Source: Geobacter sulfurreducens PCA (GTDB taxonomy: Bacteria; Desulfobacterota; Desulfuromonadia; Geobacterales; Geobacteraceae). From it: 32,000 nt of DNA. The notes below the pieces were generated by a model. That model made no database searches and was not told the DNA's origin. It saw only the letters and a list, made by a program, of their open reading frames with translations. The position numbers were made by a program, and so were the translations under genes. Location of the stretch: positions 1,020,001 through 1,052,000 of the forward strand of contig NC_002939.5 in the NCBI RefSeq assembly GCF_000007985.2, read 5' to 3'. Below are positions 1 to 32,000 of this stretch, piece after piece; the first letter of the stretch is position 1, and every line of letters starts with the position of its first letter.

Positions 1-81
1 GGAGGCGTCGGTGAGCGCCCTGACCGCCGTTTCTCCCGTCCCGTAAATCTTTGTCAGGTTTTCCACTTCCACCGCGTACAT
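1..81 (-). CDS. ABC transporter ATP-binding protein, N-terminal 27 codons only (gene runs off the window)
   Basis: The reverse complement of 1-81 reads MYAVEVENLTKIYGTGETAVRALTDAS. This is the typical N-terminus of MacB/LolD-type ABC ATPases. It starts 17 nt after the stop of the upstream permease gene on the same strand. Confidence 0.6.
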   Translation of the reverse strand, partial: MYAVEVENLTKIYGTGETAVRALTDAS

Positions 82-98
82 GCAGATTCCTCCCGTTG

Positions 99-1298
99 TT
101 ACGAGCTCAGGGCGTCGGCGGCTTCCACCTTCAGCGCCTTGCGGATGCCCACCATGCTCGCTGCCACGCAGATTACCACCACGATGAGGAAGAGCATCCG
201 GAGGTCGGTCGCCAGCAGTTCCACCCGGCGCGGAAACTTTTCCTGGGTGAGGGTGATGAGGACGTAGCCGATGGCGTAGGCGATGACCCCCATCAGGATC
301 GACTGCTGGAGGATCAGGCCGACGATAACCCGGTTCTTGGCGCCGATCAGCTTGAGGGTGGCGATGGTCCTGATCTTGTCGAGGGTTGACGTGTAGATGA
401 TGAGCGAGATGATGACCCCCGAGATGACGAGCAGGATCGCCCGGAACAGCCCCAGCTGCATCTTGGCCTTCTTGATCATCCCTTCGGTGAGGATGGTTGT
501 CTGCTCCTCATCGGAGATGGCGCGCAGATGGTTCCAGCGATCGATCCCGGCGCGGACCCGCGCCGGTTCGGCTCCCGGCGCCAGGCGTGCCACCACGGTG
601 TTGACGATGTGGGTGGAGCCGGTGAGCTCTTCCGCCAGGGCAGATGCCTGTTCCGCCTGGACCGGCGGCAGCCCCTTCCGGGCCACCCGGTCCGCGATCC
701 GCACGCGATTATTGCGAATGGCGTTGTTGTCCTCCTTGAACTGGATCTTCTGGGCATCCTCCAGCGTTACCCAGGCCACCGGATCGCCGCTGGAGGAAAC
801 CATCTTCCGGGTAAGCCCCACCACGGTGTAGACGTCGCCGGCTATGGCGAGCCGCTCGCCCACCGCCAGCCCCATGGCCCGGTCGGCCACCAGCTCGTAG
901 TGCTTCTGACCGATCCCTCGCCCCTCCACGATGGCCGGCGGTCCGCCGAGCCCTCCCGGTTCGTATCCCACCAGAAAGAAGCGGAACGGCTCGCCGAAGC
1001 GCTCCAGCTGGATATTCTGGAAGGAGAGAGGGGATGCCTGGCTGACCCCCGGCACGGCCCTGATCCGGTACTTGAGGTCCTCGGGCATGCGGGAGGTGGC
1101 GGCAAAGGGGCCGCTGGTCCCCTGCTGCACCACCCAGACGTCGGCGCCGGTTGCCTCAAGGATGGCCAGTGCGTCAGCCACGAGGCCACGGTAGATCCCC
1201 CCCATGCTCATGACCACGGCCAGGAGCAGCCCCAGCCCCAGGCAGGTCTGGACGAAACGCCCCCGGTGGCAGCGGATGTCGCGGACCGCCAGGTTCAC
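99..1298 (-). CDS. ABC transporter permease, FtsX/MacB-like (DevC-type)
   Basis: 399-aa ORF with an N-terminal TM helix, a large periplasmic domain and a C-terminal FtsX-like 3-TM bundle (LKLIGAKNRVIVGLILQQS...). Its start overlaps the adaptor gene stop by 4 nt. Confidence 0.85.
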   Translation of the reverse strand: MNLAVRDIRCHRGRFVQTCLGLGLLLAVVMSMGGIYRGLVADALAILEATGADVWVVQQGTSGPFAATSRMPEDLKYRIRAVPGVSQASPLSFQNIQLERFGEPFRFFLVGYEPGGLGGPPAIVEGRGIGQKHYELVADRAMGLAVGERLAIAGDVYTVVGLTRKMVSSSGDPVAWVTLEDAQKIQFKEDNNAIRNNRVRIADRVARKGLPPVQAEQASALAEELTGSTHIVNTVVARLAPGAEPARVRAGIDRWNHLRAISDEEQTTILTEGMIKKAKMQLGLFRAILLVISGVIISLIIYTSTLDKIRTIATLKLIGAKNRVIVGLILQQSILMGVIAYAIGYVLITLTQEKFPRRVELLATDLRMLFLIVVVICVAASMVGIRKALKVEAADALSS

Positions 1299-2467
1299 GG
1301 CGACACCCTCACCTTCATGCCGTCACGGAATTTCTTCGCCTGGGCCGGCGTCGGCAGCACCACCGGCTCGGCCCCGGCCAGGCCCGACAGGATCTCGGTG
1401 ACGCCCTGGCGATCCTCGATGCCGACCTGCACCGGCTTGAAGCGGAGCCGACCTTCCGACACCGTCCAGACCCCGTGCTTCCCCCCGTGGCTCGTCAGGG
1501 CCGCGGCAGGCAGGGACGGCACGCCGCGTTTGGTGCCGACCGTGATCAGAACGTCGGACTGCTCTCCCAGGCGGAACGCGGGCGGCGGGGCGGCGAAGGC
1601 CACGTCCACCGCCAGTTCTTCAGTCACCCGGTCGCTCTCCATGCCGACCCGGGCCACCCGTCCCTGCATGGCACGCTCCGGCGCGGACCGGAGGGAGATC
1701 GCGGCCTCCCGGCCCACGGCCACGCCGGCAAGCTGCGATTCGTCCACATGGGCCCTGACCCAGACCACCGCCGGATCGGCAAGGGTGAAGATGCTCTGGC
1801 CGGGAGAGACCACGGCCCCCTTTTCCAGGTCGCGGGAGACGATGATCCCGTCGCGGGGGGCGCGGATAACGGTGTCGTCAAGCCGCGACCGGGCCACTCC
1901 CCGGGCAGCGCGTCCGGCCGCCGACTCCATGCGGGCCGCTTCCAGGGCCGCACTGCTCCGGGCTTCCTCCTCCCGTGCCAGGCGCCAGGCCGTTTCGTAC
2001 TGCTCGGCTTCCTGGCGCGACACCAGGTTCCGGTCGGCCAGATTCCGGTAGCGCGCAGCGTTACGCTCGGCCAGTTCCAGGTTTGCCCGCGCCTTTGCCA
2101 GGGTGGCCGCCTCTAGGCTCTGGCCGGCCGCCGCCCGGCTGACCCCTGCTTCGGCTTGACCCAGCTGCGCGGCATATTCGTCGCTTTCCAGGCGCGCCAG
2201 GATCTGGCCCCGGCGCACCCGGTCCCCCTGGTCAGCGTGGAGCGAAACGATCCTTCCGGTCACCTTGCTGGAAACCCCCACCACCTCCTTGGCCTCCACG
2301 GTCCCGTTGCCATAGACCCGGGCCGTCAGGTCCCGCCGTTCGACCCGTACCGTCGTGACCTTCGGCGGGGCCAGGATGGTGGCCTTGACGAGCACGACCA
2401 GCGCCGCGAGAAGTGCGGTCCGGACCAGGGCGGTCTTGTGTCTGCGCAGTGTGTGTATCAACGTCAT
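1295..2467 (-). CDS. HlyD-family efflux periplasmic adaptor (membrane fusion protein)
   Basis: 390-aa ORF with an N-terminal TM anchor, a long Ala/Glu/Arg-rich coiled-coil hairpin and a beta-barrel C-terminus. It is translationally coupled (ATGA-type overlaps) to the genes on both sides. Confidence 0.85.
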   Translation of the reverse strand: MTLIHTLRRHKTALVRTALLAALVVLVKATILAPPKVTTVRVERRDLTARVYGNGTVEAKEVVGVSSKVTGRIVSLHADQGDRVRRGQILARLESDEYAAQLGQAEAGVSRAAAGQSLEAATLAKARANLELAERNAARYRNLADRNLVSRQEAEQYETAWRLAREEEARSSAALEAARMESAAGRAARGVARSRLDDTVIRAPRDGIIVSRDLEKGAVVSPGQSIFTLADPAVVWVRAHVDESQLAGVAVGREAAISLRSAPERAMQGRVARVGMESDRVTEELAVDVAFAAPPPAFRLGEQSDVLITVGTKRGVPSLPAAALTSHGGKHGVWTVSEGRLRFKPVQVGIEDRQGVTEILSGLAGAEPVVLPTPAQAKKFRDGMKVRVSP

Positions 2468-3738
2468 TGTTCCGTTCCTCCGTCGTCGCCAACCGCCCGA
2501 TCGAGACGCGCCAAGGCTATGCGAGTATCACCCCTGGCGCGGATGTTGGCCGTTTCCGCTTCCAGCTCCCGGGCCTGGGCATCGGTCACCTCGATGATCG
2601 TGCCCACCCCCTCCCGGTAGCGTTCGATGGCCAGGGTCCGGCTCTCCCGGGCCGCTTCCAGCTCCCGGCCGGTCGACTCCACCCGGGCCAGGGCCTCCCG
2701 CATCCCCAGCCAGGCGCCTTCCACTTCACGCCCCACCTGGAGCTGCTGGTCCCGGCGCCGGGCCTCCACTTCCCGCAGCGCTGCCGCGACTTCCCGTTCC
2801 TTCTCCCTGGTGGCGAACCCCGCGAAGATCGGCACGGTAAGGCGCACGCCGACCCCCCAGGTGTTCCCCTCCGGCGGGAAGCTCCGGTCGGCGTATCCGG
2901 CGCCGGCCGTTGCCTCGATCACCGGCAGATGTCCGCCGCGGGCGGCCGTCGCTGCCCCTTGGGCCGCCGCGTGGAGCGCATCGTACCGCTTCAGTTCCAC
3001 CCTGCCTGCCGTGGCGCGGCGTTTCGCCTCCGCCAGATCGGGCAGGGAAGGGCTCTCCCCGTCCGGTTCAGCCAGGGGCCGGTCGGGGAGACTGTCGAGC
3101 CCCATGGCGGCGGCCAGATCCACCCGGGCCATGTCCCGTTCATTTTCGGCTGCCGTGAGGAGCGTTCGGGCCGCGTAGAGATCGGCCTCGGCCCGGACCA
3201 CGTCCAGCCGTGGCCTGACCCCTTCGCTGTAGAACGCCCGGGCCTGGCCCAGGACCTCCTCCCGCGCCCGGACGGTCTCCCTCAGCGCTTCGACCCGGCG
3301 CTCCGCCGTCAGGAGGACGTTGTAGACCTCTCGCACCCGGAGCGCCACGTCCTGCCGGACCGCTGCCAGGGATTCCCGGGCCGCGCCCCGCTCTCCCTCT
3401 GCCGCTGCCACGGTTCCCGAAGTGCGGCCGAAGTCGTGGAGCGTCTGGCGGAGCGTAAGGCCGGCCGTATAGGTCTCCGTCTCCTTGAACCCTTCGAGGG
3501 CGGTCAGGTAGGAGCGGCCCCGGTTCCAATCCGCCACCAGGTCCAGCCGCGGATAGTAGCCCGAGCGGGCCTGCCCCGCGCGCGCATCGGCCCCGCGTAG
3601 CGATTCCCGGGCCGCCATGGTTCTCGGGTGGTTCTCCATGGCCGTCACCAATGCCTCCCGGAGGGTAAGGGGCTCCGTTGCCGGGAGTCTCTGGGCCGAG
3701 AGCAGGAGAAGCGCCGCAGTCACGATCATCACTCGCAT
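2464..3738 (-). CDS. TolC-family outer membrane efflux protein
   Basis: 424-aa ORF with a signal peptide (MRVMIVTAALLLLSAQRL). It shows the duplicated alpha-helical/beta-barrel repeat composition typical of OEP/TolC proteins. An AGGAA SD lies upstream. Confidence 0.85.
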   Translation of the reverse strand: MRVMIVTAALLLLSAQRLPATEPLTLREALVTAMENHPRTMAARESLRGADARAGQARSGYYPRLDLVADWNRGRSYLTALEGFKETETYTAGLTLRQTLHDFGRTSGTVAAAEGERGAARESLAAVRQDVALRVREVYNVLLTAERRVEALRETVRAREEVLGQARAFYSEGVRPRLDVVRAEADLYAARTLLTAAENERDMARVDLAAAMGLDSLPDRPLAEPDGESPSLPDLAEAKRRATAGRVELKRYDALHAAAQGAATAARGGHLPVIEATAGAGYADRSFPPEGNTWGVGVRLTVPIFAGFATREKEREVAAALREVEARRRDQQLQVGREVEGAWLGMREALARVESTGRELEAARESRTLAIERYREGVGTIIEVTDAQARELEAETANIRARGDTRIALARLDRAVGDDGGTEQ

Positions 3739-3770
3739 GGCATGGTTCCTTATTCAGTAAAATGAATATT

Positions 3771-3790
3771 AAGTGAGCATTTGCTCACTT
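3771..3790. promoter_or_regulatory. Perfect 20-bp palindrome AAGTGAGCATTTGCTCACTT, candidate TetR operator upstream of the tolC-like gene
   Basis: The inverted repeat is read directly from the sequence. It lies in the 66-bp gap between the tetR stop (3805) and the tolC-like start (3738). A related copy sits at 4409-4424. Confidence 0.5.
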
Positions 3791-3804
3791 TTGGGGTAAA
3801 AAAA

Positions 3805-4395
3805 TTAGCGGAGCAGTTCCGCGAAATTGTCCCAGAGCCGCGCGGACTCGTCCCGGATATCAAAGGCGAAGCCGCTCATCGACCAGCGGATTGCGGTGAA
3901 GGAGATCATCCCCAGGAACGTCATGGCGGTCTCCCGGGGGGCAATCCCCTGACGGAATTCCCCTTCGGCAATGCCCGCGGCCACCACCCCCGCCAGGGTT
4001 TCCAGGTAGCTCCCGATCCAGATGGCCATTTTCTCCGCCAGTCGCCGGTCTCCCAGGTGAACCTCCTCGGAGAAAATGAAGCGGGGGATGCCCGGATTCT
4101 CGGCAATGAGGGCGAGATGGCCGGTGAAGATCTGGTGCAGTTTTTCCACGGGCCGCTGGCTTCCCGCTGCGATCGTCGCCGCCCGTCCGGCCAGTGCTGC
4201 GCCGATGAAATCGGTCAGGGCCAGGTTGATTTCCAGCTTGCCGCCGAAGTGACGATAGATGTTCGACTCGCTCATGCCCGCCGCCTCCGCGATGGCCGCG
4301 GTGGTCATGGCATTGGCGCCGCGCTCGCCGATGACCCGGAGCGAGGCCTGGACGATCTCTTCCTTGCGGATGCGGGTGCTTTTCTTGGGAATCAT
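3805..4395 (-). CDS. TetR/AcrR-family transcriptional regulator
   Basis: 196-aa ORF. The N-terminal HTH region (RKEEIVQASLRVIGERGANAMTTAAIAEAAGMSESNIYRHFGGK) matches the TetR_N signature. It is the first gene of the efflux operon. Confidence 0.9.
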   Translation of the reverse strand: MIPKKSTRIRKEEIVQASLRVIGERGANAMTTAAIAEAAGMSESNIYRHFGGKLEINLALTDFIGAALAGRAATIAAGSQRPVEKLHQIFTGHLALIAENPGIPRFIFSEEVHLGDRRLAEKMAIWIGSYLETLAGVVAAGIAEGEFRQGIAPRETAMTFLGMISFTAIRWSMSGFAFDIRDESARLWDNFAELLR

Positions 4396-4408
4396 GGAAC
4401 CGCCTTAT

Positions 4409-4424
4409 GCGAGTATGTGCTCAC
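4409..4424. promoter_or_regulatory. Second, imperfect copy of the operator (GCGAGTATGTGCTCAC) upstream of tetR
   Basis: 13 of 16 positions match GTGAGCATTTGCTCAC from 3773-3788. It lies 14 nt upstream of the tetR start codon, which suggests autoregulation. Confidence 0.35.
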
Positions 4425-4524
4425 GTTAGCGGATGTGGGGGGGGCGTGTCAATGGAGAAAATGGGTTGAACGCAGAGGTCTTCATGCTGGTGCAAGGGGG
4501 GAGGGTTAACTGGTTAACTCCGCT

Positions 4525-4554
4525 TTGTGCCTTCCGTTTTCGCTCAAGTATAGT
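4525..4554 (+). promoter_or_regulatory. Candidate sigma-70 promoter (TTGTGC-N18-TATAGT) for the diguanylate cyclase gene
   Basis: Hexamers read from the sequence about 60 nt upstream of the ATG at 4616. There is no experimental support. Confidence 0.3.
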
Positions 4555-4615
4555 GGAAATCGGACGATACGTATGAGAAGCAAGAAATGCCTAAAAATGA
4601 AGGGATGCGCACATC

Positions 4616-5908
4616 ATGTCGGCAGAAAAAGAACAGACTGTGGTGGAACGAGTAAAGAGCGCCGACTATTTCTTCCGATCCCTGGTTCTGGTCGCCGCCC
4701 TATCCATTGGGGCAATTTTGATGCTTTGCTGTTACGGCACGTACAAAATTTATTTAAACCATACCATCGCAACCGCCGAGGAAGATGCGGTGCAGGTGAG
4801 CGAGGCACTGCTGAAACATGAAGAAGTAAATATTATGGAGGGAGATAAGGAAAAGGGTTTTACCGTGACGATTTCCCCGGAAGAACTGCCTCACGTGGAC
4901 CAGCGGCTGCGGCAGTTCCTCCGCCCCTTCGGCATCGTGAAGATCAAGATCTACAACGAGAAGCGAACCATTGTCTACAGTACTGACAGCGCCATTATTG
5001 GAAAGCACGACAAGAATAACGTCCGCCTTGTCCGTGCCTTGCTCGGATTTGTCGATTCCAAGCTGGAGAAGTCAGAGGATGTGCTTGATATGGCCGAAGA
5101 GAAGGTGATTGAGGTTGATGTCGTTGAAACGTACGTTCCTATCATAGCCGATGACGGAAGGGTGATCGGCGCCTTCGAGATATACATGGATGTCTCCCGG
5201 TACACGAGCGATGTCCGCAATGTGGTGGTGTCCACGTTCGCAATCCTCCTGGTTGTATTGCTGTCCGTATTCGGGTGTTCCTTTTTCGTGATACGGCGGA
5301 TGACCGAACGCCTCAGGGAAGCAGAGGCGGAATTGAAGCGGATTGCGGTTACTGACCCCCTCACCGGTATTGCCAACCGGCGCCAGATCATTCACCGTGC
5401 CACCGAGGAGTTTGCTCGGCAGATGAGAAGGAAGCAGCAGCGGACCGCGGTTCCCAGCCTGGGGATTATCATGGCGGATGTGGACCATTTTAAGCAGATC
5501 AATGATACCTACGGTCACAGTGCCGGTGATGACGTCTTGAGGGAGATAGCCTCGCGGATCGGCTCCGTCCTTCGGCAGTATGATGCCGTGGGACGTTACG
5601 GCGGGGAGGAGTTCCTGGTCATCCTCTCCGAGACTGAGTTGGAAGAGACGTGGCATATTGCCGAGAGGATTCGACGCCGGGTGGCGGATGATCCGGTGGT
5701 CGTCGATAACCAGGTGATCCGGGTTTCCGCCAGTCTTGGCATCGCCACGGTCCTTGCCGGTGAGGCAGACTACCGGCCCGCGCTTGAGCGTGCCGATAAG
5801 GGGCTCTATCTGGCAAAGACTGCGGGGCGCAACCGGGTCATGTGTGCCGGCGACGAACAATGCCGCGGCGAACGATCCCGGCCCAAGCTGGAGGCCGTCA
5901 AAGGTTAG
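4616..5908 (+). CDS. Membrane-bound diguanylate cyclase (periplasmic sensor domain plus GGDEF domain)
   Basis: 430-aa ORF. Two TM segments flank a roughly 170-aa loop. The active-site motif is GGEEF (RYGGEEFLVIL), and an RxxD I-site (RQYD) lies 5 residues upstream of it. Confidence 0.9.
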   Translation: MSAEKEQTVVERVKSADYFFRSLVLVAALSIGAILMLCCYGTYKIYLNHTIATAEEDAVQVSEALLKHEEVNIMEGDKEKGFTVTISPEELPHVDQRLRQFLRPFGIVKIKIYNEKRTIVYSTDSAIIGKHDKNNVRLVRALLGFVDSKLEKSEDVLDMAEEKVIEVDVVETYVPIIADDGRVIGAFEIYMDVSRYTSDVRNVVVSTFAILLVVLLSVFGCSFFVIRRMTERLREAEAELKRIAVTDPLTGIANRRQIIHRATEEFARQMRRKQQRTAVPSLGIIMADVDHFKQINDTYGHSAGDDVLREIASRIGSVLRQYDAVGRYGGEEFLVILSETELEETWHIAERIRRRVADDPVVVDNQVIRVSASLGIATVLAGEADYRPALERADKGLYLAKTAGRNRVMCAGDEQCRGERSRPKLEAVKG

Positions 5909-6049
5909 GGTTATCTGTCTGTTGCTTTTAAGTTGTTGATTTATGCTGGAAGTAAGGGGGCGGGTGCAGGAAGGGACTGTCAGCAGATGGACATCATCCT
6001 GGGGTTCCACCAGGGGTCGAAGTTGCTTTGTTGGCTTACCCTTCGCTAC

Positions 6050-6175
6050 TCAACTAATCAACTCCGTACCCTTAGACGTCTCGGTGATTGTTTTATGCGT
6101 TATCTTATAGTTCCAGCCGAACACTTCGGTGGAAGCGACCAACAACAGCGTGGCCAGAATTAGTCTGAATATCAT
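6050..6175 (-). CDS. Possible 41-aa small hydrophobic-N-terminus protein (not in the supplied ORF track)
   Basis: My own translation gives MIFRLILATLLLVASTEVFGWNYKITHKTITETSKGTELIS. The ATG is 6 nt after the stop of the upstream lipoprotein gene, with a GAGGAG about 9 nt upstream. The evidence is coding potential only. Confidence 0.3.
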   Translation of the reverse strand: MIFRLILATLLLVASTEVFGWNYKITHKTITETSKGTELIS

Positions 6176-6181
6176 AACCAG

Positions 6182-6772
6182 TTACTCCTCTGGCAGTAAC
6201 ATATTGGCTGGCATGCCCATTTCTCTCATTTCGATGTTGCTTTCTCGGATTAGATTTCTCATTTTTCCCCTGTGCTCAACGGCGCAGCTCGGAAATGAGA
6301 CATGCCTTTTTCGCCTTTCCTTCATGCTCAATCTCTTCAACCTGAAGGTGGCCTTGTCGCCTTGCCAAATAACCTTATCCTTAGGCCAAACATTCTTGAG
6401 GCCGCTCCACGGATTGGGCGTAATCTGCTCATATCCCGCCTTGAAGATGATCACATCCATCTCTTCGATCATGGTGAGCACCAGCAGCCCCAGTCCCGGT
6501 ATGCTGAACTCGCCGTTCCCGTCGGTCAGGACCTCGCGGCTGTCGTAATAGGTGTGGCTCGCCCCGCCGGCGCCGGGATGCGCCTTGCTCCATTCGCCGA
6601 ATACTACTGCACCTTCGATCGGTTGGCCGGTTTTGGCATCGATTACCTTACCCTCGTACGGCCCGTCGATCCGCACGTAGTTGACGCAGCCGGTGCTGAC
6701 GAGGAATGCGGCGATGAGGATGAAGCAGTTGGTAACGCGTCGGGTTTGTTTCAGAAGTTGAGCAGCTTCCAT
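6182..6772 (-). CDS. Putative lipoprotein with a carboxypeptidase-regulatory-like (Ig-like beta-sandwich) segment
   Basis: I chose the internal ATG at 6772 (MEAAQLLKQTRRVTNCFILIAAFLVSTGC...) because it has an AAGGAG SD 8 nt upstream and a lipobox-like STGC. The segment YEGKVIDAKTGQPIEGAVVFGEW resembles CarboxypepD_reg domains. Confidence 0.6.
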   Translation of the reverse strand: MEAAQLLKQTRRVTNCFILIAAFLVSTGCVNYVRIDGPYEGKVIDAKTGQPIEGAVVFGEWSKAHPGAGGASHTYYDSREVLTDGNGEFSIPGLGLLVLTMIEEMDVIIFKAGYEQITPNPWSGLKNVWPKDKVIWQGDKATFRLKRLSMKERRKRHVSFPSCAVEHRGKMRNLIRESNIEMREMGMPANMLLPEE

Positions 6773-7023
6773 ATTCCATTCTCCTTGATGAAGTAGACTG
6801 GGTATCCGACCATCTTCTGTTCTCCGAGAATCGTTTCTTCCCGGAAGATGTGGCACTCGGCCCGATCGTTCGCCACATAGACAAGTTCAATCGGGGGGAG
6901 GTCTTCACTGAGCAGGGGGAGCCTGTCGCCGAGAGCGGTAACTGTATCCCGGTACGAATTACGGGGACACCACGAATTCTGTACGGATGGCCTACATGTC
7001 GTCCCACGAACATAAGGGCTCAA
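6751..7023 (-). pseudogene. Possible 5'-truncated gene remnant
   Basis: The frame is open for 90 codons. It has no ATG or SD until codon 70, and the track start is a TTG inside the repeat at 7013-7053. Only the C-terminal part (ELVYVANDRAECHIFREETILGEQKMVGYPVYFIKENGIWKLLNF) looks protein-like. Confidence 0.25.
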
Positions 7024-7094
7024 GGGACGTTGTTAATTTGTCGAATCCAGACGTAAGGGCTCAAGGGACGTTGTTAATTTGTCGAATCCAGACG
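7013..7094. repeat. Perfect 41-bp tandem duplication (TAAGGGCTCAAGGGACGTTGTTAATTTGTCGAATCCAGACG x2)
   Basis: Read directly: 7013-7053 is identical to 7054-7094. The second copy encodes the last codons and the stop of the Y1 transposase gene. Confidence 0.95.
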
Positions 7095-8054
7095 TGTATC
7101 GTGCTGAAATTCTGCTGTCGACTCGATTCGGGCAAGAACTTCCTCGCCGCGTCTTCTGGCTATTGCGACGCCTGATCTTGTCATACCCAACACTCTCCCA
7201 ACCTCTGCCCCGGTGTGGCCCTCTTCTACTGCGGTATAGCAAACGACCGCCCTCGCATCCAAAGTCCGCGGCAGACGAGACTTTGATGCTATGGCTTTCG
7301 GCGCGACTCCGTATTGGTCGGCAATGGTCGCAACAATCGATTCTATCGACATAGGACGTCGCAGTTGTTGGTGCAGGCATTCCTCGGTCTTCAGCTGTTC
7401 AACGAAATTTTCATCGCCAAGAATCCTTCTATCGCTGGCCGGACAGCCACCGCCGCTGGCTCCTGAACGCTTTCCGACAAGGTCCGGGCGCTCCCCCTGT
7501 AAAACACCATCGGCCATGAATTCGCGGTATGTGCGGCGTGATGCGGAGACTCCCGGCCCAAAATACCGCAGGACCTCGTTGATCCCCTGGCCCTCCAGAA
7601 CAATCTTCCCCATCAGCATTGCATGGCCGGACCACGGGAAGGTGTCCAGCGCGCCCAGATCGGCAACAATACCAGCACGCAAAGGATTCAGATGGATATA
7701 TCTCACCAGTTCCAGAAGGTACGAATCCTCATCGCACACGATCGACTTGTACCGATTCTGGAATAGATGCCCGGAGCGGTTGTGGCGCAGGTTGAACGAG
7801 ACGGCGTAGCCAGTAAGGAGCCTCCGCATGAAGGGGGCAAGCGGGGTCCGTGTTGGCCGGAGCAAAAGATGGAAATGGTTCGACATCAACGACCACGCCA
7901 GGCAGTCAACATCCATCTCCAGCAGAAGCTTCTGAAGCCGATTCCGGAAGTCCCACCGATCATCATCCGAGAGAAAGATGTCGCGGCGCTCTATGCCGCG
8001 AACGATCACGTGCTGCAAAAGATTAGGAATGTCAATTCGCGCTGATCGTGGCAT
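7074..8054 (-). CDS. Y1 (HUH) transposase of the IS200-like/REP-associated tyrosine transposase (RAYT) type, with a C-terminal HTH extension
   Basis: 326-aa ORF. It has an HUH motif (SNHFHLLL) and the catalytic-Tyr motif region RYIHLNPLRAG, typical of PF01797 transposases. The C-terminal roughly 90 aa resemble a DnaA-C-like HTH. Inverted repeats flank the gene. Confidence 0.8.
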   Translation of the reverse strand: MPRSARIDIPNLLQHVIVRGIERRDIFLSDDDRWDFRNRLQKLLLEMDVDCLAWSLMSNHFHLLLRPTRTPLAPFMRRLLTGYAVSFNLRHNRSGHLFQNRYKSIVCDEDSYLLELVRYIHLNPLRAGIVADLGALDTFPWSGHAMLMGKIVLEGQGINEVLRYFGPGVSASRRTYREFMADGVLQGERPDLVGKRSGASGGGCPASDRRILGDENFVEQLKTEECLHQQLRRPMSIESIVATIADQYGVAPKAIASKSRLPRTLDARAVVCYTAVEEGHTGAEVGRVLGMTRSGVAIARRRGEEVLARIESTAEFQHDTRLDSTN

Positions 8055-8088
8055 TGGTAATGAACTTTCAGATAGTTATATTGCTCTA

Positions 8089-8115
8089 TTCAACAAATCA
8101 ACAACGTCCCCTGAA
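8089..8115. repeat. Inverted partner (TTCAACAAATCAACAACGTCCCCTGAA) of the 7019-7045 and 7060-7086 cores
   Basis: By hand alignment, 23 of 27 positions are complementary to CTCAAGGGACGTTGTTAATTTGTCGAA. Together these repeats bracket the Y1 transposase gene. Confidence 0.7.
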
Positions 8116-8148
8116 TCTCCGGTCCACTATCCGTGTTGGGCATCGCTC

Positions 8149-8583
8149 CTACTCATGTGCTGATTCCCACCACTTTCTAACGAAGCGCCCACTCCGCCCG
8201 AAGAAGAGGATGGAGATATTTGATTTTTGGAGCTTTAATTCGATTTTTGTGAAAAACCAAACTGTCTGGTCTGAATAGGTTTCAACGTCAGATTTGCTAA
8301 CTACGACCTCGGGGGAACCAAAAGGCGACGTGCCGAGTCCTAAATATTCGGGAGAAGAATGTAGCTGAAGCATGTTATTGAAGCGAAGTGGCAACCGTCC
8401 GCCAATAAACATCGCTGATGTGAATCTTCTTCTTTTCTTCCATTCAATCTCTTTTCCGGGATACGCTTCCACTAACTGTCGCCAGCTCCCCAGCATCCCG
8501 CGAGAGATCAGTTTTGATAGCGGAATTGCTATCATGATCGCGACCACAAGAAATCCAGCAGCTAAAAGGATTGGGTTTTCCAT
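8149..8583 (-). CDS. Hypothetical membrane-anchored protein (144 aa)
   Basis: The ORF has an N-terminal TM helix (ILLAAGFLVVAIMIAIPL). I recognise no family. It lies between two attC-like repeats. Confidence 0.5.
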   Translation of the reverse strand: MENPILLAAGFLVVAIMIAIPLSKLISRGMLGSWRQLVEAYPGKEIEWKKRRRFTSAMFIGGRLPLRFNNMLQLHSSPEYLGLGTSPFGSPEVVVSKSDVETYSDQTVWFFTKIELKLQKSNISILFFGRSGRFVRKWWESAHE

Positions 8584-8599
8584 TTCTTATCTTTTCTTT

Positions 8600-8652
8600 G
8601 CTCAACGGGCGGGAGATCACCGGGCAGCTTTTAGGCCCGGTGCATCTTCCTG
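8600..8652. repeat. attC-like site C, left part, interrupted by the group II intron
   Basis: The layout is GCTCAAC, 11 nt, stem CACCGGGC, loop, stem GCCCGGTG, then CATCTTCCT-G. The remaining TTGGAC lies at 10562-10567, directly after the intron. The architecture is the same as sites A and B. Confidence 0.5.
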
Positions 8653-10561
8653 GTGTACGCCCGGCATGGGCGTGAACTAATGGGGTGCAAGTCCCCTGTA
8701 CGTAGAATCCAGCACTGTCGCGAGACAGGGTACCAAAGTACTAGCCGACGGCAAGGGCGCCTCCGCGAGGAGGGGTCTGAAGGAAGCCCGAGCGCAAAGC
8801 TATGAGCCGACGAACAGAAACAGCATACAAGGCCGGGGTGTCCGGGCAAGTCAGCACAACATGACGAAGTCCCACGGATTCAGGATGCCAAGGTAAATGC
8901 TGCGGTTGTGTAGCCACAGTTCACGTTCTTATCCGGGGAGACCTGCTCCACATGCTAGCGATGTTTGCTGGCGCGGCCTCTGGTAACAGCTGCCGTGATG
9001 GGGCAGGAGTCAGCAGAAGCCATAGTAGGCGCGGACGTTGCCGCCAGCGATCCGGCACCTGGAAACAAGCCCGGCGTCGTCACAGACAGCCGGGAAGCCT
9101 TACCCCGCCGAAGGGCCGAACGATGAAGAGGAGGTAAGCCCCAATGAGCTTTCACGACATACCGAACCCGACCGGGGGAATGCCCGTGGAGCGCGTCATT
9201 GACCGGCCAACTCCGGAAGAGCACCTACTGGAGCGGATACTTGCCACAGAGAACATGGACCTGGCGTGGAAACGGGTGCGGGCCAACAAGGGCGCACCTG
9301 GCGTCGATGGTGTTACCATCGACGCGTTCCCCGAACGGTTCCGGCCCCTCTGGGGCGATATCCGTGCATCGCTTGCAACAGGTACCTACCAACCACAGCC
9401 GGTCCTTCGAGTGGAAATACCCAAACCAACGGGCGGCACCCGCCCGCTGGGGATTCCCACCGTCCTTGACCGGCTGATCCAACAGGCAACAGCCCAGGTG
9501 CTCACGCCGATCTTCGATCCGGAATTCTCCGCATCGAGTTTCGGGTTCCGCCCCGGCCGCTCGGCACACAATGCCGTGCGGCAGCTGCGGGAGTATCTGC
9601 GGCAGGGCTACCGCATTGCCGTGGACATCGACCTTGCCAAGTTCTTCGACACGGTCAATCACGACCTCCTCATGACAATGGTGGGGAGGAGGGTCCGCGA
9701 CAAGCGGGTTCTCACCCTGATCGGCAGGTATCTCAGAGCCGGGGTGGAGGTTGACGGGCGGCTGGAAAAGACCCGCATGGGCGTACCCCAAGGGGGTCCG
9801 CTTTCCCCGCTTCTCGCCAACATCCTCCTCGACCACCTGGACAAGGAGCTTGAGAGCCGTGGCCACAAGTTCGTCCGTTACGCCGATGATTTCGTCATTC
9901 TGGTGAAGAGCGAGCGTGCCGGCGAGCGGGTCATGGGGAGCGTCAGGAAGTATCTGACGAACAAACTCAAGCTCACGGTCAACGAAGACAAGAGCAAAGT
10001 CGCCAGAAGCGGCGACTTGAGCTTTCTTGGCTTTGTCTTCAAGGGAACCAAAATCCTCTGGTCTGACCAGGCGTACAAGGAGTTCCGGCGCCGGGTCAGG
10101 AAGTACACCGGCAGGAGTTGGTTCGTCTCCATGGAGTACCGACTGAACAAGCTGTCGACCTACCTCCGCGGCTGGATGGGGTACTTCGGCATTGCCGAAG
10201 CCTACCGTGACATCCCGGAGATCGACGGCTGGATACGGCGGCGGGTGCGGCTGTGCTACTGGAAGCAGTGGCGGTGGTGCCGCACCAAGATTCGGAACCT
10301 GCTCAAACTGGGTGTACAGCTTGGCACATCCATCAGAGCAGGGCTGAACCGCAACGGTCCGTGGGCCATGTCCCGCAGGCTTGCCGCCCAGCACGGTATG
10401 ACCAACCAGTGGCTGAAGGATCAAGGACTTGTATCTGTCAAAGAACTGTGGGTGAAGATCCATTACCCGGCCACGGCCCGGTAACTTCGTCGAACCGCCC
10501 GGTGCGGACCCGCATGCCGGGTGGTGTGGGGGCTGGGGGGGTAAAACCCCCGGCTACCCGA
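8653..10561 (+). mobile_element. Group II intron (about 1.9 kb, ORF in domain IV, no endonuclease domain); ends are approximate to within a few nt
   Basis: - 5' end: GTGTACGCCCGGCATGGGCGTG resembles the GUGYG-plus-stem start of bacterial group II introns.
- Domain V: a 34-nt hairpin with a 2-nt bulge at about 10492-10525.
- Domain VI: a hairpin at about 10528-10559 with a bulged A at 10556.
- An RT/maturase ORF lies inside. Confidence 0.8.
9144..10484 (+). CDS. Group II intron reverse transcriptase/maturase (intron-encoded protein)
   Basis: 446-aa ORF with RT blocks including YADDFVILV. The X/maturase region is SWFVSMEYRLNKLSTYLRGWMGYFGIAEAY. There is no C-terminal HNH domain. Confidence 0.92.
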   Translation: MSFHDIPNPTGGMPVERVIDRPTPEEHLLERILATENMDLAWKRVRANKGAPGVDGVTIDAFPERFRPLWGDIRASLATGTYQPQPVLRVEIPKPTGGTRPLGIPTVLDRLIQQATAQVLTPIFDPEFSASSFGFRPGRSAHNAVRQLREYLRQGYRIAVDIDLAKFFDTVNHDLLMTMVGRRVRDKRVLTLIGRYLRAGVEVDGRLEKTRMGVPQGGPLSPLLANILLDHLDKELESRGHKFVRYADDFVILVKSERAGERVMGSVRKYLTNKLKLTVNEDKSKVARSGDLSFLGFVFKGTKILWSDQAYKEFRRRVRKYTGRSWFVSMEYRLNKLSTYLRGWMGYFGIAEAYRDIPEIDGWIRRRVRLCYWKQWRWCRTKIRNLLKLGVQLGTSIRAGLNRNGPWAMSRRLAAQHGMTNQWLKDQGLVSVKELWVKIHYPATAR

Positions 10562-10588
10562 TTGGACGTGTTCTTCTCTCTTCTTATG

Positions 10589-10939
10589 TTAGATTAAGAT
10601 CACAAGCCAGCCAAGGACCAGCACCAGTGGCGGCAATAGCACATCAGGAACCAATGATCTCCAATATGCCTTTTTAGAATCAAAGTCTTTACTTCTCCTG
10701 AATAGCAGCGAAAGCACAACGGCAACTGTCCAGAGAACTGCGAAGCATTTCACACTGAGACCGGCATATCCGTTCCAGTAAGTAAATTTCTCGGGGTCTC
10801 CAATTCCGGATTTATCAAGTGCCCTATCAGATTGCCAGCCGGAGACTAGGAATACAGCAACAAAGAAAAATTCTCCGGCTGAAAGAATGATTTGAATTAG
10901 GTTTGATTTTTTCATTCGTTTGTTGTCGTCCAACGTCAT
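10589..10939 (-). CDS. Hypothetical small integral membrane protein (116 aa, or about 108 aa from the second Met)
   Basis: The ORF has 3-4 hydrophobic segments and no recognisable SD. The annotated ATG lies 2 nt upstream of the terminal 7-mer of attC-like site A and codons 2-4 overlap that 7-mer, so the true start may be the downstream Met. Confidence 0.45.
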   Translation of the reverse strand: MTLDDNKRMKKSNLIQIILSAGEFFFVAVFLVSGWQSDRALDKSGIGDPEKFTYWNGYAGLSVKCFAVLWTVAVVLSLLFRRSKDFDSKKAYWRSLVPDVLLPPLVLVLGWLVILI

Positions 10940-10996
10940 AAGGCTGACCAGCCAGCCCAGTTTCTCCGGGCGAGCTGGTCGTGCTGCAAGTTGGAC
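10928..10996. repeat. attC-like site A
   Basis: The layout is GTCCAAC, 11 nt, stem GACCAGC, 21-nt loop, stem GCTGGTC, 9 nt, then GTTGGAC. The terminal 7-mers are perfectly complementary and fit RYYYAAC/GTTRRRY. The site begins 6 nt after the stop of the 221-aa ORF. Confidence 0.55.
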
Positions 10997-11002
10997 TCTC
11001 TC

Positions 11003-11668
11003 TTAATTCGACTCAGCTAACTCGCTTTTCTCCAGTTGATTTGCGGGCTGGCTTGACATCTCCTCCCAAAGCCCTTCTTGTTTTAATATTAATTTGAACT
11101 TTCGGTAAGTTATAGCCTTTCTTATGGGCTCACCAACTCCGTACATACACAATAAATATAATGACATTATTGCAATATATCCAAAAAACTGTTTTAAATT
11201 ATGTGGTGTTATCGCTATAAAAACCGCAATAAATACAATACTTATAAATAACGCCACTACACTTGACCATATTACTTCCAATTTGTTGAATATAGAAAAT
11301 TTGCACATAGCCTTTTCGTTATCACTTACTTCAAAAAATGTATAAACTTGTTTCAGATCTTTAATAGTAAACATGCCAATATCATAAAGCCTCATAATAA
11401 ATTTTGATTTAATTGGTGTGGTGTTGATATTTGTTGCAATCTTAAAAGCTTCCAGCAACTTCAGTTTAGTCATGAATTTATGTTCCTGAGTATTTTCGTC
11501 ACAACATTCAATGAGTGCTGAATATCTGGCAAGTTTTTTGGTTACATGGAATTTTTCGAAGTATTCGTTGGTTTTTTTGAGGAGTTGAAGTATTGCTGTG
11601 ATTGCGGCGACAACAACGGCAATATAGTAACCTACCGTATCATTTTTCAATAGCTCGATATATTCCAT
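11003..11668 (-). CDS. Hypothetical membrane protein (221 aa), strikingly AT-rich
   Basis: The ATG at 11668 gives MEYIELLKNDT.... The GTG start in the track lies inside the IS inverted repeat. The protein has three predicted TM helices, and I recognise no family. Confidence 0.6.
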   Translation of the reverse strand: MEYIELLKNDTVGYYIAVVVAAITAILQLLKKTNEYFEKFHVTKKLARYSALIECCDENTQEHKFMTKLKLLEAFKIATNINTTPIKSKFIMRLYDIGMFTIKDLKQVYTFFEVSDNEKAMCKFSIFNKLEVIWSSVVALFISIVFIAVFIAITPHNLKQFFGYIAIMSLYLLCMYGVGEPIRKAITYRKFKLILKQEGLWEEMSSQPANQLEKSELAESN

Positions 11669-12908
11669 CACTGCTGTCCCATAGTTTCTAAAGCAGCACC
11701 AGTTGTGGCGAAGCCTCTACTTTCGGTGGTTTGAATAGGCTTTCAAGGTCTCGCCGCTCGAACAAATTCAGCTGTAATAACCGTAATATCTGCTGCATCG
11801 ACGATCCGATCTTTGACAGAAACGTCAAGTATGCCAGTACCAGATACACGCACAGGGCAATCCAGATCTGTGTGAGTACGGCATTCTCCGAGGTGCCGAG
11901 GAAGGTCTTGATCTTCAGGTTCTGTTTGATCCACTTGAAGAACAGTTCGATCTTCCAGCGCTCTTTGTAGAGATCCGCCACGATTGCTGCTTTCAGGTGA
12001 TGCGCATTGGTCACGAAGCGGTAATCGTTGCCGTCATCGGCGATGAACTGGACAAGCCGCAGTTTGTCCTTCATCCCTTTGAGCCGAATCTCCTGGTCAA
12101 GAATGACGCCCGTTGCTTTCCTGCCGGGACGCTTCTTGAAGTATTCCACCAAGGCGTTCTCTTTCAGCCGGGTTACGAAGAAGATGCCGTTGGTCGTTAG
12201 TTGCTGCCACCAGTCGTAATCGGTGAAGCCCCGGTCAAAGACGGCCAGTGAACCGGCAGGCAGTTGTAGCATCCTGGCCCAGGACATCTCGTGCTTCTTG
12301 CCTTCGGTCACATCGATGAACTCAGGCAGATAGCCGTCAGCATCAAGACCGACATGCATCTTTATGGCACCCTTCTTCTGCCGGTAGGTGGCCCAAGGGA
12401 ACGCCTCCAGACAGAGATTGATGGTGGTGGCATCCAGCAGATAGACTTTTTCATCGATCTTGAAGCGATGACTGGGTGCAACTGCCTTGCATCGATGCAG
12501 CATTTTGTAAAAGAGCTCTTTGTACAACTCATGCGGCTGTTCATCGTTCACTCTGGCCAAGGTGGTACGGGAAACCGTCTTCATGCCCAGATGATAGAGC
12601 TTGTGGCCTTGGGCCTTGAGGTTTTCCACGATATCCCGCAGACTTTTTCTGCCGGAAAGTTGACAAACCATCATCGCCATGAACTGCGACCAACGGTTAA
12701 AAGAACGAAACTTCTGCCCGATGTGATGCTTGCGGGCAAGGGATTCAAATTCATGTCTCTTGAAAAAACCGACAACTTGGTTAAGGACTGTGTTACAATG
12801 TGCCACGGCTCTGATCTCCTTGTTAATATTGGTGTTTTGGCGAACTCAATATATCACAAGTAGCTCTCAGGGCCTCTCTTTATTCAGTTAAACTATGGGA
12901 CAGCAGTG
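11669..12908 (-). mobile_element. IS4-family insertion sequence (1240 bp)
   Basis: The terminal IRs are a perfect 19 bp (CACTGCTGTCCCATAGTTT at 11669-11687; its reverse complement at 12890-12908). A 9-bp direct target duplication ATATTCCAT lies at 11660-11668 and 12909-12917. Confidence 0.9.
11688..12806 (-). CDS. IS4-family DDE transposase
   Basis: The 372-aa ORF fills the IS. The N-terminal region (MAHCNTVLNQVVGFFKRHEFESLARKHHIGQKFRSFNRWSQF) is typical of DUF4372-type IS4 transposases. A DDE_Tnp_1-like C-terminal part follows. Confidence 0.9.
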   Translation of the reverse strand: MAHCNTVLNQVVGFFKRHEFESLARKHHIGQKFRSFNRWSQFMAMMVCQLSGRKSLRDIVENLKAQGHKLYHLGMKTVSRTTLARVNDEQPHELYKELFYKMLHRCKAVAPSHRFKIDEKVYLLDATTINLCLEAFPWATYRQKKGAIKMHVGLDADGYLPEFIDVTEGKKHEMSWARMLQLPAGSLAVFDRGFTDYDWWQQLTTNGIFFVTRLKENALVEYFKKRPGRKATGVILDQEIRLKGMKDKLRLVQFIADDGNDYRFVTNAHHLKAAIVADLYKERWKIELFFKWIKQNLKIKTFLGTSENAVLTQIWIALCVYLVLAYLTFLSKIGSSMQQILRLLQLNLFERRDLESLFKPPKVEASPQLVLL

Positions 12909-13156
12909 ATATTCCATGAATAATCTCCCCTCTTGTTGGTCCAATACTGGATGGTTACAGGCTTCGCGGAGTTTATGTCTTAAATTCGCCTTTTTCCAGT
13001 CTTCCTTTTTACTCCACCCGCCAACTTCTCAGATACCGAACATGAAACCAGCAAACTCCTCTTCGTTTTCGCCGCCCGCGCCGCCACACTCCTGCAACTC
13101 AGGGTGACTCCGCCAGCAAGACCGACATACTCCTCGGTTTGCTTTGCCTTTTCGTC

Positions 13157-13214
13157 GTACAACGCCACAAGCCTGACCGGCGGGTTTCTAGGCCGGTCGT
13201 GGCGCTAGTTGGGC
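13157..13214. repeat. attC-like site B
   Basis: The layout is GTACAAC, GCCAC-AAGCCT, stem GACCGGC, 10-nt loop, stem GCCGGTC, GTGGC-GCTA, then GTTGGGC. It has inner and outer pairings with asymmetric bulges. It lies 3' of the 262-aa ORF, 70 nt after its stop. Confidence 0.5.
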
Positions 13215-13284
13215 ATCGCTTTTGTTAATAAGTTAAATAAGTTACCAGCGTCTCGCAGTCTCCGTCATTATTCTTTCAACTTAT

Positions 13285-14073
13285 TCATGATAGCTGCATC
13301 GCAGAATTTGCTTTGATAGTGGCTGTGATGTCTGGGCGTCCCGGAGTGACGACCTCGTTGAAGATTTCTTGGATGAAAGAAGCGACCCAGTATTGGGAAT
13401 CCTCTTCAGGTTGCATGCTGCAATCAAGCGCATCTATATAATCGCTGGACATCATGTAGTGGTCATTCAAGAAAAAGATGTAGCCCAGATGAAGAACGAA
13501 GATATCTCGCACATCTTCAGCAAATCTATCAAGCCACCAGCCACGATTCTCGATGTAAATCTCGTTGTCGTTGAGCATTACGTTTCGGTAGAAGTTGTAA
13601 TGTGTATGGTCATTGCATCTGGCGCGCAAGCGCTTGTATCTGTCATCGACGTAAAGCAGGTCGTTGATCGGCTTAAGCGCTTCTGAGGTTCTAACATATT
13701 GGGACATCACCCGGAACTCTGGGAGGCTCTCCTTTCCCTGGAGCCAGTTGTGTATTTTCTCGACGACAAAGTTCTCGATGCTGAAGTTGTTCCGCAGGTA
13801 CAGGTTGGAATAGACGTTGATTACCGCAGAATCGTAATACTTCCGAAGCAGCGCGTATGCGTCATTGATGCGCCCCGCGAGAAGAATAGTCTTGATCGAT
13901 TCAACGGTACCCTGCATTGAGGAGTAGACGTAGGTGTCAATGTTGCAGATGGACTTTGTACCCATCGTTGTGAACAAAAACACAGACATGGCCAATTGCT
14001 CATAGAACTCCGCGTATCGCTCAAGTTCGATAAATACTCGATGCTCCGTATATGCCTTGTCTGTTACCTGCAC
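13285..14073 (-). CDS. Hypothetical 262-aa soluble, mostly helical protein
   Basis: GTG start with a GAGGAG SD 7 nt upstream, and no TM segments. It contains RLRARCNDHTH, which fits the loose HEPN Rx4-6H pattern. The family assignment is unverified. Confidence 0.65.
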   Translation of the reverse strand: MQVTDKAYTEHRVFIELERYAEFYEQLAMSVFLFTTMGTKSICNIDTYVYSSMQGTVESIKTILLAGRINDAYALLRKYYDSAVINVYSNLYLRNNFSIENFVVEKIHNWLQGKESLPEFRVMSQYVRTSEALKPINDLLYVDDRYKRLRARCNDHTHYNFYRNVMLNDNEIYIENRGWWLDRFAEDVRDIFVLHLGYIFFLNDHYMMSSDYIDALDCSMQPEEDSQYWVASFIQEIFNEVVTPGRPDITATIKANSAMQLS

Positions 14074-14606
14074 GGCTATGCTCCTCTATGTATCAAGGCC
14101 CAACTCTTATAAGGCCCCAGTCAGTCAATAGGCAAAATGGTGCCCAACCGATTTTGAGTCGTTTTCTTTGACGAATCTATCTCGACATCTTATCCGTTCT
14201 GACTTGATTTCCAATACTGGGTCAGGAAAGAATCCTGCACCAAACTCTTATCAAAGCTCAATTCGCTGCGGTTGTTGCTGCTACAGCGATTGCGAAGGCA
14301 TTCCTTGCGCGGCTTAGAAACTATCCCGTTCCCTCGGCCGTCCCATTCATGAAGCGTGCTCATCGCTGGTGCGAGGCACAGTTGATCCCGGTTTCCGGCG
14401 AGGGGCAGAACATTCAAAAGCTGAAAAGAATAGATTCAGTTATGTAAGGAGCGGGACAGGGCTCCAATCTCGTTAACTTGCTCCCTGAGCATCATCAAAT
14501 CGACCGGTACGTGTTCTCAGCCGCACCTCGTTGTCTTTCACGGTCGTGGTCATGCTTGCTCGTGTGGCTCCAGTTGTGCACTAAGCTGCCTCTGTCCCCT
14601 CCAGCT

Positions 14607-15653
14607 TTACGCCGTTGCCAAAAACTTTTCCCGGTCGAACGGCACATTGTTTTTCAGCATGTAGAAAATCGCTCGTGCCAGTTTGTGGGCAAGGATCGAA
14701 ATCGCTTTCCCTTTGCCATGAATCTTGACCAGTTTCTCCATCAGGATTTTTGCCTGGGGATTGTGGCGCACGAAGAACACAGCGGCCTCAGAGAAGGCCC
14801 ATTTCAAATGGACGTTGCCTATCTTGGAACCGCCGACCCCCTTTTTCTTTCCCGCTGATTCGTGGGCACATTTCACCAGCCTGCAGTAGGAAGAGAAGTC
14901 TTGCACGGTCGGGAAACGATTTATGTCATGGATCTCGTAGAGCATTACCAGGCCCAGCACCTTTCCCACGCCGTTGATTGAGCGCAGAAGTTTGAGGGCA
15001 TGCAGGTTGTGTTGCCGGGCCGTTTTTTCTATGTCCGGTTCGAGGACATTGATGACATCGTCAAAGGCGTCGATCATGGCAACGTCAATTTCGATAATTT
15101 TCCTCACTTCCGGATCGTGGAAGAGCTGAGCTACTTCATGGCGGTTCTCTTCGACTCCGAGATCAATGCCAAGAGGAGCCAGATTATATTGGGTTACCGT
15201 GTTCTGGATGTGTGCCATAAGCTCAGCACGTTTTCTGACGAAAAAGTTCCGGCGGCGCAGGAGGTCCCGTGTTGCCCGCATTTCCGGCGGGTAGACGTAG
15301 GCTAAGGGAAACATGCCGCCGCGGAGCAGCACAGCAATCTTGTGGGCGTCAATCTTGTCGCTCTTTGCTTTGCCACCGTGGACTGCCTTCATGTAAAGGG
15401 CGTGACCGAGCACAAACTCGATCTTTTCATTACGGCAAAGGTCTGCCAGCCAATACCATGCGAACATGCATTCCACGCCGACAACCAAGTCCTCCCGGTA
15501 GGGTGCCACGAGGCGAAGGAAGCTCTCAGGATTGCAGTTGATTTCGCGATGAACCAGCACGGTCCCTTCCGAGTCGAGAATGCAGACGTACTTTTTTCGG
15601 GCATGAAGATCAATTCCGCAGTAGTACTTGTGAGTCTTAGTGTAAAATCTCAT
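14607..15653 (-). CDS. IS110-family (DEDD) transposase
   Basis: 348 aa from the ATG at 15653 (MRFYTKTHKYYCGIDLHARKKYVCILD...) with an AAGGAGG SD. It has an N-terminal RuvC-like DEDD region and a C-terminal Transposase_20-like region (GVGKVLGLVMLYEIHDINRF). Confidence 0.9.
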   Translation of the reverse strand: MRFYTKTHKYYCGIDLHARKKYVCILDSEGTVLVHREINCNPESFLRLVAPYREDLVVGVECMFAWYWLADLCRNEKIEFVLGHALYMKAVHGGKAKSDKIDAHKIAVLLRGGMFPLAYVYPPEMRATRDLLRRRNFFVRKRAELMAHIQNTVTQYNLAPLGIDLGVEENRHEVAQLFHDPEVRKIIEIDVAMIDAFDDVINVLEPDIEKTARQHNLHALKLLRSINGVGKVLGLVMLYEIHDINRFPTVQDFSSYCRLVKCAHESAGKKKGVGGSKIGNVHLKWAFSEAAVFFVRHNPQAKILMEKLVKIHGKGKAISILAHKLARAIFYMLKNNVPFDREKFLATA

Positions 15654-15732
15654 GTGTAAGGCCTCCTTTGGAGAATGGGTTTCGCCAAAGTCCAGCATAC
15701 GCTAATCCGTATGCCCAGAGGGGGCCTTACAC
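15654..15732 (-). promoter_or_regulatory. Structured leader of the IS110 transposase
   Basis: On the minus-strand RNA, GTGTAAGGCCCCCT (about 15731-15718) pairs 13 of 14 with AGGAGGCCTTACAC (15667-15654), which contains the SD. This long-range stem sequesters the SD. It encloses two inner hairpins: GCATACG-N6-CGTATGC and CTTTGG-N13-CCAAAG. Confidence 0.5.
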
Positions 15733-16178
15733 AGTATCCCATTATTGAGCAGTTAGTGTGATGCATATCCAATGGCCCCTGGGGGGCGGGCCAAGCTAAC
15801 AACCTGGAACTACATAATAATAGCCCTCAAAGAACGTATTTTCAGGCCTTAGGGCCTCATTTTCGTCGGCCAAATTGGCATTGTAAGGCTCCGCCTTCTC
15901 GAATCAATCCCCCTCACACATCACTAACACCCTTTCATAGATCAATTACCATCCCCGTTCAATCAGGAAAACCCCTATACTCCGCGGTTGTGAGCCTCGT
16001 TTCAGGAGATTATGTAACCAGAGCCGTTTCGATGACCTTGATGGATGCAGGCTGCGTAAGGAGCGCGGTCTCCACGGGGTCAAAACTAGATGTTTTCGCA
16101 AAAATGCAAAAATAACTGGATTTTTTTTTGGTGTTTACATACTATCCTCCGTGACTCCGCACAGATGGAAGAGGCCCC

Positions 16179-18146
16179 ATGCGCCGGTATCTTTTCAGCT
16201 TCATGACCAATCTAAAGCTCCGCTGGAAGATGCTGGTACTGGTGATGCCGCTGGTGATCATTCCCATTTTCGTGGTGGGCGGGGTGATCGGCTACATCTC
16301 CACCAAGCAGGCCTACCGGGGGATCACCCAGACCTCCCGGGACGACCTGGAGCACATGGCCAGCTTCACCATCGATCTCCTCAATTCCCACTACCAGCAG
16401 TTCCAGGTCTACAAGCAGGACAAGATGCGGACCGTGCACCTGGAACTGGCCACCCTCACCAATCTTTCCTACAACCTGGTCGAGGCCCAGGACCGCCAGT
16501 ACCGGGCCGGCAAGGTGGACCTGCGCACCGCCAAGGAGGAGGCCCGCAAGGCCCTCAAGCGGGTCAGCGTCGGCATGACCGGCTATATCTACGCCATGAC
16601 CACCAAGGGGCTGCTGGAAGTCCACGTGGCGCGGGAAGGGGAGAACGTCTACGACGAGAAGGACGAGAACGGTCGCCCCTTTATCCGGATCATGTGCGAG
16701 AACGCGCTCAAGGCCAAGCCGGGGGAGGTGCTCTATATCGTCTACCCCTGGCGCAACGAGGTGCTGGGAGACAAGTATCCCCGCAAAAAGGTGGTGGCTT
16801 ACCGGTACTTCCCCCAGTGGGACTGGATCATCGCGTCGGGCGGCTATCTGGAGGAGACCTATGAGGACGTGGCCTTCGAGCGCCGCTCCTTTGCCGAGCT
16901 GAAGGAGAAGATCCGCAGCAAGAAGGTGGGGGAGACCGGCTACATCTTCTGCATGGACGATACGGGGACCTTTACCATCCACCCCTCGGGCGAGGGGCAG
17001 AATTTCCTCAATGCGGTCGACTCCAGCGGCAACAAGTTCATCAAGGAGATGGTGGAGAAGAAGCGCGGGTGGATTCGCTACCCCTGGCGCAACAAGGGAG
17101 ACGCGTCGCCGCGGATGAAGCTCGTGCGCTACGACTACTTCAAGCCTTGGGGATGGATCGTGGCGGTCGGGTCCTATGAGGACGAGTTCTACCGGGAGGC
17201 CAACAAGATCCGGGGGCGCATCGTCACCACCATGACGCTGCTGACCATCCTCACCGGCCTCGTGGCAACGGGGCTGGTTTTTCTCGCCGCCAAGGTGTTC
17301 ACCGACCCCATCAACTACATGATCGACGTGATCAGGAAGGTAAAGAAGGGGCGTCTGGACGAGCAGATGGAGGTTGACACCGGCGATGAGCTGGGCGAGC
17401 TTGCCGGCGCCTTCAACCGGATGACCACCATCATCCGCCAGAACAAGGAGATGGAGGCGAGCCTGGCTCAGCAGGGGAAGATGGCATCGCTCGGCGTCCT
17501 CTCTTCGGGCGTTGCCCATGAGATCAACAACCCCCTGGGGGTGATCCTCGGCTATGCCTCGTACCTGGAGTCGAAGATCACCGAAGAGGACCCGACCTAC
17601 AAATATATCCACGAGATCAAGCGCGAGAGCAAGCGGTGCAAGAAGATCGTCCAGGATCTCCTCTCCTACGCCCGGACCCCCAAGCCCGCCCTGGAGCCCA
17701 CCGACATCAACGACCTCCTGGGTCAGATCGTGGGGTTTGCCGCCAACCACACCGACATGCACCACGTGACCGTGGTCCGGGAGTTCGCGCCCGACTTGCC
17801 GCCGGTCATGGCCGACGGCGACCAGATCCGCCAGGTGGCCATCAACCTGATCCTCAATGCCGGCTCCGCCATGACCGCCGGCGGCGTCCTTACCGTCCGG
17901 ACGTTCCTGGACCAGGAGCAGTACGTGAACATCGTGTTCAGCGACACCGGCTGCGGCATCCCCCGCGAGGATCAGGAGCGGATATTCGAGCCGTTCTTCA
18001 CCACCAAGACCAAGGGGACCGGCCTGGGGCTCGCCATTACGCGCCAGATCGTGGAGATGCACCACGGCCGCATCGCCATCGACAGCGAGGTGGGGCGCGG
18101 CACCGACGTTACCGTGCGCCTGCCCCTGGAGCCGGAAGAGCTGTAG
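16179..18146 (+). CDS. Sensor histidine kinase with tandem Cache-type periplasmic domains, HAMP, HisKA and HATPase_c
   Basis: 655-aa ORF. Two TM segments bracket a roughly 300-aa region with a duplicated YPWRN...W(D/G)WI motif. The HAMP region is DELGELAGAFNRM, the H-box is GVAHEINNPL, and the G-boxes are DTGCGI and GTGLGLAI. Confidence 0.9.
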   Translation: MRRYLFSFMTNLKLRWKMLVLVMPLVIIPIFVVGGVIGYISTKQAYRGITQTSRDDLEHMASFTIDLLNSHYQQFQVYKQDKMRTVHLELATLTNLSYNLVEAQDRQYRAGKVDLRTAKEEARKALKRVSVGMTGYIYAMTTKGLLEVHVAREGENVYDEKDENGRPFIRIMCENALKAKPGEVLYIVYPWRNEVLGDKYPRKKVVAYRYFPQWDWIIASGGYLEETYEDVAFERRSFAELKEKIRSKKVGETGYIFCMDDTGTFTIHPSGEGQNFLNAVDSSGNKFIKEMVEKKRGWIRYPWRNKGDASPRMKLVRYDYFKPWGWIVAVGSYEDEFYREANKIRGRIVTTMTLLTILTGLVATGLVFLAAKVFTDPINYMIDVIRKVKKGRLDEQMEVDTGDELGELAGAFNRMTTIIRQNKEMEASLAQQGKMASLGVLSSGVAHEINNPLGVILGYASYLESKITEEDPTYKYIHEIKRESKRCKKIVQDLLSYARTPKPALEPTDINDLLGQIVGFAANHTDMHHVTVVREFAPDLPPVMADGDQIRQVAINLILNAGSAMTAGGVLTVRTFLDQEQYVNIVFSDTGCGIPREDQERIFEPFFTTKTKGTGLGLAITRQIVEMHHGRIAIDSEVGRGTDVTVRLPLEPEEL

Positions 18147-18165
18147 CGTTAATATCAGTTGAGAG

Positions 18166-19569
18166 GTGCCGATCGTGTCAGATAAAAAGCGCATCATGCT
18201 TATCGATAACGAAGAAGGGCTCTGCCGCATGATGGAGGCGGTGCTCGCCGACAGCGGCTATGCCGTGAAGGGGTATACCCGCTCCTTCGAGGCGGTGGAG
18301 GAGTTCAAGGCCGGCGATTGGGATCTGGTGGTGAGCGACATCAAGATGCCCGGCATGGACGGTCTTGAGGTGCTCCAGCGGATCAAGGCCAAGGATCCCC
18401 TTGTCCCGGTCATCATGATCACCGCCTACGCCACGGTGGAGACCTCGATCCAGGCGCTCCGGCGCGGGGCCTACGACATGGTCACCAAGCCCTTCGAGCC
18501 CGAGGAGCTCCTCTACCGGGTCAAGAACGCCCTCAAGCACACCCAGCTTCTGGAAGAGAACCGGGAACTGCGGGAAGAGCTGGTGGGCAAGTTCCGCTTC
18601 GACAACATCATCGGCGCATCCACCGGCCTCAAGGATGTGCTGGACAAGGTTGAGAAGATCGCTATCCGCGACACGTCGGTCCTGATCACCGGCGAGTCCG
18701 GGACCGGCAAGGAGCTCATCGCCCAGGCCATCCATTACAACTCGCTGCGCAAGGAAAAGAAGTTCGTGGCCATCAACTGCGGGGCGCTGCCCGAATCGCT
18801 GCTGGAGAGCGAGTTGTTCGGCTACCGCAAGGGGGCCTTTACCGGCGCCAAGGAGAACCGCCAGGGGCTCCTGGAGGCGGCCGACGGCGGCACGCTCTTT
18901 CTGGACGAGGCGGGCAACCTCCCCATGAACGTGCAGAAGACGCTGCTCCGCTTTCTCCAGGAACAGGAGTTTCTGCGCATCGGCGACACCACCCCCACCA
19001 AGGTCGACGTGCGGATCATCTCCGCCACCAATGCCGAGCTGAAGGAGGCGGTCAAGAGCGGTGCCTTCCGCGAGGATCTTTACTACCGGCTCAACGTGCT
19101 GAATCTTCACCTGCCCCCCCTGCGGGAGCGGCGGGCCGACATCCCGCTGCTGGCGGCCCACTTCATCACGCTGCAGAACAAGAAATTCGGCACCGCCATC
19201 AAGGGGCTCGCCCCCGACGCGTTGGAGGCGGTCATGGAGTTCTCCTGGCCGGGGAATATCCGCCAGCTCAAGAACGTGATCGAAGCCTGCACCGCCATGG
19301 AAAACGGTGATTATCTCTCGCTGGCCGTGCTTTCGCAGTTCATCGAGATATCTCACCATGTGCCCGGGGAAGAAGGGGACACGGCCGGCGATGTGGATGA
19401 GAGCGACTATTCCCAGGCCCTGTCGCGGTTCGAGGTCGACTACCTGAAGGGGCTCCTGCGCAAGAATCGCGGCAACGTGGAGGCTGCGGCCCGCGATGCG
19501 GGGATGAACATGGCCACCATCTACCGCAAGCTCAAGAAGTACAATATCCGCCGCGAAGACTACGCCTGA
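18166..19569 (+). CDS. Sigma-54-dependent response regulator (NtrC family: REC, AAA+ and Fis-type HTH)
   Basis: It has a Walker A (GESGTGKE), the GAFTGA sigma-54 contact loop and a C-terminal HTH (NVEAAARDAGMNMATIYRKLKKY). The start is uncertain: GTG at 18166, or GTG at 18175, which has better SD spacing. Confidence 0.92.
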   Translation: MPIVSDKKRIMLIDNEEGLCRMMEAVLADSGYAVKGYTRSFEAVEEFKAGDWDLVVSDIKMPGMDGLEVLQRIKAKDPLVPVIMITAYATVETSIQALRRGAYDMVTKPFEPEELLYRVKNALKHTQLLEENRELREELVGKFRFDNIIGASTGLKDVLDKVEKIAIRDTSVLITGESGTGKELIAQAIHYNSLRKEKKFVAINCGALPESLLESELFGYRKGAFTGAKENRQGLLEAADGGTLFLDEAGNLPMNVQKTLLRFLQEQEFLRIGDTTPTKVDVRIISATNAELKEAVKSGAFREDLYYRLNVLNLHLPPLRERRADIPLLAAHFITLQNKKFGTAIKGLAPDALEAVMEFSWPGNIRQLKNVIEACTAMENGDYLSLAVLSQFIEISHHVPGEEGDTAGDVDESDYSQALSRFEVDYLKGLLRKNRGNVEAAARDAGMNMATIYRKLKKYNIRREDYA

Positions 19570-19718
19570 CGGTTTCAGGGGCCCCTCTCGGGGCCGTCCT
19601 CTCTTGTGCCGGATTACCCATGGCGTTCCACCTCCTCTCACGGTCGAAGCGGGTTCGCATTTCTGCAAAAGTTCCCCTCTCGACCGTTGCAGCCCTGCAA
19701 TCCCTTACCTTGTTCGTT

Positions 19719-19733
19719 GTAACATGTTGAAAT
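19719..19733 (+). promoter_or_regulatory. Candidate upstream activator site, copy 1 (GTAACATGTTGAAAT)
   Basis: It is a direct repeat of TTAACATGCTGAAAA at 19884-19898, and CGTTGT precedes both copies. They lie about 215 and 50 nt upstream of the sigma-54 promoter. The function is inferred. Confidence 0.25.
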
Positions 19734-19883
19734 GATGGGTGGTTGTCGGACCAGCCCCCTGCATGAGGCAAACCCGTGCCGTCCCCGTAGCCTCTCCGGC
19801 GCTCCCGGTACCCTCGCACGACTGCAAAAACGACGTTCTAGCCTGTTCCTCCCAAATACTCCCCATGGTTCCCGTTGTCATGG

Positions 19884-19898
19884 TTAACATGCTGAAAA
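19884..19898 (+). promoter_or_regulatory. Candidate upstream activator site, copy 2 (TTAACATGCTGAAAA), followed by an A/T-rich tract
   Basis: See copy 1. The A/T tract AATTAAAAAAACAATAAAAG (19905-19924) lies between this site and the -24/-12 element, where an IHF-type bend is often found. Confidence 0.25.
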
Positions 19899-19937
19899 TA
19901 CACAATTAAAAAAACAATAAAAGCCTATTCACGTAAT

Positions 19938-19953
19938 TGGTATACAGGTTGCT
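19938..19953 (+). promoter_or_regulatory. Sigma-54 (-24/-12) promoter TGGTATACAGGTTGCT
   Basis: The spacing TGG-N8-TTGC is exactly that of the consensus TGGCACG-N4-TTGCW. It lies 126 nt upstream of the first ORF of the operon and directly downstream of a sigma-54 activator gene. Confidence 0.6.
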
Positions 19954-20078
19954 CTAGGGATAGACAGTTACTCCTTCATTGCATGGGACAGGGTCGGGGA
20001 TGGTGACGACCAGATGATCCGACTCTCATCCCATGCGCGTCAATCGGACCGGACACGGTTTAAGAGATAGAGGTATCC

Positions 20079-20270
20079 ATGAAGGACGGAATAGTCTGCC
20101 CCTTCTACGGTAAGAGCGATGACATCTGCGATGTGGGATGCGGGTATATCTCGCCCCACGACGTCAACATGATCATCAAGTTCTGCAGCTGCCGGTACCG
20201 CGAGTGCATGAAGTACCAGGAACTGGCCGAGCGGTTTCCCCACGACATCCTCACACCCGTCAAGTGTTGA
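20079..20270 (+). CDS. Small cysteine-rich protein (63 aa, 7 Cys), uncharacterised
   Basis: The sequence is MKDGIVCPFYGKSDDICDVGCGYISPHDVNMIIKFCSCRYRECMKYQELAERFPHDILTPVKC. A GAGG SD lies 6 nt upstream. It is the first gene after the sigma-54 promoter. Confidence 0.6.
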   Translation: MKDGIVCPFYGKSDDICDVGCGYISPHDVNMIIKFCSCRYRECMKYQELAERFPHDILTPVKC

Positions 20271-20291
20271 CCATACAAGGAGGAAGACACC

Positions 20292-20414
20292 ATGCTGTAC
20301 AACATGAGCCTGCATCTTCACGGACCGTACATTCTCTATGCCCTCACATTCGTTGCAGCGTTAACGGTTATATCGTTCGTAAAGGAGAAGAGAGATGAGC
20401 GAAAAAGAGCTTGA
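20292..20414 (+). CDS. Possible 40-aa single-TM peptide (not in the supplied track)
   Basis: My own translation gives MLYNMSLHLHGPYILYALTFVAALTVISFVKEKRDERKRA. A strong AAGGAGGA SD lies 8 nt upstream. It overlaps the next ORF start by 20 nt. Confidence 0.4.
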   Translation: MLYNMSLHLHGPYILYALTFVAALTVISFVKEKRDERKRA

Positions 20415-20646
20415 ACTGCTGGCAAGGATCGAGGAGCTCGAGCGGCACACCTGGCGCAACAGTGCCATCCTTCGGGCGGTCGCCATGGTTGCGGGTACGG
20501 CCATGATCGGCATCATCGTCGCCTCCGGCGTGGTCGGCGGCGGTCACGGCAGCCACTGGACCGGCCCCGCATGGAACACCATGTGGCTCTACGGCCTGTT
20601 CGCGGCCAACGCGGTGTCCATGTTCTGGACCACCCACAAGGATTAG
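20395..20646 (+). CDS. Small membrane protein (83 aa: coiled N-terminus plus 2 TM helices), uncharacterised
   Basis: AAGGAG SD. The sequence runs MSEKELELLARIEELERH and then has two hydrophobic helices. Confidence 0.6.
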   Translation: MSEKELELLARIEELERHTWRNSAILRAVAMVAGTAMIGIIVASGVVGGGHGSHWTGPAWNTMWLYGLFAANAVSMFWTTHKD

Positions 20647-20658
20647 GAGGAACACGCC

Positions 20659-21711
20659 ATGCCAATGAGTATCAAGAACGCAATTCTGCTCCTCGTGGTG
20701 GTGACCCTCTGCGCCGCCTTCAGCATGAGGATCTTCCAGGGACTCGACGAGATGATGGGCGATCAGTACTGGGTGGTGGACGTCTCCCAGGGTGATCACG
20801 GCTGGTACGGCATGGGGCTGCTGCCCCACGTGGTGAAGATGCCCAAGGACATCGTCAAGGCCCTCAACACCGATGCCGACCCGACCAACAACGTGGAGAT
20901 CTATGCCCAGGCGGGCGATTTCGCCGGCGATTCGGTCTACGGCATCTGCTTCGGGATTCCGCTCATCATGTTCCTGATCTGGTTCGCCTTCATCATAGGC
21001 TTCCCGGACCGGGTGGACCCCTATCTGTTGCCACGCAAGATCTTCACCATTGCGGTGATCATCACCTGCTCGGTGGTAGTCAACCTGTTCCTGATGAGAA
21101 TCACCGCCGACTTCGCCACCGACCCCATGGCGCGCATCGCCAACGTGGCGGGCAATCACGCTTCGCTTCTGTTCCACAACGCCGGCATCTGGTTCGCCAT
21201 TCTCTTCTCGGCCCTGGGGACCCACAGCCACTCCATGCACGAAGTGGCAGCCCCTGACAGCCGCCAGTGGCAGACCCAGGCCAATGAGAAGTTCTCCTGG
21301 ATGTTCATCCTGCTCGGCGCCGTGACCGTGCTGGAAGTGTCGCTGGTCAACAACAAGCTTGCCCTCCCCGACGCGGCGGTTGACTACTCGGTCTGGATCA
21401 TCTGGGTGGTGATCTTCATGCGGATGTTCGGCTTCTCGCCCCGCTACTGGATCAAGCGCGGCCGCGGCATCTCCATCATGGTGGTCGGCACGGCGCTGAC
21501 CCTGGGTGCGTTCTACCTGCTGGAGCGTTCCACCGGCACCCTGGGCGCCGGCTTCGCCTCGCCGGTTCTGGCCAAGGCCCTCGGCGTCGAAAACCAGAAC
21601 ATCGGCCTCTCGCTCATGATCTCCATCTACCTCATCTTCTGGATGGAGTTCGCCGCGGCGATCCGCATGAACGGCCCGGTGAAGAAGCCTGTGGAGCAGA
21701 AGATTCCGTAG
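20659..21711 (+). CDS. Polytopic integral membrane protein (350 aa, about 8 TM helices), uncharacterised
   Basis: AGGAGG SD. Hydrophobic segments occur regularly through the protein, and I recognise no family motif. A strong terminator follows. Confidence 0.75.
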   Translation: MPMSIKNAILLLVVVTLCAAFSMRIFQGLDEMMGDQYWVVDVSQGDHGWYGMGLLPHVVKMPKDIVKALNTDADPTNNVEIYAQAGDFAGDSVYGICFGIPLIMFLIWFAFIIGFPDRVDPYLLPRKIFTIAVIITCSVVVNLFLMRITADFATDPMARIANVAGNHASLLFHNAGIWFAILFSALGTHSHSMHEVAAPDSRQWQTQANEKFSWMFILLGAVTVLEVSLVNNKLALPDAAVDYSVWIIWVVIFMRMFGFSPRYWIKRGRGISIMVVGTALTLGAFYLLERSTGTLGAGFASPVLAKALGVENQNIGLSLMISIYLIFWMEFAAAIRMNGPVKKPVEQKIP

Positions 21712-21737
21712 GCAGTCTCACCAAAGCGTACGTTAAA

Positions 21738-21765
21738 GGCGACGGTAAAACCGTCGCCTTTTTTT
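21738..21765 (+). terminator. Rho-independent terminator
   Basis: GGCGACGG-TAAAA-CCGTCGCC followed by TTTTTTT. Confidence 0.8.
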
Positions 21766-21856
21766 ATGGCGTCCACTCTAGACCTGATGCCGATAAGCCG
21801 ATATAACTACATTAGTAGGCTCCATGTTCGCTGCAGGTACGAAAAGGGAGAAAATC

Positions 21857-23227
21857 ATGAACGGCTGGGAGGTTTTCAAGGTATTGTTGTCGGTGGCGAT
21901 GGTGATGGCAGTGGCGCTGCCGGAACCCGCGCGGGCCGTTCCAGCCGCTGTCGCCGCCTCTGTGGACAGCACGGCGACCATTCTGTCAGCCGGCTTTGAG
22001 TCTCTGGTCCAGGATCCGCCTGCCGGCTGGAGCCTGGTGGACAATGCCGGCACCGGAGCCCTGTGGCGCTTCGACGATCCGGCAAAGAGGGGCAACAACA
22101 CCGGGGGGACCGGCGGTTTTGCCATTGCAGATAGCGACTATGCCGGCGCCGTCAACATGGATACGGAGCTTCGGACCCCGCTCCTGGATCTGAGCGGATA
22201 TGAAACGGTCACGCTGAGGTTCGAGACCTTGTTCGAACATGAAGCCGGCGAGACTGCTGCCGTGGAGTTGAGCACGAACGGCGGCGCCGGACCCTGGCAG
22301 CCTCTCTGGAGCAGGAGCGGAGGCAACTATGGTCCCGCCACGGAAGAACTGGACCTCACCTCCCTTGCGGCCGGCAAGCCAAACATCATGATCCGCTTTC
22401 ACTACTACGGTGCCAACTACGCCTGGTACTGGAAAGTGGATGATGTGGCACTGACCGGCATCCCCCGCGCACAGCATCAGCTCGCCGTGACCGTCAACGG
22501 CAGTGGTACGGTAGCAAGCTCTCCTGCGGGGATTTCCTGCCCGGCGACCACCTGCAGCGCGTTGTTCTATGACGGCCTCCCGGTGACGCTGACGGCAACG
22601 CCCGCTGCGGATTACGTTTTTTCCAGCTGGTCGGGAGCCTGCACCGGCACCGGCCCCTGCGTGGTCACCCTGGGGGGCGCTGCGGCCGTGACGGCTACCT
22701 TTGTGCCGAGCACCCGCAATCTGAACGTGACGGTTTCCGGCGCCGGACAGGGGACCGTCACCAGTGTTCCGGCCGGAATCGCCTGCTCGGCCGGCAGCTG
22801 CAACGGAGCCTTCGATACGGGAAGCCAGGTGGAGCTCATTGCCACGCCGTCCACGGGTTCGGTCTTCGCGGGCTGGTCGGGCGACTGCACCGGCACCGGC
22901 GCCTGTACTCCGACCATGACCGCCGACCGGAACGTCGGCGCCGCGTTCGACCCCGCACTAACGGTAGAACTCACCATCGGCACCGCCACGACGCTCCACA
23001 CGACCCTGACGGCAGCCATGGCAGCCATTGCCAATGGCTCTGCTGCCGCCATCAAGGCCAGGGCCATGGAGTTCCCGGAGAGCCTGGCCATCTCCGGCGG
23101 AAAATCCATCGTATTCTACGGCGGATACGCCGAAGGCTTCGGCAGCGTTGCCGGGTACTCGGTCCTGAGGGGGACGGTGACCGTCGGGGTCGGGACGCTC
23201 ACGGCCAGCAATCTGGCGGTTCGCTAA
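21857..23227 (+). CDS. Secreted protein: choice-of-anchor-J/MAM-like N-terminal domain plus divergent InlB B-repeat-type Ig-like repeats
   Basis: I chose the ATG at 21857 because of the GGGAG SD and the signal peptide MNGWEVFKVLLSVAMVMAVALPEPARA. Three repeats follow the pattern VTV.G.G.G.V.S.PAGI.C...C...F..G..V.L.ATP...S.F.GWSG.CTGTG.C. Confidence 0.8.
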   Translation: MNGWEVFKVLLSVAMVMAVALPEPARAVPAAVAASVDSTATILSAGFESLVQDPPAGWSLVDNAGTGALWRFDDPAKRGNNTGGTGGFAIADSDYAGAVNMDTELRTPLLDLSGYETVTLRFETLFEHEAGETAAVELSTNGGAGPWQPLWSRSGGNYGPATEELDLTSLAAGKPNIMIRFHYYGANYAWYWKVDDVALTGIPRAQHQLAVTVNGSGTVASSPAGISCPATTCSALFYDGLPVTLTATPAADYVFSSWSGACTGTGPCVVTLGGAAAVTATFVPSTRNLNVTVSGAGQGTVTSVPAGIACSAGSCNGAFDTGSQVELIATPSTGSVFAGWSGDCTGTGACTPTMTADRNVGAAFDPALTVELTIGTATTLHTTLTAAMAAIANGSAAAIKARAMEFPESLAISGGKSIVFYGGYAEGFGSVAGYSVLRGTVTVGVGTLTASNLAVR

Positions 23228-23317
23228 CCTTTGCCCTCTTCCGGCTTTCCGCGGGGGAGGGCAAAGCGGTTCTTCGGATGTTCCGGGATGTTTCCTCTCG
23301 CCCCTTTGCCGCGAACA

Positions 23318-23347
23318 TTGACAAACACGCTCCGCGACAACTAAAGT
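23318..23347 (+). promoter_or_regulatory. Candidate sigma-70 promoter TTGACA-N18-TAAAGT upstream of the S41 protease gene
   Basis: The hexamers are read from the sequence. The element ends 44 nt upstream of the ATG at 23391. Confidence 0.35.
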
Positions 23348-23390
23348 ATCCGGAGACGCTCCCTTTGACGGAGCCCCGGAGGTTGTTCCC

Positions 23391-24743
23391 ATGCAAACGA
23401 GAACGAGGATAACCCTCGGCCTGGTGGTTGCCATACTCTGCCTCACCATCGGCGTGGCCGCCGGATGGCGCTACTATAACCCTGCTGCCGACCAGGTCGG
23501 TGCCGAGCACCTGAGACTGTTCCGCGAGGTCGTCTCGATCGTGCGGAGCAGTTACGTGGAAGAGGTGAGCGGGAAAAAGCTGCTGGAAGGGGCCATCAAC
23601 GGCATGCTCGCCTCGCTGGACCCCCACAGCTCGTATCTTCCGCCGGAACCCTTCACCGAAATGAAGACGGAGATATCGGGGTCCTTCGGCGGCCTCGGCA
23701 TCGAGATCTCCATGCGTGACGGCAAACTGACCGTAGTTGCCCCCATCGAGGATACTCCCGCCTGGCGGGCCGGAATCCAGTCGGGCGACCACATCTGGAA
23801 GATCGACGATACTCCCACCCGCGGTCTCACCATCACCCAGGCGGTCAAGCAGATGAGGGGCGAGAAGGGGACCCAGGTCTCCCTCTCGATTCTGCGGAAC
23901 GGGAACGGAAAACCTCTCGTGTTCCCCCTGGTGCGGGACATCATCAAGACCAGGAGCCTCAAATCCCGGACTCTGGAGCCGGGTTACGGCTATGTCAGGA
24001 TAAGCCAGTTCCAAGAGCGGACAGGGGATGACTTTGCCGCTGCTCTTGCCAAGCTTCGGTCAGATAACGGCGGGTCCCTCAAGGGGCTCGTGCTCGATCT
24101 GCGGAATAATCCCGGCGGCCTTCTGGATGCCGCAGTGGCGGTGGCGGGGCGCTTCGTGGGTGAACGCCTCGACAACGGCCTCATCGTCTATACCGAAGGG
24201 CGCGAGCACTTTGCCAAGCGAAGCTACAGCGCCACCATCGGCGAGAAAGAGCCGCGCTACCCCCTTGTCGTCCTTATCAACGGCGGCAGCGCCAGCGCCT
24301 CGGAGATCGTGGCCGGTGCCCTCCAGGACCACGGCCGCGCCGTCATCATGGGAACCACCAGCTTCGGCAAGGGATCGGTTCAGACGGTGGTCCCCCTCAA
24401 GGATGGCGCCGGTCTCAAGCTGACCACGGCCCGTTACTACACCCCCAAGGGACGTTCGATCCAGGCACGGGGCATCGAGCCCGACATCGTCGTAGAACGG
24501 GCCGGGTTCAAGGAACTGCCGGACAAGGGCAGGGCCGGATTCCTCGAAAAGGATTTGGACAACCATCTGTCCGGGGCGGAATCGGGCGAGGGGGAAAAGA
24601 CCCCCGAGCAGGACGTGAAAAAGCTCCCGGCGGCGCCGGCGACTCCCGAACACGAGGTTGACAAGGATTATCAGCTTCTTCGGGCCCTTGAACTGCTCAA
24701 GGGCTGGGATGCCATGCGCAAGGTGGCCACCGCGAAGCACTAG
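23391..24743 (+). CDS. ctpA: Carboxy-terminal processing protease (S41 family, PDZ domain)
   Basis: 450-aa ORF with an N-terminal anchor and a PDZ region. The S41 catalytic region is LINGGSASASEIVAGALQDHGRAVIMGTTSFGKGSVQTV. Confidence 0.92.
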   Translation: MQTRTRITLGLVVAILCLTIGVAAGWRYYNPAADQVGAEHLRLFREVVSIVRSSYVEEVSGKKLLEGAINGMLASLDPHSSYLPPEPFTEMKTEISGSFGGLGIEISMRDGKLTVVAPIEDTPAWRAGIQSGDHIWKIDDTPTRGLTITQAVKQMRGEKGTQVSLSILRNGNGKPLVFPLVRDIIKTRSLKSRTLEPGYGYVRISQFQERTGDDFAAALAKLRSDNGGSLKGLVLDLRNNPGGLLDAAVAVAGRFVGERLDNGLIVYTEGREHFAKRSYSATIGEKEPRYPLVVLINGGSASASEIVAGALQDHGRAVIMGTTSFGKGSVQTVVPLKDGAGLKLTTARYYTPKGRSIQARGIEPDIVVERAGFKELPDKGRAGFLEKDLDNHLSGAESGEGEKTPEQDVKKLPAAPATPEHEVDKDYQLLRALELLKGWDAMRKVATAKH

Positions 24744-24775
24744 GCCGTTGGCCGAAATGGAGATGGTGTTGCCGA

Positions 24776-24811
24776 AACGGGACGTACTCAGCTGAGTACG
24801 TCCCGTTTTTT
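24776..24811 (+). terminator. Rho-independent terminator
   Basis: A perfect 15-bp-arm palindrome, ACGGGACGTACTCAG/CTGAGTACGTCCCGT, followed by TTTTTT. Confidence 0.8.
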
Positions 24812-24981
24812 GTTGCCGGACCCGTAGGTGCAATCCCCTCCCCACAGAGTGGCCTCTGCTCTGATTCGGGCCGATCCTGCCGGATTTCCGTTAAATTTTC
24901 CGCCTGATTCGCCGATAAGCTCGATAATGGCGCGACACGGGCGCTGCACCATGAAGGGGGCTACCAGCCTCGGGGGTAAGA

Positions 24982-27933
24982 ATGAACAGCAAACGATATC
25001 GCTCAGACACGCGACCGGCCGCATGCGCCATCCGCTTGCTTGCCGTGCTGGTTCTGCTGGCCGGTCTGGCGGCCCGGGCCGAAGCCGGGCCGGCCCTTCC
25101 GGTCATGGTCAAGGATATCAACACCGCATCGGTACCCGTCTCGTCCAGCCCCTCCGGCATGACGGCCAATGGCGGCATCCTCTTCTTCAGTGCCGGCGAC
25201 GGCGCCAACGGCCCGGAACTCTGGAAGAGCGACGGTTCCGCGGAAGGGACGGTGCTCGTCAAAGATATCAATGCCGGGCCCGGGCCGGGCACGCCTCAGA
25301 ATTTCTCCGTCATGAACGGGATCACCTATTTTTCCGCCATGGACAGCTTCCGCGGCGTGGAACTCTGGAAAAGCGACGGCACGGCTGCTGGGACGGTCAT
25401 TGTTAAGGATATCTACCAGGGGGGCGAATCATCCAACCCCCTGGAGTTGACAGTGGCAGGGAACACGCTTTTCTTTTCCGCCGATCATCCCGTCTATGGC
25501 AAGGAACTCTGGAAGAGCGACGGCACCGCCGAGGGAACCGTTCTCGTGGCCGATATCGCTGCGGAGGCGAGTTCGACGCCCCAGTGGCTGAGGGCGGTCA
25601 ACGGTACGCTCTTCTTCGCAGCCGACGACGGTCTCCATGGCCGGGAGCTCTGGAAGAGCGACGGGACGCCGGAAGGCACGGTGATGGTCAAGGATATCAA
25701 CCCCTTCGGCGGGTCCGATCCGGGCGAGATGGCGGTGTCCGGCGGCATCCTCTACTTTACCGCCGATGACGGTGAAAATGGCCATGAGCTCTGGAGGAGC
25801 GACGGCACCGCCGAAGGGACGTATCTGGTCGCCGATATAGCCCCCGGCGAAGAGAGTTCCTACCCCTTCGAGCCGGTGGGCATCAATGGCCTGCTCTATT
25901 TTACGGCCAATGACGGCTACACCGGGTACGAACTCTGGCAGAGCGACGGCACCCCCGAGGGGACGACGCTGGTGAAGGATATCAATCCGGACGGCGAAGA
26001 CTCAATGCCCTGGGGCATAGTGGGCATGGACAGGTACGTCTACTTCGCGGCCGATGACGGCGTCAACGGGTATGAACTCTGGCGCACCGACGGCACCATG
26101 GGGGGGACGGAGATGGTTGCCGACATCCAGCCCGGGATGGGCGGTTCCATGTACAGCTCTCCCCGGCTGGTGAACGGCATGCTCCTCTTTGCCGCCGACG
26201 ACGGAGAGCACGGCATCGAGATATGGAAAAGCGACGGCACTGCCGAGGGCACCCTCATGGTCAGGGATATCATCCCGGACGCCATGTCGTGGCCATCCGA
26301 GCTCATGGTGCATAACGGTACACTCTACTTCGCAGCCGACGACGGCGTAAACGGCACGGAGCTCTGGAAGAGCGACGGAACGGCCGAGGGCACGGTGCTG
26401 GTGCGGAACATTGCACCCGAGACGGCCAGCAGTCTTCCCTACCAACTGGCCGTGATGGGGACCACGGTATTCTTTGCCGCGGCCGATACCGATCTTGACT
26501 TTGATGTCTGGAAGAGCGACGGTACTGCTGATGGTACGGTGCTCGTCAAGGAGATCAATCCCGAAGGGTGGGCCTATCTGGACCGGTTGATGGTCGTTGG
26601 TGATACCCTTTACTTCCTGGCCGAGGACAACTATGGAGAGGCCAGCCATGGCATCGAACTCTGGAAGAGCGACGGCACCGCCGAAGGCACCAGGATGATC
26701 AAGGACATCAACCCCGGGCCCCAGGGGATATTCTTTCCCGGCAACCCCAATTATCCCTTCTCCATGGCCGCCGTCGGCACTACGGTGTATTTCCCCGGTT
26801 TTACCGCGGGCAATGGTCATGAACTCTGGAAGAGCGATGGTACCGCCGAAGGGACGGTCCTCGTGAAGGATATCAATCCCGTTTTCGATTTCTCCTCATT
26901 TCCCGACAGTTTTACCGCCATGAACGGAGCGGTCTATTTCGTGGCCGATGACGGTACGCATGGCGCCGAGCTCTGGAAGAGCGACGGTACCGCCGACGGC
27001 ACCCGGATGGTCAGGGATATCTATCCGGACGGCATCGGCTCCAGTCCCTTGTCGCTCACGGTCATGAACAACGTCCTCTACTTTAGTGCCGCCGGTGACG
27101 AAGGTGGCTACGGACTCTGGAAGAGCGACGGTACCGCCGAGGGGACCACGTTCGTAAAGGACACCTCTCCCTTCAATCACTCGCTTCTCCCTGCCTACCT
27201 GACCCCCGTAAATGGAACTCTCTTCTTCGCCGCCCACGACGAAAACGCCGGATTCGAGCTCTGGAAGAGCGACGGGACCACCGACGGCACCGTGCTGGTG
27301 GCCGATATCCTGCCGGGGGAAGGGGCGTCCAATCTGCGCTTGCTTACCGGCGTGAACGGTACCCTGTTTTTCGTGGCCGACGATGGAGTGCACGGCGAGG
27401 AGCTCTGGAAAAGCGACGGGACGCCCGAGGGAACGGTGATGGTGAAGGACATTTTTCCGGGGGATGGGATATCTGGCATCACCTGGATCAAGGTGATGAA
27501 CGGGATGCTCTATTTTGCGGCCGACGACGGAGTGAACGGCCTCGAACTCTGGCAGAGCGACGGAACCGCCGAGGGGACGGTGCTGGTCACGAACATCGTG
27601 GCGGGCCAGGGGAGTTCGTCTCCCTCGTATCCGGTGGTGGCGGGCAATACACTCTACTTTGCCGCTACTGACGGAGGCAGCGGCGTCGAGCTCTGGAAGT
27701 TTTCGCCCGATCCGCCCGATGGTGATCTGACCGGCAACGAGACACTGGAGATCCCCGATGTGCTGCGCGCTCTGCGGATTGCGGCCGGCATCGCGGCTCC
27801 CACCGTGGCCGACTTCATCCACGGCGATGTGGCCCCCCTTGACGGAAACGGCCGCCCCGCCCCGGACGGCGTGATAGATATGAACGACGTGCTGGTTGTC
27901 TTACGCAAGATGCTGGGCGTCGTGTCGTGGTGA
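24982..27933 (+). CDS. Secreted ELWxxDGT-repeat protein (about 17 repeats) with a C-terminal dockerin-like module
   Basis: 983-aa ORF with a signal peptide ending ARAEA. I count 17 copies of (E/D)LW(K/R/Q)(S/T)DGT..GT..V.DI at roughly 50-aa spacing. The C-terminus has two Ca-loop-like segments, GDLTGNETLEIPD and GDVAPLDGNGRPAPDGVIDMNDV. Confidence 0.9.
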   Translation: MNSKRYRSDTRPAACAIRLLAVLVLLAGLAARAEAGPALPVMVKDINTASVPVSSSPSGMTANGGILFFSAGDGANGPELWKSDGSAEGTVLVKDINAGPGPGTPQNFSVMNGITYFSAMDSFRGVELWKSDGTAAGTVIVKDIYQGGESSNPLELTVAGNTLFFSADHPVYGKELWKSDGTAEGTVLVADIAAEASSTPQWLRAVNGTLFFAADDGLHGRELWKSDGTPEGTVMVKDINPFGGSDPGEMAVSGGILYFTADDGENGHELWRSDGTAEGTYLVADIAPGEESSYPFEPVGINGLLYFTANDGYTGYELWQSDGTPEGTTLVKDINPDGEDSMPWGIVGMDRYVYFAADDGVNGYELWRTDGTMGGTEMVADIQPGMGGSMYSSPRLVNGMLLFAADDGEHGIEIWKSDGTAEGTLMVRDIIPDAMSWPSELMVHNGTLYFAADDGVNGTELWKSDGTAEGTVLVRNIAPETASSLPYQLAVMGTTVFFAAADTDLDFDVWKSDGTADGTVLVKEINPEGWAYLDRLMVVGDTLYFLAEDNYGEASHGIELWKSDGTAEGTRMIKDINPGPQGIFFPGNPNYPFSMAAVGTTVYFPGFTAGNGHELWKSDGTAEGTVLVKDINPVFDFSSFPDSFTAMNGAVYFVADDGTHGAELWKSDGTADGTRMVRDIYPDGIGSSPLSLTVMNNVLYFSAAGDEGGYGLWKSDGTAEGTTFVKDTSPFNHSLLPAYLTPVNGTLFFAAHDENAGFELWKSDGTTDGTVLVADILPGEGASNLRLLTGVNGTLFFVADDGVHGEELWKSDGTPEGTVMVKDIFPGDGISGITWIKVMNGMLYFAADDGVNGLELWQSDGTAEGTVLVTNIVAGQGSSSPSYPVVAGNTLYFAATDGGSGVELWKFSPDPPDGDLTGNETLEIPDVLRALRIAAGIAAPTVADFIHGDVAPLDGNGRPAPDGVIDMNDVLVVLRKMLGVVSW
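25190..27700 (+). repeat. Intragenic array of roughly 150-bp degenerate repeats (core GAACTCTGGAAGAGCGACGG)
   Basis: This is the DNA-level reflection of the ELWxxDGT protein repeats. The core recurs nearly identically many times. Confidence 0.85.
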
Positions 27934-27972
27934 CGGGAAGATAATCGGCAGTCCCGCGGCAACGGCAGCTTC

Positions 27973-28016
27973 GCTGCGCTCGGCGGTCACTCAACCGTTG
28001 AGCGCAGCTTTTTTTT
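27973..28016 (+). terminator. Rho-independent terminator of the ELWxxDGT gene, overlapping the 3' end of the convergent GGQ gene
   Basis: GCTGCGCTC-N18-GAGCGCAGC followed by TTTTTTTT. On the opposite strand the T-run encodes the KKK of the convergent ORF. Confidence 0.55.
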
Positions 28017-28310
28017 CATCCCTACCAGCTTCTTCTCCGTCAGTCGCTTTTCCCTGGCGCCTCTGGGCACCGTGGTGGCGATCCGCTTTTTCGCCTTACG
28101 TTCACGCTTTTCCAGCGCAATCCGCAGACGCTCCATGGCCTTCTCGCGATTCTGCGCCTGAGAGCGGCTTTCGCTGGCCTGGACCACGATTCCGGTGGGA
28201 AGGTGGCGGATGCGCACCGCCGAATCGGTGGTATTACGGTGCTGCCCGCCGGGTCCTGAAGCACGATAGTACTCCACCTTGATATCCGCGTCCCTGATGT
28301 CCACCGTCAT
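27987..28310 (-). CDS. Small RF-1-domain (GGQ) protein, ArfB/peptidyl-tRNA-hydrolase-like (107 aa)
   Basis: I chose the ATG at 28310 for its GGAGG SD. The sequence contains [29 protein letters not shown] with the GGQ motif, followed by a Lys/Arg-rich C-terminal tail. Confidence 0.8.
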
Positions 28311-28563
28311 CGCAGCATCCCTCCTTTGATTCCGGTTGCCAGGGTAGCATGAAACGCGCAAGCTTTGCCACCGGTTGCAACCACCCGGCCTGCCTAAAAA
28401 AAATGGTTAAGAGACTTGTGCGTGAGCGATGTTTTATGTATCTTTACTAAGTAACCGATATCGTTACCCCGGGGCACGGACGCCCCGGGTGCCGGTTCCG
28501 GCGCCGGGGAGCGGTTTCCCGGACGCTACAATCGATACTGCTCTGAACATGCATGTCTGAGCG

Positions 28564-30810
28564 ATGACGGGGTCTGGTATGCCAGGGACGGCACAGCTGC
28601 ACCGGAATAAGCCCGCCGTCGGCGCCTATGCCGACGGTCCGGAGTATATCCAGGACGAACTCCGGTGGCTCGATCTCCTCATCCGTTACCGGCTCGACGG
28701 CCGGAACAGGGGCGGAGCCGATCCCTTCGGGCAGTTGCGGGGGCTCGTCCTCTCGGACGACGAGATCAACGGTCTGCTTTCGGGCGATGCCGGAGGAACT
28801 CCCGGAGCTTCGCCTGAGTGTGGCGCCGAACTGGCCGAGCTGGCGGCCGAAGTTGCGGACCGCCGCTCTGCCACACTCCGAATGGGGACAGCCCTCCCCC
28901 TTGCCGATCTTTCCCGCACGTTTCACCTATCTCCCTTTGAGGAGAAGTGCCTCCTCATCTGCCTTGCCCCCGAACTGGACCCGAAGTACGAAAAGCTCTA
29001 TGCCTATCTCCATGATGACGTAACGCGCCGACGGCCCAGCATCGGGCTGATCCTCGACCTCCTCTGCACCTCCTTCCGGGAGCGGGTGGCTGCCCGCACC
29101 GTCTTCGATCCCCGGGCTCCGCTGACCAAGTACCGTCTCGTACAGTTCATTCAAGCCACCCCGGACGGCCCTGTTTCTTTCCCCTCGCGCCAACTCATGC
29201 TCAATGGCCGGATTGCCGGTTACGTGCTGGGGCACGCCCAGCCGGACCCGCACCTGGCCGAAGCGGTCCGCCTGGTCCTGCCCGGCCCCGGCGGCACGGT
29301 ATCGCCGGTCGAAGATCGTAACCGGGAACGGGCACGGCAGCTGGTCCGTGCCCACCTTGCGGTGCACGCTTCGGGGGAGAGCCGACTGGTGCTGTTCTGC
29401 CGTGGCCCCCGGGGAGCGGGGAAGCGGGAACTGGTCGAGAGCCTGTGCCGCGACCTCGGCCTGTGGCTCCTGGTGGCCGATGTGGAGCGGATGCTGGCCG
29501 GAAGCCTTCCCTTCGGGGAAATGGCGTGGCTGCTTGGCCGCGAGGCCGCTCTTCAGCCGGCCGTCGTCTGTCTGGAGGGGATGGATGCGCTCCTGGCGGG
29601 GGACAATGACCATACCTCGGAACTCACGTCGCTCATGGACGCTATCCGGACCTTCTGCCGGGTCACGTTTGTCTGTTCCGGCCGCCCCTGGCGCCCCCGT
29701 GACCGGCATCCCTCCGACGTGTTCATTGAACTGGATTTTCCCCTTCCGGACGAAGGCACGCGGAAACGCCTGTGGGAGGATGGCTTGAGCGGAAGCCCCC
29801 TTGCGGCCGGCATGGGCGCGGCAGATGTCCTGGCCGGCACGTTCCGCTTCACCCCCGGCCAGATCCGCCAGGCACTGGCCGATGCCCGCGATTTGGCCGT
29901 CTGGCACGGAGGGGACGAGGCGAGCGGGGGGAGCGAAGCCGATCTGCTTCATGCCGCCTGCCGCGCCCGATCCCACACCCGCTTGGGCACACTGGCGCGG
30001 CGGCTCGAGCCCGTTCACACCCTGGACGACATCGTCCTCCCGGCCCTCCAGATGGCCCAGTTGCGGGAGATCTGCGCCCAGGTCCGCTACCGGCACCTGG
30101 TTTTCGGCCAGTGGGGATTCGACCGGAAGCTCTCCTCGGGCAAGGGGCTTACGGTTCTCTTTACGGGGCCTCCCGGCACGGGCAAGACCATGGCCGCCGC
30201 GGTGATTGCCCGCGAACTGGGGTTGGAGCTCTACCGGATCGATCTCTCCCAGGTGGTGAGCAAGTACATCGGCGAGACGGAGAAAAACCTGGAGCGCATC
30301 TTCGCCGAGGCGGAGACCGCCGGCGCCATCCTGTTCTTCGACGAGGCCGACGCCCTGTTCGGCAGGCGTTCCGAGGTGAAGGACGCCCACGACCGTTATG
30401 CGAATATTGAAATCGGCTACCTGCTCCAGCGGATGGAGGAGTACAGCGGCATCTCCATTCTGGCCACGAATCTCCGCCAGAACCTGGACGAGGCCTTCAC
30501 CCGCCGCATCCGGATCGTGGTGGAGTTCCCCTTTCCCGACGAGGAATACCGGGAAATGATCTGGCAGCGCATCTTCCCGCCGGAACTTCCCGTGGGGGAC
30601 GATGTGGACCTGGGATTCCTGGCCCGCCGGTTCAGAATCTCCGGGGGGGATATCAGGAACGTGGCCCTGGGCGCGGTCTTTTTCGCGGCCGAGGAGGGGC
30701 GGCCCCTGGCCATGGCGCACCTGGTCCGCGCCCTGGGCAGGGAGTTGCGCAAGACGGGAAAACCGTGCACCAGGGAGGAGTTCGGAGACTATCTGGAGAT
30801 GCTGGCGTGA
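28564..30810 (+). CDS. AAA+ ATPase with a long N-terminal extension (Afp15/Pvc15-like eCIS ATPase)
   Basis: 748-aa ORF. Walker A is GPPGTGKTMAA and Walker B is ILFFDEADALF, with a second-region-of-homology-like ATNLRQNLDEAFTRR. A DUF4255 gene follows immediately. The start is uncertain (28564 or 28579). Confidence 0.85.
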   Translation: MTGSGMPGTAQLHRNKPAVGAYADGPEYIQDELRWLDLLIRYRLDGRNRGGADPFGQLRGLVLSDDEINGLLSGDAGGTPGASPECGAELAELAAEVADRRSATLRMGTALPLADLSRTFHLSPFEEKCLLICLAPELDPKYEKLYAYLHDDVTRRRPSIGLILDLLCTSFRERVAARTVFDPRAPLTKYRLVQFIQATPDGPVSFPSRQLMLNGRIAGYVLGHAQPDPHLAEAVRLVLPGPGGTVSPVEDRNRERARQLVRAHLAVHASGESRLVLFCRGPRGAGKRELVESLCRDLGLWLLVADVERMLAGSLPFGEMAWLLGREAALQPAVVCLEGMDALLAGDNDHTSELTSLMDAIRTFCRVTFVCSGRPWRPRDRHPSDVFIELDFPLPDEGTRKRLWEDGLSGSPLAAGMGAADVLAGTFRFTPGQIRQALADARDLAVWHGGDEASGGSEADLLHAACRARSHTRLGTLARRLEPVHTLDDIVLPALQMAQLREICAQVRYRHLVFGQWGFDRKLSSGKGLTVLFTGPPGTGKTMAAAVIARELGLELYRIDLSQVVSKYIGETEKNLERIFAEAETAGAILFFDEADALFGRRSEVKDAHDRYANIEIGYLLQRMEEYSGISILATNLRQNLDEAFTRRIRIVVEFPFPDEEYREMIWQRIFPPELPVGDDVDLGFLARRFRISGGDIRNVALGAVFFAAEEGRPLAMAHLVRALGRELRKTGKPCTREEFGDYLEMLA

Positions 30811-30823
30811 CAGGGATGGAGCC

Positions 30824-31420
30824 ATGAGCGACTACACGGTGATTGCCGATATCGGGGCCACGCTGATCGGCCTGCTGCGGGAGAGCATGGGCGACCTGCT
30901 GTCCGCCGACGCCATCGCGCTTCTCTCTCCGGCGGAGCTGGAAGGGCAGGACATCCGCCTGACCCTCTTCCTCTATGCCGTGAGCGAGAATCCGCACCTG
31001 AAGAACGCCCCGGCCCCGCCGGCTTCGCCGGGTATCCGCCGGGCCCCGCCGCTCCACCTGGACCTTTCCTACCTGCTCACGGCCCACGGCTCACGGCTCA
31101 TCACCGACCGGACCGAACGCTCCTTGGAGGAGCACCGGATCCTGGGGCGGGCCATGCGGGTACTCTACGATAACTCACTGCTGACGGGATCGGTCCTGAA
31201 GGGCGGTCTGGCCGGATCCACGGCCCAGTTCCGGGTGAATCTCCAACCCCTTGCCCTGGACGACCTGTCCAAGATATGGACTGCTCTGCCCAACAACGCC
31301 CTCAAGGCATCGGCAGGGTACCAGGTGACCCCGGTGGCCATTGATTCCACCCGGTCCACCGGCGGGAAACCCGTGGTGGAGAGGACCCTGGAGTACTACC
31401 AGAAAGGGGCCGGGTTATGA
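30824..31420 (+). CDS. DUF4255 / Pvc16-N-like protein (contractile injection system cap/terminator family)
   Basis: 198 aa from the ATG at 30824. The segments DIRLTLFLYAVSENPHLKN and PLHLDLSYLLTAHG match the conserved pattern of the Pvc16_N family as I recall it. Confidence 0.8.
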   Translation: MSDYTVIADIGATLIGLLRESMGDLLSADAIALLSPAELEGQDIRLTLFLYAVSENPHLKNAPAPPASPGIRRAPPLHLDLSYLLTAHGSRLITDRTERSLEEHRILGRAMRVLYDNSLLTGSVLKGGLAGSTAQFRVNLQPLALDDLSKIWTALPNNALKASAGYQVTPVAIDSTRSTGGKPVVERTLEYYQKGAGL

Positions 31421-32000
31421 CCGAGGCAGTGATGCTCCAGCCGCCCGACCGGTCCGTGAGCCGCCTTTCCTTCGCGATGCGGCTGGTGGATGACTTCGCG
31501 CCGGAGCGGGAGCCTCCGGCCGGGGTAGCGGTGACGCTCACGGGAGGCGGGACCCAGGGCATTCGCAACCCCGGCGGGTGGCACCTCTTCATGGATCTGC
31601 CGCCGGGAACGTACCGGGTGAGTGCCCGGTCAGAGCTCTACCTGGCGGAGGAGAAGGAGATCGACACCGCGCTGCTGGATCCCGGCCTGCCGGTGGTGGA
31701 GCTGCTGCTTAAGCCGTCCGCTGCCTACCCGTTTCCACCCGGAACCACGCTGGTCCGTGGCGTGGTGAGGAACGAAGCGGGGCAGGACGTGCCGGATGCC
31801 CGGGTGGAGGCGGTTCCCTGGATGCCGGTGCCATCGGTGAAGGGGCGGGTGCGGCAGGGTGGCGCCCAGGCGGGCCAGCCGACCATCCGCCTTGAGCACC
31901 TGTCGGGAGGACTGGCCGCGGGCGACATGCTGCTGGTCAGGGATGGAGACCCCTCCCGCCAGGAGATCGTCCGGATCGCGGCGCCGCTGCCGTCCAACGC
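31417..32000 (+). CDS. Hypothetical protein, partial (open to the window end), possibly with a carboxypeptidase-regulatory-like fold; next gene of the eCIS-like operon
   Basis: The ATGA start/stop overlaps the DUF4255 gene. My translation (MTEAVMLQPPDRSVSRLSFAMRLVDDF...GTYRVSARSELYLAEEKEI...) has no stop through 32000. It is absent from the supplied track because it has no in-window stop. Confidence 0.6.
   Translation, partial: MTEAVMLQPPDRSVSRLSFAMRLVDDFAPEREPPAGVAVTLTGGGTQGIRNPGGWHLFMDLPPGTYRVSARSELYLAEEKEIDTALLDPGLPVVELLLKPSAAYPFPPGTTLVRGVVRNEAGQDVPDARVEAVPWMPVPSVKGRVRQGGAQAGQPTIRLEHLSGGLAAGDMLLVRDGDPSRQEIVRIAAPLPSN

Follow-up and report, generated by a model that had tools for sequence, protein, structure and literature searches.

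A very probable chromosomal integron cassette array of the CALIN type, colonised by four mobile elements, in Geobacter sulfurreducens

The window, a stretch of 32,000 nucleotides from a Geobacter sulfurreducens-type chromosome, contains an island with a G+C content of 0.38-0.56, compared with 0.60-0.72 in the flanks. An earlier sequence-only reading of this DNA had noted such a difference and had described three palindromic elements (A, B and C) directly 3' of minus-strand ORFs; both observations hold, and each element lies 7-70 nt from its ORF. The features of the island are as follows:

7012-8118, minus strand: Y1 element with an IS200/RAYT-like transposase carrying a DnaA_C helix-turn-helix domain (7074-8054)
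8119-8605, minus strand: cassette 4, 144-aa orphan ORF (8149-8583) and truncated attC
8119-8141, minus strand: truncated attC of the 144-aa cassette, consisting of R'' GCCCAAC, spacer and L'' arm; ends after GACCGGA, cut by the Y1 element
8600-8654, minus strand: main part of attC C (last 2 nt of R'', L'', loop, L', R') of the 116-aa cassette, split by an intron
8606-10933, minus strand: cassette 3, 116-aa ORF (10589-10939, weak DUF805 match) and intron-containing attC C
8655-10562, plus strand: group IIC-attC intron with a reverse transcriptase/maturase ORF (9144-10484), in the bottom strand of attC C at GT/TGGAC
8822-8849, minus strand: P1out (TTGCCC-16 nt-TATGCT), the intron's predicted outward promoter, reading into the 144-aa cassette
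10563-10567, minus strand: first 5 nt of R'' of attC C (GTCCA/AC), on the far side of the intron
10928-10996, minus strand: attC A, site of the 221-aa cassette; top strand GTCCAAC...GTTGGAC
10934-13162, minus strand: cassette 2, 221-aa orphan membrane-like ORF (11003-11668) and attC A, with an IS4 at the start codon
11669-12909, minus strand: insertion sequence of the IS4 family, with its transposase at 11688-12806, at the start codon of the 221-aa gene
13157-13214, minus strand: attC B, site of the 262-aa cassette; top strand GCCCAAC...GTTGTAC
13163-14101, minus strand: cassette 1, 262-aa orphan ORF (13285-14073) and attC B; borders the IS110 insertion at its 5' end
14102 to about 15741, minus strand: IS110-family element (transposase 14607-15653; 75-aa ORF 14190-14417), target AATAAT/GGG upstream of cassette 1

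We conclude that 8119-14101 is very probably a chromosomal integron cassette array of the CALIN type, with four minus-strand cassettes that each end in an attC site (B, A, C and the truncated fourth). A CALIN is a cluster of attC sites lacking an integron integrase, and the array is placed in this class because neither the window nor the loci of related strains holds intI. No Phage_integrase or IntI match was found among the window ORFs, tblastn searches with IntI1 and three Geobacterales IntI proteins detected neither intI nor a remnant in the window or the related strains' loci, and no recognisable attI is present in the window or in the G. sulfurreducens-type loci compared. The window thus lacks what defines a complete integron, an intI with a neighbouring attI and a Pc ahead of the first cassette, as the sequence-only reading had stated for intI and attI. 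The cassette ORFs are small, co-oriented, promoterless and orphan, and are separated by attC sites as that reading proposed; they gave no significant Pfam, NCBIfam or PADLOC match. This type of array is already known; publications of 2009-2010 describe it and report this intron lineage in G. sulfurreducens arrays.

The bottom strand of an attC site (here the plus strand of the window) folds into an R box, an unpaired spacer, an L box with bulged bases and a variable loop, and IntI cuts this hairpin between the bases that correspond to G and TT of the top-strand GTTRRRY. A, B and C all begin with an R'' of the form RYYYAAC and end with an R' of the form GTTRRRY at a distance within the 50-150 nt range of attC sites. 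A and B match their earlier description exactly; C is likewise a genuine element, with the layout GCTCAAC-N11-CACCGGGC-loop-GCCCGGTG-N10-GTTGGAC, but the borders first given for its intron were off by 2 nt and are now 8655 and 10562. Three models scored B at 50.9, 60.4 and 52.1 bits and A at 36.5, 42.1 and 39.3 bits. The last of these, an independent covariance model trained solely on attC sites of six Geobacterales loci carrying IntI (full-length or cut by the end of the locus) and thus on no window sequence, recovered B with 52.1 bits (E 5e-11), C with 40.1 and A with 39.3 bits (E ~1e-7); it found nothing significant in the rest of the 32-kb window, where the next-best match scored 13.5 bits (E 0.31).

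Comparison with other strains supplied the intact forms of the damaged sites. attC C is present without the intron in L015, L014 and L021, and scores 49.4 bits in L015 compared with 40.1 bits for the split copy in the window. The 144-aa cassette has an intact 64-nt attC of 43 bits in L008 (10443-10506), L011, L012 and L013, identical to the window up to the Y1 cut, so the partial copy proposed at 8119-8141 is a true R''/L'' half. Other partial copies did not stand up. The word CATAAGGGCT (7011-7020) of the copy proposed at 7001-7020 is, from 7012, the terminus of the Y1 element, and strain KN400 has it beside an unrelated flank; it and 8119-8141 are not the two halves of one attC. The copy proposed at 14098-14148 lies at and inside the IS110 end, its GCCCAAC (14098-14104) being 4 nt of target and 3 nt of the element, and the one proposed at 15881-15890 has neither a model match nor comparative support.

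The sites belong to a structured family. Among 23 aligned sites, 81% of cells are paired, a share that falls to 30-37% if the partner columns are slid; the score for covariation is 0.415 versus 0.18 for shuffles (reached by 0 of 500), and six of the seven L-helix pairs carry compensatory changes. An alignment of 150 sites gave similar values (82.9% paired; covariation 0.405 versus 0.139), with the consensus G-Y-Y-Y-A-A-C ... G-T-T-R-R-R-Y, lengths of 51-96 nt, and AAC and GTT more than 97% conserved. The L box is a covarying helix of 4+3 bp, its two parts separated by a single bulged nucleotide on the R''/L'' arm. The 9-11 nt spacers had seemed too long for classical attC sites; this concern disappears once the L box is recognised inside them, since the supposed spacers hold the covarying 4-bp helix and the bulge, as in classical sites. 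When the bottom strand is folded, C and the 144-aa cassette's attC both carry bulged bases on the 3' arm, like the aadA1 attC. The extrahelical bases that the earlier reading had suggested looking for are present, but their identity is not conserved: C, T and G all occur as the bulged bottom-strand base, and the textbook conserved G is not kept.

attC A falls in the same subfamily as B and as IntI-adjacent attC sites in L051, L043, L068, L102 and L103. All six IntI-carrying loci have IntI divergent from the attC strand, and three of the six IntI proteins score 343-356 bits on TIGR02249 (cutoff 265); in L051, L043 and L068, arrays with attC sites of this subfamily are divergent from TIGR02249 integrases.

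Strain comparisons at the locus show that cassettes have been exchanged exactly at G|TT between near-identical strains. The GGDEF and histidine-kinase flanks are 99-100% identical, and between them CP072789 carries about 14 other cassettes and KN400 five others, the cassette-wise variation that the integron interpretation had predicted for related genomes. At least five arrays (window/L015, L008, L011/L012, L013) share a 492-bp block (8118-8609, the 144-aa cassette) at 99.8-100% identity. Four different attC sites join this cassette upstream, always at G|TTGAGC (within attC C here); downstream, its own attC ends at G|TT and is followed by GAAC, GGGA or ATAC. Next to the 262-aa cassette comes the 221-aa cassette in some arrays and a vapBC-like cassette in others, and the two versions part within GTTGTAC of B; in L019, L022, L024 and L025, homology to the window ends at 13160 (GTTG|TAC) and the vapBC-like cassette begins. 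A G|TT crossover is thus seen in five contexts for the 144-aa cassette and in two for the 262-aa cassette. The 221-aa and 116-aa cassettes were seen solely together and in the same order, and for this reason we infer the crossover point of A from family membership.

Other arrays at the locus contain defence-like genes, among them an OLD-type nuclease, HNH, Imm26 and a HindIII-type restriction-modification system.

Could the locus be a generic variable or defence island, in which the hairpins are terminators and strains differ by homologous recombination and IS activity alone, without attC recombination? The hairpins do come after stop codons, defence-like genes do occur in other arrays at the locus, and much of the rearrangement is IS-driven: strain AM-1 differs from the window by an IS21-associated deletion and not by cassette exchange, and there are Y1-adjacent deletions and the IS110 and IS4 insertions. 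However, the hairpins are without T tracts and were not picked up by terminator prediction, and terminators would not be expected to share invariant AAC...GTT ends, to place every homology breakpoint of unrelated arrays at G|TT, or to co-occur with integron integrases. We regard this explanation as highly improbable.

We find it scarcely credible that A, B and C are dispersed repeats of the REP/BIME type that owe their mobility or maintenance to the neighbouring Y1 (RAYT-like) transposase. The elements resemble REP/BIME sequences in being intergenic imperfect palindromes with a Y1 transposase nearby, one that matches the REP-associated tyrosine transposase model weakly (56 bits, cutoff 80) and has its own short repeat family (ACGTTGTTGATTTGTTGA type; four copies at 6050-8107 versus 0.01 expected). 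IS110-family elements and class C introns, both present here, also target REP or terminator hairpins. Nevertheless, the Y1 repeats form a sequence family distinct from A, B and C, which are longer (sites of 51-96 nt with RYYYAAC/GTTRRRY ends) and stand in co-oriented arrays 3' of cassette ORFs, beside IntI in relatives. Nor are they dispersed: no A/B/C-type match lies outside the island in ~23 kb of the window, or outside the arrays in ~40 kb of other G. sulfurreducens-type regions (~60-70 kb in all). The 21-nt motif of the A/B subfamily occurs at 89 loci, nearly all in Geobacterales, compared with an estimated ~4 by chance; each multi-megabase chromosome or contig that has any match has one, and genomes have 1-3 overall, not tens to hundreds. 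Matches within a locus are co-stranded with one exception, and number up to seven per 8 kb.

The remaining alternative, that the resident Y1 HUH enzyme, acting on single-stranded hairpins, and not an integron integrase moves the units, draws on the absence of intI from these loci and on the presence of the Y1 gene at the distal array end in every strain seen, with both its flanks variable, yet this flank variation looks like truncation within ORFs or attC loops and not like precise cassette exchange, and with the G|TT crossover, the R/L boxes and the IntI-linked subfamily we give it almost no credence.

We thus favour an integron cassette array. The G|TT crossover, the R/L box architecture and the occurrence of the same subfamily beside IntI in relatives all point to IntI-type recombination, and for these reasons we assign the exchange to IntI and not to Y1. 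IntI would recombine the attC hairpins, releasing cassettes as circles that are then re-inserted. As the window holds no intI, the recombinase would be an IntI acting in trans or the IntI of an earlier host. The group IIC-attC intron and the IS4, IS110-family and Y1-transposase elements invaded the array later.

The intron shows the features of the group IIC-attC class: a ribozyme (Rfam group II D1-D4 match) and a reverse transcriptase/maturase without an endonuclease domain (Pfam RVT_1 and GIIM only; TIGR04416 418 bits), inserted into the bottom strand of an attC in the orientation opposite to the cassettes. Its protein is 55% identical to intron proteins in class 1 integrons, and it sits at GT/TRRRY on the R'' complement, the point and orientation found for the introns of a P. 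putida class 1 integron and described for the class (PMC7923331, PMC3001079). The junction ...CCTGGT/TGGAC occupies the position of GAATTGT/TAGAC in the aadA1 attC. The borders at 8655 and 10562 follow from homology to the class 1 integron intron and from the intron-free site in L015 and L021. The intron resembles S.ma.I2 and G.s.I1 (from G. sulfurreducens PCA) in its class C-type protein, site and orientation, whereas its IBS1 is TGGT and the consensus is TTGT. The P1out pattern has one match, compared with 0.01 expected, and its hexamers, spacing and intron positions (168-195) are identical to those of the G.s.I1 entry in Table 3 of PMC3001079. However, the host attC in the window is C, after the 116-aa cassette, and this apparently differs from the published PCA site, which has vapC as its 5'-exon neighbour. 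P1out probably drives the 144-aa cassette.

The other three elements were also mapped. The IS4 has inverted repeats CACTGCTGTCCCATAG and a 9-bp target duplication ATATTCCAT at 11660-11668 and 12910-12918; its empty site is found in L015, L021 and L023, with the IS-free version of cassette 2 in L015 and L021. The IS110 transposase scores 216 bits on NF033542, and the ends of the element were mapped from six independent insertion contexts with the target ~AATAAY/G. Membership of the IS1111-attC group, attC-targeting relatives of IS110, was considered and rejected, since the six insertions lie, among other places, in an asparagine synthase gene and in unrelated intergenic DNA. The Y1 element has inverted terminal repeats and a 42-bp tandem duplication, and truncates the last attC. 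Cassette content differs almost totally between flanks that are 99-100% identical, with no intI at the locus in the strains examined; it is conceivable, although very unlikely, that the Y1 HUH enzyme takes part in array turnover, through deletions directed by hairpins or even by capturing cassettes, in a genome without any integron integrase.

Among known systems, the array is closest in character to CALINs and sedentary chromosomal integrons: co-oriented promoterless orphan cassettes, attC sites with RYYYAAC/GTTRRRY ends that are related within the array, content that varies by strain, and no intI in 32 kb. It differs in its colonisation by four mobile elements, its truncated last attC and a proximal end without recognisable attI. 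Class 1 attC sites (aadA1, aacA4) share the R box, unpaired spacer, L box with a bulge on the R''/L'' arm, loop, G|TT crossover and length range, but have a 3' spacer of 5 nt compared with ~9 nt here and, unlike these sites, a conserved bulged base. Sequence similarity is low, the Geobacterales models giving 10-19 bits on class 1 sites (19 bits, E 0.01-0.03, for one true site; ~10 bits, E 2-4, for aacA4).

Together, the cassette shuffling at G|TT, the covarying R/L boxes, the IntI-linked subfamily and the group IIC-attC intron bear out the CALIN interpretation, and show that a chromosomal cassette array can be recognised from raw sequence alone. Its value for integron biology is modest. The locus is a well-resolved case of array decay and reshaping by four mobile elements, for each of which the empty site or the ends have been mapped, and adds a Geobacterales attC family of 150 aligned sites with covariation and with IntI linkage in Geomonas, Geotalea and Geobacter. 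Among G. sulfurreducens strains, cassettes have turned over on a large scale at a locus that lacks an integrase, which is relevant to the question of whether CALINs are dead remnants or still serviced in trans.

The island stands out from its surroundings in composition, as the sequence-only reading had remarked: G+C is 0.38-0.56 at ~4000-16500 and 0.60-0.72 in the flanks. Sequence identity in these flanks is 98.5-100% with Geobacter sulfurreducens AM-1 (CP010430) as well as with a number of MAG and Logan contigs, and the flanking genes are also common to strains CP072789 and KN400 (CP002031). The island contains four minus-strand cassettes, named here by their ORFs of 262, 221, 116 and 144 aa, and the palindromes A, B and C do lie directly 3' of minus-strand ORFs on our ORF map. 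The main features are as follows.

Features of the island
7074-8054, minus strand: Y1 transposase with a DnaA_C helix-turn-helix domain
8600-8654 plus 10563-10567, minus strand: attC C, of the 116-aa cassette
9144-10484, plus strand: group II intron reverse transcriptase/maturase, with Rfam D1-D4 ribozyme matches
10928-10996, minus strand: attC A, of the 221-aa cassette
11688-12806, minus strand: IS4-family transposase, with 16-bp inverted repeats and a 9-bp target duplication
13157-13214, minus strand: attC B, of the 262-aa cassette
14607-15653, minus strand: IS110-family transposase

Functional assignment of the four cassette proteins fell through, as Pfam, NCBIfam and PADLOC gave no significant match. 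The called ATG of the 116-aa ORF (10937-10939) sits within attC A and falls in its conserved CTTATGAC-GTT motif. Translation may instead begin at another in-frame ATG, which lies downstream of this one and clear of attC A.

Many contigs encode the 144-aa protein in identical form. Across five distinct arrays (window/L015, CP072789, L011/L012 and L013, the L-numbers being loci fetched for comparison), the DNA common to the window is 8118-8609 only. On the cassette strand (window minus), four unrelated palindromes join the upstream side of this block at ...CC-G|TTGAGC-AAAGAAAAG..., and the block terminates in its own palindrome, GCCCAAC-ACGGATAGTG-GACCGGACGCG-ATAAAACC-CGCGCCGGTC-ACCACCGAGCC-G|TT, after which GAAC, GGGA or ATAC follows, varying with the next cassette. 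Block edges shared at G|TT are the signature of integron cassettes. Since the crossover splits GTTRRRY after its G, the six remaining bases of each R' arm are part of the next cassette. The 262-aa cassette shows a similar pattern: in four loci (L019, L022, L024, L025) it is followed by a reversed PIN/MazE toxin-antitoxin cassette, and window homology there ends at 13160, inside B's GTTG|TAC. Alternative contexts were sought for the 116-aa and 221-aa cassettes, and none was found. Other arrays holding the 144-aa cassette (L008 10517-13883; L013 474-3481) include defence-type cassettes, namely an OLD-family AAA_15+TOPRIM nuclease (the same IS4 element has inserted into its gene), HNH, Imm26, a HindIII-type restriction enzyme with N6/N4 methylase, and a GIY-YIG protein.

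Cassette-like variability is also found at the syntenic locus, where content differs among the window, CP072789 and KN400 between shared GGDEF and histidine-kinase flanks. CP072789 carries ~14 other co-oriented small ORFs, with a RYYYAAC...GTTRRRY palindrome after each, and KN400 carries a third cassette set. The difference between AM-1 and the window is not of this kind, being an IS21-associated deletion from inside a 196-aa gene to window 13033. This 196-aa gene (6182-6772), with the Y1 element on one side and the GGDEF gene on the other, has no attC after it in the window; in KN400 its place is taken by a truncated cassette, an attC and a 157-aa cassette, and homology picks up again at window 6084, beside a solo third Y1-type repeat (6050-6067).

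In CP072789 and KN400 the array begins after a ~250-bp segment with four TCCTATATAGGA-like repeats (L136, from KN400, 185-450; L031 390-520 and 3850-3915; L008, from CP072789, ~2680-2720). The segment ends in ...CCTATTAATAAC-GGG-TTATACC. Immediately past GTTATACC, the two strains part ways in their first cassettes. The segment could be an attI-like site, with no intI adjoining. The IS110 element is inserted 3 nt before the G|TT of this segment. A 107-bp segment (15900-16006) is kept beside a different cassette array in CP014963 (L030) at 90% identity, position 15900 is a breakpoint common to L030, L031 and L136, and a window-unique 153-bp segment (15747-15899) replaces KN400-type sequence.

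A and B read exactly as the palindromes first described, and site C is real, with intron borders 2 nt away from those originally placed; rejoined, it reads GCTCAAC-N11-CACCGGGC-loop-GCCCGGTG-N10-GTTGGAC. An alignment of 23 sites (window A, B and rejoined C, plus the sites of L008, L011 and L013) shows a common layout of R box, 5-6 nt spacer, 4-bp helix, 1-nt bulge on the R''/L'' arm, further helix and variable loop. Compensatory changes occur in six of the seven L-helix pairs, 81% of cells are paired compared with 30-37% when the partner columns are slid, and the covariation score is 0.415 compared with 0.18 in shuffles. For 150 family members, whose alignment was fitted to the model and thus leans towards the structure, 82.9% are paired and covariation is 0.405 versus 0.139; their ends are G-Y-Y-Y-A-A-C and G-T-T-R-R-R-Y and their lengths 51-96 nt. 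The 9-11 nt spacers had raised the worry of being too long for attC sites, which is lifted because the covarying L helix and bulge place the L box within them. When the bottom strand, which is the window's plus strand, is folded as single-stranded DNA, both C and the attC belonging to the 144-aa cassette carry their bulged bases on the 3' arm, and the aadA1 attC does the same.

The 21-nt motif common to A and B, GCYGGTCAGSCTTRTGRCGTT, was scanned over one genome per species and found at 89 loci, where chance would give an estimated four or so. Geobacteraceae or Desulfuromonadales account for almost all of them, with one per multi-megabase chromosome or contig having a match and 1-3 per genome overall. 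In these loci the attC model recovers 134-153 sites, as many as seven per 8 kb, and the sites within a locus are on the same strand with one exception. Searching with IntI1 by tblastn yielded full-length (or locus-cut) homologues in six loci (L102, L051, L068, L043, L103 and L117) and fragments in three more. Every full-length homologue is oriented divergently to the attC strand, the arrangement known from classical integrons; three of them score 343-356 bits on TIGR02249 'integron integrase' (cutoff 265), and the arrays of the integrase-bearing loci have attC sites with arms nearly identical to A and B. As a surrogate for the IntegronFinder attC test, a third model was built from the 27 sites of the six IntI loci only, with no window sequence. 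It scores B at 52.1, C at 40.1 (49.4 intact) and A at 39.3 bits, and the next window match at 13.5 bits (E 0.31). True class 1 attC sites are detected only weakly by the Geobacterales models, at 19 and about 10 bits.

An unlikely alternative is that the palindromes form a REP-type family. The island does hold a REP-like family, with ACGNNGTTRATTNGTYGA present four times around the Y1 gene versus 0.01 expected. Its sequence bears no relation to that of A, B or C. In the 23 kb making up the rest of the window, and in a small sample of ~40 kb from elsewhere in G. sulfurreducens-type genomes, the attC models detected no copy. We retain the reading of A, B and C as attC sites of an integron-type array.

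The partial copies proposed alongside them fared differently. The one at 8119-8141 is a genuine half attC. In the one at 7001-7020, ATAAGGGCT is the terminus of the Y1 element (7012-8118), whose end ...GAGCCCTTAT is kept in KN400 beside an unrelated flank, and the word at 7012-7020 is therefore neither attC sequence nor the missing half of the 144-aa attC. Joining 7001-7020 and 8119-8141 as one attC split by the Y1 element also fails, as the intact 144-aa attC has another second half. Six insertion contexts show 14098-14148 to be the right end of an IS110-family element, which rejects it both as an attC-like copy and as an attI-like site, and 15881-15890 has no support, overlapping a weak promoter-like match not above chance.

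The IS110-family element extends from 14102 to about 15741, as defined by six independent insertions, one inside an asparagine synthase gene. Its insertion target, roughly AATAAY|G, is not specific for attC sites and rules out the IS1111-attC type. A 221-bp 'cassette-like' duplication in CP072789 (L008 2463-2683, window 14102-14322) is a tandem partial duplication of the last 221 bp of this element, with a 4-nt AACT microhomology joint. The Y1 (IS200/RAYT-like) transposase gene is at the distal array end in every strain examined, and its flanks vary between strains on both sides. Its inverted terminal repeats are 8090-8107 against 7027-7044 and 7068-7085, the latter pair in a 42-bp tandem duplication, and KN400 has nested partial duplications of the Y1 left end (L136 2830-2960).

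The intron within attC C aligns at its ends with the intron of a Pseudomonas putida class 1 integron, the junctions being GAATTGT|GTACGCCCAGCATGGG...CCCGAT|TAGAC in P. putida and CCTGGT|GTACGCCCGGCATGGG...CCCGAT|TGGAC in the window. Together with intron-free copies of site C in L015, L014 and L021, this alignment sets the intron at 8655-10562. The intron protein is 55% identical to intron proteins in class 1 integron attC sites, and the P. putida array introns share both the opposite-strand geometry to the cassettes and the GT/TRRRY junction. Group IIC-attC introns insert in the attC bottom strand at R'', against cassette transcription, and have also been described in CALINs (clusters of attC sites lacking an integron integrase); G.s.I1 of G. 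sulfurreducens PCA is listed as residing in a cassette array (PMC7923331, PMC3001079). Positions 168-195 of the window intron read TTGCCC-16 nt-TATGCT, and the hexamers, spacing and position are exactly those published for the G.s.I1 outward promoter P1out (PMC3001079). The window intron is probably G.s.I1 or a close relative, and its outward promoter probably drives transcription of the 144-aa cassette.

No window ORF has a tyrosine-recombinase domain, and tblastn queries with IntI1 and with three IntI proteins from Geobacterales detected no intI in the window or in the related strains' loci. A search for an intI remnant, covering the stretch from the array to the histidine kinase gene and all of the related loci, was likewise negative. 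In a published survey, intI genes are listed for G. metallireducens and G. lovleyi, and G. sulfurreducens goes unmentioned. With no integrase in the window, the array is a CALIN, and its cassettes were probably moved by an IntI acting in trans or in an earlier host. The G. sulfurreducens array is probably the one described by Leon and Roy (2009).

Together, the cassette boundaries, the site structure and the integrase linkage support an integron-type cassette array without intI, as the sequence-only reading proposed, with the partial copies and intron borders corrected. The element adds one more case to a known kind. What makes it of interest is comparative evidence of unusual clarity, together with the turnover of array content among strains that are nearly identical and carry no integrase at this locus.

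What the first reader, a model, noticed from the sequence alone, without database searches (positions are those of the whole stretch)
16179..21765. Self-contained sigma-54 module: Cache kinase plus NtrC-type activator, -24/-12 promoter, and an operon of four uncharacterised small or membrane proteins
The elements lie in this order:
- a double-Cache/HAMP histidine kinase;
- a GAFTGA-containing enhancer-binding response regulator;
- two direct repeats (GTAACATGTTGAAAT and TTAACATGCTGAAAA);
- an A/T-rich tract;
- a correctly spaced TGG-N8-TTGC promoter at 19938-19953;
- four tightly packed ORFs, each with a strong SD: a 63-aa 7-Cys protein, a 40-aa TM peptide, an 83-aa 2-TM protein and a 350-aa polytopic membrane protein (about 8 TM);
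- a clean terminator.

I recognise none of the four products. The architecture suggests a ligand-sensing circuit that switches on a membrane complex of unknown function, such as a transporter, a redox or metal-handling complex, or an envelope-stress device.

This is the best candidate in the window for a coherent undescribed system outside the mobile island.
Basis: partly seen in the sequence, partly recalled or inferred. Interest (0 to 1): 0.7.

Follow-up and report, generated by a model that had tools for sequence, protein, structure and literature searches.

The report
Acetate-linked sigma-54 operon, unknown membrane complex
In Geobacter sulfurreducens, a carboxylate-sensing kinase and a sigma-54 activator switch on a very highly conserved four-gene operon whose two core membrane proteins belong to an undescribed family that sits beside acetate or lactate uptake and activation genes in bacteria and archaea, so it is most likely a new kind of small-carboxylate transporter.

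Summary
All listed elements are present at the stated coordinates. The genes are G. sulfurreducens GSU0962 (kinase), GSU0963 (activator), GSU0964 (63 aa), an unannotated 40-aa ORF, GSU0966 (83 aa) and GSU0967 (350 aa).

The -24/-12 promoter is conserved upstream of the operon in about 75 of 78 Geobacterales loci. It was already predicted in 2009. They are TTGCA-N4-TGCAAA-type palindromes, present in 74 of 75 loci and also upstream of the kinase gene.

The four products match no Pfam, NCBIfam or PDB entry. The core is the 83-aa + 350-aa pair:
- In Thermoplasmata-labelled metagenome genomes it directly follows acetate-CoA ligase.
- In a Firmicutes lineage it follows a lactate-type MFS transporter.
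- In 27 of the 80 Geobacterales loci fetched via the 350-aa protein it is followed by that same MFS type.

In some Geobacterales a neighbouring SatP/YaaH-family acetate-transporter gene carries the same palindromes and promoter. Both Cache modules keep the C2/C3-carboxylate-binding residues. Published proteomics shows GSU0963 about 18-fold higher on acetate than on H2.

Best reading: an acetate (C2-C3 monocarboxylate)-induced sigma-54 regulon whose main target is a new transporter-like complex. The regulation is ordinary. The cargo family is new. Transport itself is untested.

The parts
16095..16110 (.). Palindrome TCGCAAAAATGCAAA, 70-85 nt upstream of the kinase start codon. Probable binding site of the regulator on its own operon (autoregulation).
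   Evidence: the pattern gives 5 strand-matches in the window against 0.36 expected; the same palindrome lies upstream of the kinase gene in about 15 loci that have the same gene order. Sequence.
16179..18146 (+). GSU0962, sensor histidine kinase: TM1, two tandem sCache_2-like periplasmic modules, TM2, HAMP, HisKA, HATPase_c.
   Evidence: Locus tag. The nearest solved domains bind pyruvate, acetate or propionate. The carboxylate tetrads Y136/H149/Y189/R202 and Y255/H268/Y301/K314 are invariant in 23 orthologues.
18166..19569 (+). GSU0963, NtrC-type enhancer-binding response regulator: REC, AAA+ domain with GAFTGA, Fis-type HTH. The annotated 464-aa form would start about 9 nt further in.
   Evidence: About 18-fold more abundant in acetate-grown than in H2-grown cells in published proteomics.
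19654..19669 (.). Distal upstream activator palindrome TCGCATTTCTGCAAA, 283 nt upstream of the -24 element.
19720..19732 (+).
   Evidence: A minor positional peak at -195 to -218 is seen in about 11 loci.
19814..19828 (.). Proximal upstream activator palindrome TCGCACGACTGCAAA, 124 nt upstream of the -24 element.
19885..19930 (+). Copy 2 of the direct repeat (TAACATGCTGAAA) plus the A/T-rich tract. Probable IHF-type bending site between the activator sites and the promoter (inference).
   Evidence: Related TAACATRCTGWAAT elements lie at -42 to -54 in 36 of 75 loci. On the reverse strand it matches 7 of 9 positions of WATCAANNNNTTR (read from the sequence).
19938..19953 (+). Sigma-54 promoter TGGTAT-N5-TTGCT (GG at -24, GC at -12).
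   Evidence: Conserved in about 75 of 78 loci, as TGGTAY-N5-TTGCT or TGGCAC-N5-(G/A)TGCT. Predicted earlier as Promoter 69, PromScan score 83.
19964..20078 (+). Structured 5' leader of about 115 nt. It holds the near-invariant GUUACUCCUU (19967-19976, anti-SD-like) and a long hairpin (19981-20036) with apical GGUGACGACC. The 5' CUCCUUCAU is predicted to pair with the AUGAAGG start region.
   Evidence: -50.1 kcal/mol, z = -4.2; a comparable hairpin in 30 loci; mean z = -2.84; compensatory changes; no Rfam family.
20079..20270 (+). GSU0964, 63-aa soluble Cys-rich protein found only in Geobacterales. C7, C17, C21, C36 and C43 are invariant or nearly so.
   Evidence: The AF2 model has low confidence. 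No PDB or Pfam match. Absent from the distant clades.
20292..20414 (+). 40-aa single-TM protein (MLY...KEKRDERKRA), unannotated in strain PCA. It overlaps the next gene by 20 nt.
   Evidence: A conserved ORF in 71 of 79 loci. Listed as '449 Op 2'.
20395..20646 (+). GSU0966, 83-aa protein: a cytoplasmic helix plus 2 TM. Small subunit of the conserved core pair.
   Evidence: 83-99% identity across Geobacterales. Homologues of 77-82 aa precede the large subunit in the archaeal-type and Firmicutes clades. Among the 61 best-conserved Geobacter proteins.
20659..21711 (+). GSU0967, 350-aa membrane protein: 8 TM, N and C termini inside, small periplasmic beta domain at residues 34-90. Large subunit of the core pair.
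   Evidence: AF2 pLDDT 79, pTM 0.79. No structural or sequence relative in the PDB. Only 21 hits among 1.84 billion representative proteins.
21735..21761 (+). Intrinsic terminator: 12-bp stem followed by a T run.

Best explanation
This is a small-carboxylate (most likely acetate) responsive sigma-54 regulon.

Proposed mechanism, step by step:
1. GSU0962 senses a C2-C3 monocarboxylate in the periplasm with two sCache_2-type modules (inferred).
2. It phosphorylates GSU0963 (inferred from domain composition).
3. GSU0963 binds T(T/C)GCA-N4-TGCAAA palindromes about 124 and 283 bp upstream of the promoter (the sites are shown by conservation; binding is inferred).
4. With an IHF-type bend, it opens the RpoN promoter at 19938-19953 (inferred).
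5. It also binds upstream of its own operon (inferred from the site at 16095-16110).

The induced mRNA carries a structured leader whose 5' anti-SD stretch can mask the first ribosome-binding site. It encodes four proteins. The conserved core is the 83-aa two-TM protein plus the 350-aa eight-TM protein. I propose these form a two-subunit permease for acetate or a closely related monocarboxylate. This would be analogous in role and gene context to YjcH-ActP next to acs in E. coli. The 40-aa TM peptide and the 63-aa Cys-rich cytoplasmic protein would be Geobacterales-specific accessory or regulatory subunits.

My confidence by step: the regulatory wiring about 0.85, a monocarboxylate signal about 0.65, a transport function about 0.5.
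For: Regulation:
- The domain architectures fit a sensor kinase and an enhancer-binding regulator.
- The -24/-12 promoter is conserved in about 75 of 78 loci.
- Two to three palindromes at fixed distances occur in 74 of 75 loci, whether or not the kinase and regulator are adjacent.
- The palindrome is also found upstream of the kinase gene.
- The kinase and regulator stay adjacent in two different arrangements: upstream on the same strand, or downstream and convergent.

Signal:
- The nearest solved sensor domains are 4EXO (pyruvate), 4K08 (acetate) and 5G4Y/5G4Z (acetate/propionate).
- The Tyr-His-Tyr-Lys/Arg carboxylate tetrad is invariant in both modules of 23 orthologues.
- In L058, L037 and L040 a GPR1/FUN34/YaaH gene next to the operon carries the same palindromes and a TGGTAT-N5-TTGC promoter. 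In L023 the promoter is present but the upstream sequence is truncated.
- GSU0963 protein is 10^1.25-fold higher with acetate than with H2 as electron donor. It ranks 7th in a list headed by succinyl:acetate CoA-transferase.

Function of the core pair:
- In the clade labelled Thermoplasmata, every locus with enough upstream sequence (24 loci) has acetate-CoA ligase, then the small subunit, then the large subunit. The ligase scores 862 bits on NF003313 against a cut-off of 729.
- All 5 Firmicutes-type loci have an SfMCT-type MFS, then the small subunit, then the large subunit.
- In 27 of the 80 Geobacterales loci fetched via the 350-aa protein (plus Oryzomonas rubra, L082) the same MFS type follows the 350-aa gene. 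Geomonas and Citrifermentans have DUF485-ActP and DUF4212-SSF downstream. Several loci have a fatty-acid-CoA ligase upstream.
- The 350-aa protein is polytopic. Its invariant polar residues are Asp, Arg, Lys, Ser and Thr, with no invariant Cys or His.
Against: - There are no transport or binding data.
- The pair co-occurs with three established carboxylate transporter families (MFS-MCT, SSF/ActP, SatP). It could therefore be an accessory or something else induced alongside them.
- The AF2 fold matches no known transporter: best Foldseek E about 1, TM-score below 0.2.
- Only a weak internal repeat was detected (hhalign probability 40%).
- The kinase GSU0962 itself was unchanged between acetate and H2 (log10 ratio 0.12).
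- The four products were not found in the stored part of that proteome table.
- The operon appears only in the predicted-promoter file of the RpoN study, not in its other supplementary files.
- The kinase and regulator are more than 6 kb away in about half of the species.
- Each distant clade is a single lineage. The context evidence therefore amounts to about three independent observations.
- The Cys-rich 63-aa protein has no explained role.
Confidence: 0.5

Rival explanations
1. The regulon is the same, but the complex is not a permease. It would be an acetate-induced membrane module with another job: an accessory or chaperone subunit set for the co-located MCT, SatP or ActP transporters, a carboxylate exporter or weak-acid protection device, or a co-sensor that feeds back on the kinase.
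For: - The pair almost always sits beside an established carboxylate transporter.
- Its fold is unlike any solved transporter.
- The very high conservation of the 83-aa protein, 83-99% across genera, resembles an interaction-constrained subunit.
Against: - In the archaeal-type clade the only neighbours in the same transcription unit are acetate-CoA ligase and the pair, with no other transporter.
- In G. sulfurreducens and G. pickeringii the operon stands alone.
- The distant clades lack the kinase, so a co-sensor role cannot be the ancestral function.
Confidence: 0.25
2. It is a permease, but its substrate is another small carboxylate rather than acetate: lactate, pyruvate, propionate, or a short- or medium-chain fatty acid.
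For: - The adjacent MFS passes the NCBIfam L-lactate transporter (SfMCT) model.
- Several Geobacterales loci have a fatty-acid-CoA ligase family gene upstream.
- G. pickeringii has aldehyde and acyl-CoA dehydrogenases upstream.
- sCache_2 domains with the same tetrad bind acetate, propionate, pyruvate and lactate with differing preferences.
Against: - The archaeal-type partner is an acetate-CoA ligase equivalog.
- The shared regulon includes a SatP/YaaH-family gene.
- The regulator is acetate-responsive in vivo.
- Acetate is the universal substrate of Geobacterales, which fits the family's universal retention there (established physiology).
Confidence: 0.15
3. It is a redox or metal-handling membrane complex, one of the reader's alternatives, with the Cys-rich 63-aa protein as a metal or Fe-S subunit.
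For: Five conserved Cys (three invariant, two at 90% or more) in the 63-aa protein. A weak sub-threshold ZIP-family hit of the 83-aa protein, E = 0.06.
Against: - The 63-aa protein is missing from the Firmicutes and archaeal-type clades, so it is not part of the conserved core.
- The core proteins have no invariant Cys or His.
- No cytochrome, Fe-S or metal-resistance genes are consistently adjacent.
- All context points to carboxylate metabolism.
Confidence: 0.06
4. It is an envelope-stress device of the Psp type under sigma-54 control.
For: Sigma-54 dependence and small membrane proteins resemble pspF-pspABC in outline only.
Against: - The regulator is a receiver-domain NtrC type, not PspF. 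It scores 275.6 bits on the PspF model against a cut-off of 443.55.
- There are no PspA, PspB or PspC domains.
- The kinase has ligand-binding Cache modules with carboxylate residues.
- The context is metabolic.
Confidence: 0.03

Closest known systems
DctB-DctD / sigma-54 / dctA of rhizobia; also MifS-MifR/kgtP and AtoS-AtoC/atoDAEB
   Same: A periplasmic PDC/Cache-type sensor kinase and an NtrC-type enhancer-binding regulator lie next to a sigma-54-dependent operon for carboxylate uptake or use. There are tandem upstream activator sites, and a bend between the sites and the promoter. The best (sub-threshold) NCBIfam hits of the pair are AtoS and AtoC.
   Different: The kinase and regulator fall below every equivalog cut-off, so they are not orthologues of any named pair. 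The target is not DctA, KgtP or AtoE but an unclassified four-protein set. The predicted ligand class is C2-C3 monocarboxylates, not C4-dicarboxylates.
acs-yjcH-actP operon of E. coli (acetyl-CoA synthetase, small two-TM DUF485 protein, SSS acetate permease)
   Same: The gene-order logic in the archaeal-type clade is the same: acetate-CoA ligase, then a roughly 77-aa two-TM protein, then a polytopic membrane protein. The pairing of a small and a large subunit is also shared.
   Different: There is no sequence relationship. No SSF or DUF485 Pfam hit was found. A profile comparison with a neighbouring DUF4212 protein gave probability 0.2%. The large subunit has 8 TM rather than 13-14.
LrgAB/PftAB (two-subunit pyruvate transporter induced by LytST) and BtsSR-BtsT / YpdAB-YhjX pyruvate systems
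   Same: A two-component system senses an external monocarboxylate and induces a dedicated uptake system. PftAB is likewise a small-plus-large heteromer (from my own knowledge of the literature).
   Different: Those systems use LytTR-type regulators and sigma-70 promoters. No LrgA, LrgB or CstA domains are present here.
SatP/YaaH (GPR1/FUN34/YaaH, AceTr) acetate-succinate transporters
   Same: In four Geobacterales loci (L058, L037, L023, L040) a member of this family lies next to the operon behind the same sigma-54 promoter type; the palindromes are seen in the three with enough upstream sequence, so it appears to be co-regulated.
   Different: The products here are unrelated in sequence. G. 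sulfurreducens has no such gene in this window.

Membership tests
Sigma-54 (RpoN)-dependent promoter | GG and GC doublets exactly 10 bp apart (TGGCAC-N5-TTGCW), upstream of the regulated gene | tested here: met
   TGGTATACAGGTTGCT lies at 19938-19953. The same element with the same spacing is conserved in about 75 of 78 loci.
Sigma-54 (RpoN)-dependent promoter | Transcription requires RpoN and an enhancer-binding protein | not testable with these tools
   Only a computational prediction exists in the literature (Promoter 69).
Bacterial enhancer-binding protein, NtrC class | Receiver domain + AAA+ sigma-54 interaction domain with a GAFTGA loop + C-terminal Fis-type HTH | tested here: met
   PF00072, PF00158 (E = 7e-72), PF25601 and PF02954 all hit. 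GAFTGA is visible in the translation.
AtoS/AtoC, NtrB/NtrC, ZraS/ZraR and other named orthologue groups | Score above the NCBIfam equivalog cut-off | tested here: not met
   AtoC scores 453 against a cut-off of 714. AtoS scores 260 against 646. NtrC scores 418 against 559.
sCache_2 C2/C3-carboxylate sensor domains (PscD, McpP, Adeh_3718 type) | sCache_2 fold with the Tyr, His, Tyr and Lys residues that hydrogen-bond the carboxylate (PscD Y90/H103/Y143/K156) | tested here: met
   sCache_2 hits in two stretches. The residues align with 5G4Y and 4EXO. Both tetrads are invariant in 23 orthologues.
sCache_2 C2/C3-carboxylate sensor domains (PscD, McpP, Adeh_3718 type) | Measured binding of acetate, propionate, pyruvate or lactate | not testable with these tools
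   This needs ITC or a thermal-shift assay.
Known carboxylate transporter families (SSF/ActP, MFS, AceTr/SatP, LctP, LrgAB, CstA, TRAP, TTT) | Significant match of the 350-aa or 83-aa protein to the family profile or fold | tested here: not met
   No Pfam or NCBIfam hit at E <= 1 apart from noise. No PDB sequence hit. No Foldseek hit, best E about 1 and TM-score below 0.2.
DUF4212 small subunits of SSS permeases (DUF485 covered only by the Pfam scan) | Sequence or profile similarity of the 83-aa protein | tested here: not met
   hhalign against a neighbouring DUF4212 protein gave probability 0.2%. A Pfam scan of 12 family members found neither domain.
Riboswitch or other Rfam cis-regulatory RNA (for the 5' leader) | Match to an Rfam covariance model | tested here: not met
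   No hit in the leader even at E <= 10.
Phage-shock (Psp) system | PspF-type activator without a receiver domain, plus PspA/B/C effectors | tested here: not met
   The regulator has a receiver domain, and the PspF model score is below its cut-off. The products have no Psp domains.

The most novel reading that the evidence does not exclude
The 83-aa and 350-aa proteins (GSU0966 and GSU0967) found a structurally new family of two-subunit secondary transporters for acetate or C2-C3 monocarboxylates. The family is shared by Geobacterales, one Firmicutes lineage and Thermoplasmata-type archaea. In Geobacter it would be the acetate-inducible, sigma-54-controlled uptake route for the organism's principal electron donor. 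A Cys-rich cytoplasmic subunit and a structured anti-SD leader would add redox or translational control.
Probability: 0.4. Interest if true: 0.7.

Novelty: new variant of a known kind. Interest (0 to 1): 0.55.

Why it matters
Acetate is the main electron donor and carbon source of Geobacter in sediments, bioremediation and bioelectrochemical systems. GSU0966 is conserved as strongly as ribosomal proteins and ATP synthase subunits, yet it and its partners have no assigned function.

If the complex is the inducible acetate permease, or an essential part of acetate handling, three things follow:
- A gap in Geobacter metabolic models would be filled.
- A new transporter fold and family would be defined, with members in Archaea.
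- A cognate sensor, regulator, operator and promoter set responding to acetate would be available as a biosensor or expression switch.

The regulatory architecture itself is textbook and would not surprise a specialist.

Tried and rejected
- Pfam and NCBIfam scans of the four products found nothing. The only hits were sub-threshold noise such as ZIP, MSL2_3 and DctQ.
- Foldseek of the 350-aa AF2 model against the PDB gave no meaningful hit.
- Profile searches of the 350-aa and 63-aa families against PDB sequences found nothing.
- The AF2 model of the 63-aa protein had pLDDT 64, too poor for a fold search, so none was run.
- hhalign of the small subunit against DUF4212 found no relation.
- hhalign of the N half against the C half of the 350-aa protein gave only a weak hint of a TM2-3 / TM6-7 repeat (probability 40%). 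I do not rely on it.
- Rfam found nothing in the leader.
- MAFFT plus RNAalifold on all 26 leaders recovered only the 3-bp apical stem, because the stems differ in length. I replaced this with per-sequence folding and two subfamily alignments.
- I considered the direct repeats as activator sites. I rejected them in favour of the palindromes because only the palindromes are near-universal and also occur at the kinase and SatP promoters.
- Literature searches by GSU and Gmet locus tags found no functional study.
- The metagenome scan returned only the archaeal-type clade, so it added depth but no new independent lineage.

Full report
**Identity and observation.** The window is Geobacter sulfurreducens DNA. 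The 350-aa product is 100% identical to a G. sulfurreducens protein. Locus tags follow from published tables:
- kinase = GSU0962
- regulator = GSU0963
- 63-aa protein = GSU0964
- 40-aa ORF = unnamed '449 Op 2'
- 83-aa protein = GSU0966
- 350-aa protein = GSU0967

The domain architectures are as described. The direct repeat is real, with 2 copies against 0.06 expected. The bare -24/-12 pattern is not rarer than chance in 32 kb, with 2 found against 2.0 expected. Its significance therefore rests on conservation.

**Conservation of the operon.** I fetched 80 Geobacterales loci through the 350-aa protein; 158 species genomes encode a relative.
- The order 63-aa, 40-aa, 83-aa, 350-aa is kept wherever the contig reaches.
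- The 40-aa ORF is unannotated in strain PCA. It is a conserved single-TM peptide (MLY...KEKRDERKRA) in 71 of 79 loci.
- The 83-aa protein is 83-99% identical across genera, and the 350-aa protein is 78-88% identical.
- GSU0966 was already listed among the 61 best-conserved proteins of six Geobacter genomes, next to ribosomal proteins and ATP synthase subunits.

**Regulatory region.** A sigma-54 promoter precedes the 63-aa gene in about 75 of 78 loci. It takes two forms: TGGTAY-N5-TTGCT with a 110-140 nt leader (30 loci, including the window), or TGGCAC-N5-(G/A)TGCTGTATAC about 50 nt from the ATG (45 loci). Leang et al. 2009 had already predicted the G. sulfurreducens site as Promoter 69, PromScan score 83.

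They are palindromes T(T/C)GCA-N4-TGCAAA:
- They occur in 74 of 75 loci, usually as one copy near -100/-124 and one or two near -240/-284.
- In the window they lie at 19654-19669 and 19814-19828.
- A third lies at 16095-16110, 70-85 nt upstream of the kinase gene. About 15 other loci have a palindrome in that same position. This suggests autoregulation.

The proximal direct-repeat copy (19885-19897) corresponds to a degenerate TAACATRCTGWAAT element found at -42 to -54 in 36 of 75 loci. Together with the A/T tract, it most plausibly marks an IHF-type bend (inference).

Orthologues of the kinase and regulator lie upstream on the same strand in about 26 loci. They lie downstream and convergent in 9 loci. 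In the rest they are absent within 6 kb, yet the palindromes persist. The wiring therefore appears conserved even where linkage is lost.

**The leader.** In the 30 long-leader loci the transcript begins with a near-invariant GUUACUCCU, followed by a 45-60 nt hairpin. The stems of that hairpin differ between lineages, but its apex (GGUGACGAYC or GUUGGGAGGC) is kept.
- Folding is more stable than for dinucleotide shuffles. The mean z-score is -2.84, and 21 of 30 loci fall below -2. The short leaders give +0.63.
- Two subfamily alignments show 92% and 98% pairing, against 30-58% when the partner columns are slid. They contain 4 and 3 pairs with compensatory double changes.
- The 5' CUCCUU is predicted to pair with the SD/AUG region.
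- No Rfam family matches.

I read this as a lineage-specific translational clamp or stabiliser. Its trigger is unknown.

**What the products are.** None of the four matches Pfam or NCBIfam. An exhaustive HMMER search of 1.84 billion representative proteins found only 21 hits for the 350-aa protein. Five of these are full-length clusters at 30-57% identity. A profile of the distant ones retrieved 48 proteins, including genomes labelled Thermoplasmata archaeon and Firmicutes.

AF2 gives a fairly confident model of the 350-aa protein (pLDDT 79, pTM 0.79). It has eight TM helices, both termini inside and a small periplasmic beta domain. Foldseek finds nothing similar in the PDB, and sequence profiles find nothing either.

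Homologues of the 83-aa protein (77-82 aa) immediately precede the large subunit in both distant clades. The 63-aa and 40-aa proteins are absent there. The ancestral unit is therefore the small-plus-large pair.

**Functional context.** Three separate lineages point the same way.
1. In the Thermoplasmata-labelled clade, every locus with enough upstream sequence (24 loci) reads acetate-CoA ligase, then the small subunit, then the large subunit. The ligase passes the NCBIfam equivalog model at 862 bits against a cut-off of 729.
2. In all 5 Firmicutes-type loci, an MFS transporter that passes the SfMCT L-lactate transporter model directly precedes the pair. An operon for an aminotransferase, indolepyruvate oxidoreductase and an aryl-acid-CoA ligase lies beside them, and two of these loci also carry a lactate permease.
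3. In 27 of the 80 Geobacterales loci fetched via the 350-aa protein (plus Oryzomonas rubra, L082) the same MFS type directly follows the 350-aa gene. Geomonas and Citrifermentans carry DUF485-ActP and DUF4212-SSF just downstream. Several loci have a fatty-acid-CoA ligase upstream.

There is also a co-regulated neighbour. In four loci a GPR1/FUN34/YaaH (SatP-type acetate transporter family) gene beside the operon has its own TGGTAT-N5-TTGC promoter. Where the sequence reaches, it also has two or three copies of the same palindrome.

**The signal.** The kinase's two periplasmic modules are closest to 4EXO, 4K08 and 5G4Y. Brewster et al. 2016 describe these as binding pyruvate, acetate and acetate/propionate through a Tyr-His-Tyr-Lys set. 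Both modules of GSU0962 carry that set, and it is invariant in 23 orthologues. In published proteomics, GSU0963 is 10^1.25-fold (about 18-fold) more abundant with acetate than with H2 as donor. It ranks seventh in a list headed by succinyl:acetate CoA-transferase. The kinase itself was unchanged.

**Conclusion.** The regulatory logic is a well-known kind: a Cache kinase, an NtrC-type activator, IHF and sigma-54 driving a substrate-uptake operon, as in DctBD-dctA or AtoSC-ato. The signal is probably acetate or a close C2-C3 monocarboxylate.

The target is a previously undescribed membrane-protein family with no detectable relative. Its gene context mirrors acs-yjcH-actP. I consider a two-subunit carboxylate permease the most likely function, at about 0.5. 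The main rival is a non-transporting accessory or protective module in the same regulon. The redox/metal and envelope-stress readings lack support for the conserved core. The Cys-rich 63-aa protein remains unexplained.

Noticed in passing
window 19964-20078 (hairpin 19981-20036; GUUACUCCUU 19967-19976); also L001 7177-7295 and 28 other loci: Structured 5' leader with a near-invariant anti-SD-like 5' end and a long hairpin whose stems covary between species. It matches no Rfam family and is a candidate new cis-regulatory RNA. It is present only in the long-leader subgroup of Geobacterales.
   Followed up: partly
window 20292-20414: A conserved 40-aa single-TM ORF (MLY...KEKRDERKRA) overlaps the start of GSU0966 by 20 nt. 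It has no protein accession in the strain PCA record but is conserved in 71 of 79 loci.
   Followed up: yes
window 16095-16110: A third copy of the activator-type palindrome lies just upstream of the kinase gene. This implies autoregulation of GSU0962-GSU0963. The same arrangement is seen in about 15 other species.
   Followed up: partly
L058 3259-4192; L037 3553-4179; L040 7120-8010; L023 126-755: In some Geobacterales a SatP/YaaH-family gene next to the operon has the same palindromes and its own sigma-54 promoter. The regulon is therefore larger than the four-gene operon.
   Followed up: partly
window 14607-15698 (- strand): An IS110-family transposase (DEDD_Tnp_IS110 + Transposase_20) ends about 400 nt upstream of the kinase's palindrome. 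In G. pickeringii the upstream neighbours are instead aldehyde and acyl-CoA dehydrogenases. The left flank in G. sulfurreducens has therefore been rearranged.
   Followed up: no
window 21824-23227 and 23391-24743: The downstream genes encode a secreted protein with divergent InlB B-repeat domains and a CtpA-type S41 protease. These flanks are not conserved with the operon in other genera.
   Followed up: no
group-B loci, e.g. L045 and L016, immediately 3' of the -12 element: The short-leader promoters share an extended motif, TGGCAC-N5-(G/A)TGCTGTATAC. The conserved GTATAC after the -12 element is unexplained.
   Followed up: no
L044 (contig DATNCC010000101.1): A genome labelled Dongiaceae (Alphaproteobacteria) carries a typical Geobacterales operon at 80% identity. 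This is probably a binning error rather than horizontal transfer.
   Followed up: no

What the first reader, a model, noticed from the sequence alone, without database searches (positions are those of the whole stretch)
28564..32000. 5' boundary of an extracellular contractile injection system (eCIS / phage-tail-like) locus
An AAA+ ATPase with a long N-terminal extension is followed 13 nt later by a DUF4255/Pvc16-N-like protein. An ATGA-coupled ORF then runs off the window.

This gene pair corresponds to Afp15/Pvc15 and Afp16/Pvc16 of Afp/PVC-type particles and their relatives. In many genomes the sheath, tube, baseplate and effector genes follow.

The structural genes and cargo would lie beyond position 32000. 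eCIS in Geobacter-like delta-proteobacteria are barely characterised, and their payloads are usually novel.
Basis: partly seen in the sequence, partly recalled or inferred. Interest (0 to 1): 0.7.

Follow-up and report, generated by a model that had tools for sequence, protein, structure and literature searches.

The report
Start of Geobacter's phage-tail injection operon
The three genes at the end of this window are the first genes of a phage-tail-like contractile injection system of Geobacter sulfurreducens; the reading is correct, but the locus is already listed in a published catalogue, so it is not a discovery.

Summary
The window carries an Afp15-type AAA+ ATPase at 28564/28579-30810, made of a winged-helix N-domain, a degenerate D1 and a catalytic D2. 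A 13-nt gap follows. Next comes a 198-aa Pvc16_N/DUF4255 cap protein (Pfam E 5.7e-44). An ATGA-overlapped ORF then runs off the window.

The window is 100% identical to a G. sulfurreducens MAG contig and 98% identical to strain KN400. On that same contig the next genes are sheath, two gp19 tubes, CIS_tube/Afp7, a split spike (gpD and gp5), PAAR, gp25 and the start of a Baseplate_J (Afp11) gene. In a 96.5-99% identical relative the cluster continues with two full Afp11 genes, a Tail_P2_I+NHL protein and a fibre-like protein.

It is not new. Geller et al. 2021 list this locus in strain PCA (GSU0968-GSU0992) with GSU0972 as afp15 and GSU0973 as afp16. The gp25 protein (GSU0986) has a crystal structure, 2IA7.

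Three points add something:
- The features indicate lineage II (IIa or IIc). The closest solved sheath is the membrane-bound, T6SS-like haloarchaeal CIS, so an extracellular mode is unproven.
- Geobacter papers report the cluster as induced in ΔGSU1771 and ΔcsrA biofilms but do not call it a CIS.
- Recombination junctions lie inside the ATPase gene.

The parts
28305..28578 (+). Intergenic promoter and leader region between the divergent ArfB-like gene and the ATPase gene
   Evidence: The consensus scans found no sigma-70 or sigma-54 site. Comparison with the diverged relatives L001 and L008 shows conserved blocks: an A-run near 28401, CTTGT...TGTA.C.TTA, GGGGCACGGACGC, and the ACGGGG-N-TGGTATG start context. 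GC is 56%, against 66% in the operon. The promoter assignment is an inference.
28579..30810 (+). Afp15/Pvc15-type AAA+ ATPase, orthologue of GSU0972.
   Evidence: PF22977 WHD and PF00004 AAA. D1 is degenerate and D2 canonical, the same layout described for Pvc15. Annotated afp15 in Geller 2021. Start-codon conservation is shown.
28603..29262 (+). Winged-helix N-domain of the ATPase (aa 14-233, numbered from 28564)
   Evidence: PF22977, E 3.9e-60. It lies in the strain-variable part of the gene (dS about 0.59, dN/dS 0.28 against L001).
29323..29658 (+). Core of the degenerate first AAA module, D1 (aa 254-365)
   Evidence: Weak AAA_16 match below the cutoff. The Walker A-like motif GPRGAGKR has R in place of S/T. 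The Walker B position reads VVCLEG, with no D/E pair.
30154..30531 (+). Catalytic second AAA module, D2 (aa 531-656). Walker A GPPGTGKT is at 30166-30189 and Walker B ILFFDE(AD) at 30328-30345.
   Evidence: PF00004, E 2.7e-31. Motifs are shown. The best PDB matches are the D1/D2 rings of p97/VCP/Cdc48.
30824..31420 (+). Tube/sheath terminator (cap) protein, 198 aa, orthologue of GSU0973. It has only the Pvc16_N domain.
   Evidence: PF14065, E 5.7e-44. A profile hits Afp16 residues 3-173 of 295 and the PVC DUF4255 protein residues 10-178 of 300, so the C-terminal domain of Afp16/Pvc16 is absent. The protein is 43-46% identical to orthologues in Methanosarcinales loci.
31417..32000 (+). First 194 codons of a lineage-specific 282-aa protein, orthologue of GSU0974. 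It has an N-terminal transthyretin-like beta-sandwich. Its role is unknown.
   Evidence: CarboxypepD_reg match just below the cutoff. Only residues about 10-100 of the AF2 model are confident. They superpose on transthyretin-like domains of carboxypeptidases and on no CIS chain. The gene sits between cap and sheath in Methanolobus and Methanomethylovorans loci at 32-34% identity, where it is about 199 aa.

Best explanation
Window 28579-32000 is the 5' end of the single phage-tail-like contractile injection system (CIS) operon of Geobacter sulfurreducens. It is orthologous to GSU0972-GSU0974 of the GSU0972-GSU0992 cluster. The system belongs to the Afp/PVC superfamily, lineage II (subtype IIa or IIc).

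**Gene 1** is an Afp15-type type II AAA+ protein. A winged-helix N-domain and a catalytically dead D1 ring would hold the hexamer and its clients. The D2 ring, with an intact Walker A and a DEAD-type Walker B, hydrolyses ATP. By analogy with Pvc15 and Afp15 it acts in the producer cell as an unfoldase or chaperone that helps particle assembly and/or loads cargo. It is not part of the fired particle.

**Gene 2** is the cap. A hexamer of the Pvc16_N domain binds the distal end of tube and sheath, stops polymerisation and locks the extended sheath.

**Gene 3** is a conserved lineage-specific beta-sandwich protein of unknown role.

The three genes are translationally coupled (13-nt gap, ATGA overlap). 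They are followed by sheath, tube, tape-measure-like, baseplate, spike/PAAR and fibre-like genes. Contraction of the sheath drives the spike-tipped tube into a target membrane.

**Shown here:** domain content, motifs, gene order, presence of all core parts, orthology to the PCA locus, and conservation of the order in archaea and other bacteria.

**Inferred:** the biochemical roles, which are taken from Afp, PVC and other CIS; that particles are made at all; and what they target.
For: - Domains and motifs.
- Pvc15 has the same layout of N-domain, deviant D1 and active D2 with a DEAD motif (PMC11495950).
- The window is identical to L002 and 98-99.5% identical to G. sulfurreducens chromosomes.
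- Downstream genes on the same contig: sheath, 2x gp19, DUF6760, CIS_tube, gpD-like, Phage_base_V, PAAR, gp25 and the start of Afp11.
- In a 96.5-99% identical relative: two Baseplate_J proteins, Tail_P2_I+NHL and a fibre-like HHH_5 protein.
- The gp25 protein matches PDB 2IA7 with E 9e-85.
- The sheath hits CIS sheaths (H. borinquense 9EZM, E 4.6e-155; Streptomyces 8BKY; Pvc2; Afp2/3; tCIS; AlgoCIS) far better than phage T4 gp18 or pyocin sheath.
- The published catalogue gives the same assignments (PMC8213781 supplements).
- The order ATPase-cap-X-sheath...Afp11a-Afp11b-P2_I-fibre is conserved in Methanosarcinales, Bacillota and Deferribacteres loci.
- GSU0972-0992 behave as one transcriptional block, induced about 4-10 fold in ΔGSU1771 and ΔcsrA biofilms (PMC10599522 and PMC11934962).
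Against: - No particle has been seen and no target or cargo is known for any Geobacter CIS. No paper reporting one turned up in the searches.
- No toxin-like domain was found in the 21 genes I could read.
- The last two genes of the PCA cluster, glycosyltransferase GSU0991 and the 981-aa GSU0992, could not be fetched in full.
- The role of the ATPase is by analogy only. Even for Pvc15 the need for ATP hydrolysis is debated.
- The cap lacks the C-terminal domain of Afp16/Pvc16.
Confidence: 0.93

Rival explanations
1. The machine is the same, but it does not work as a released (extracellular) particle. It fires while attached to the producer's cytoplasmic membrane, like a T6SS, or from inside the cell, as in the characterised lineage II relatives. 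Under this reading the catalogue label 'eCIS' is wrong about mode of action.
For: - The closest solved sheath by a wide margin is Cis2 of Halogeometricum borinquense (9EZM, E 4.6e-155). That CIS is bound to the cytoplasmic membrane and kills by contact (PMC11566945).
- The next closest are the Streptomyces sheaths 8BKY and 8BL4. From my own knowledge these belong to the cytoplasmic Streptomyces CIS; the review PMC10598620 calls that system 'cytosolic'.
- The thylakoid-anchored tCIS is also related. Its sheath and gp25 match, and its anchoring to membranes in situ is stated in PMC11566945.
- The well-established extracellular systems Afp and PVC (lineage Ia) and AlgoCIS match the sheath much less well; subtype.
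- The cluster is induced in dense biofilms, where contact-dependent action makes sense.
Against: - No protein with a predicted transmembrane helix is encoded from the ATPase through the fibre-like gene. The haloarchaeal T6SS mode correlates with a 6-TM anchor next to the cluster.
- G. sulfurreducens is diderm, so a cell-bound system would also need to cross the outer membrane. No trans-envelope complex genes are present.
- It already has canonical T6SS genes elsewhere.
- A Tail_P2_I+NHL propeller and a fibre-like protein with a variable C-terminus fit target binding by a free particle. Homologous Cis12/13 are, however, also proposed as membrane contacts in haloarchaea.
Confidence: 0.33
2. It is a decaying prophage tail module or an R-type tailocin (a bacteriocin that kills by depolarisation without cargo), not an Afp/PVC-type system.
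For: - The genes are phage-derived: gp19, gp25, Baseplate_J, Tail_P2_I and GPD.
- PCA annotations call them 'phage tail' proteins.
- The cluster has higher GC than its surroundings (66% against 59% for the window), and earlier work flagged it as laterally acquired.
Against: - It has the two components that separate eCIS from pyocins and T6SS: the Afp15-type ATPase and the Afp16/DUF4255 cap (criteria in PMC6899500).
- No capsid, terminase, portal, integrase, holin or endolysin gene lies within the roughly 20 kb read on either side.
- All ORFs are intact and syntenic across strains and phyla.
- The locus is absent from the IMG/VR viral collection.
- Its sheath scores far better against CIS sheaths than against pyocin or T4 sheaths.
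Confidence: 0.03
3. The AAA+ ATPase is an independent enzyme, for example an IteA-like anti-phage ATPase or a generic Cdc48-like unfoldase, that merely sits next to the tail genes.
For: The best NCBIfam hit is IteA_antiphage (E 1.3e-31). The PDB hits are p97/Cdc48.
Against: - The IteA score is 110 bits against a curated cutoff of 510, and it covers only the generic D2 module.
- The gene is separated by 13 nt from the cap gene.
- It is co-regulated with the whole cluster.
- The ATPase-cap-X-sheath order recurs in Methanolobus and Methanomethylovorans loci.
Confidence: 0.02

Closest known systems
The G. sulfurreducens PCA cluster GSU0972-GSU0992 (eCIStem operon 65544 in Geller et al. 2021, PMC8213781)
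   Same: It is the same locus in another strain. The window is 98-99.5% identical to complete G. sulfurreducens chromosomes. Flanks, order and sizes match gene for gene: GSU0969 S41 peptidase, GSU0970, GSU0971 RF-1 domain, GSU0972 afp15, GSU0973 afp16/DUF4255, GSU0974, GSU0975 sheath, and so on.
   Different: Only strain-level differences. Some related lineages carry a strongly diverged allele of the ATPase N-domain and D1 together with the upstream region.
Afp (Serratia entomophila) and PVC (Photorhabdus), eCIS lineage Ia
   Same: - All eight core components are present.
- The ATPase has the Pvc15 layout of N-domain, deviant D1 and active D2 with DEAD.
- The cap shares the Pvc16_N domain with Afp16 and the PVC cap.
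   Different: - The gene order is inverted: here the ATPase and cap open the operon, whereas afp15/16 are numbered near the end of the afp series.
- There is one sheath gene rather than three.
- The spike is split into gpD-like and gp5-like ORFs.
- There are two Afp11 genes.
- The cap lacks the C-terminal domain (198 against 295-300 aa).
- No Afp13-like adenovirus-type fibre, no recognisable Afp14 and no Afp17/18-type toxin genes were seen.
Haloarchaeal T6SS-like CIS of Halogeometricum borinquense (PMC11566945; sheath 9EZM)
   Same: It has the closest solved sheath (E 4.6e-155), two cis11 genes, and Cis12/13-type peripheral baseplate proteins.
   Different: That system is bound to the cytoplasmic membrane and is associated with a 6-TM anchor gene and toxin-immunity pairs. 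No TM protein or toxin-immunity pair was found in the readable part of the Geobacter cluster. The host envelope is diderm, not an S-layer archaeon.
Streptomyces CIS (sheaths 8BKY and 8BL4; baseplate 9GTP) and the cyanobacterial thylakoid-anchored tCIS (7B5H)
   Same: - Lineage II relatives. The Streptomyces sheaths match with E 2.4e-124 and 1.4e-121, and its gp25 with E 1.7e-34. The tCIS sheath matches with E 2.6e-51 and its gp25 with E 1.8e-25.
- The small conserved protein GSU0977 falls in one cluster with cyanobacterial eCIS genes in Geller's clustering.
   Different: Both act inside the producer. The review PMC10598620 calls the Streptomyces system cytosolic, and tCIS is described as thylakoid-anchored and as anchoring itself to membranes in situ. 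Nothing is known for Geobacter.
Methanosarcinales, Bacillota and Nitrospirota CIS clusters of the same lineage (e.g. Methanomethylovorans hollandica Metho_1612-1628 in Sarris et al. 2014)
   Same: - Identical gene order from ATPase to the fibre-like gene.
- Sheath C-terminal part 64-83% identical, tube about 63%, 120-aa protein 62-70%, gp25 56-65%, cap 41-47%.
- gp25 relatives at 79-83% identity include a Nitrospirota MAG.
   Different: - The Afp11a N-terminus is only about 30% identical.
- The region between the second tube gene and Afp7 varies from about 1 to 5 kb.
- The X protein is about 199 aa rather than 282 aa.
- PAAR is absent from several archaeal loci.
- All of these clusters are uncharacterised.

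Membership tests
eCIS / Afp-PVC superfamily (core set of Chen et al. 2019) | Afp15-like AAA+ ATPase in the cluster | tested here: met
   PF22977 and PF00004, with degenerate D1 and active D2. It is the first gene of the operon.
eCIS / Afp-PVC superfamily (core set of Chen et al. 2019) | Afp16-like terminator or cap (DUF4255/Pvc16_N) | tested here: met
   PF14065, E 5.7e-44. A profile hit to Afp16 6RAP has E 1.9e-5.
eCIS / Afp-PVC superfamily (core set of Chen et al. 2019) | Sheath (Afp2/3/4) and tube (Afp1/5) | tested here: met
   On the identical contig L002: Phage_sheath_1 and _1C in a 660-aa protein, and two Phage_T4_gp19 proteins with E 2.9e-48 and 1.1e-45.
eCIS / Afp-PVC superfamily (core set of Chen et al. 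2019) | Baseplate core: Afp7, Afp8 (spike), Afp9 (gp25), Afp11 (Baseplate_J) | tested here: met
   CIS_tube E 1.2e-31, a gpD-like protein below the Pfam cutoff, Phage_base_V, PAAR and GPW_gp25. gp25 matches 2IA7. Baseplate_J occurs twice in the 96.5-99% identical L045. No LysM domain was detected in the Afp7 homologue.
eCIS / Afp-PVC superfamily | Not a prophage, T6SS i-iii or R-pyocin: no head or lysis genes and no TssJLM membrane complex in the cluster | tested here: met
   Gene content about 20 kb upstream and about 20 kb downstream shows none. There was no IMG/VR match.
eCIS in the strict sense (extracellular, released particle) | Particles are released from the producer and act cell-free | not testable with these tools
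   This needs EM or cryo-ET and supernatant assays. The closest characterised relatives are cell-bound.
eCIS in the strict sense | Associated cargo or toxin gene(s) | tested here: inconclusive
   No toxin domain was found in the genes read. GSU0991 (glycosyltransferase) and GSU0992 (981 aa, no Pfam in Geller's table) were not retrievable in full.
eCIS lineage II, subtype IIa or IIc (Chen et al. 2019) | afp8 split into gp27-like and gp5-like ORFs; PAAR present; two afp11 copies; archaeal members | tested here: met
   A 362-aa gpD-like ORF and a 218-aa Phage_base_V ORF, a 98-aa PAAR protein, and Baseplate_J proteins of 1119 and 677 aa. IIa and IIc were not separated because no Afp11 reference tree was available.
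Afp16/Pvc16 full-length architecture | N-terminal Pvc16_N domain plus a C-terminal domain (about 295-300 aa) | tested here: not met
   The protein is 198 aa and aligns only to residues 3-173 of Afp16 and 10-178 of the PVC cap. It is a member of the domain family, not of the two-domain architecture.
IteA anti-phage ATPase (NCBIfam NF042959) | Score at or above the curated cutoff of 510 bits | tested here: not met
   110 bits, covering the D2 module only.

The most novel reading that the evidence does not exclude
The G. sulfurreducens CIS may not be a free 'eCIS'. It may instead be a biofilm-induced, contact-dependent or intracellular device like its nearest characterised relatives. It may shape electroactive biofilms or interactions with syntrophic partners. 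Two facts make this open: the same lineage is common in Methanosarcinales, and the cluster is switched on in the thick, highly conductive biofilms of ΔGSU1771 and ΔcsrA mutants. A further possibility is that the strain-variable N-domain and D1 of the ATPase set client or cargo specificity, while the structural cassette is exchanged nearly unchanged between lineages.
Probability: 0.2. Interest if true: 0.65.

Novelty: already known. Interest (0 to 1): 0.27.

Why it matters
As a discovery it matters little. The locus sits in a model organism sequenced in 2003, it is listed in a public eCIS catalogue, and one of its proteins was crystallised by structural genomics.

Its practical value is as a link between two literatures. 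Geobacter transcriptome papers report GSU0972-0992 as 'hypothetical, laterally acquired', and RT-qPCR tables class GSU0972 under 'transport'. These genes are among the most consistently induced in hyper-electroactive biofilm mutants. Those papers do not say that the cluster encodes a complete contractile injection machine.

G. sulfurreducens is genetically tractable, and inducing backgrounds already exist. It would therefore be a convenient bacterial model for lineage II CIS. No diderm member turned up in the literature searches, and the mode of action (free, membrane-bound or intracellular) differs from case to case.

Tried and rejected
**Walking downstream**
- Scans of genome contigs and metagenome contigs with the Afp11 N-terminus returned only distant loci at 27-39% identity and never G. 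sulfurreducens itself.
- A homologue search with the same fragment returned nothing.
- The viral-contig scan found nothing.
- The walk succeeded only through the gp25 homologue P0006. It stops inside the glycosyltransferase gene, so GSU0992 was not read.

**Promoter**
- No sigma-70 consensus site lies in 27900-28700. No sigma-54 site with up to 2 mismatches lies in the intergenic region, and window-wide matches are below the chance expectation.
- This holds even though a sigma-54 two-component system lies 9 kb upstream and GSU0470/0471 are co-induced in the literature.

**CsrA-site idea**
- An 8-bp hairpin at 28468-28489 presents ACGGAC in its loop. The loop sequence is invariant in diverged relatives.
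- The fold of the leader is no better than shuffles (z -1.16), and the hairpin is not in the MFE structure of the diverged relative.
- The idea is kept only as a weak lead.

**Third ORF**
- Single-sequence and profile PDB searches gave only generic beta-sandwich hits.
- AF2 with a 6-sequence alignment gave mean pLDDT 49.7, with only residues about 10-100 confident.
- Foldseek returned transthyretin-like domains and no CIS chain. No function was assigned.

**PDB single-sequence searches**
- The cap and the 120-aa protein gave no hits.

**Catalogue check**
- The Chen et al. 2019 supplements were not held, so membership in dbeCIS could not be checked directly.

**Methanosarcina link**
- I considered a specific Geobacter-Methanosarcina transfer and rejected it. 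The scan patterns bias the sample.
- The closest gp25 relatives outside Geobacter (79-83% identity) are unnamed metagenome sequences plus one Nitrospirota MAG; relatives named at about 65-67% include Methanobacterium, Methanoperedens and Thermodesulfobacteriota.

Full report
**1. What is in the window**

The ORF listing and translation show three co-oriented ORFs at the 3' end of the window.
- The first is 28564-30810 (748 aa).
- The second is 30824-31420 (198 aa).
- The third starts at 31417 and runs off the window.

- TGA at 30808-30810 is followed by 13 nt containing GGAG, then ATG at 30824.
- An ATGA overlap lies at 31417-31420.

Pfam results:
- ORF1 matches PF22977 (winged-helix variant, aa 14-233, E 3.9e-60) and PF00004 AAA (aa 531-656, E 2.7e-31).
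- ORF2 matches PF14065 Pvc16_N (E 5.7e-44).
- ORF3 has a CarboxypepD_reg-like match below the cutoff.

Motif inspection of the ATPase:
- The first P-loop module is degenerate. It reads GPRGAGKR, and VVCLEG replaces the hhhhDE box.
- The second is canonical: GPPGTGKT and ILFFDEAD.
- Pvc15 is described with the same arrangement of N-domain, deviant D1 and active D2 with a DEAD box (PMC11495950).

One correction concerns the start codon.
- The ATG at 28564 is absent in diverged relatives. The ATG at 28579 and its upstream ACGGGG are invariant.
- Annotations use the 743-aa form.
- The true start is therefore probably 28579.

**2. Where the window comes from and what lies beyond it**

An exact-protein look-up of ORF2 found it on G. 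sulfurreducens chromosomes, including KN400 (CP002031), and on many metagenome contigs.
- The window is 100% identical over its last 11.2 kb to DPAK01000012.1 (L002).
- It is 99.5% and 99.3% identical to two other chromosome-sized NCBI records carrying the same locus, and 98.0% identical to KN400.

On L002 the third ORF is 282 aa. The genes that follow it are:
- a 660-aa sheath (Phage_sheath_1 and _1C)
- a gp19 tube
- a conserved 120-aa protein
- a 59-aa DUF6760 protein
- a second gp19 tube
- a 396-aa Ala/Arg/Gly-rich protein
- a CIS_tube (Afp7-like) protein
- a 362-aa gpD-like hub (below the Pfam cutoff)
- a 218-aa Phage_base_V spike
- a 98-aa PAAR protein
- a 133-aa gp25
- the start of a 1119-aa protein

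Through the gp25 homologue P0006 I reached L045, a relative 96.5-99% identical to L002. There the cluster continues as follows:
- The 1119-aa protein and a 677-aa protein both carry Baseplate_J.
- A 665-aa protein combines NHL repeats with Tail_P2_I.
- A 627-aa protein has an HhH C-terminus and PT-rich repeats.
- A glycosyltransferase follows in L044.

The gp25 protein matches PDB 2IA7, the structural-genomics structure of GSU0986, with E 9e-85 (PMC3352280).

All eight core components that Chen et al. 2019 use to define eCIS loci are present.

**3. Boundary**

Upstream of the ATPase the window carries:
- a divergently oriented ArfB-like RF-1-domain gene at 27987-28304 (-)
- an ELWxxDGT-repeat secreted protein
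- an S41 peptidase
- a Flg_new_2 protein

None of these is tail-related.

In strain PCA the co-regulated block begins at GSU0972. The ATPase is therefore the 5' boundary.

Consensus scans found no sigma-70 or sigma-54 site in the 274-nt intergenic region. Conserved blocks are visible by comparison with diverged relatives.

**4. It is already catalogued**

The supplements of Geller et al. 2021 list operon 65544 as G. sulfurreducens PCA NC_002939 1041859-1074108, covering GSU0968-GSU0992. The assignments are:
- GSU0972: afp15
- GSU0973: afp16 (DUF4255)
- GSU0975: afp2/3/4
- GSU0976 and GSU0979: afp1/5
- GSU0981: afp7
- GSU0982 and GSU0983: afp8
- GSU0985: afp10
- GSU0986: afp9
- GSU0987 and GSU0988: afp11
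- GSU0989: Tail_P2_I
- GSU0990: HHH_5
- GSU0991: glycosyltransferase
- GSU0992: no domain

The same paper finds the genus Geobacter enriched for eCIS, with 10 of 24 genomes and q about 2e-9.

The claim that Geobacter eCIS are barely characterised is true experimentally. The locus itself is known.

**5. Lineage and closest characterised relatives**

The following features match subtype IIa or IIc of Chen et al.:
- a split spike (gpD-like and gp5-like ORFs)
- the presence of PAAR
- two Afp11 genes
- archaeal relatives

The gene order ATPase-cap-X-sheath-tube-120aa-DUF6760-tube-[variable]-Afp7-gpD-spike-(PAAR)-gp25-Afp11a-Afp11b-P2_I-fibre N-terminus recurs in Methanolobus, Methanomethylovorans, Methanosarcina, Bacillota and Deferribacteres loci.
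- Sheath C-terminal parts are 64-83% identical and the cap is 41-47% identical.
- The gp25 search shows that the nearest non-Geobacter relatives (79-83% identity) are unnamed metagenome sequences plus one Nitrospirota MAG; relatives named at about 65-67% include Methanobacterium, Methanoperedens and Thermodesulfobacteriota.
- I therefore do not claim a specific link to Methanosarcina.

Against solved structures the sheath ranks as follows:
- H. borinquense Cis2 (9EZM): E 4.6e-155
- the Streptomyces CIS sheaths: E 2.4e-124 and 1.4e-121
- Pvc2 and a second PVC sheath: E 1.7e-55
- Afp3: E 1.1e-51
- tCIS: E 2.6e-51
- Afp2: E 9.7e-49
- AlgoCIS: E 3e-47
- T4 and pyocin sheaths: about 1e-11 to 1e-13

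The haloarchaeal system is bound to the cytoplasmic membrane and acts like a T6SS. The review PMC10598620 calls the Streptomyces system cytosolic. The tCIS is thylakoid-anchored.

The label 'extracellular' is therefore an assumption here.

Against a cell-bound mode, no protein from the ATPase to the fibre-like gene has a predicted TM helix. The haloarchaeal T6SS mode correlates with a 6-TM anchor.

I put about one chance in three on a non-extracellular mode.

**6. The parts inside the finding**

- The cap protein corresponds only to the N-terminal domain of Afp16 and Pvc16. The profile alignment covers residues 3-173 of 295 and 10-178 of 300.
- The third ORF is conserved in position and in its first 120 or so residues in archaeal relatives, where it is about 199 aa.
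- Its confident AF2 region is a transthyretin-like beta-sandwich with no match to any solved CIS chain. Its role is open. A cap- or sheath-associated decoration is only a guess from position.
- The 396-aa protein between the second tube gene and Afp7 is poorly conserved apart from its N-terminus, which is 43% identical over 82 aa in L050.
- It occupies a slot whose length varies from about 1 to 5 kb among relatives. This fits a tape-measure-like role, which is an inference.

**7. Expression evidence from the literature**

- GSU0972-GSU0992 are jointly up-regulated (log2 about 2-3.8) in ΔGSU1771 and ΔcsrA biofilms, on glass and on electrodes.
- RT-qPCR confirms this for gsu0972 (PMC10599522 and PMC11934962).
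- gsu0972 is down in ΔfliW (PMC13407953).
- Those papers describe the genes as hypothetical and laterally acquired, and class GSU0972 under 'transport'.
- A GGA-loop hairpin in the leader could be a CsrA site, but folding and conservation do not support it.

**8. Mosaic structure**

I compared the window genome (L002) with a second lineage, L001 and L008.
- Mismatch density is 19-34 per 100 nt up to window position about 30000, which is ATPase codon about 480 at the D1-D2 linker.
- In L001 it then falls to 5-7 per 100 nt up to about 30700 and to essentially zero from the cap gene onward.
- In L008 it falls to near zero directly at about 30000.

The dS and dN/dS values fall into three strata:

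| Region | dS | dN/dS |
|---|---|---|
| ATPase N-domain | 0.59 | 0.28 |
| ATPase D1 and linker | 0.60 | 0.22 |
| ELWxxDGT-repeat gene | 0.57 | 0.17 |
| ATPase D2 | 0.17 | 0.04 |
| S41 peptidase | 0.17 | 0.11 |
| Sheath | 0.002 | not defined |

The structural cassette therefore appears to have been exchanged very recently between lineages. The promoter, N-domain and D1 form an old, divergent allele. This was not followed further.

**9. Verdict**

The finding is a correct recognition of a known, catalogued but experimentally untouched CIS operon. Interest is modest, at 0.27.

The open and possibly interesting question is the mode of action and biological role of a lineage II CIS in a diderm, biofilm-forming electroactive bacterium.

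Noticed in passing
window ~27000-30700 (3' part of the ELWxxDGT-repeat gene, ArfB-like gene, intergenic region, ATPase codons 1 to about 480) compared with 30824-32000 and onward: Mosaic divergence against a second Geobacter lineage (L001, L008). The upstream region and the ATPase N-domain and D1 are 67-82% identical at nucleotide level (dS about 0.6). ATPase D2 sits at the level of the flanking S41 peptidase gene, the only flanking comparator measured (dS 0.17). Everything from the cap gene onward is 99.6-100% identical (sheath dS 0.002). Recombination junctions lie at about 30000 and about 30700, inside the ATPase gene.
   Followed up: partly
window 8759-10484 (+): A group II intron. Rfam D1-D4 matches lie at 8759-8927 (132 bits) and 8972-9030. 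They are followed by a 446-aa RVT_1+GIIM reverse transcriptase/maturase ORF at 9144-10484.
   Followed up: no
window 7074-8054 (-), 11003-15698: A cluster of mobile elements in a low-GC stretch (47.6% GC, against 59% for the window). It includes an IS200-like Y1 transposase fused to a DnaA_C-type HTH (7074-8054), a DUF4372+DDE_Tnp_1 transposase (11688-12806) and an IS110-family transposase (14607-15698). Unannotated ORFs lie between them.
   Followed up: no
window 24982-27933 (+): A 983-aa secreted protein with 18 ELWxxDGT repeats (TIGR04534, 1110 bits) and an N-terminal hydrophobic signal-like segment. By eye the C-terminus looks dockerin-like. It lies directly upstream of the CIS operon and is part of the hyper-divergent tract between lineages (83.7% nt identity).
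   Followed up: no
window 27987-28304 (-) and hairpin 27973-28008: A short RF-1-domain protein that resembles ArfB or PrfH but scores below their cutoffs. It is divergent from the ATPase gene. A 15-bp GC-rich hairpin with a T-run lies between it and the convergent upstream gene and looks like a bidirectional terminator.
   Followed up: no
window 16179-19569 (+): A double-Cache/HAMP histidine kinase and a sigma-54-dependent response regulator lie about 9 kb upstream of the CIS operon. No sigma-54 promoter motif was found in front of the ATPase gene.
   Followed up: partly
L002 12153-12360 and 12414-12621 (sheath gene; about 33.0-33.4 kb in window-equivalent coordinates, beyond the window): The sheath gene contains an internal 208-nt direct repeat at 80% identity. 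This suggests a duplicated insertion domain in the N-terminal, non-Pfam part of the 660-aa sheath.
   Followed up: no
window 28468-28489: A perfect 8-bp GC hairpin (CCCGGGGC/GCCCCGGG) presents ACGGAC in its loop, within the ATPase leader. The loop and the flanking GGGGCACGGACGC are invariant in relatives whose surrounding sequence is about 70% identical. It could be a CsrA or other regulator site, but the folding statistics do not support it.
   Followed up: partly
L044 and L045, about 19860-20402: The distal end of the cluster differs between close relatives. In L044 the glycosyltransferase gene overlaps the fibre-like gene. In L045 the next called gene starts 390 nt later, and the sequence contains ambiguous bases.
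   Followed up: no
literature (strain PCA): G. sulfurreducens carries canonical T6SS genes (GSU0428-0433, GSU3165-3174) as well as this CIS. Chen et al. 2019 report that genomes with both are rare.
   Followed up: no
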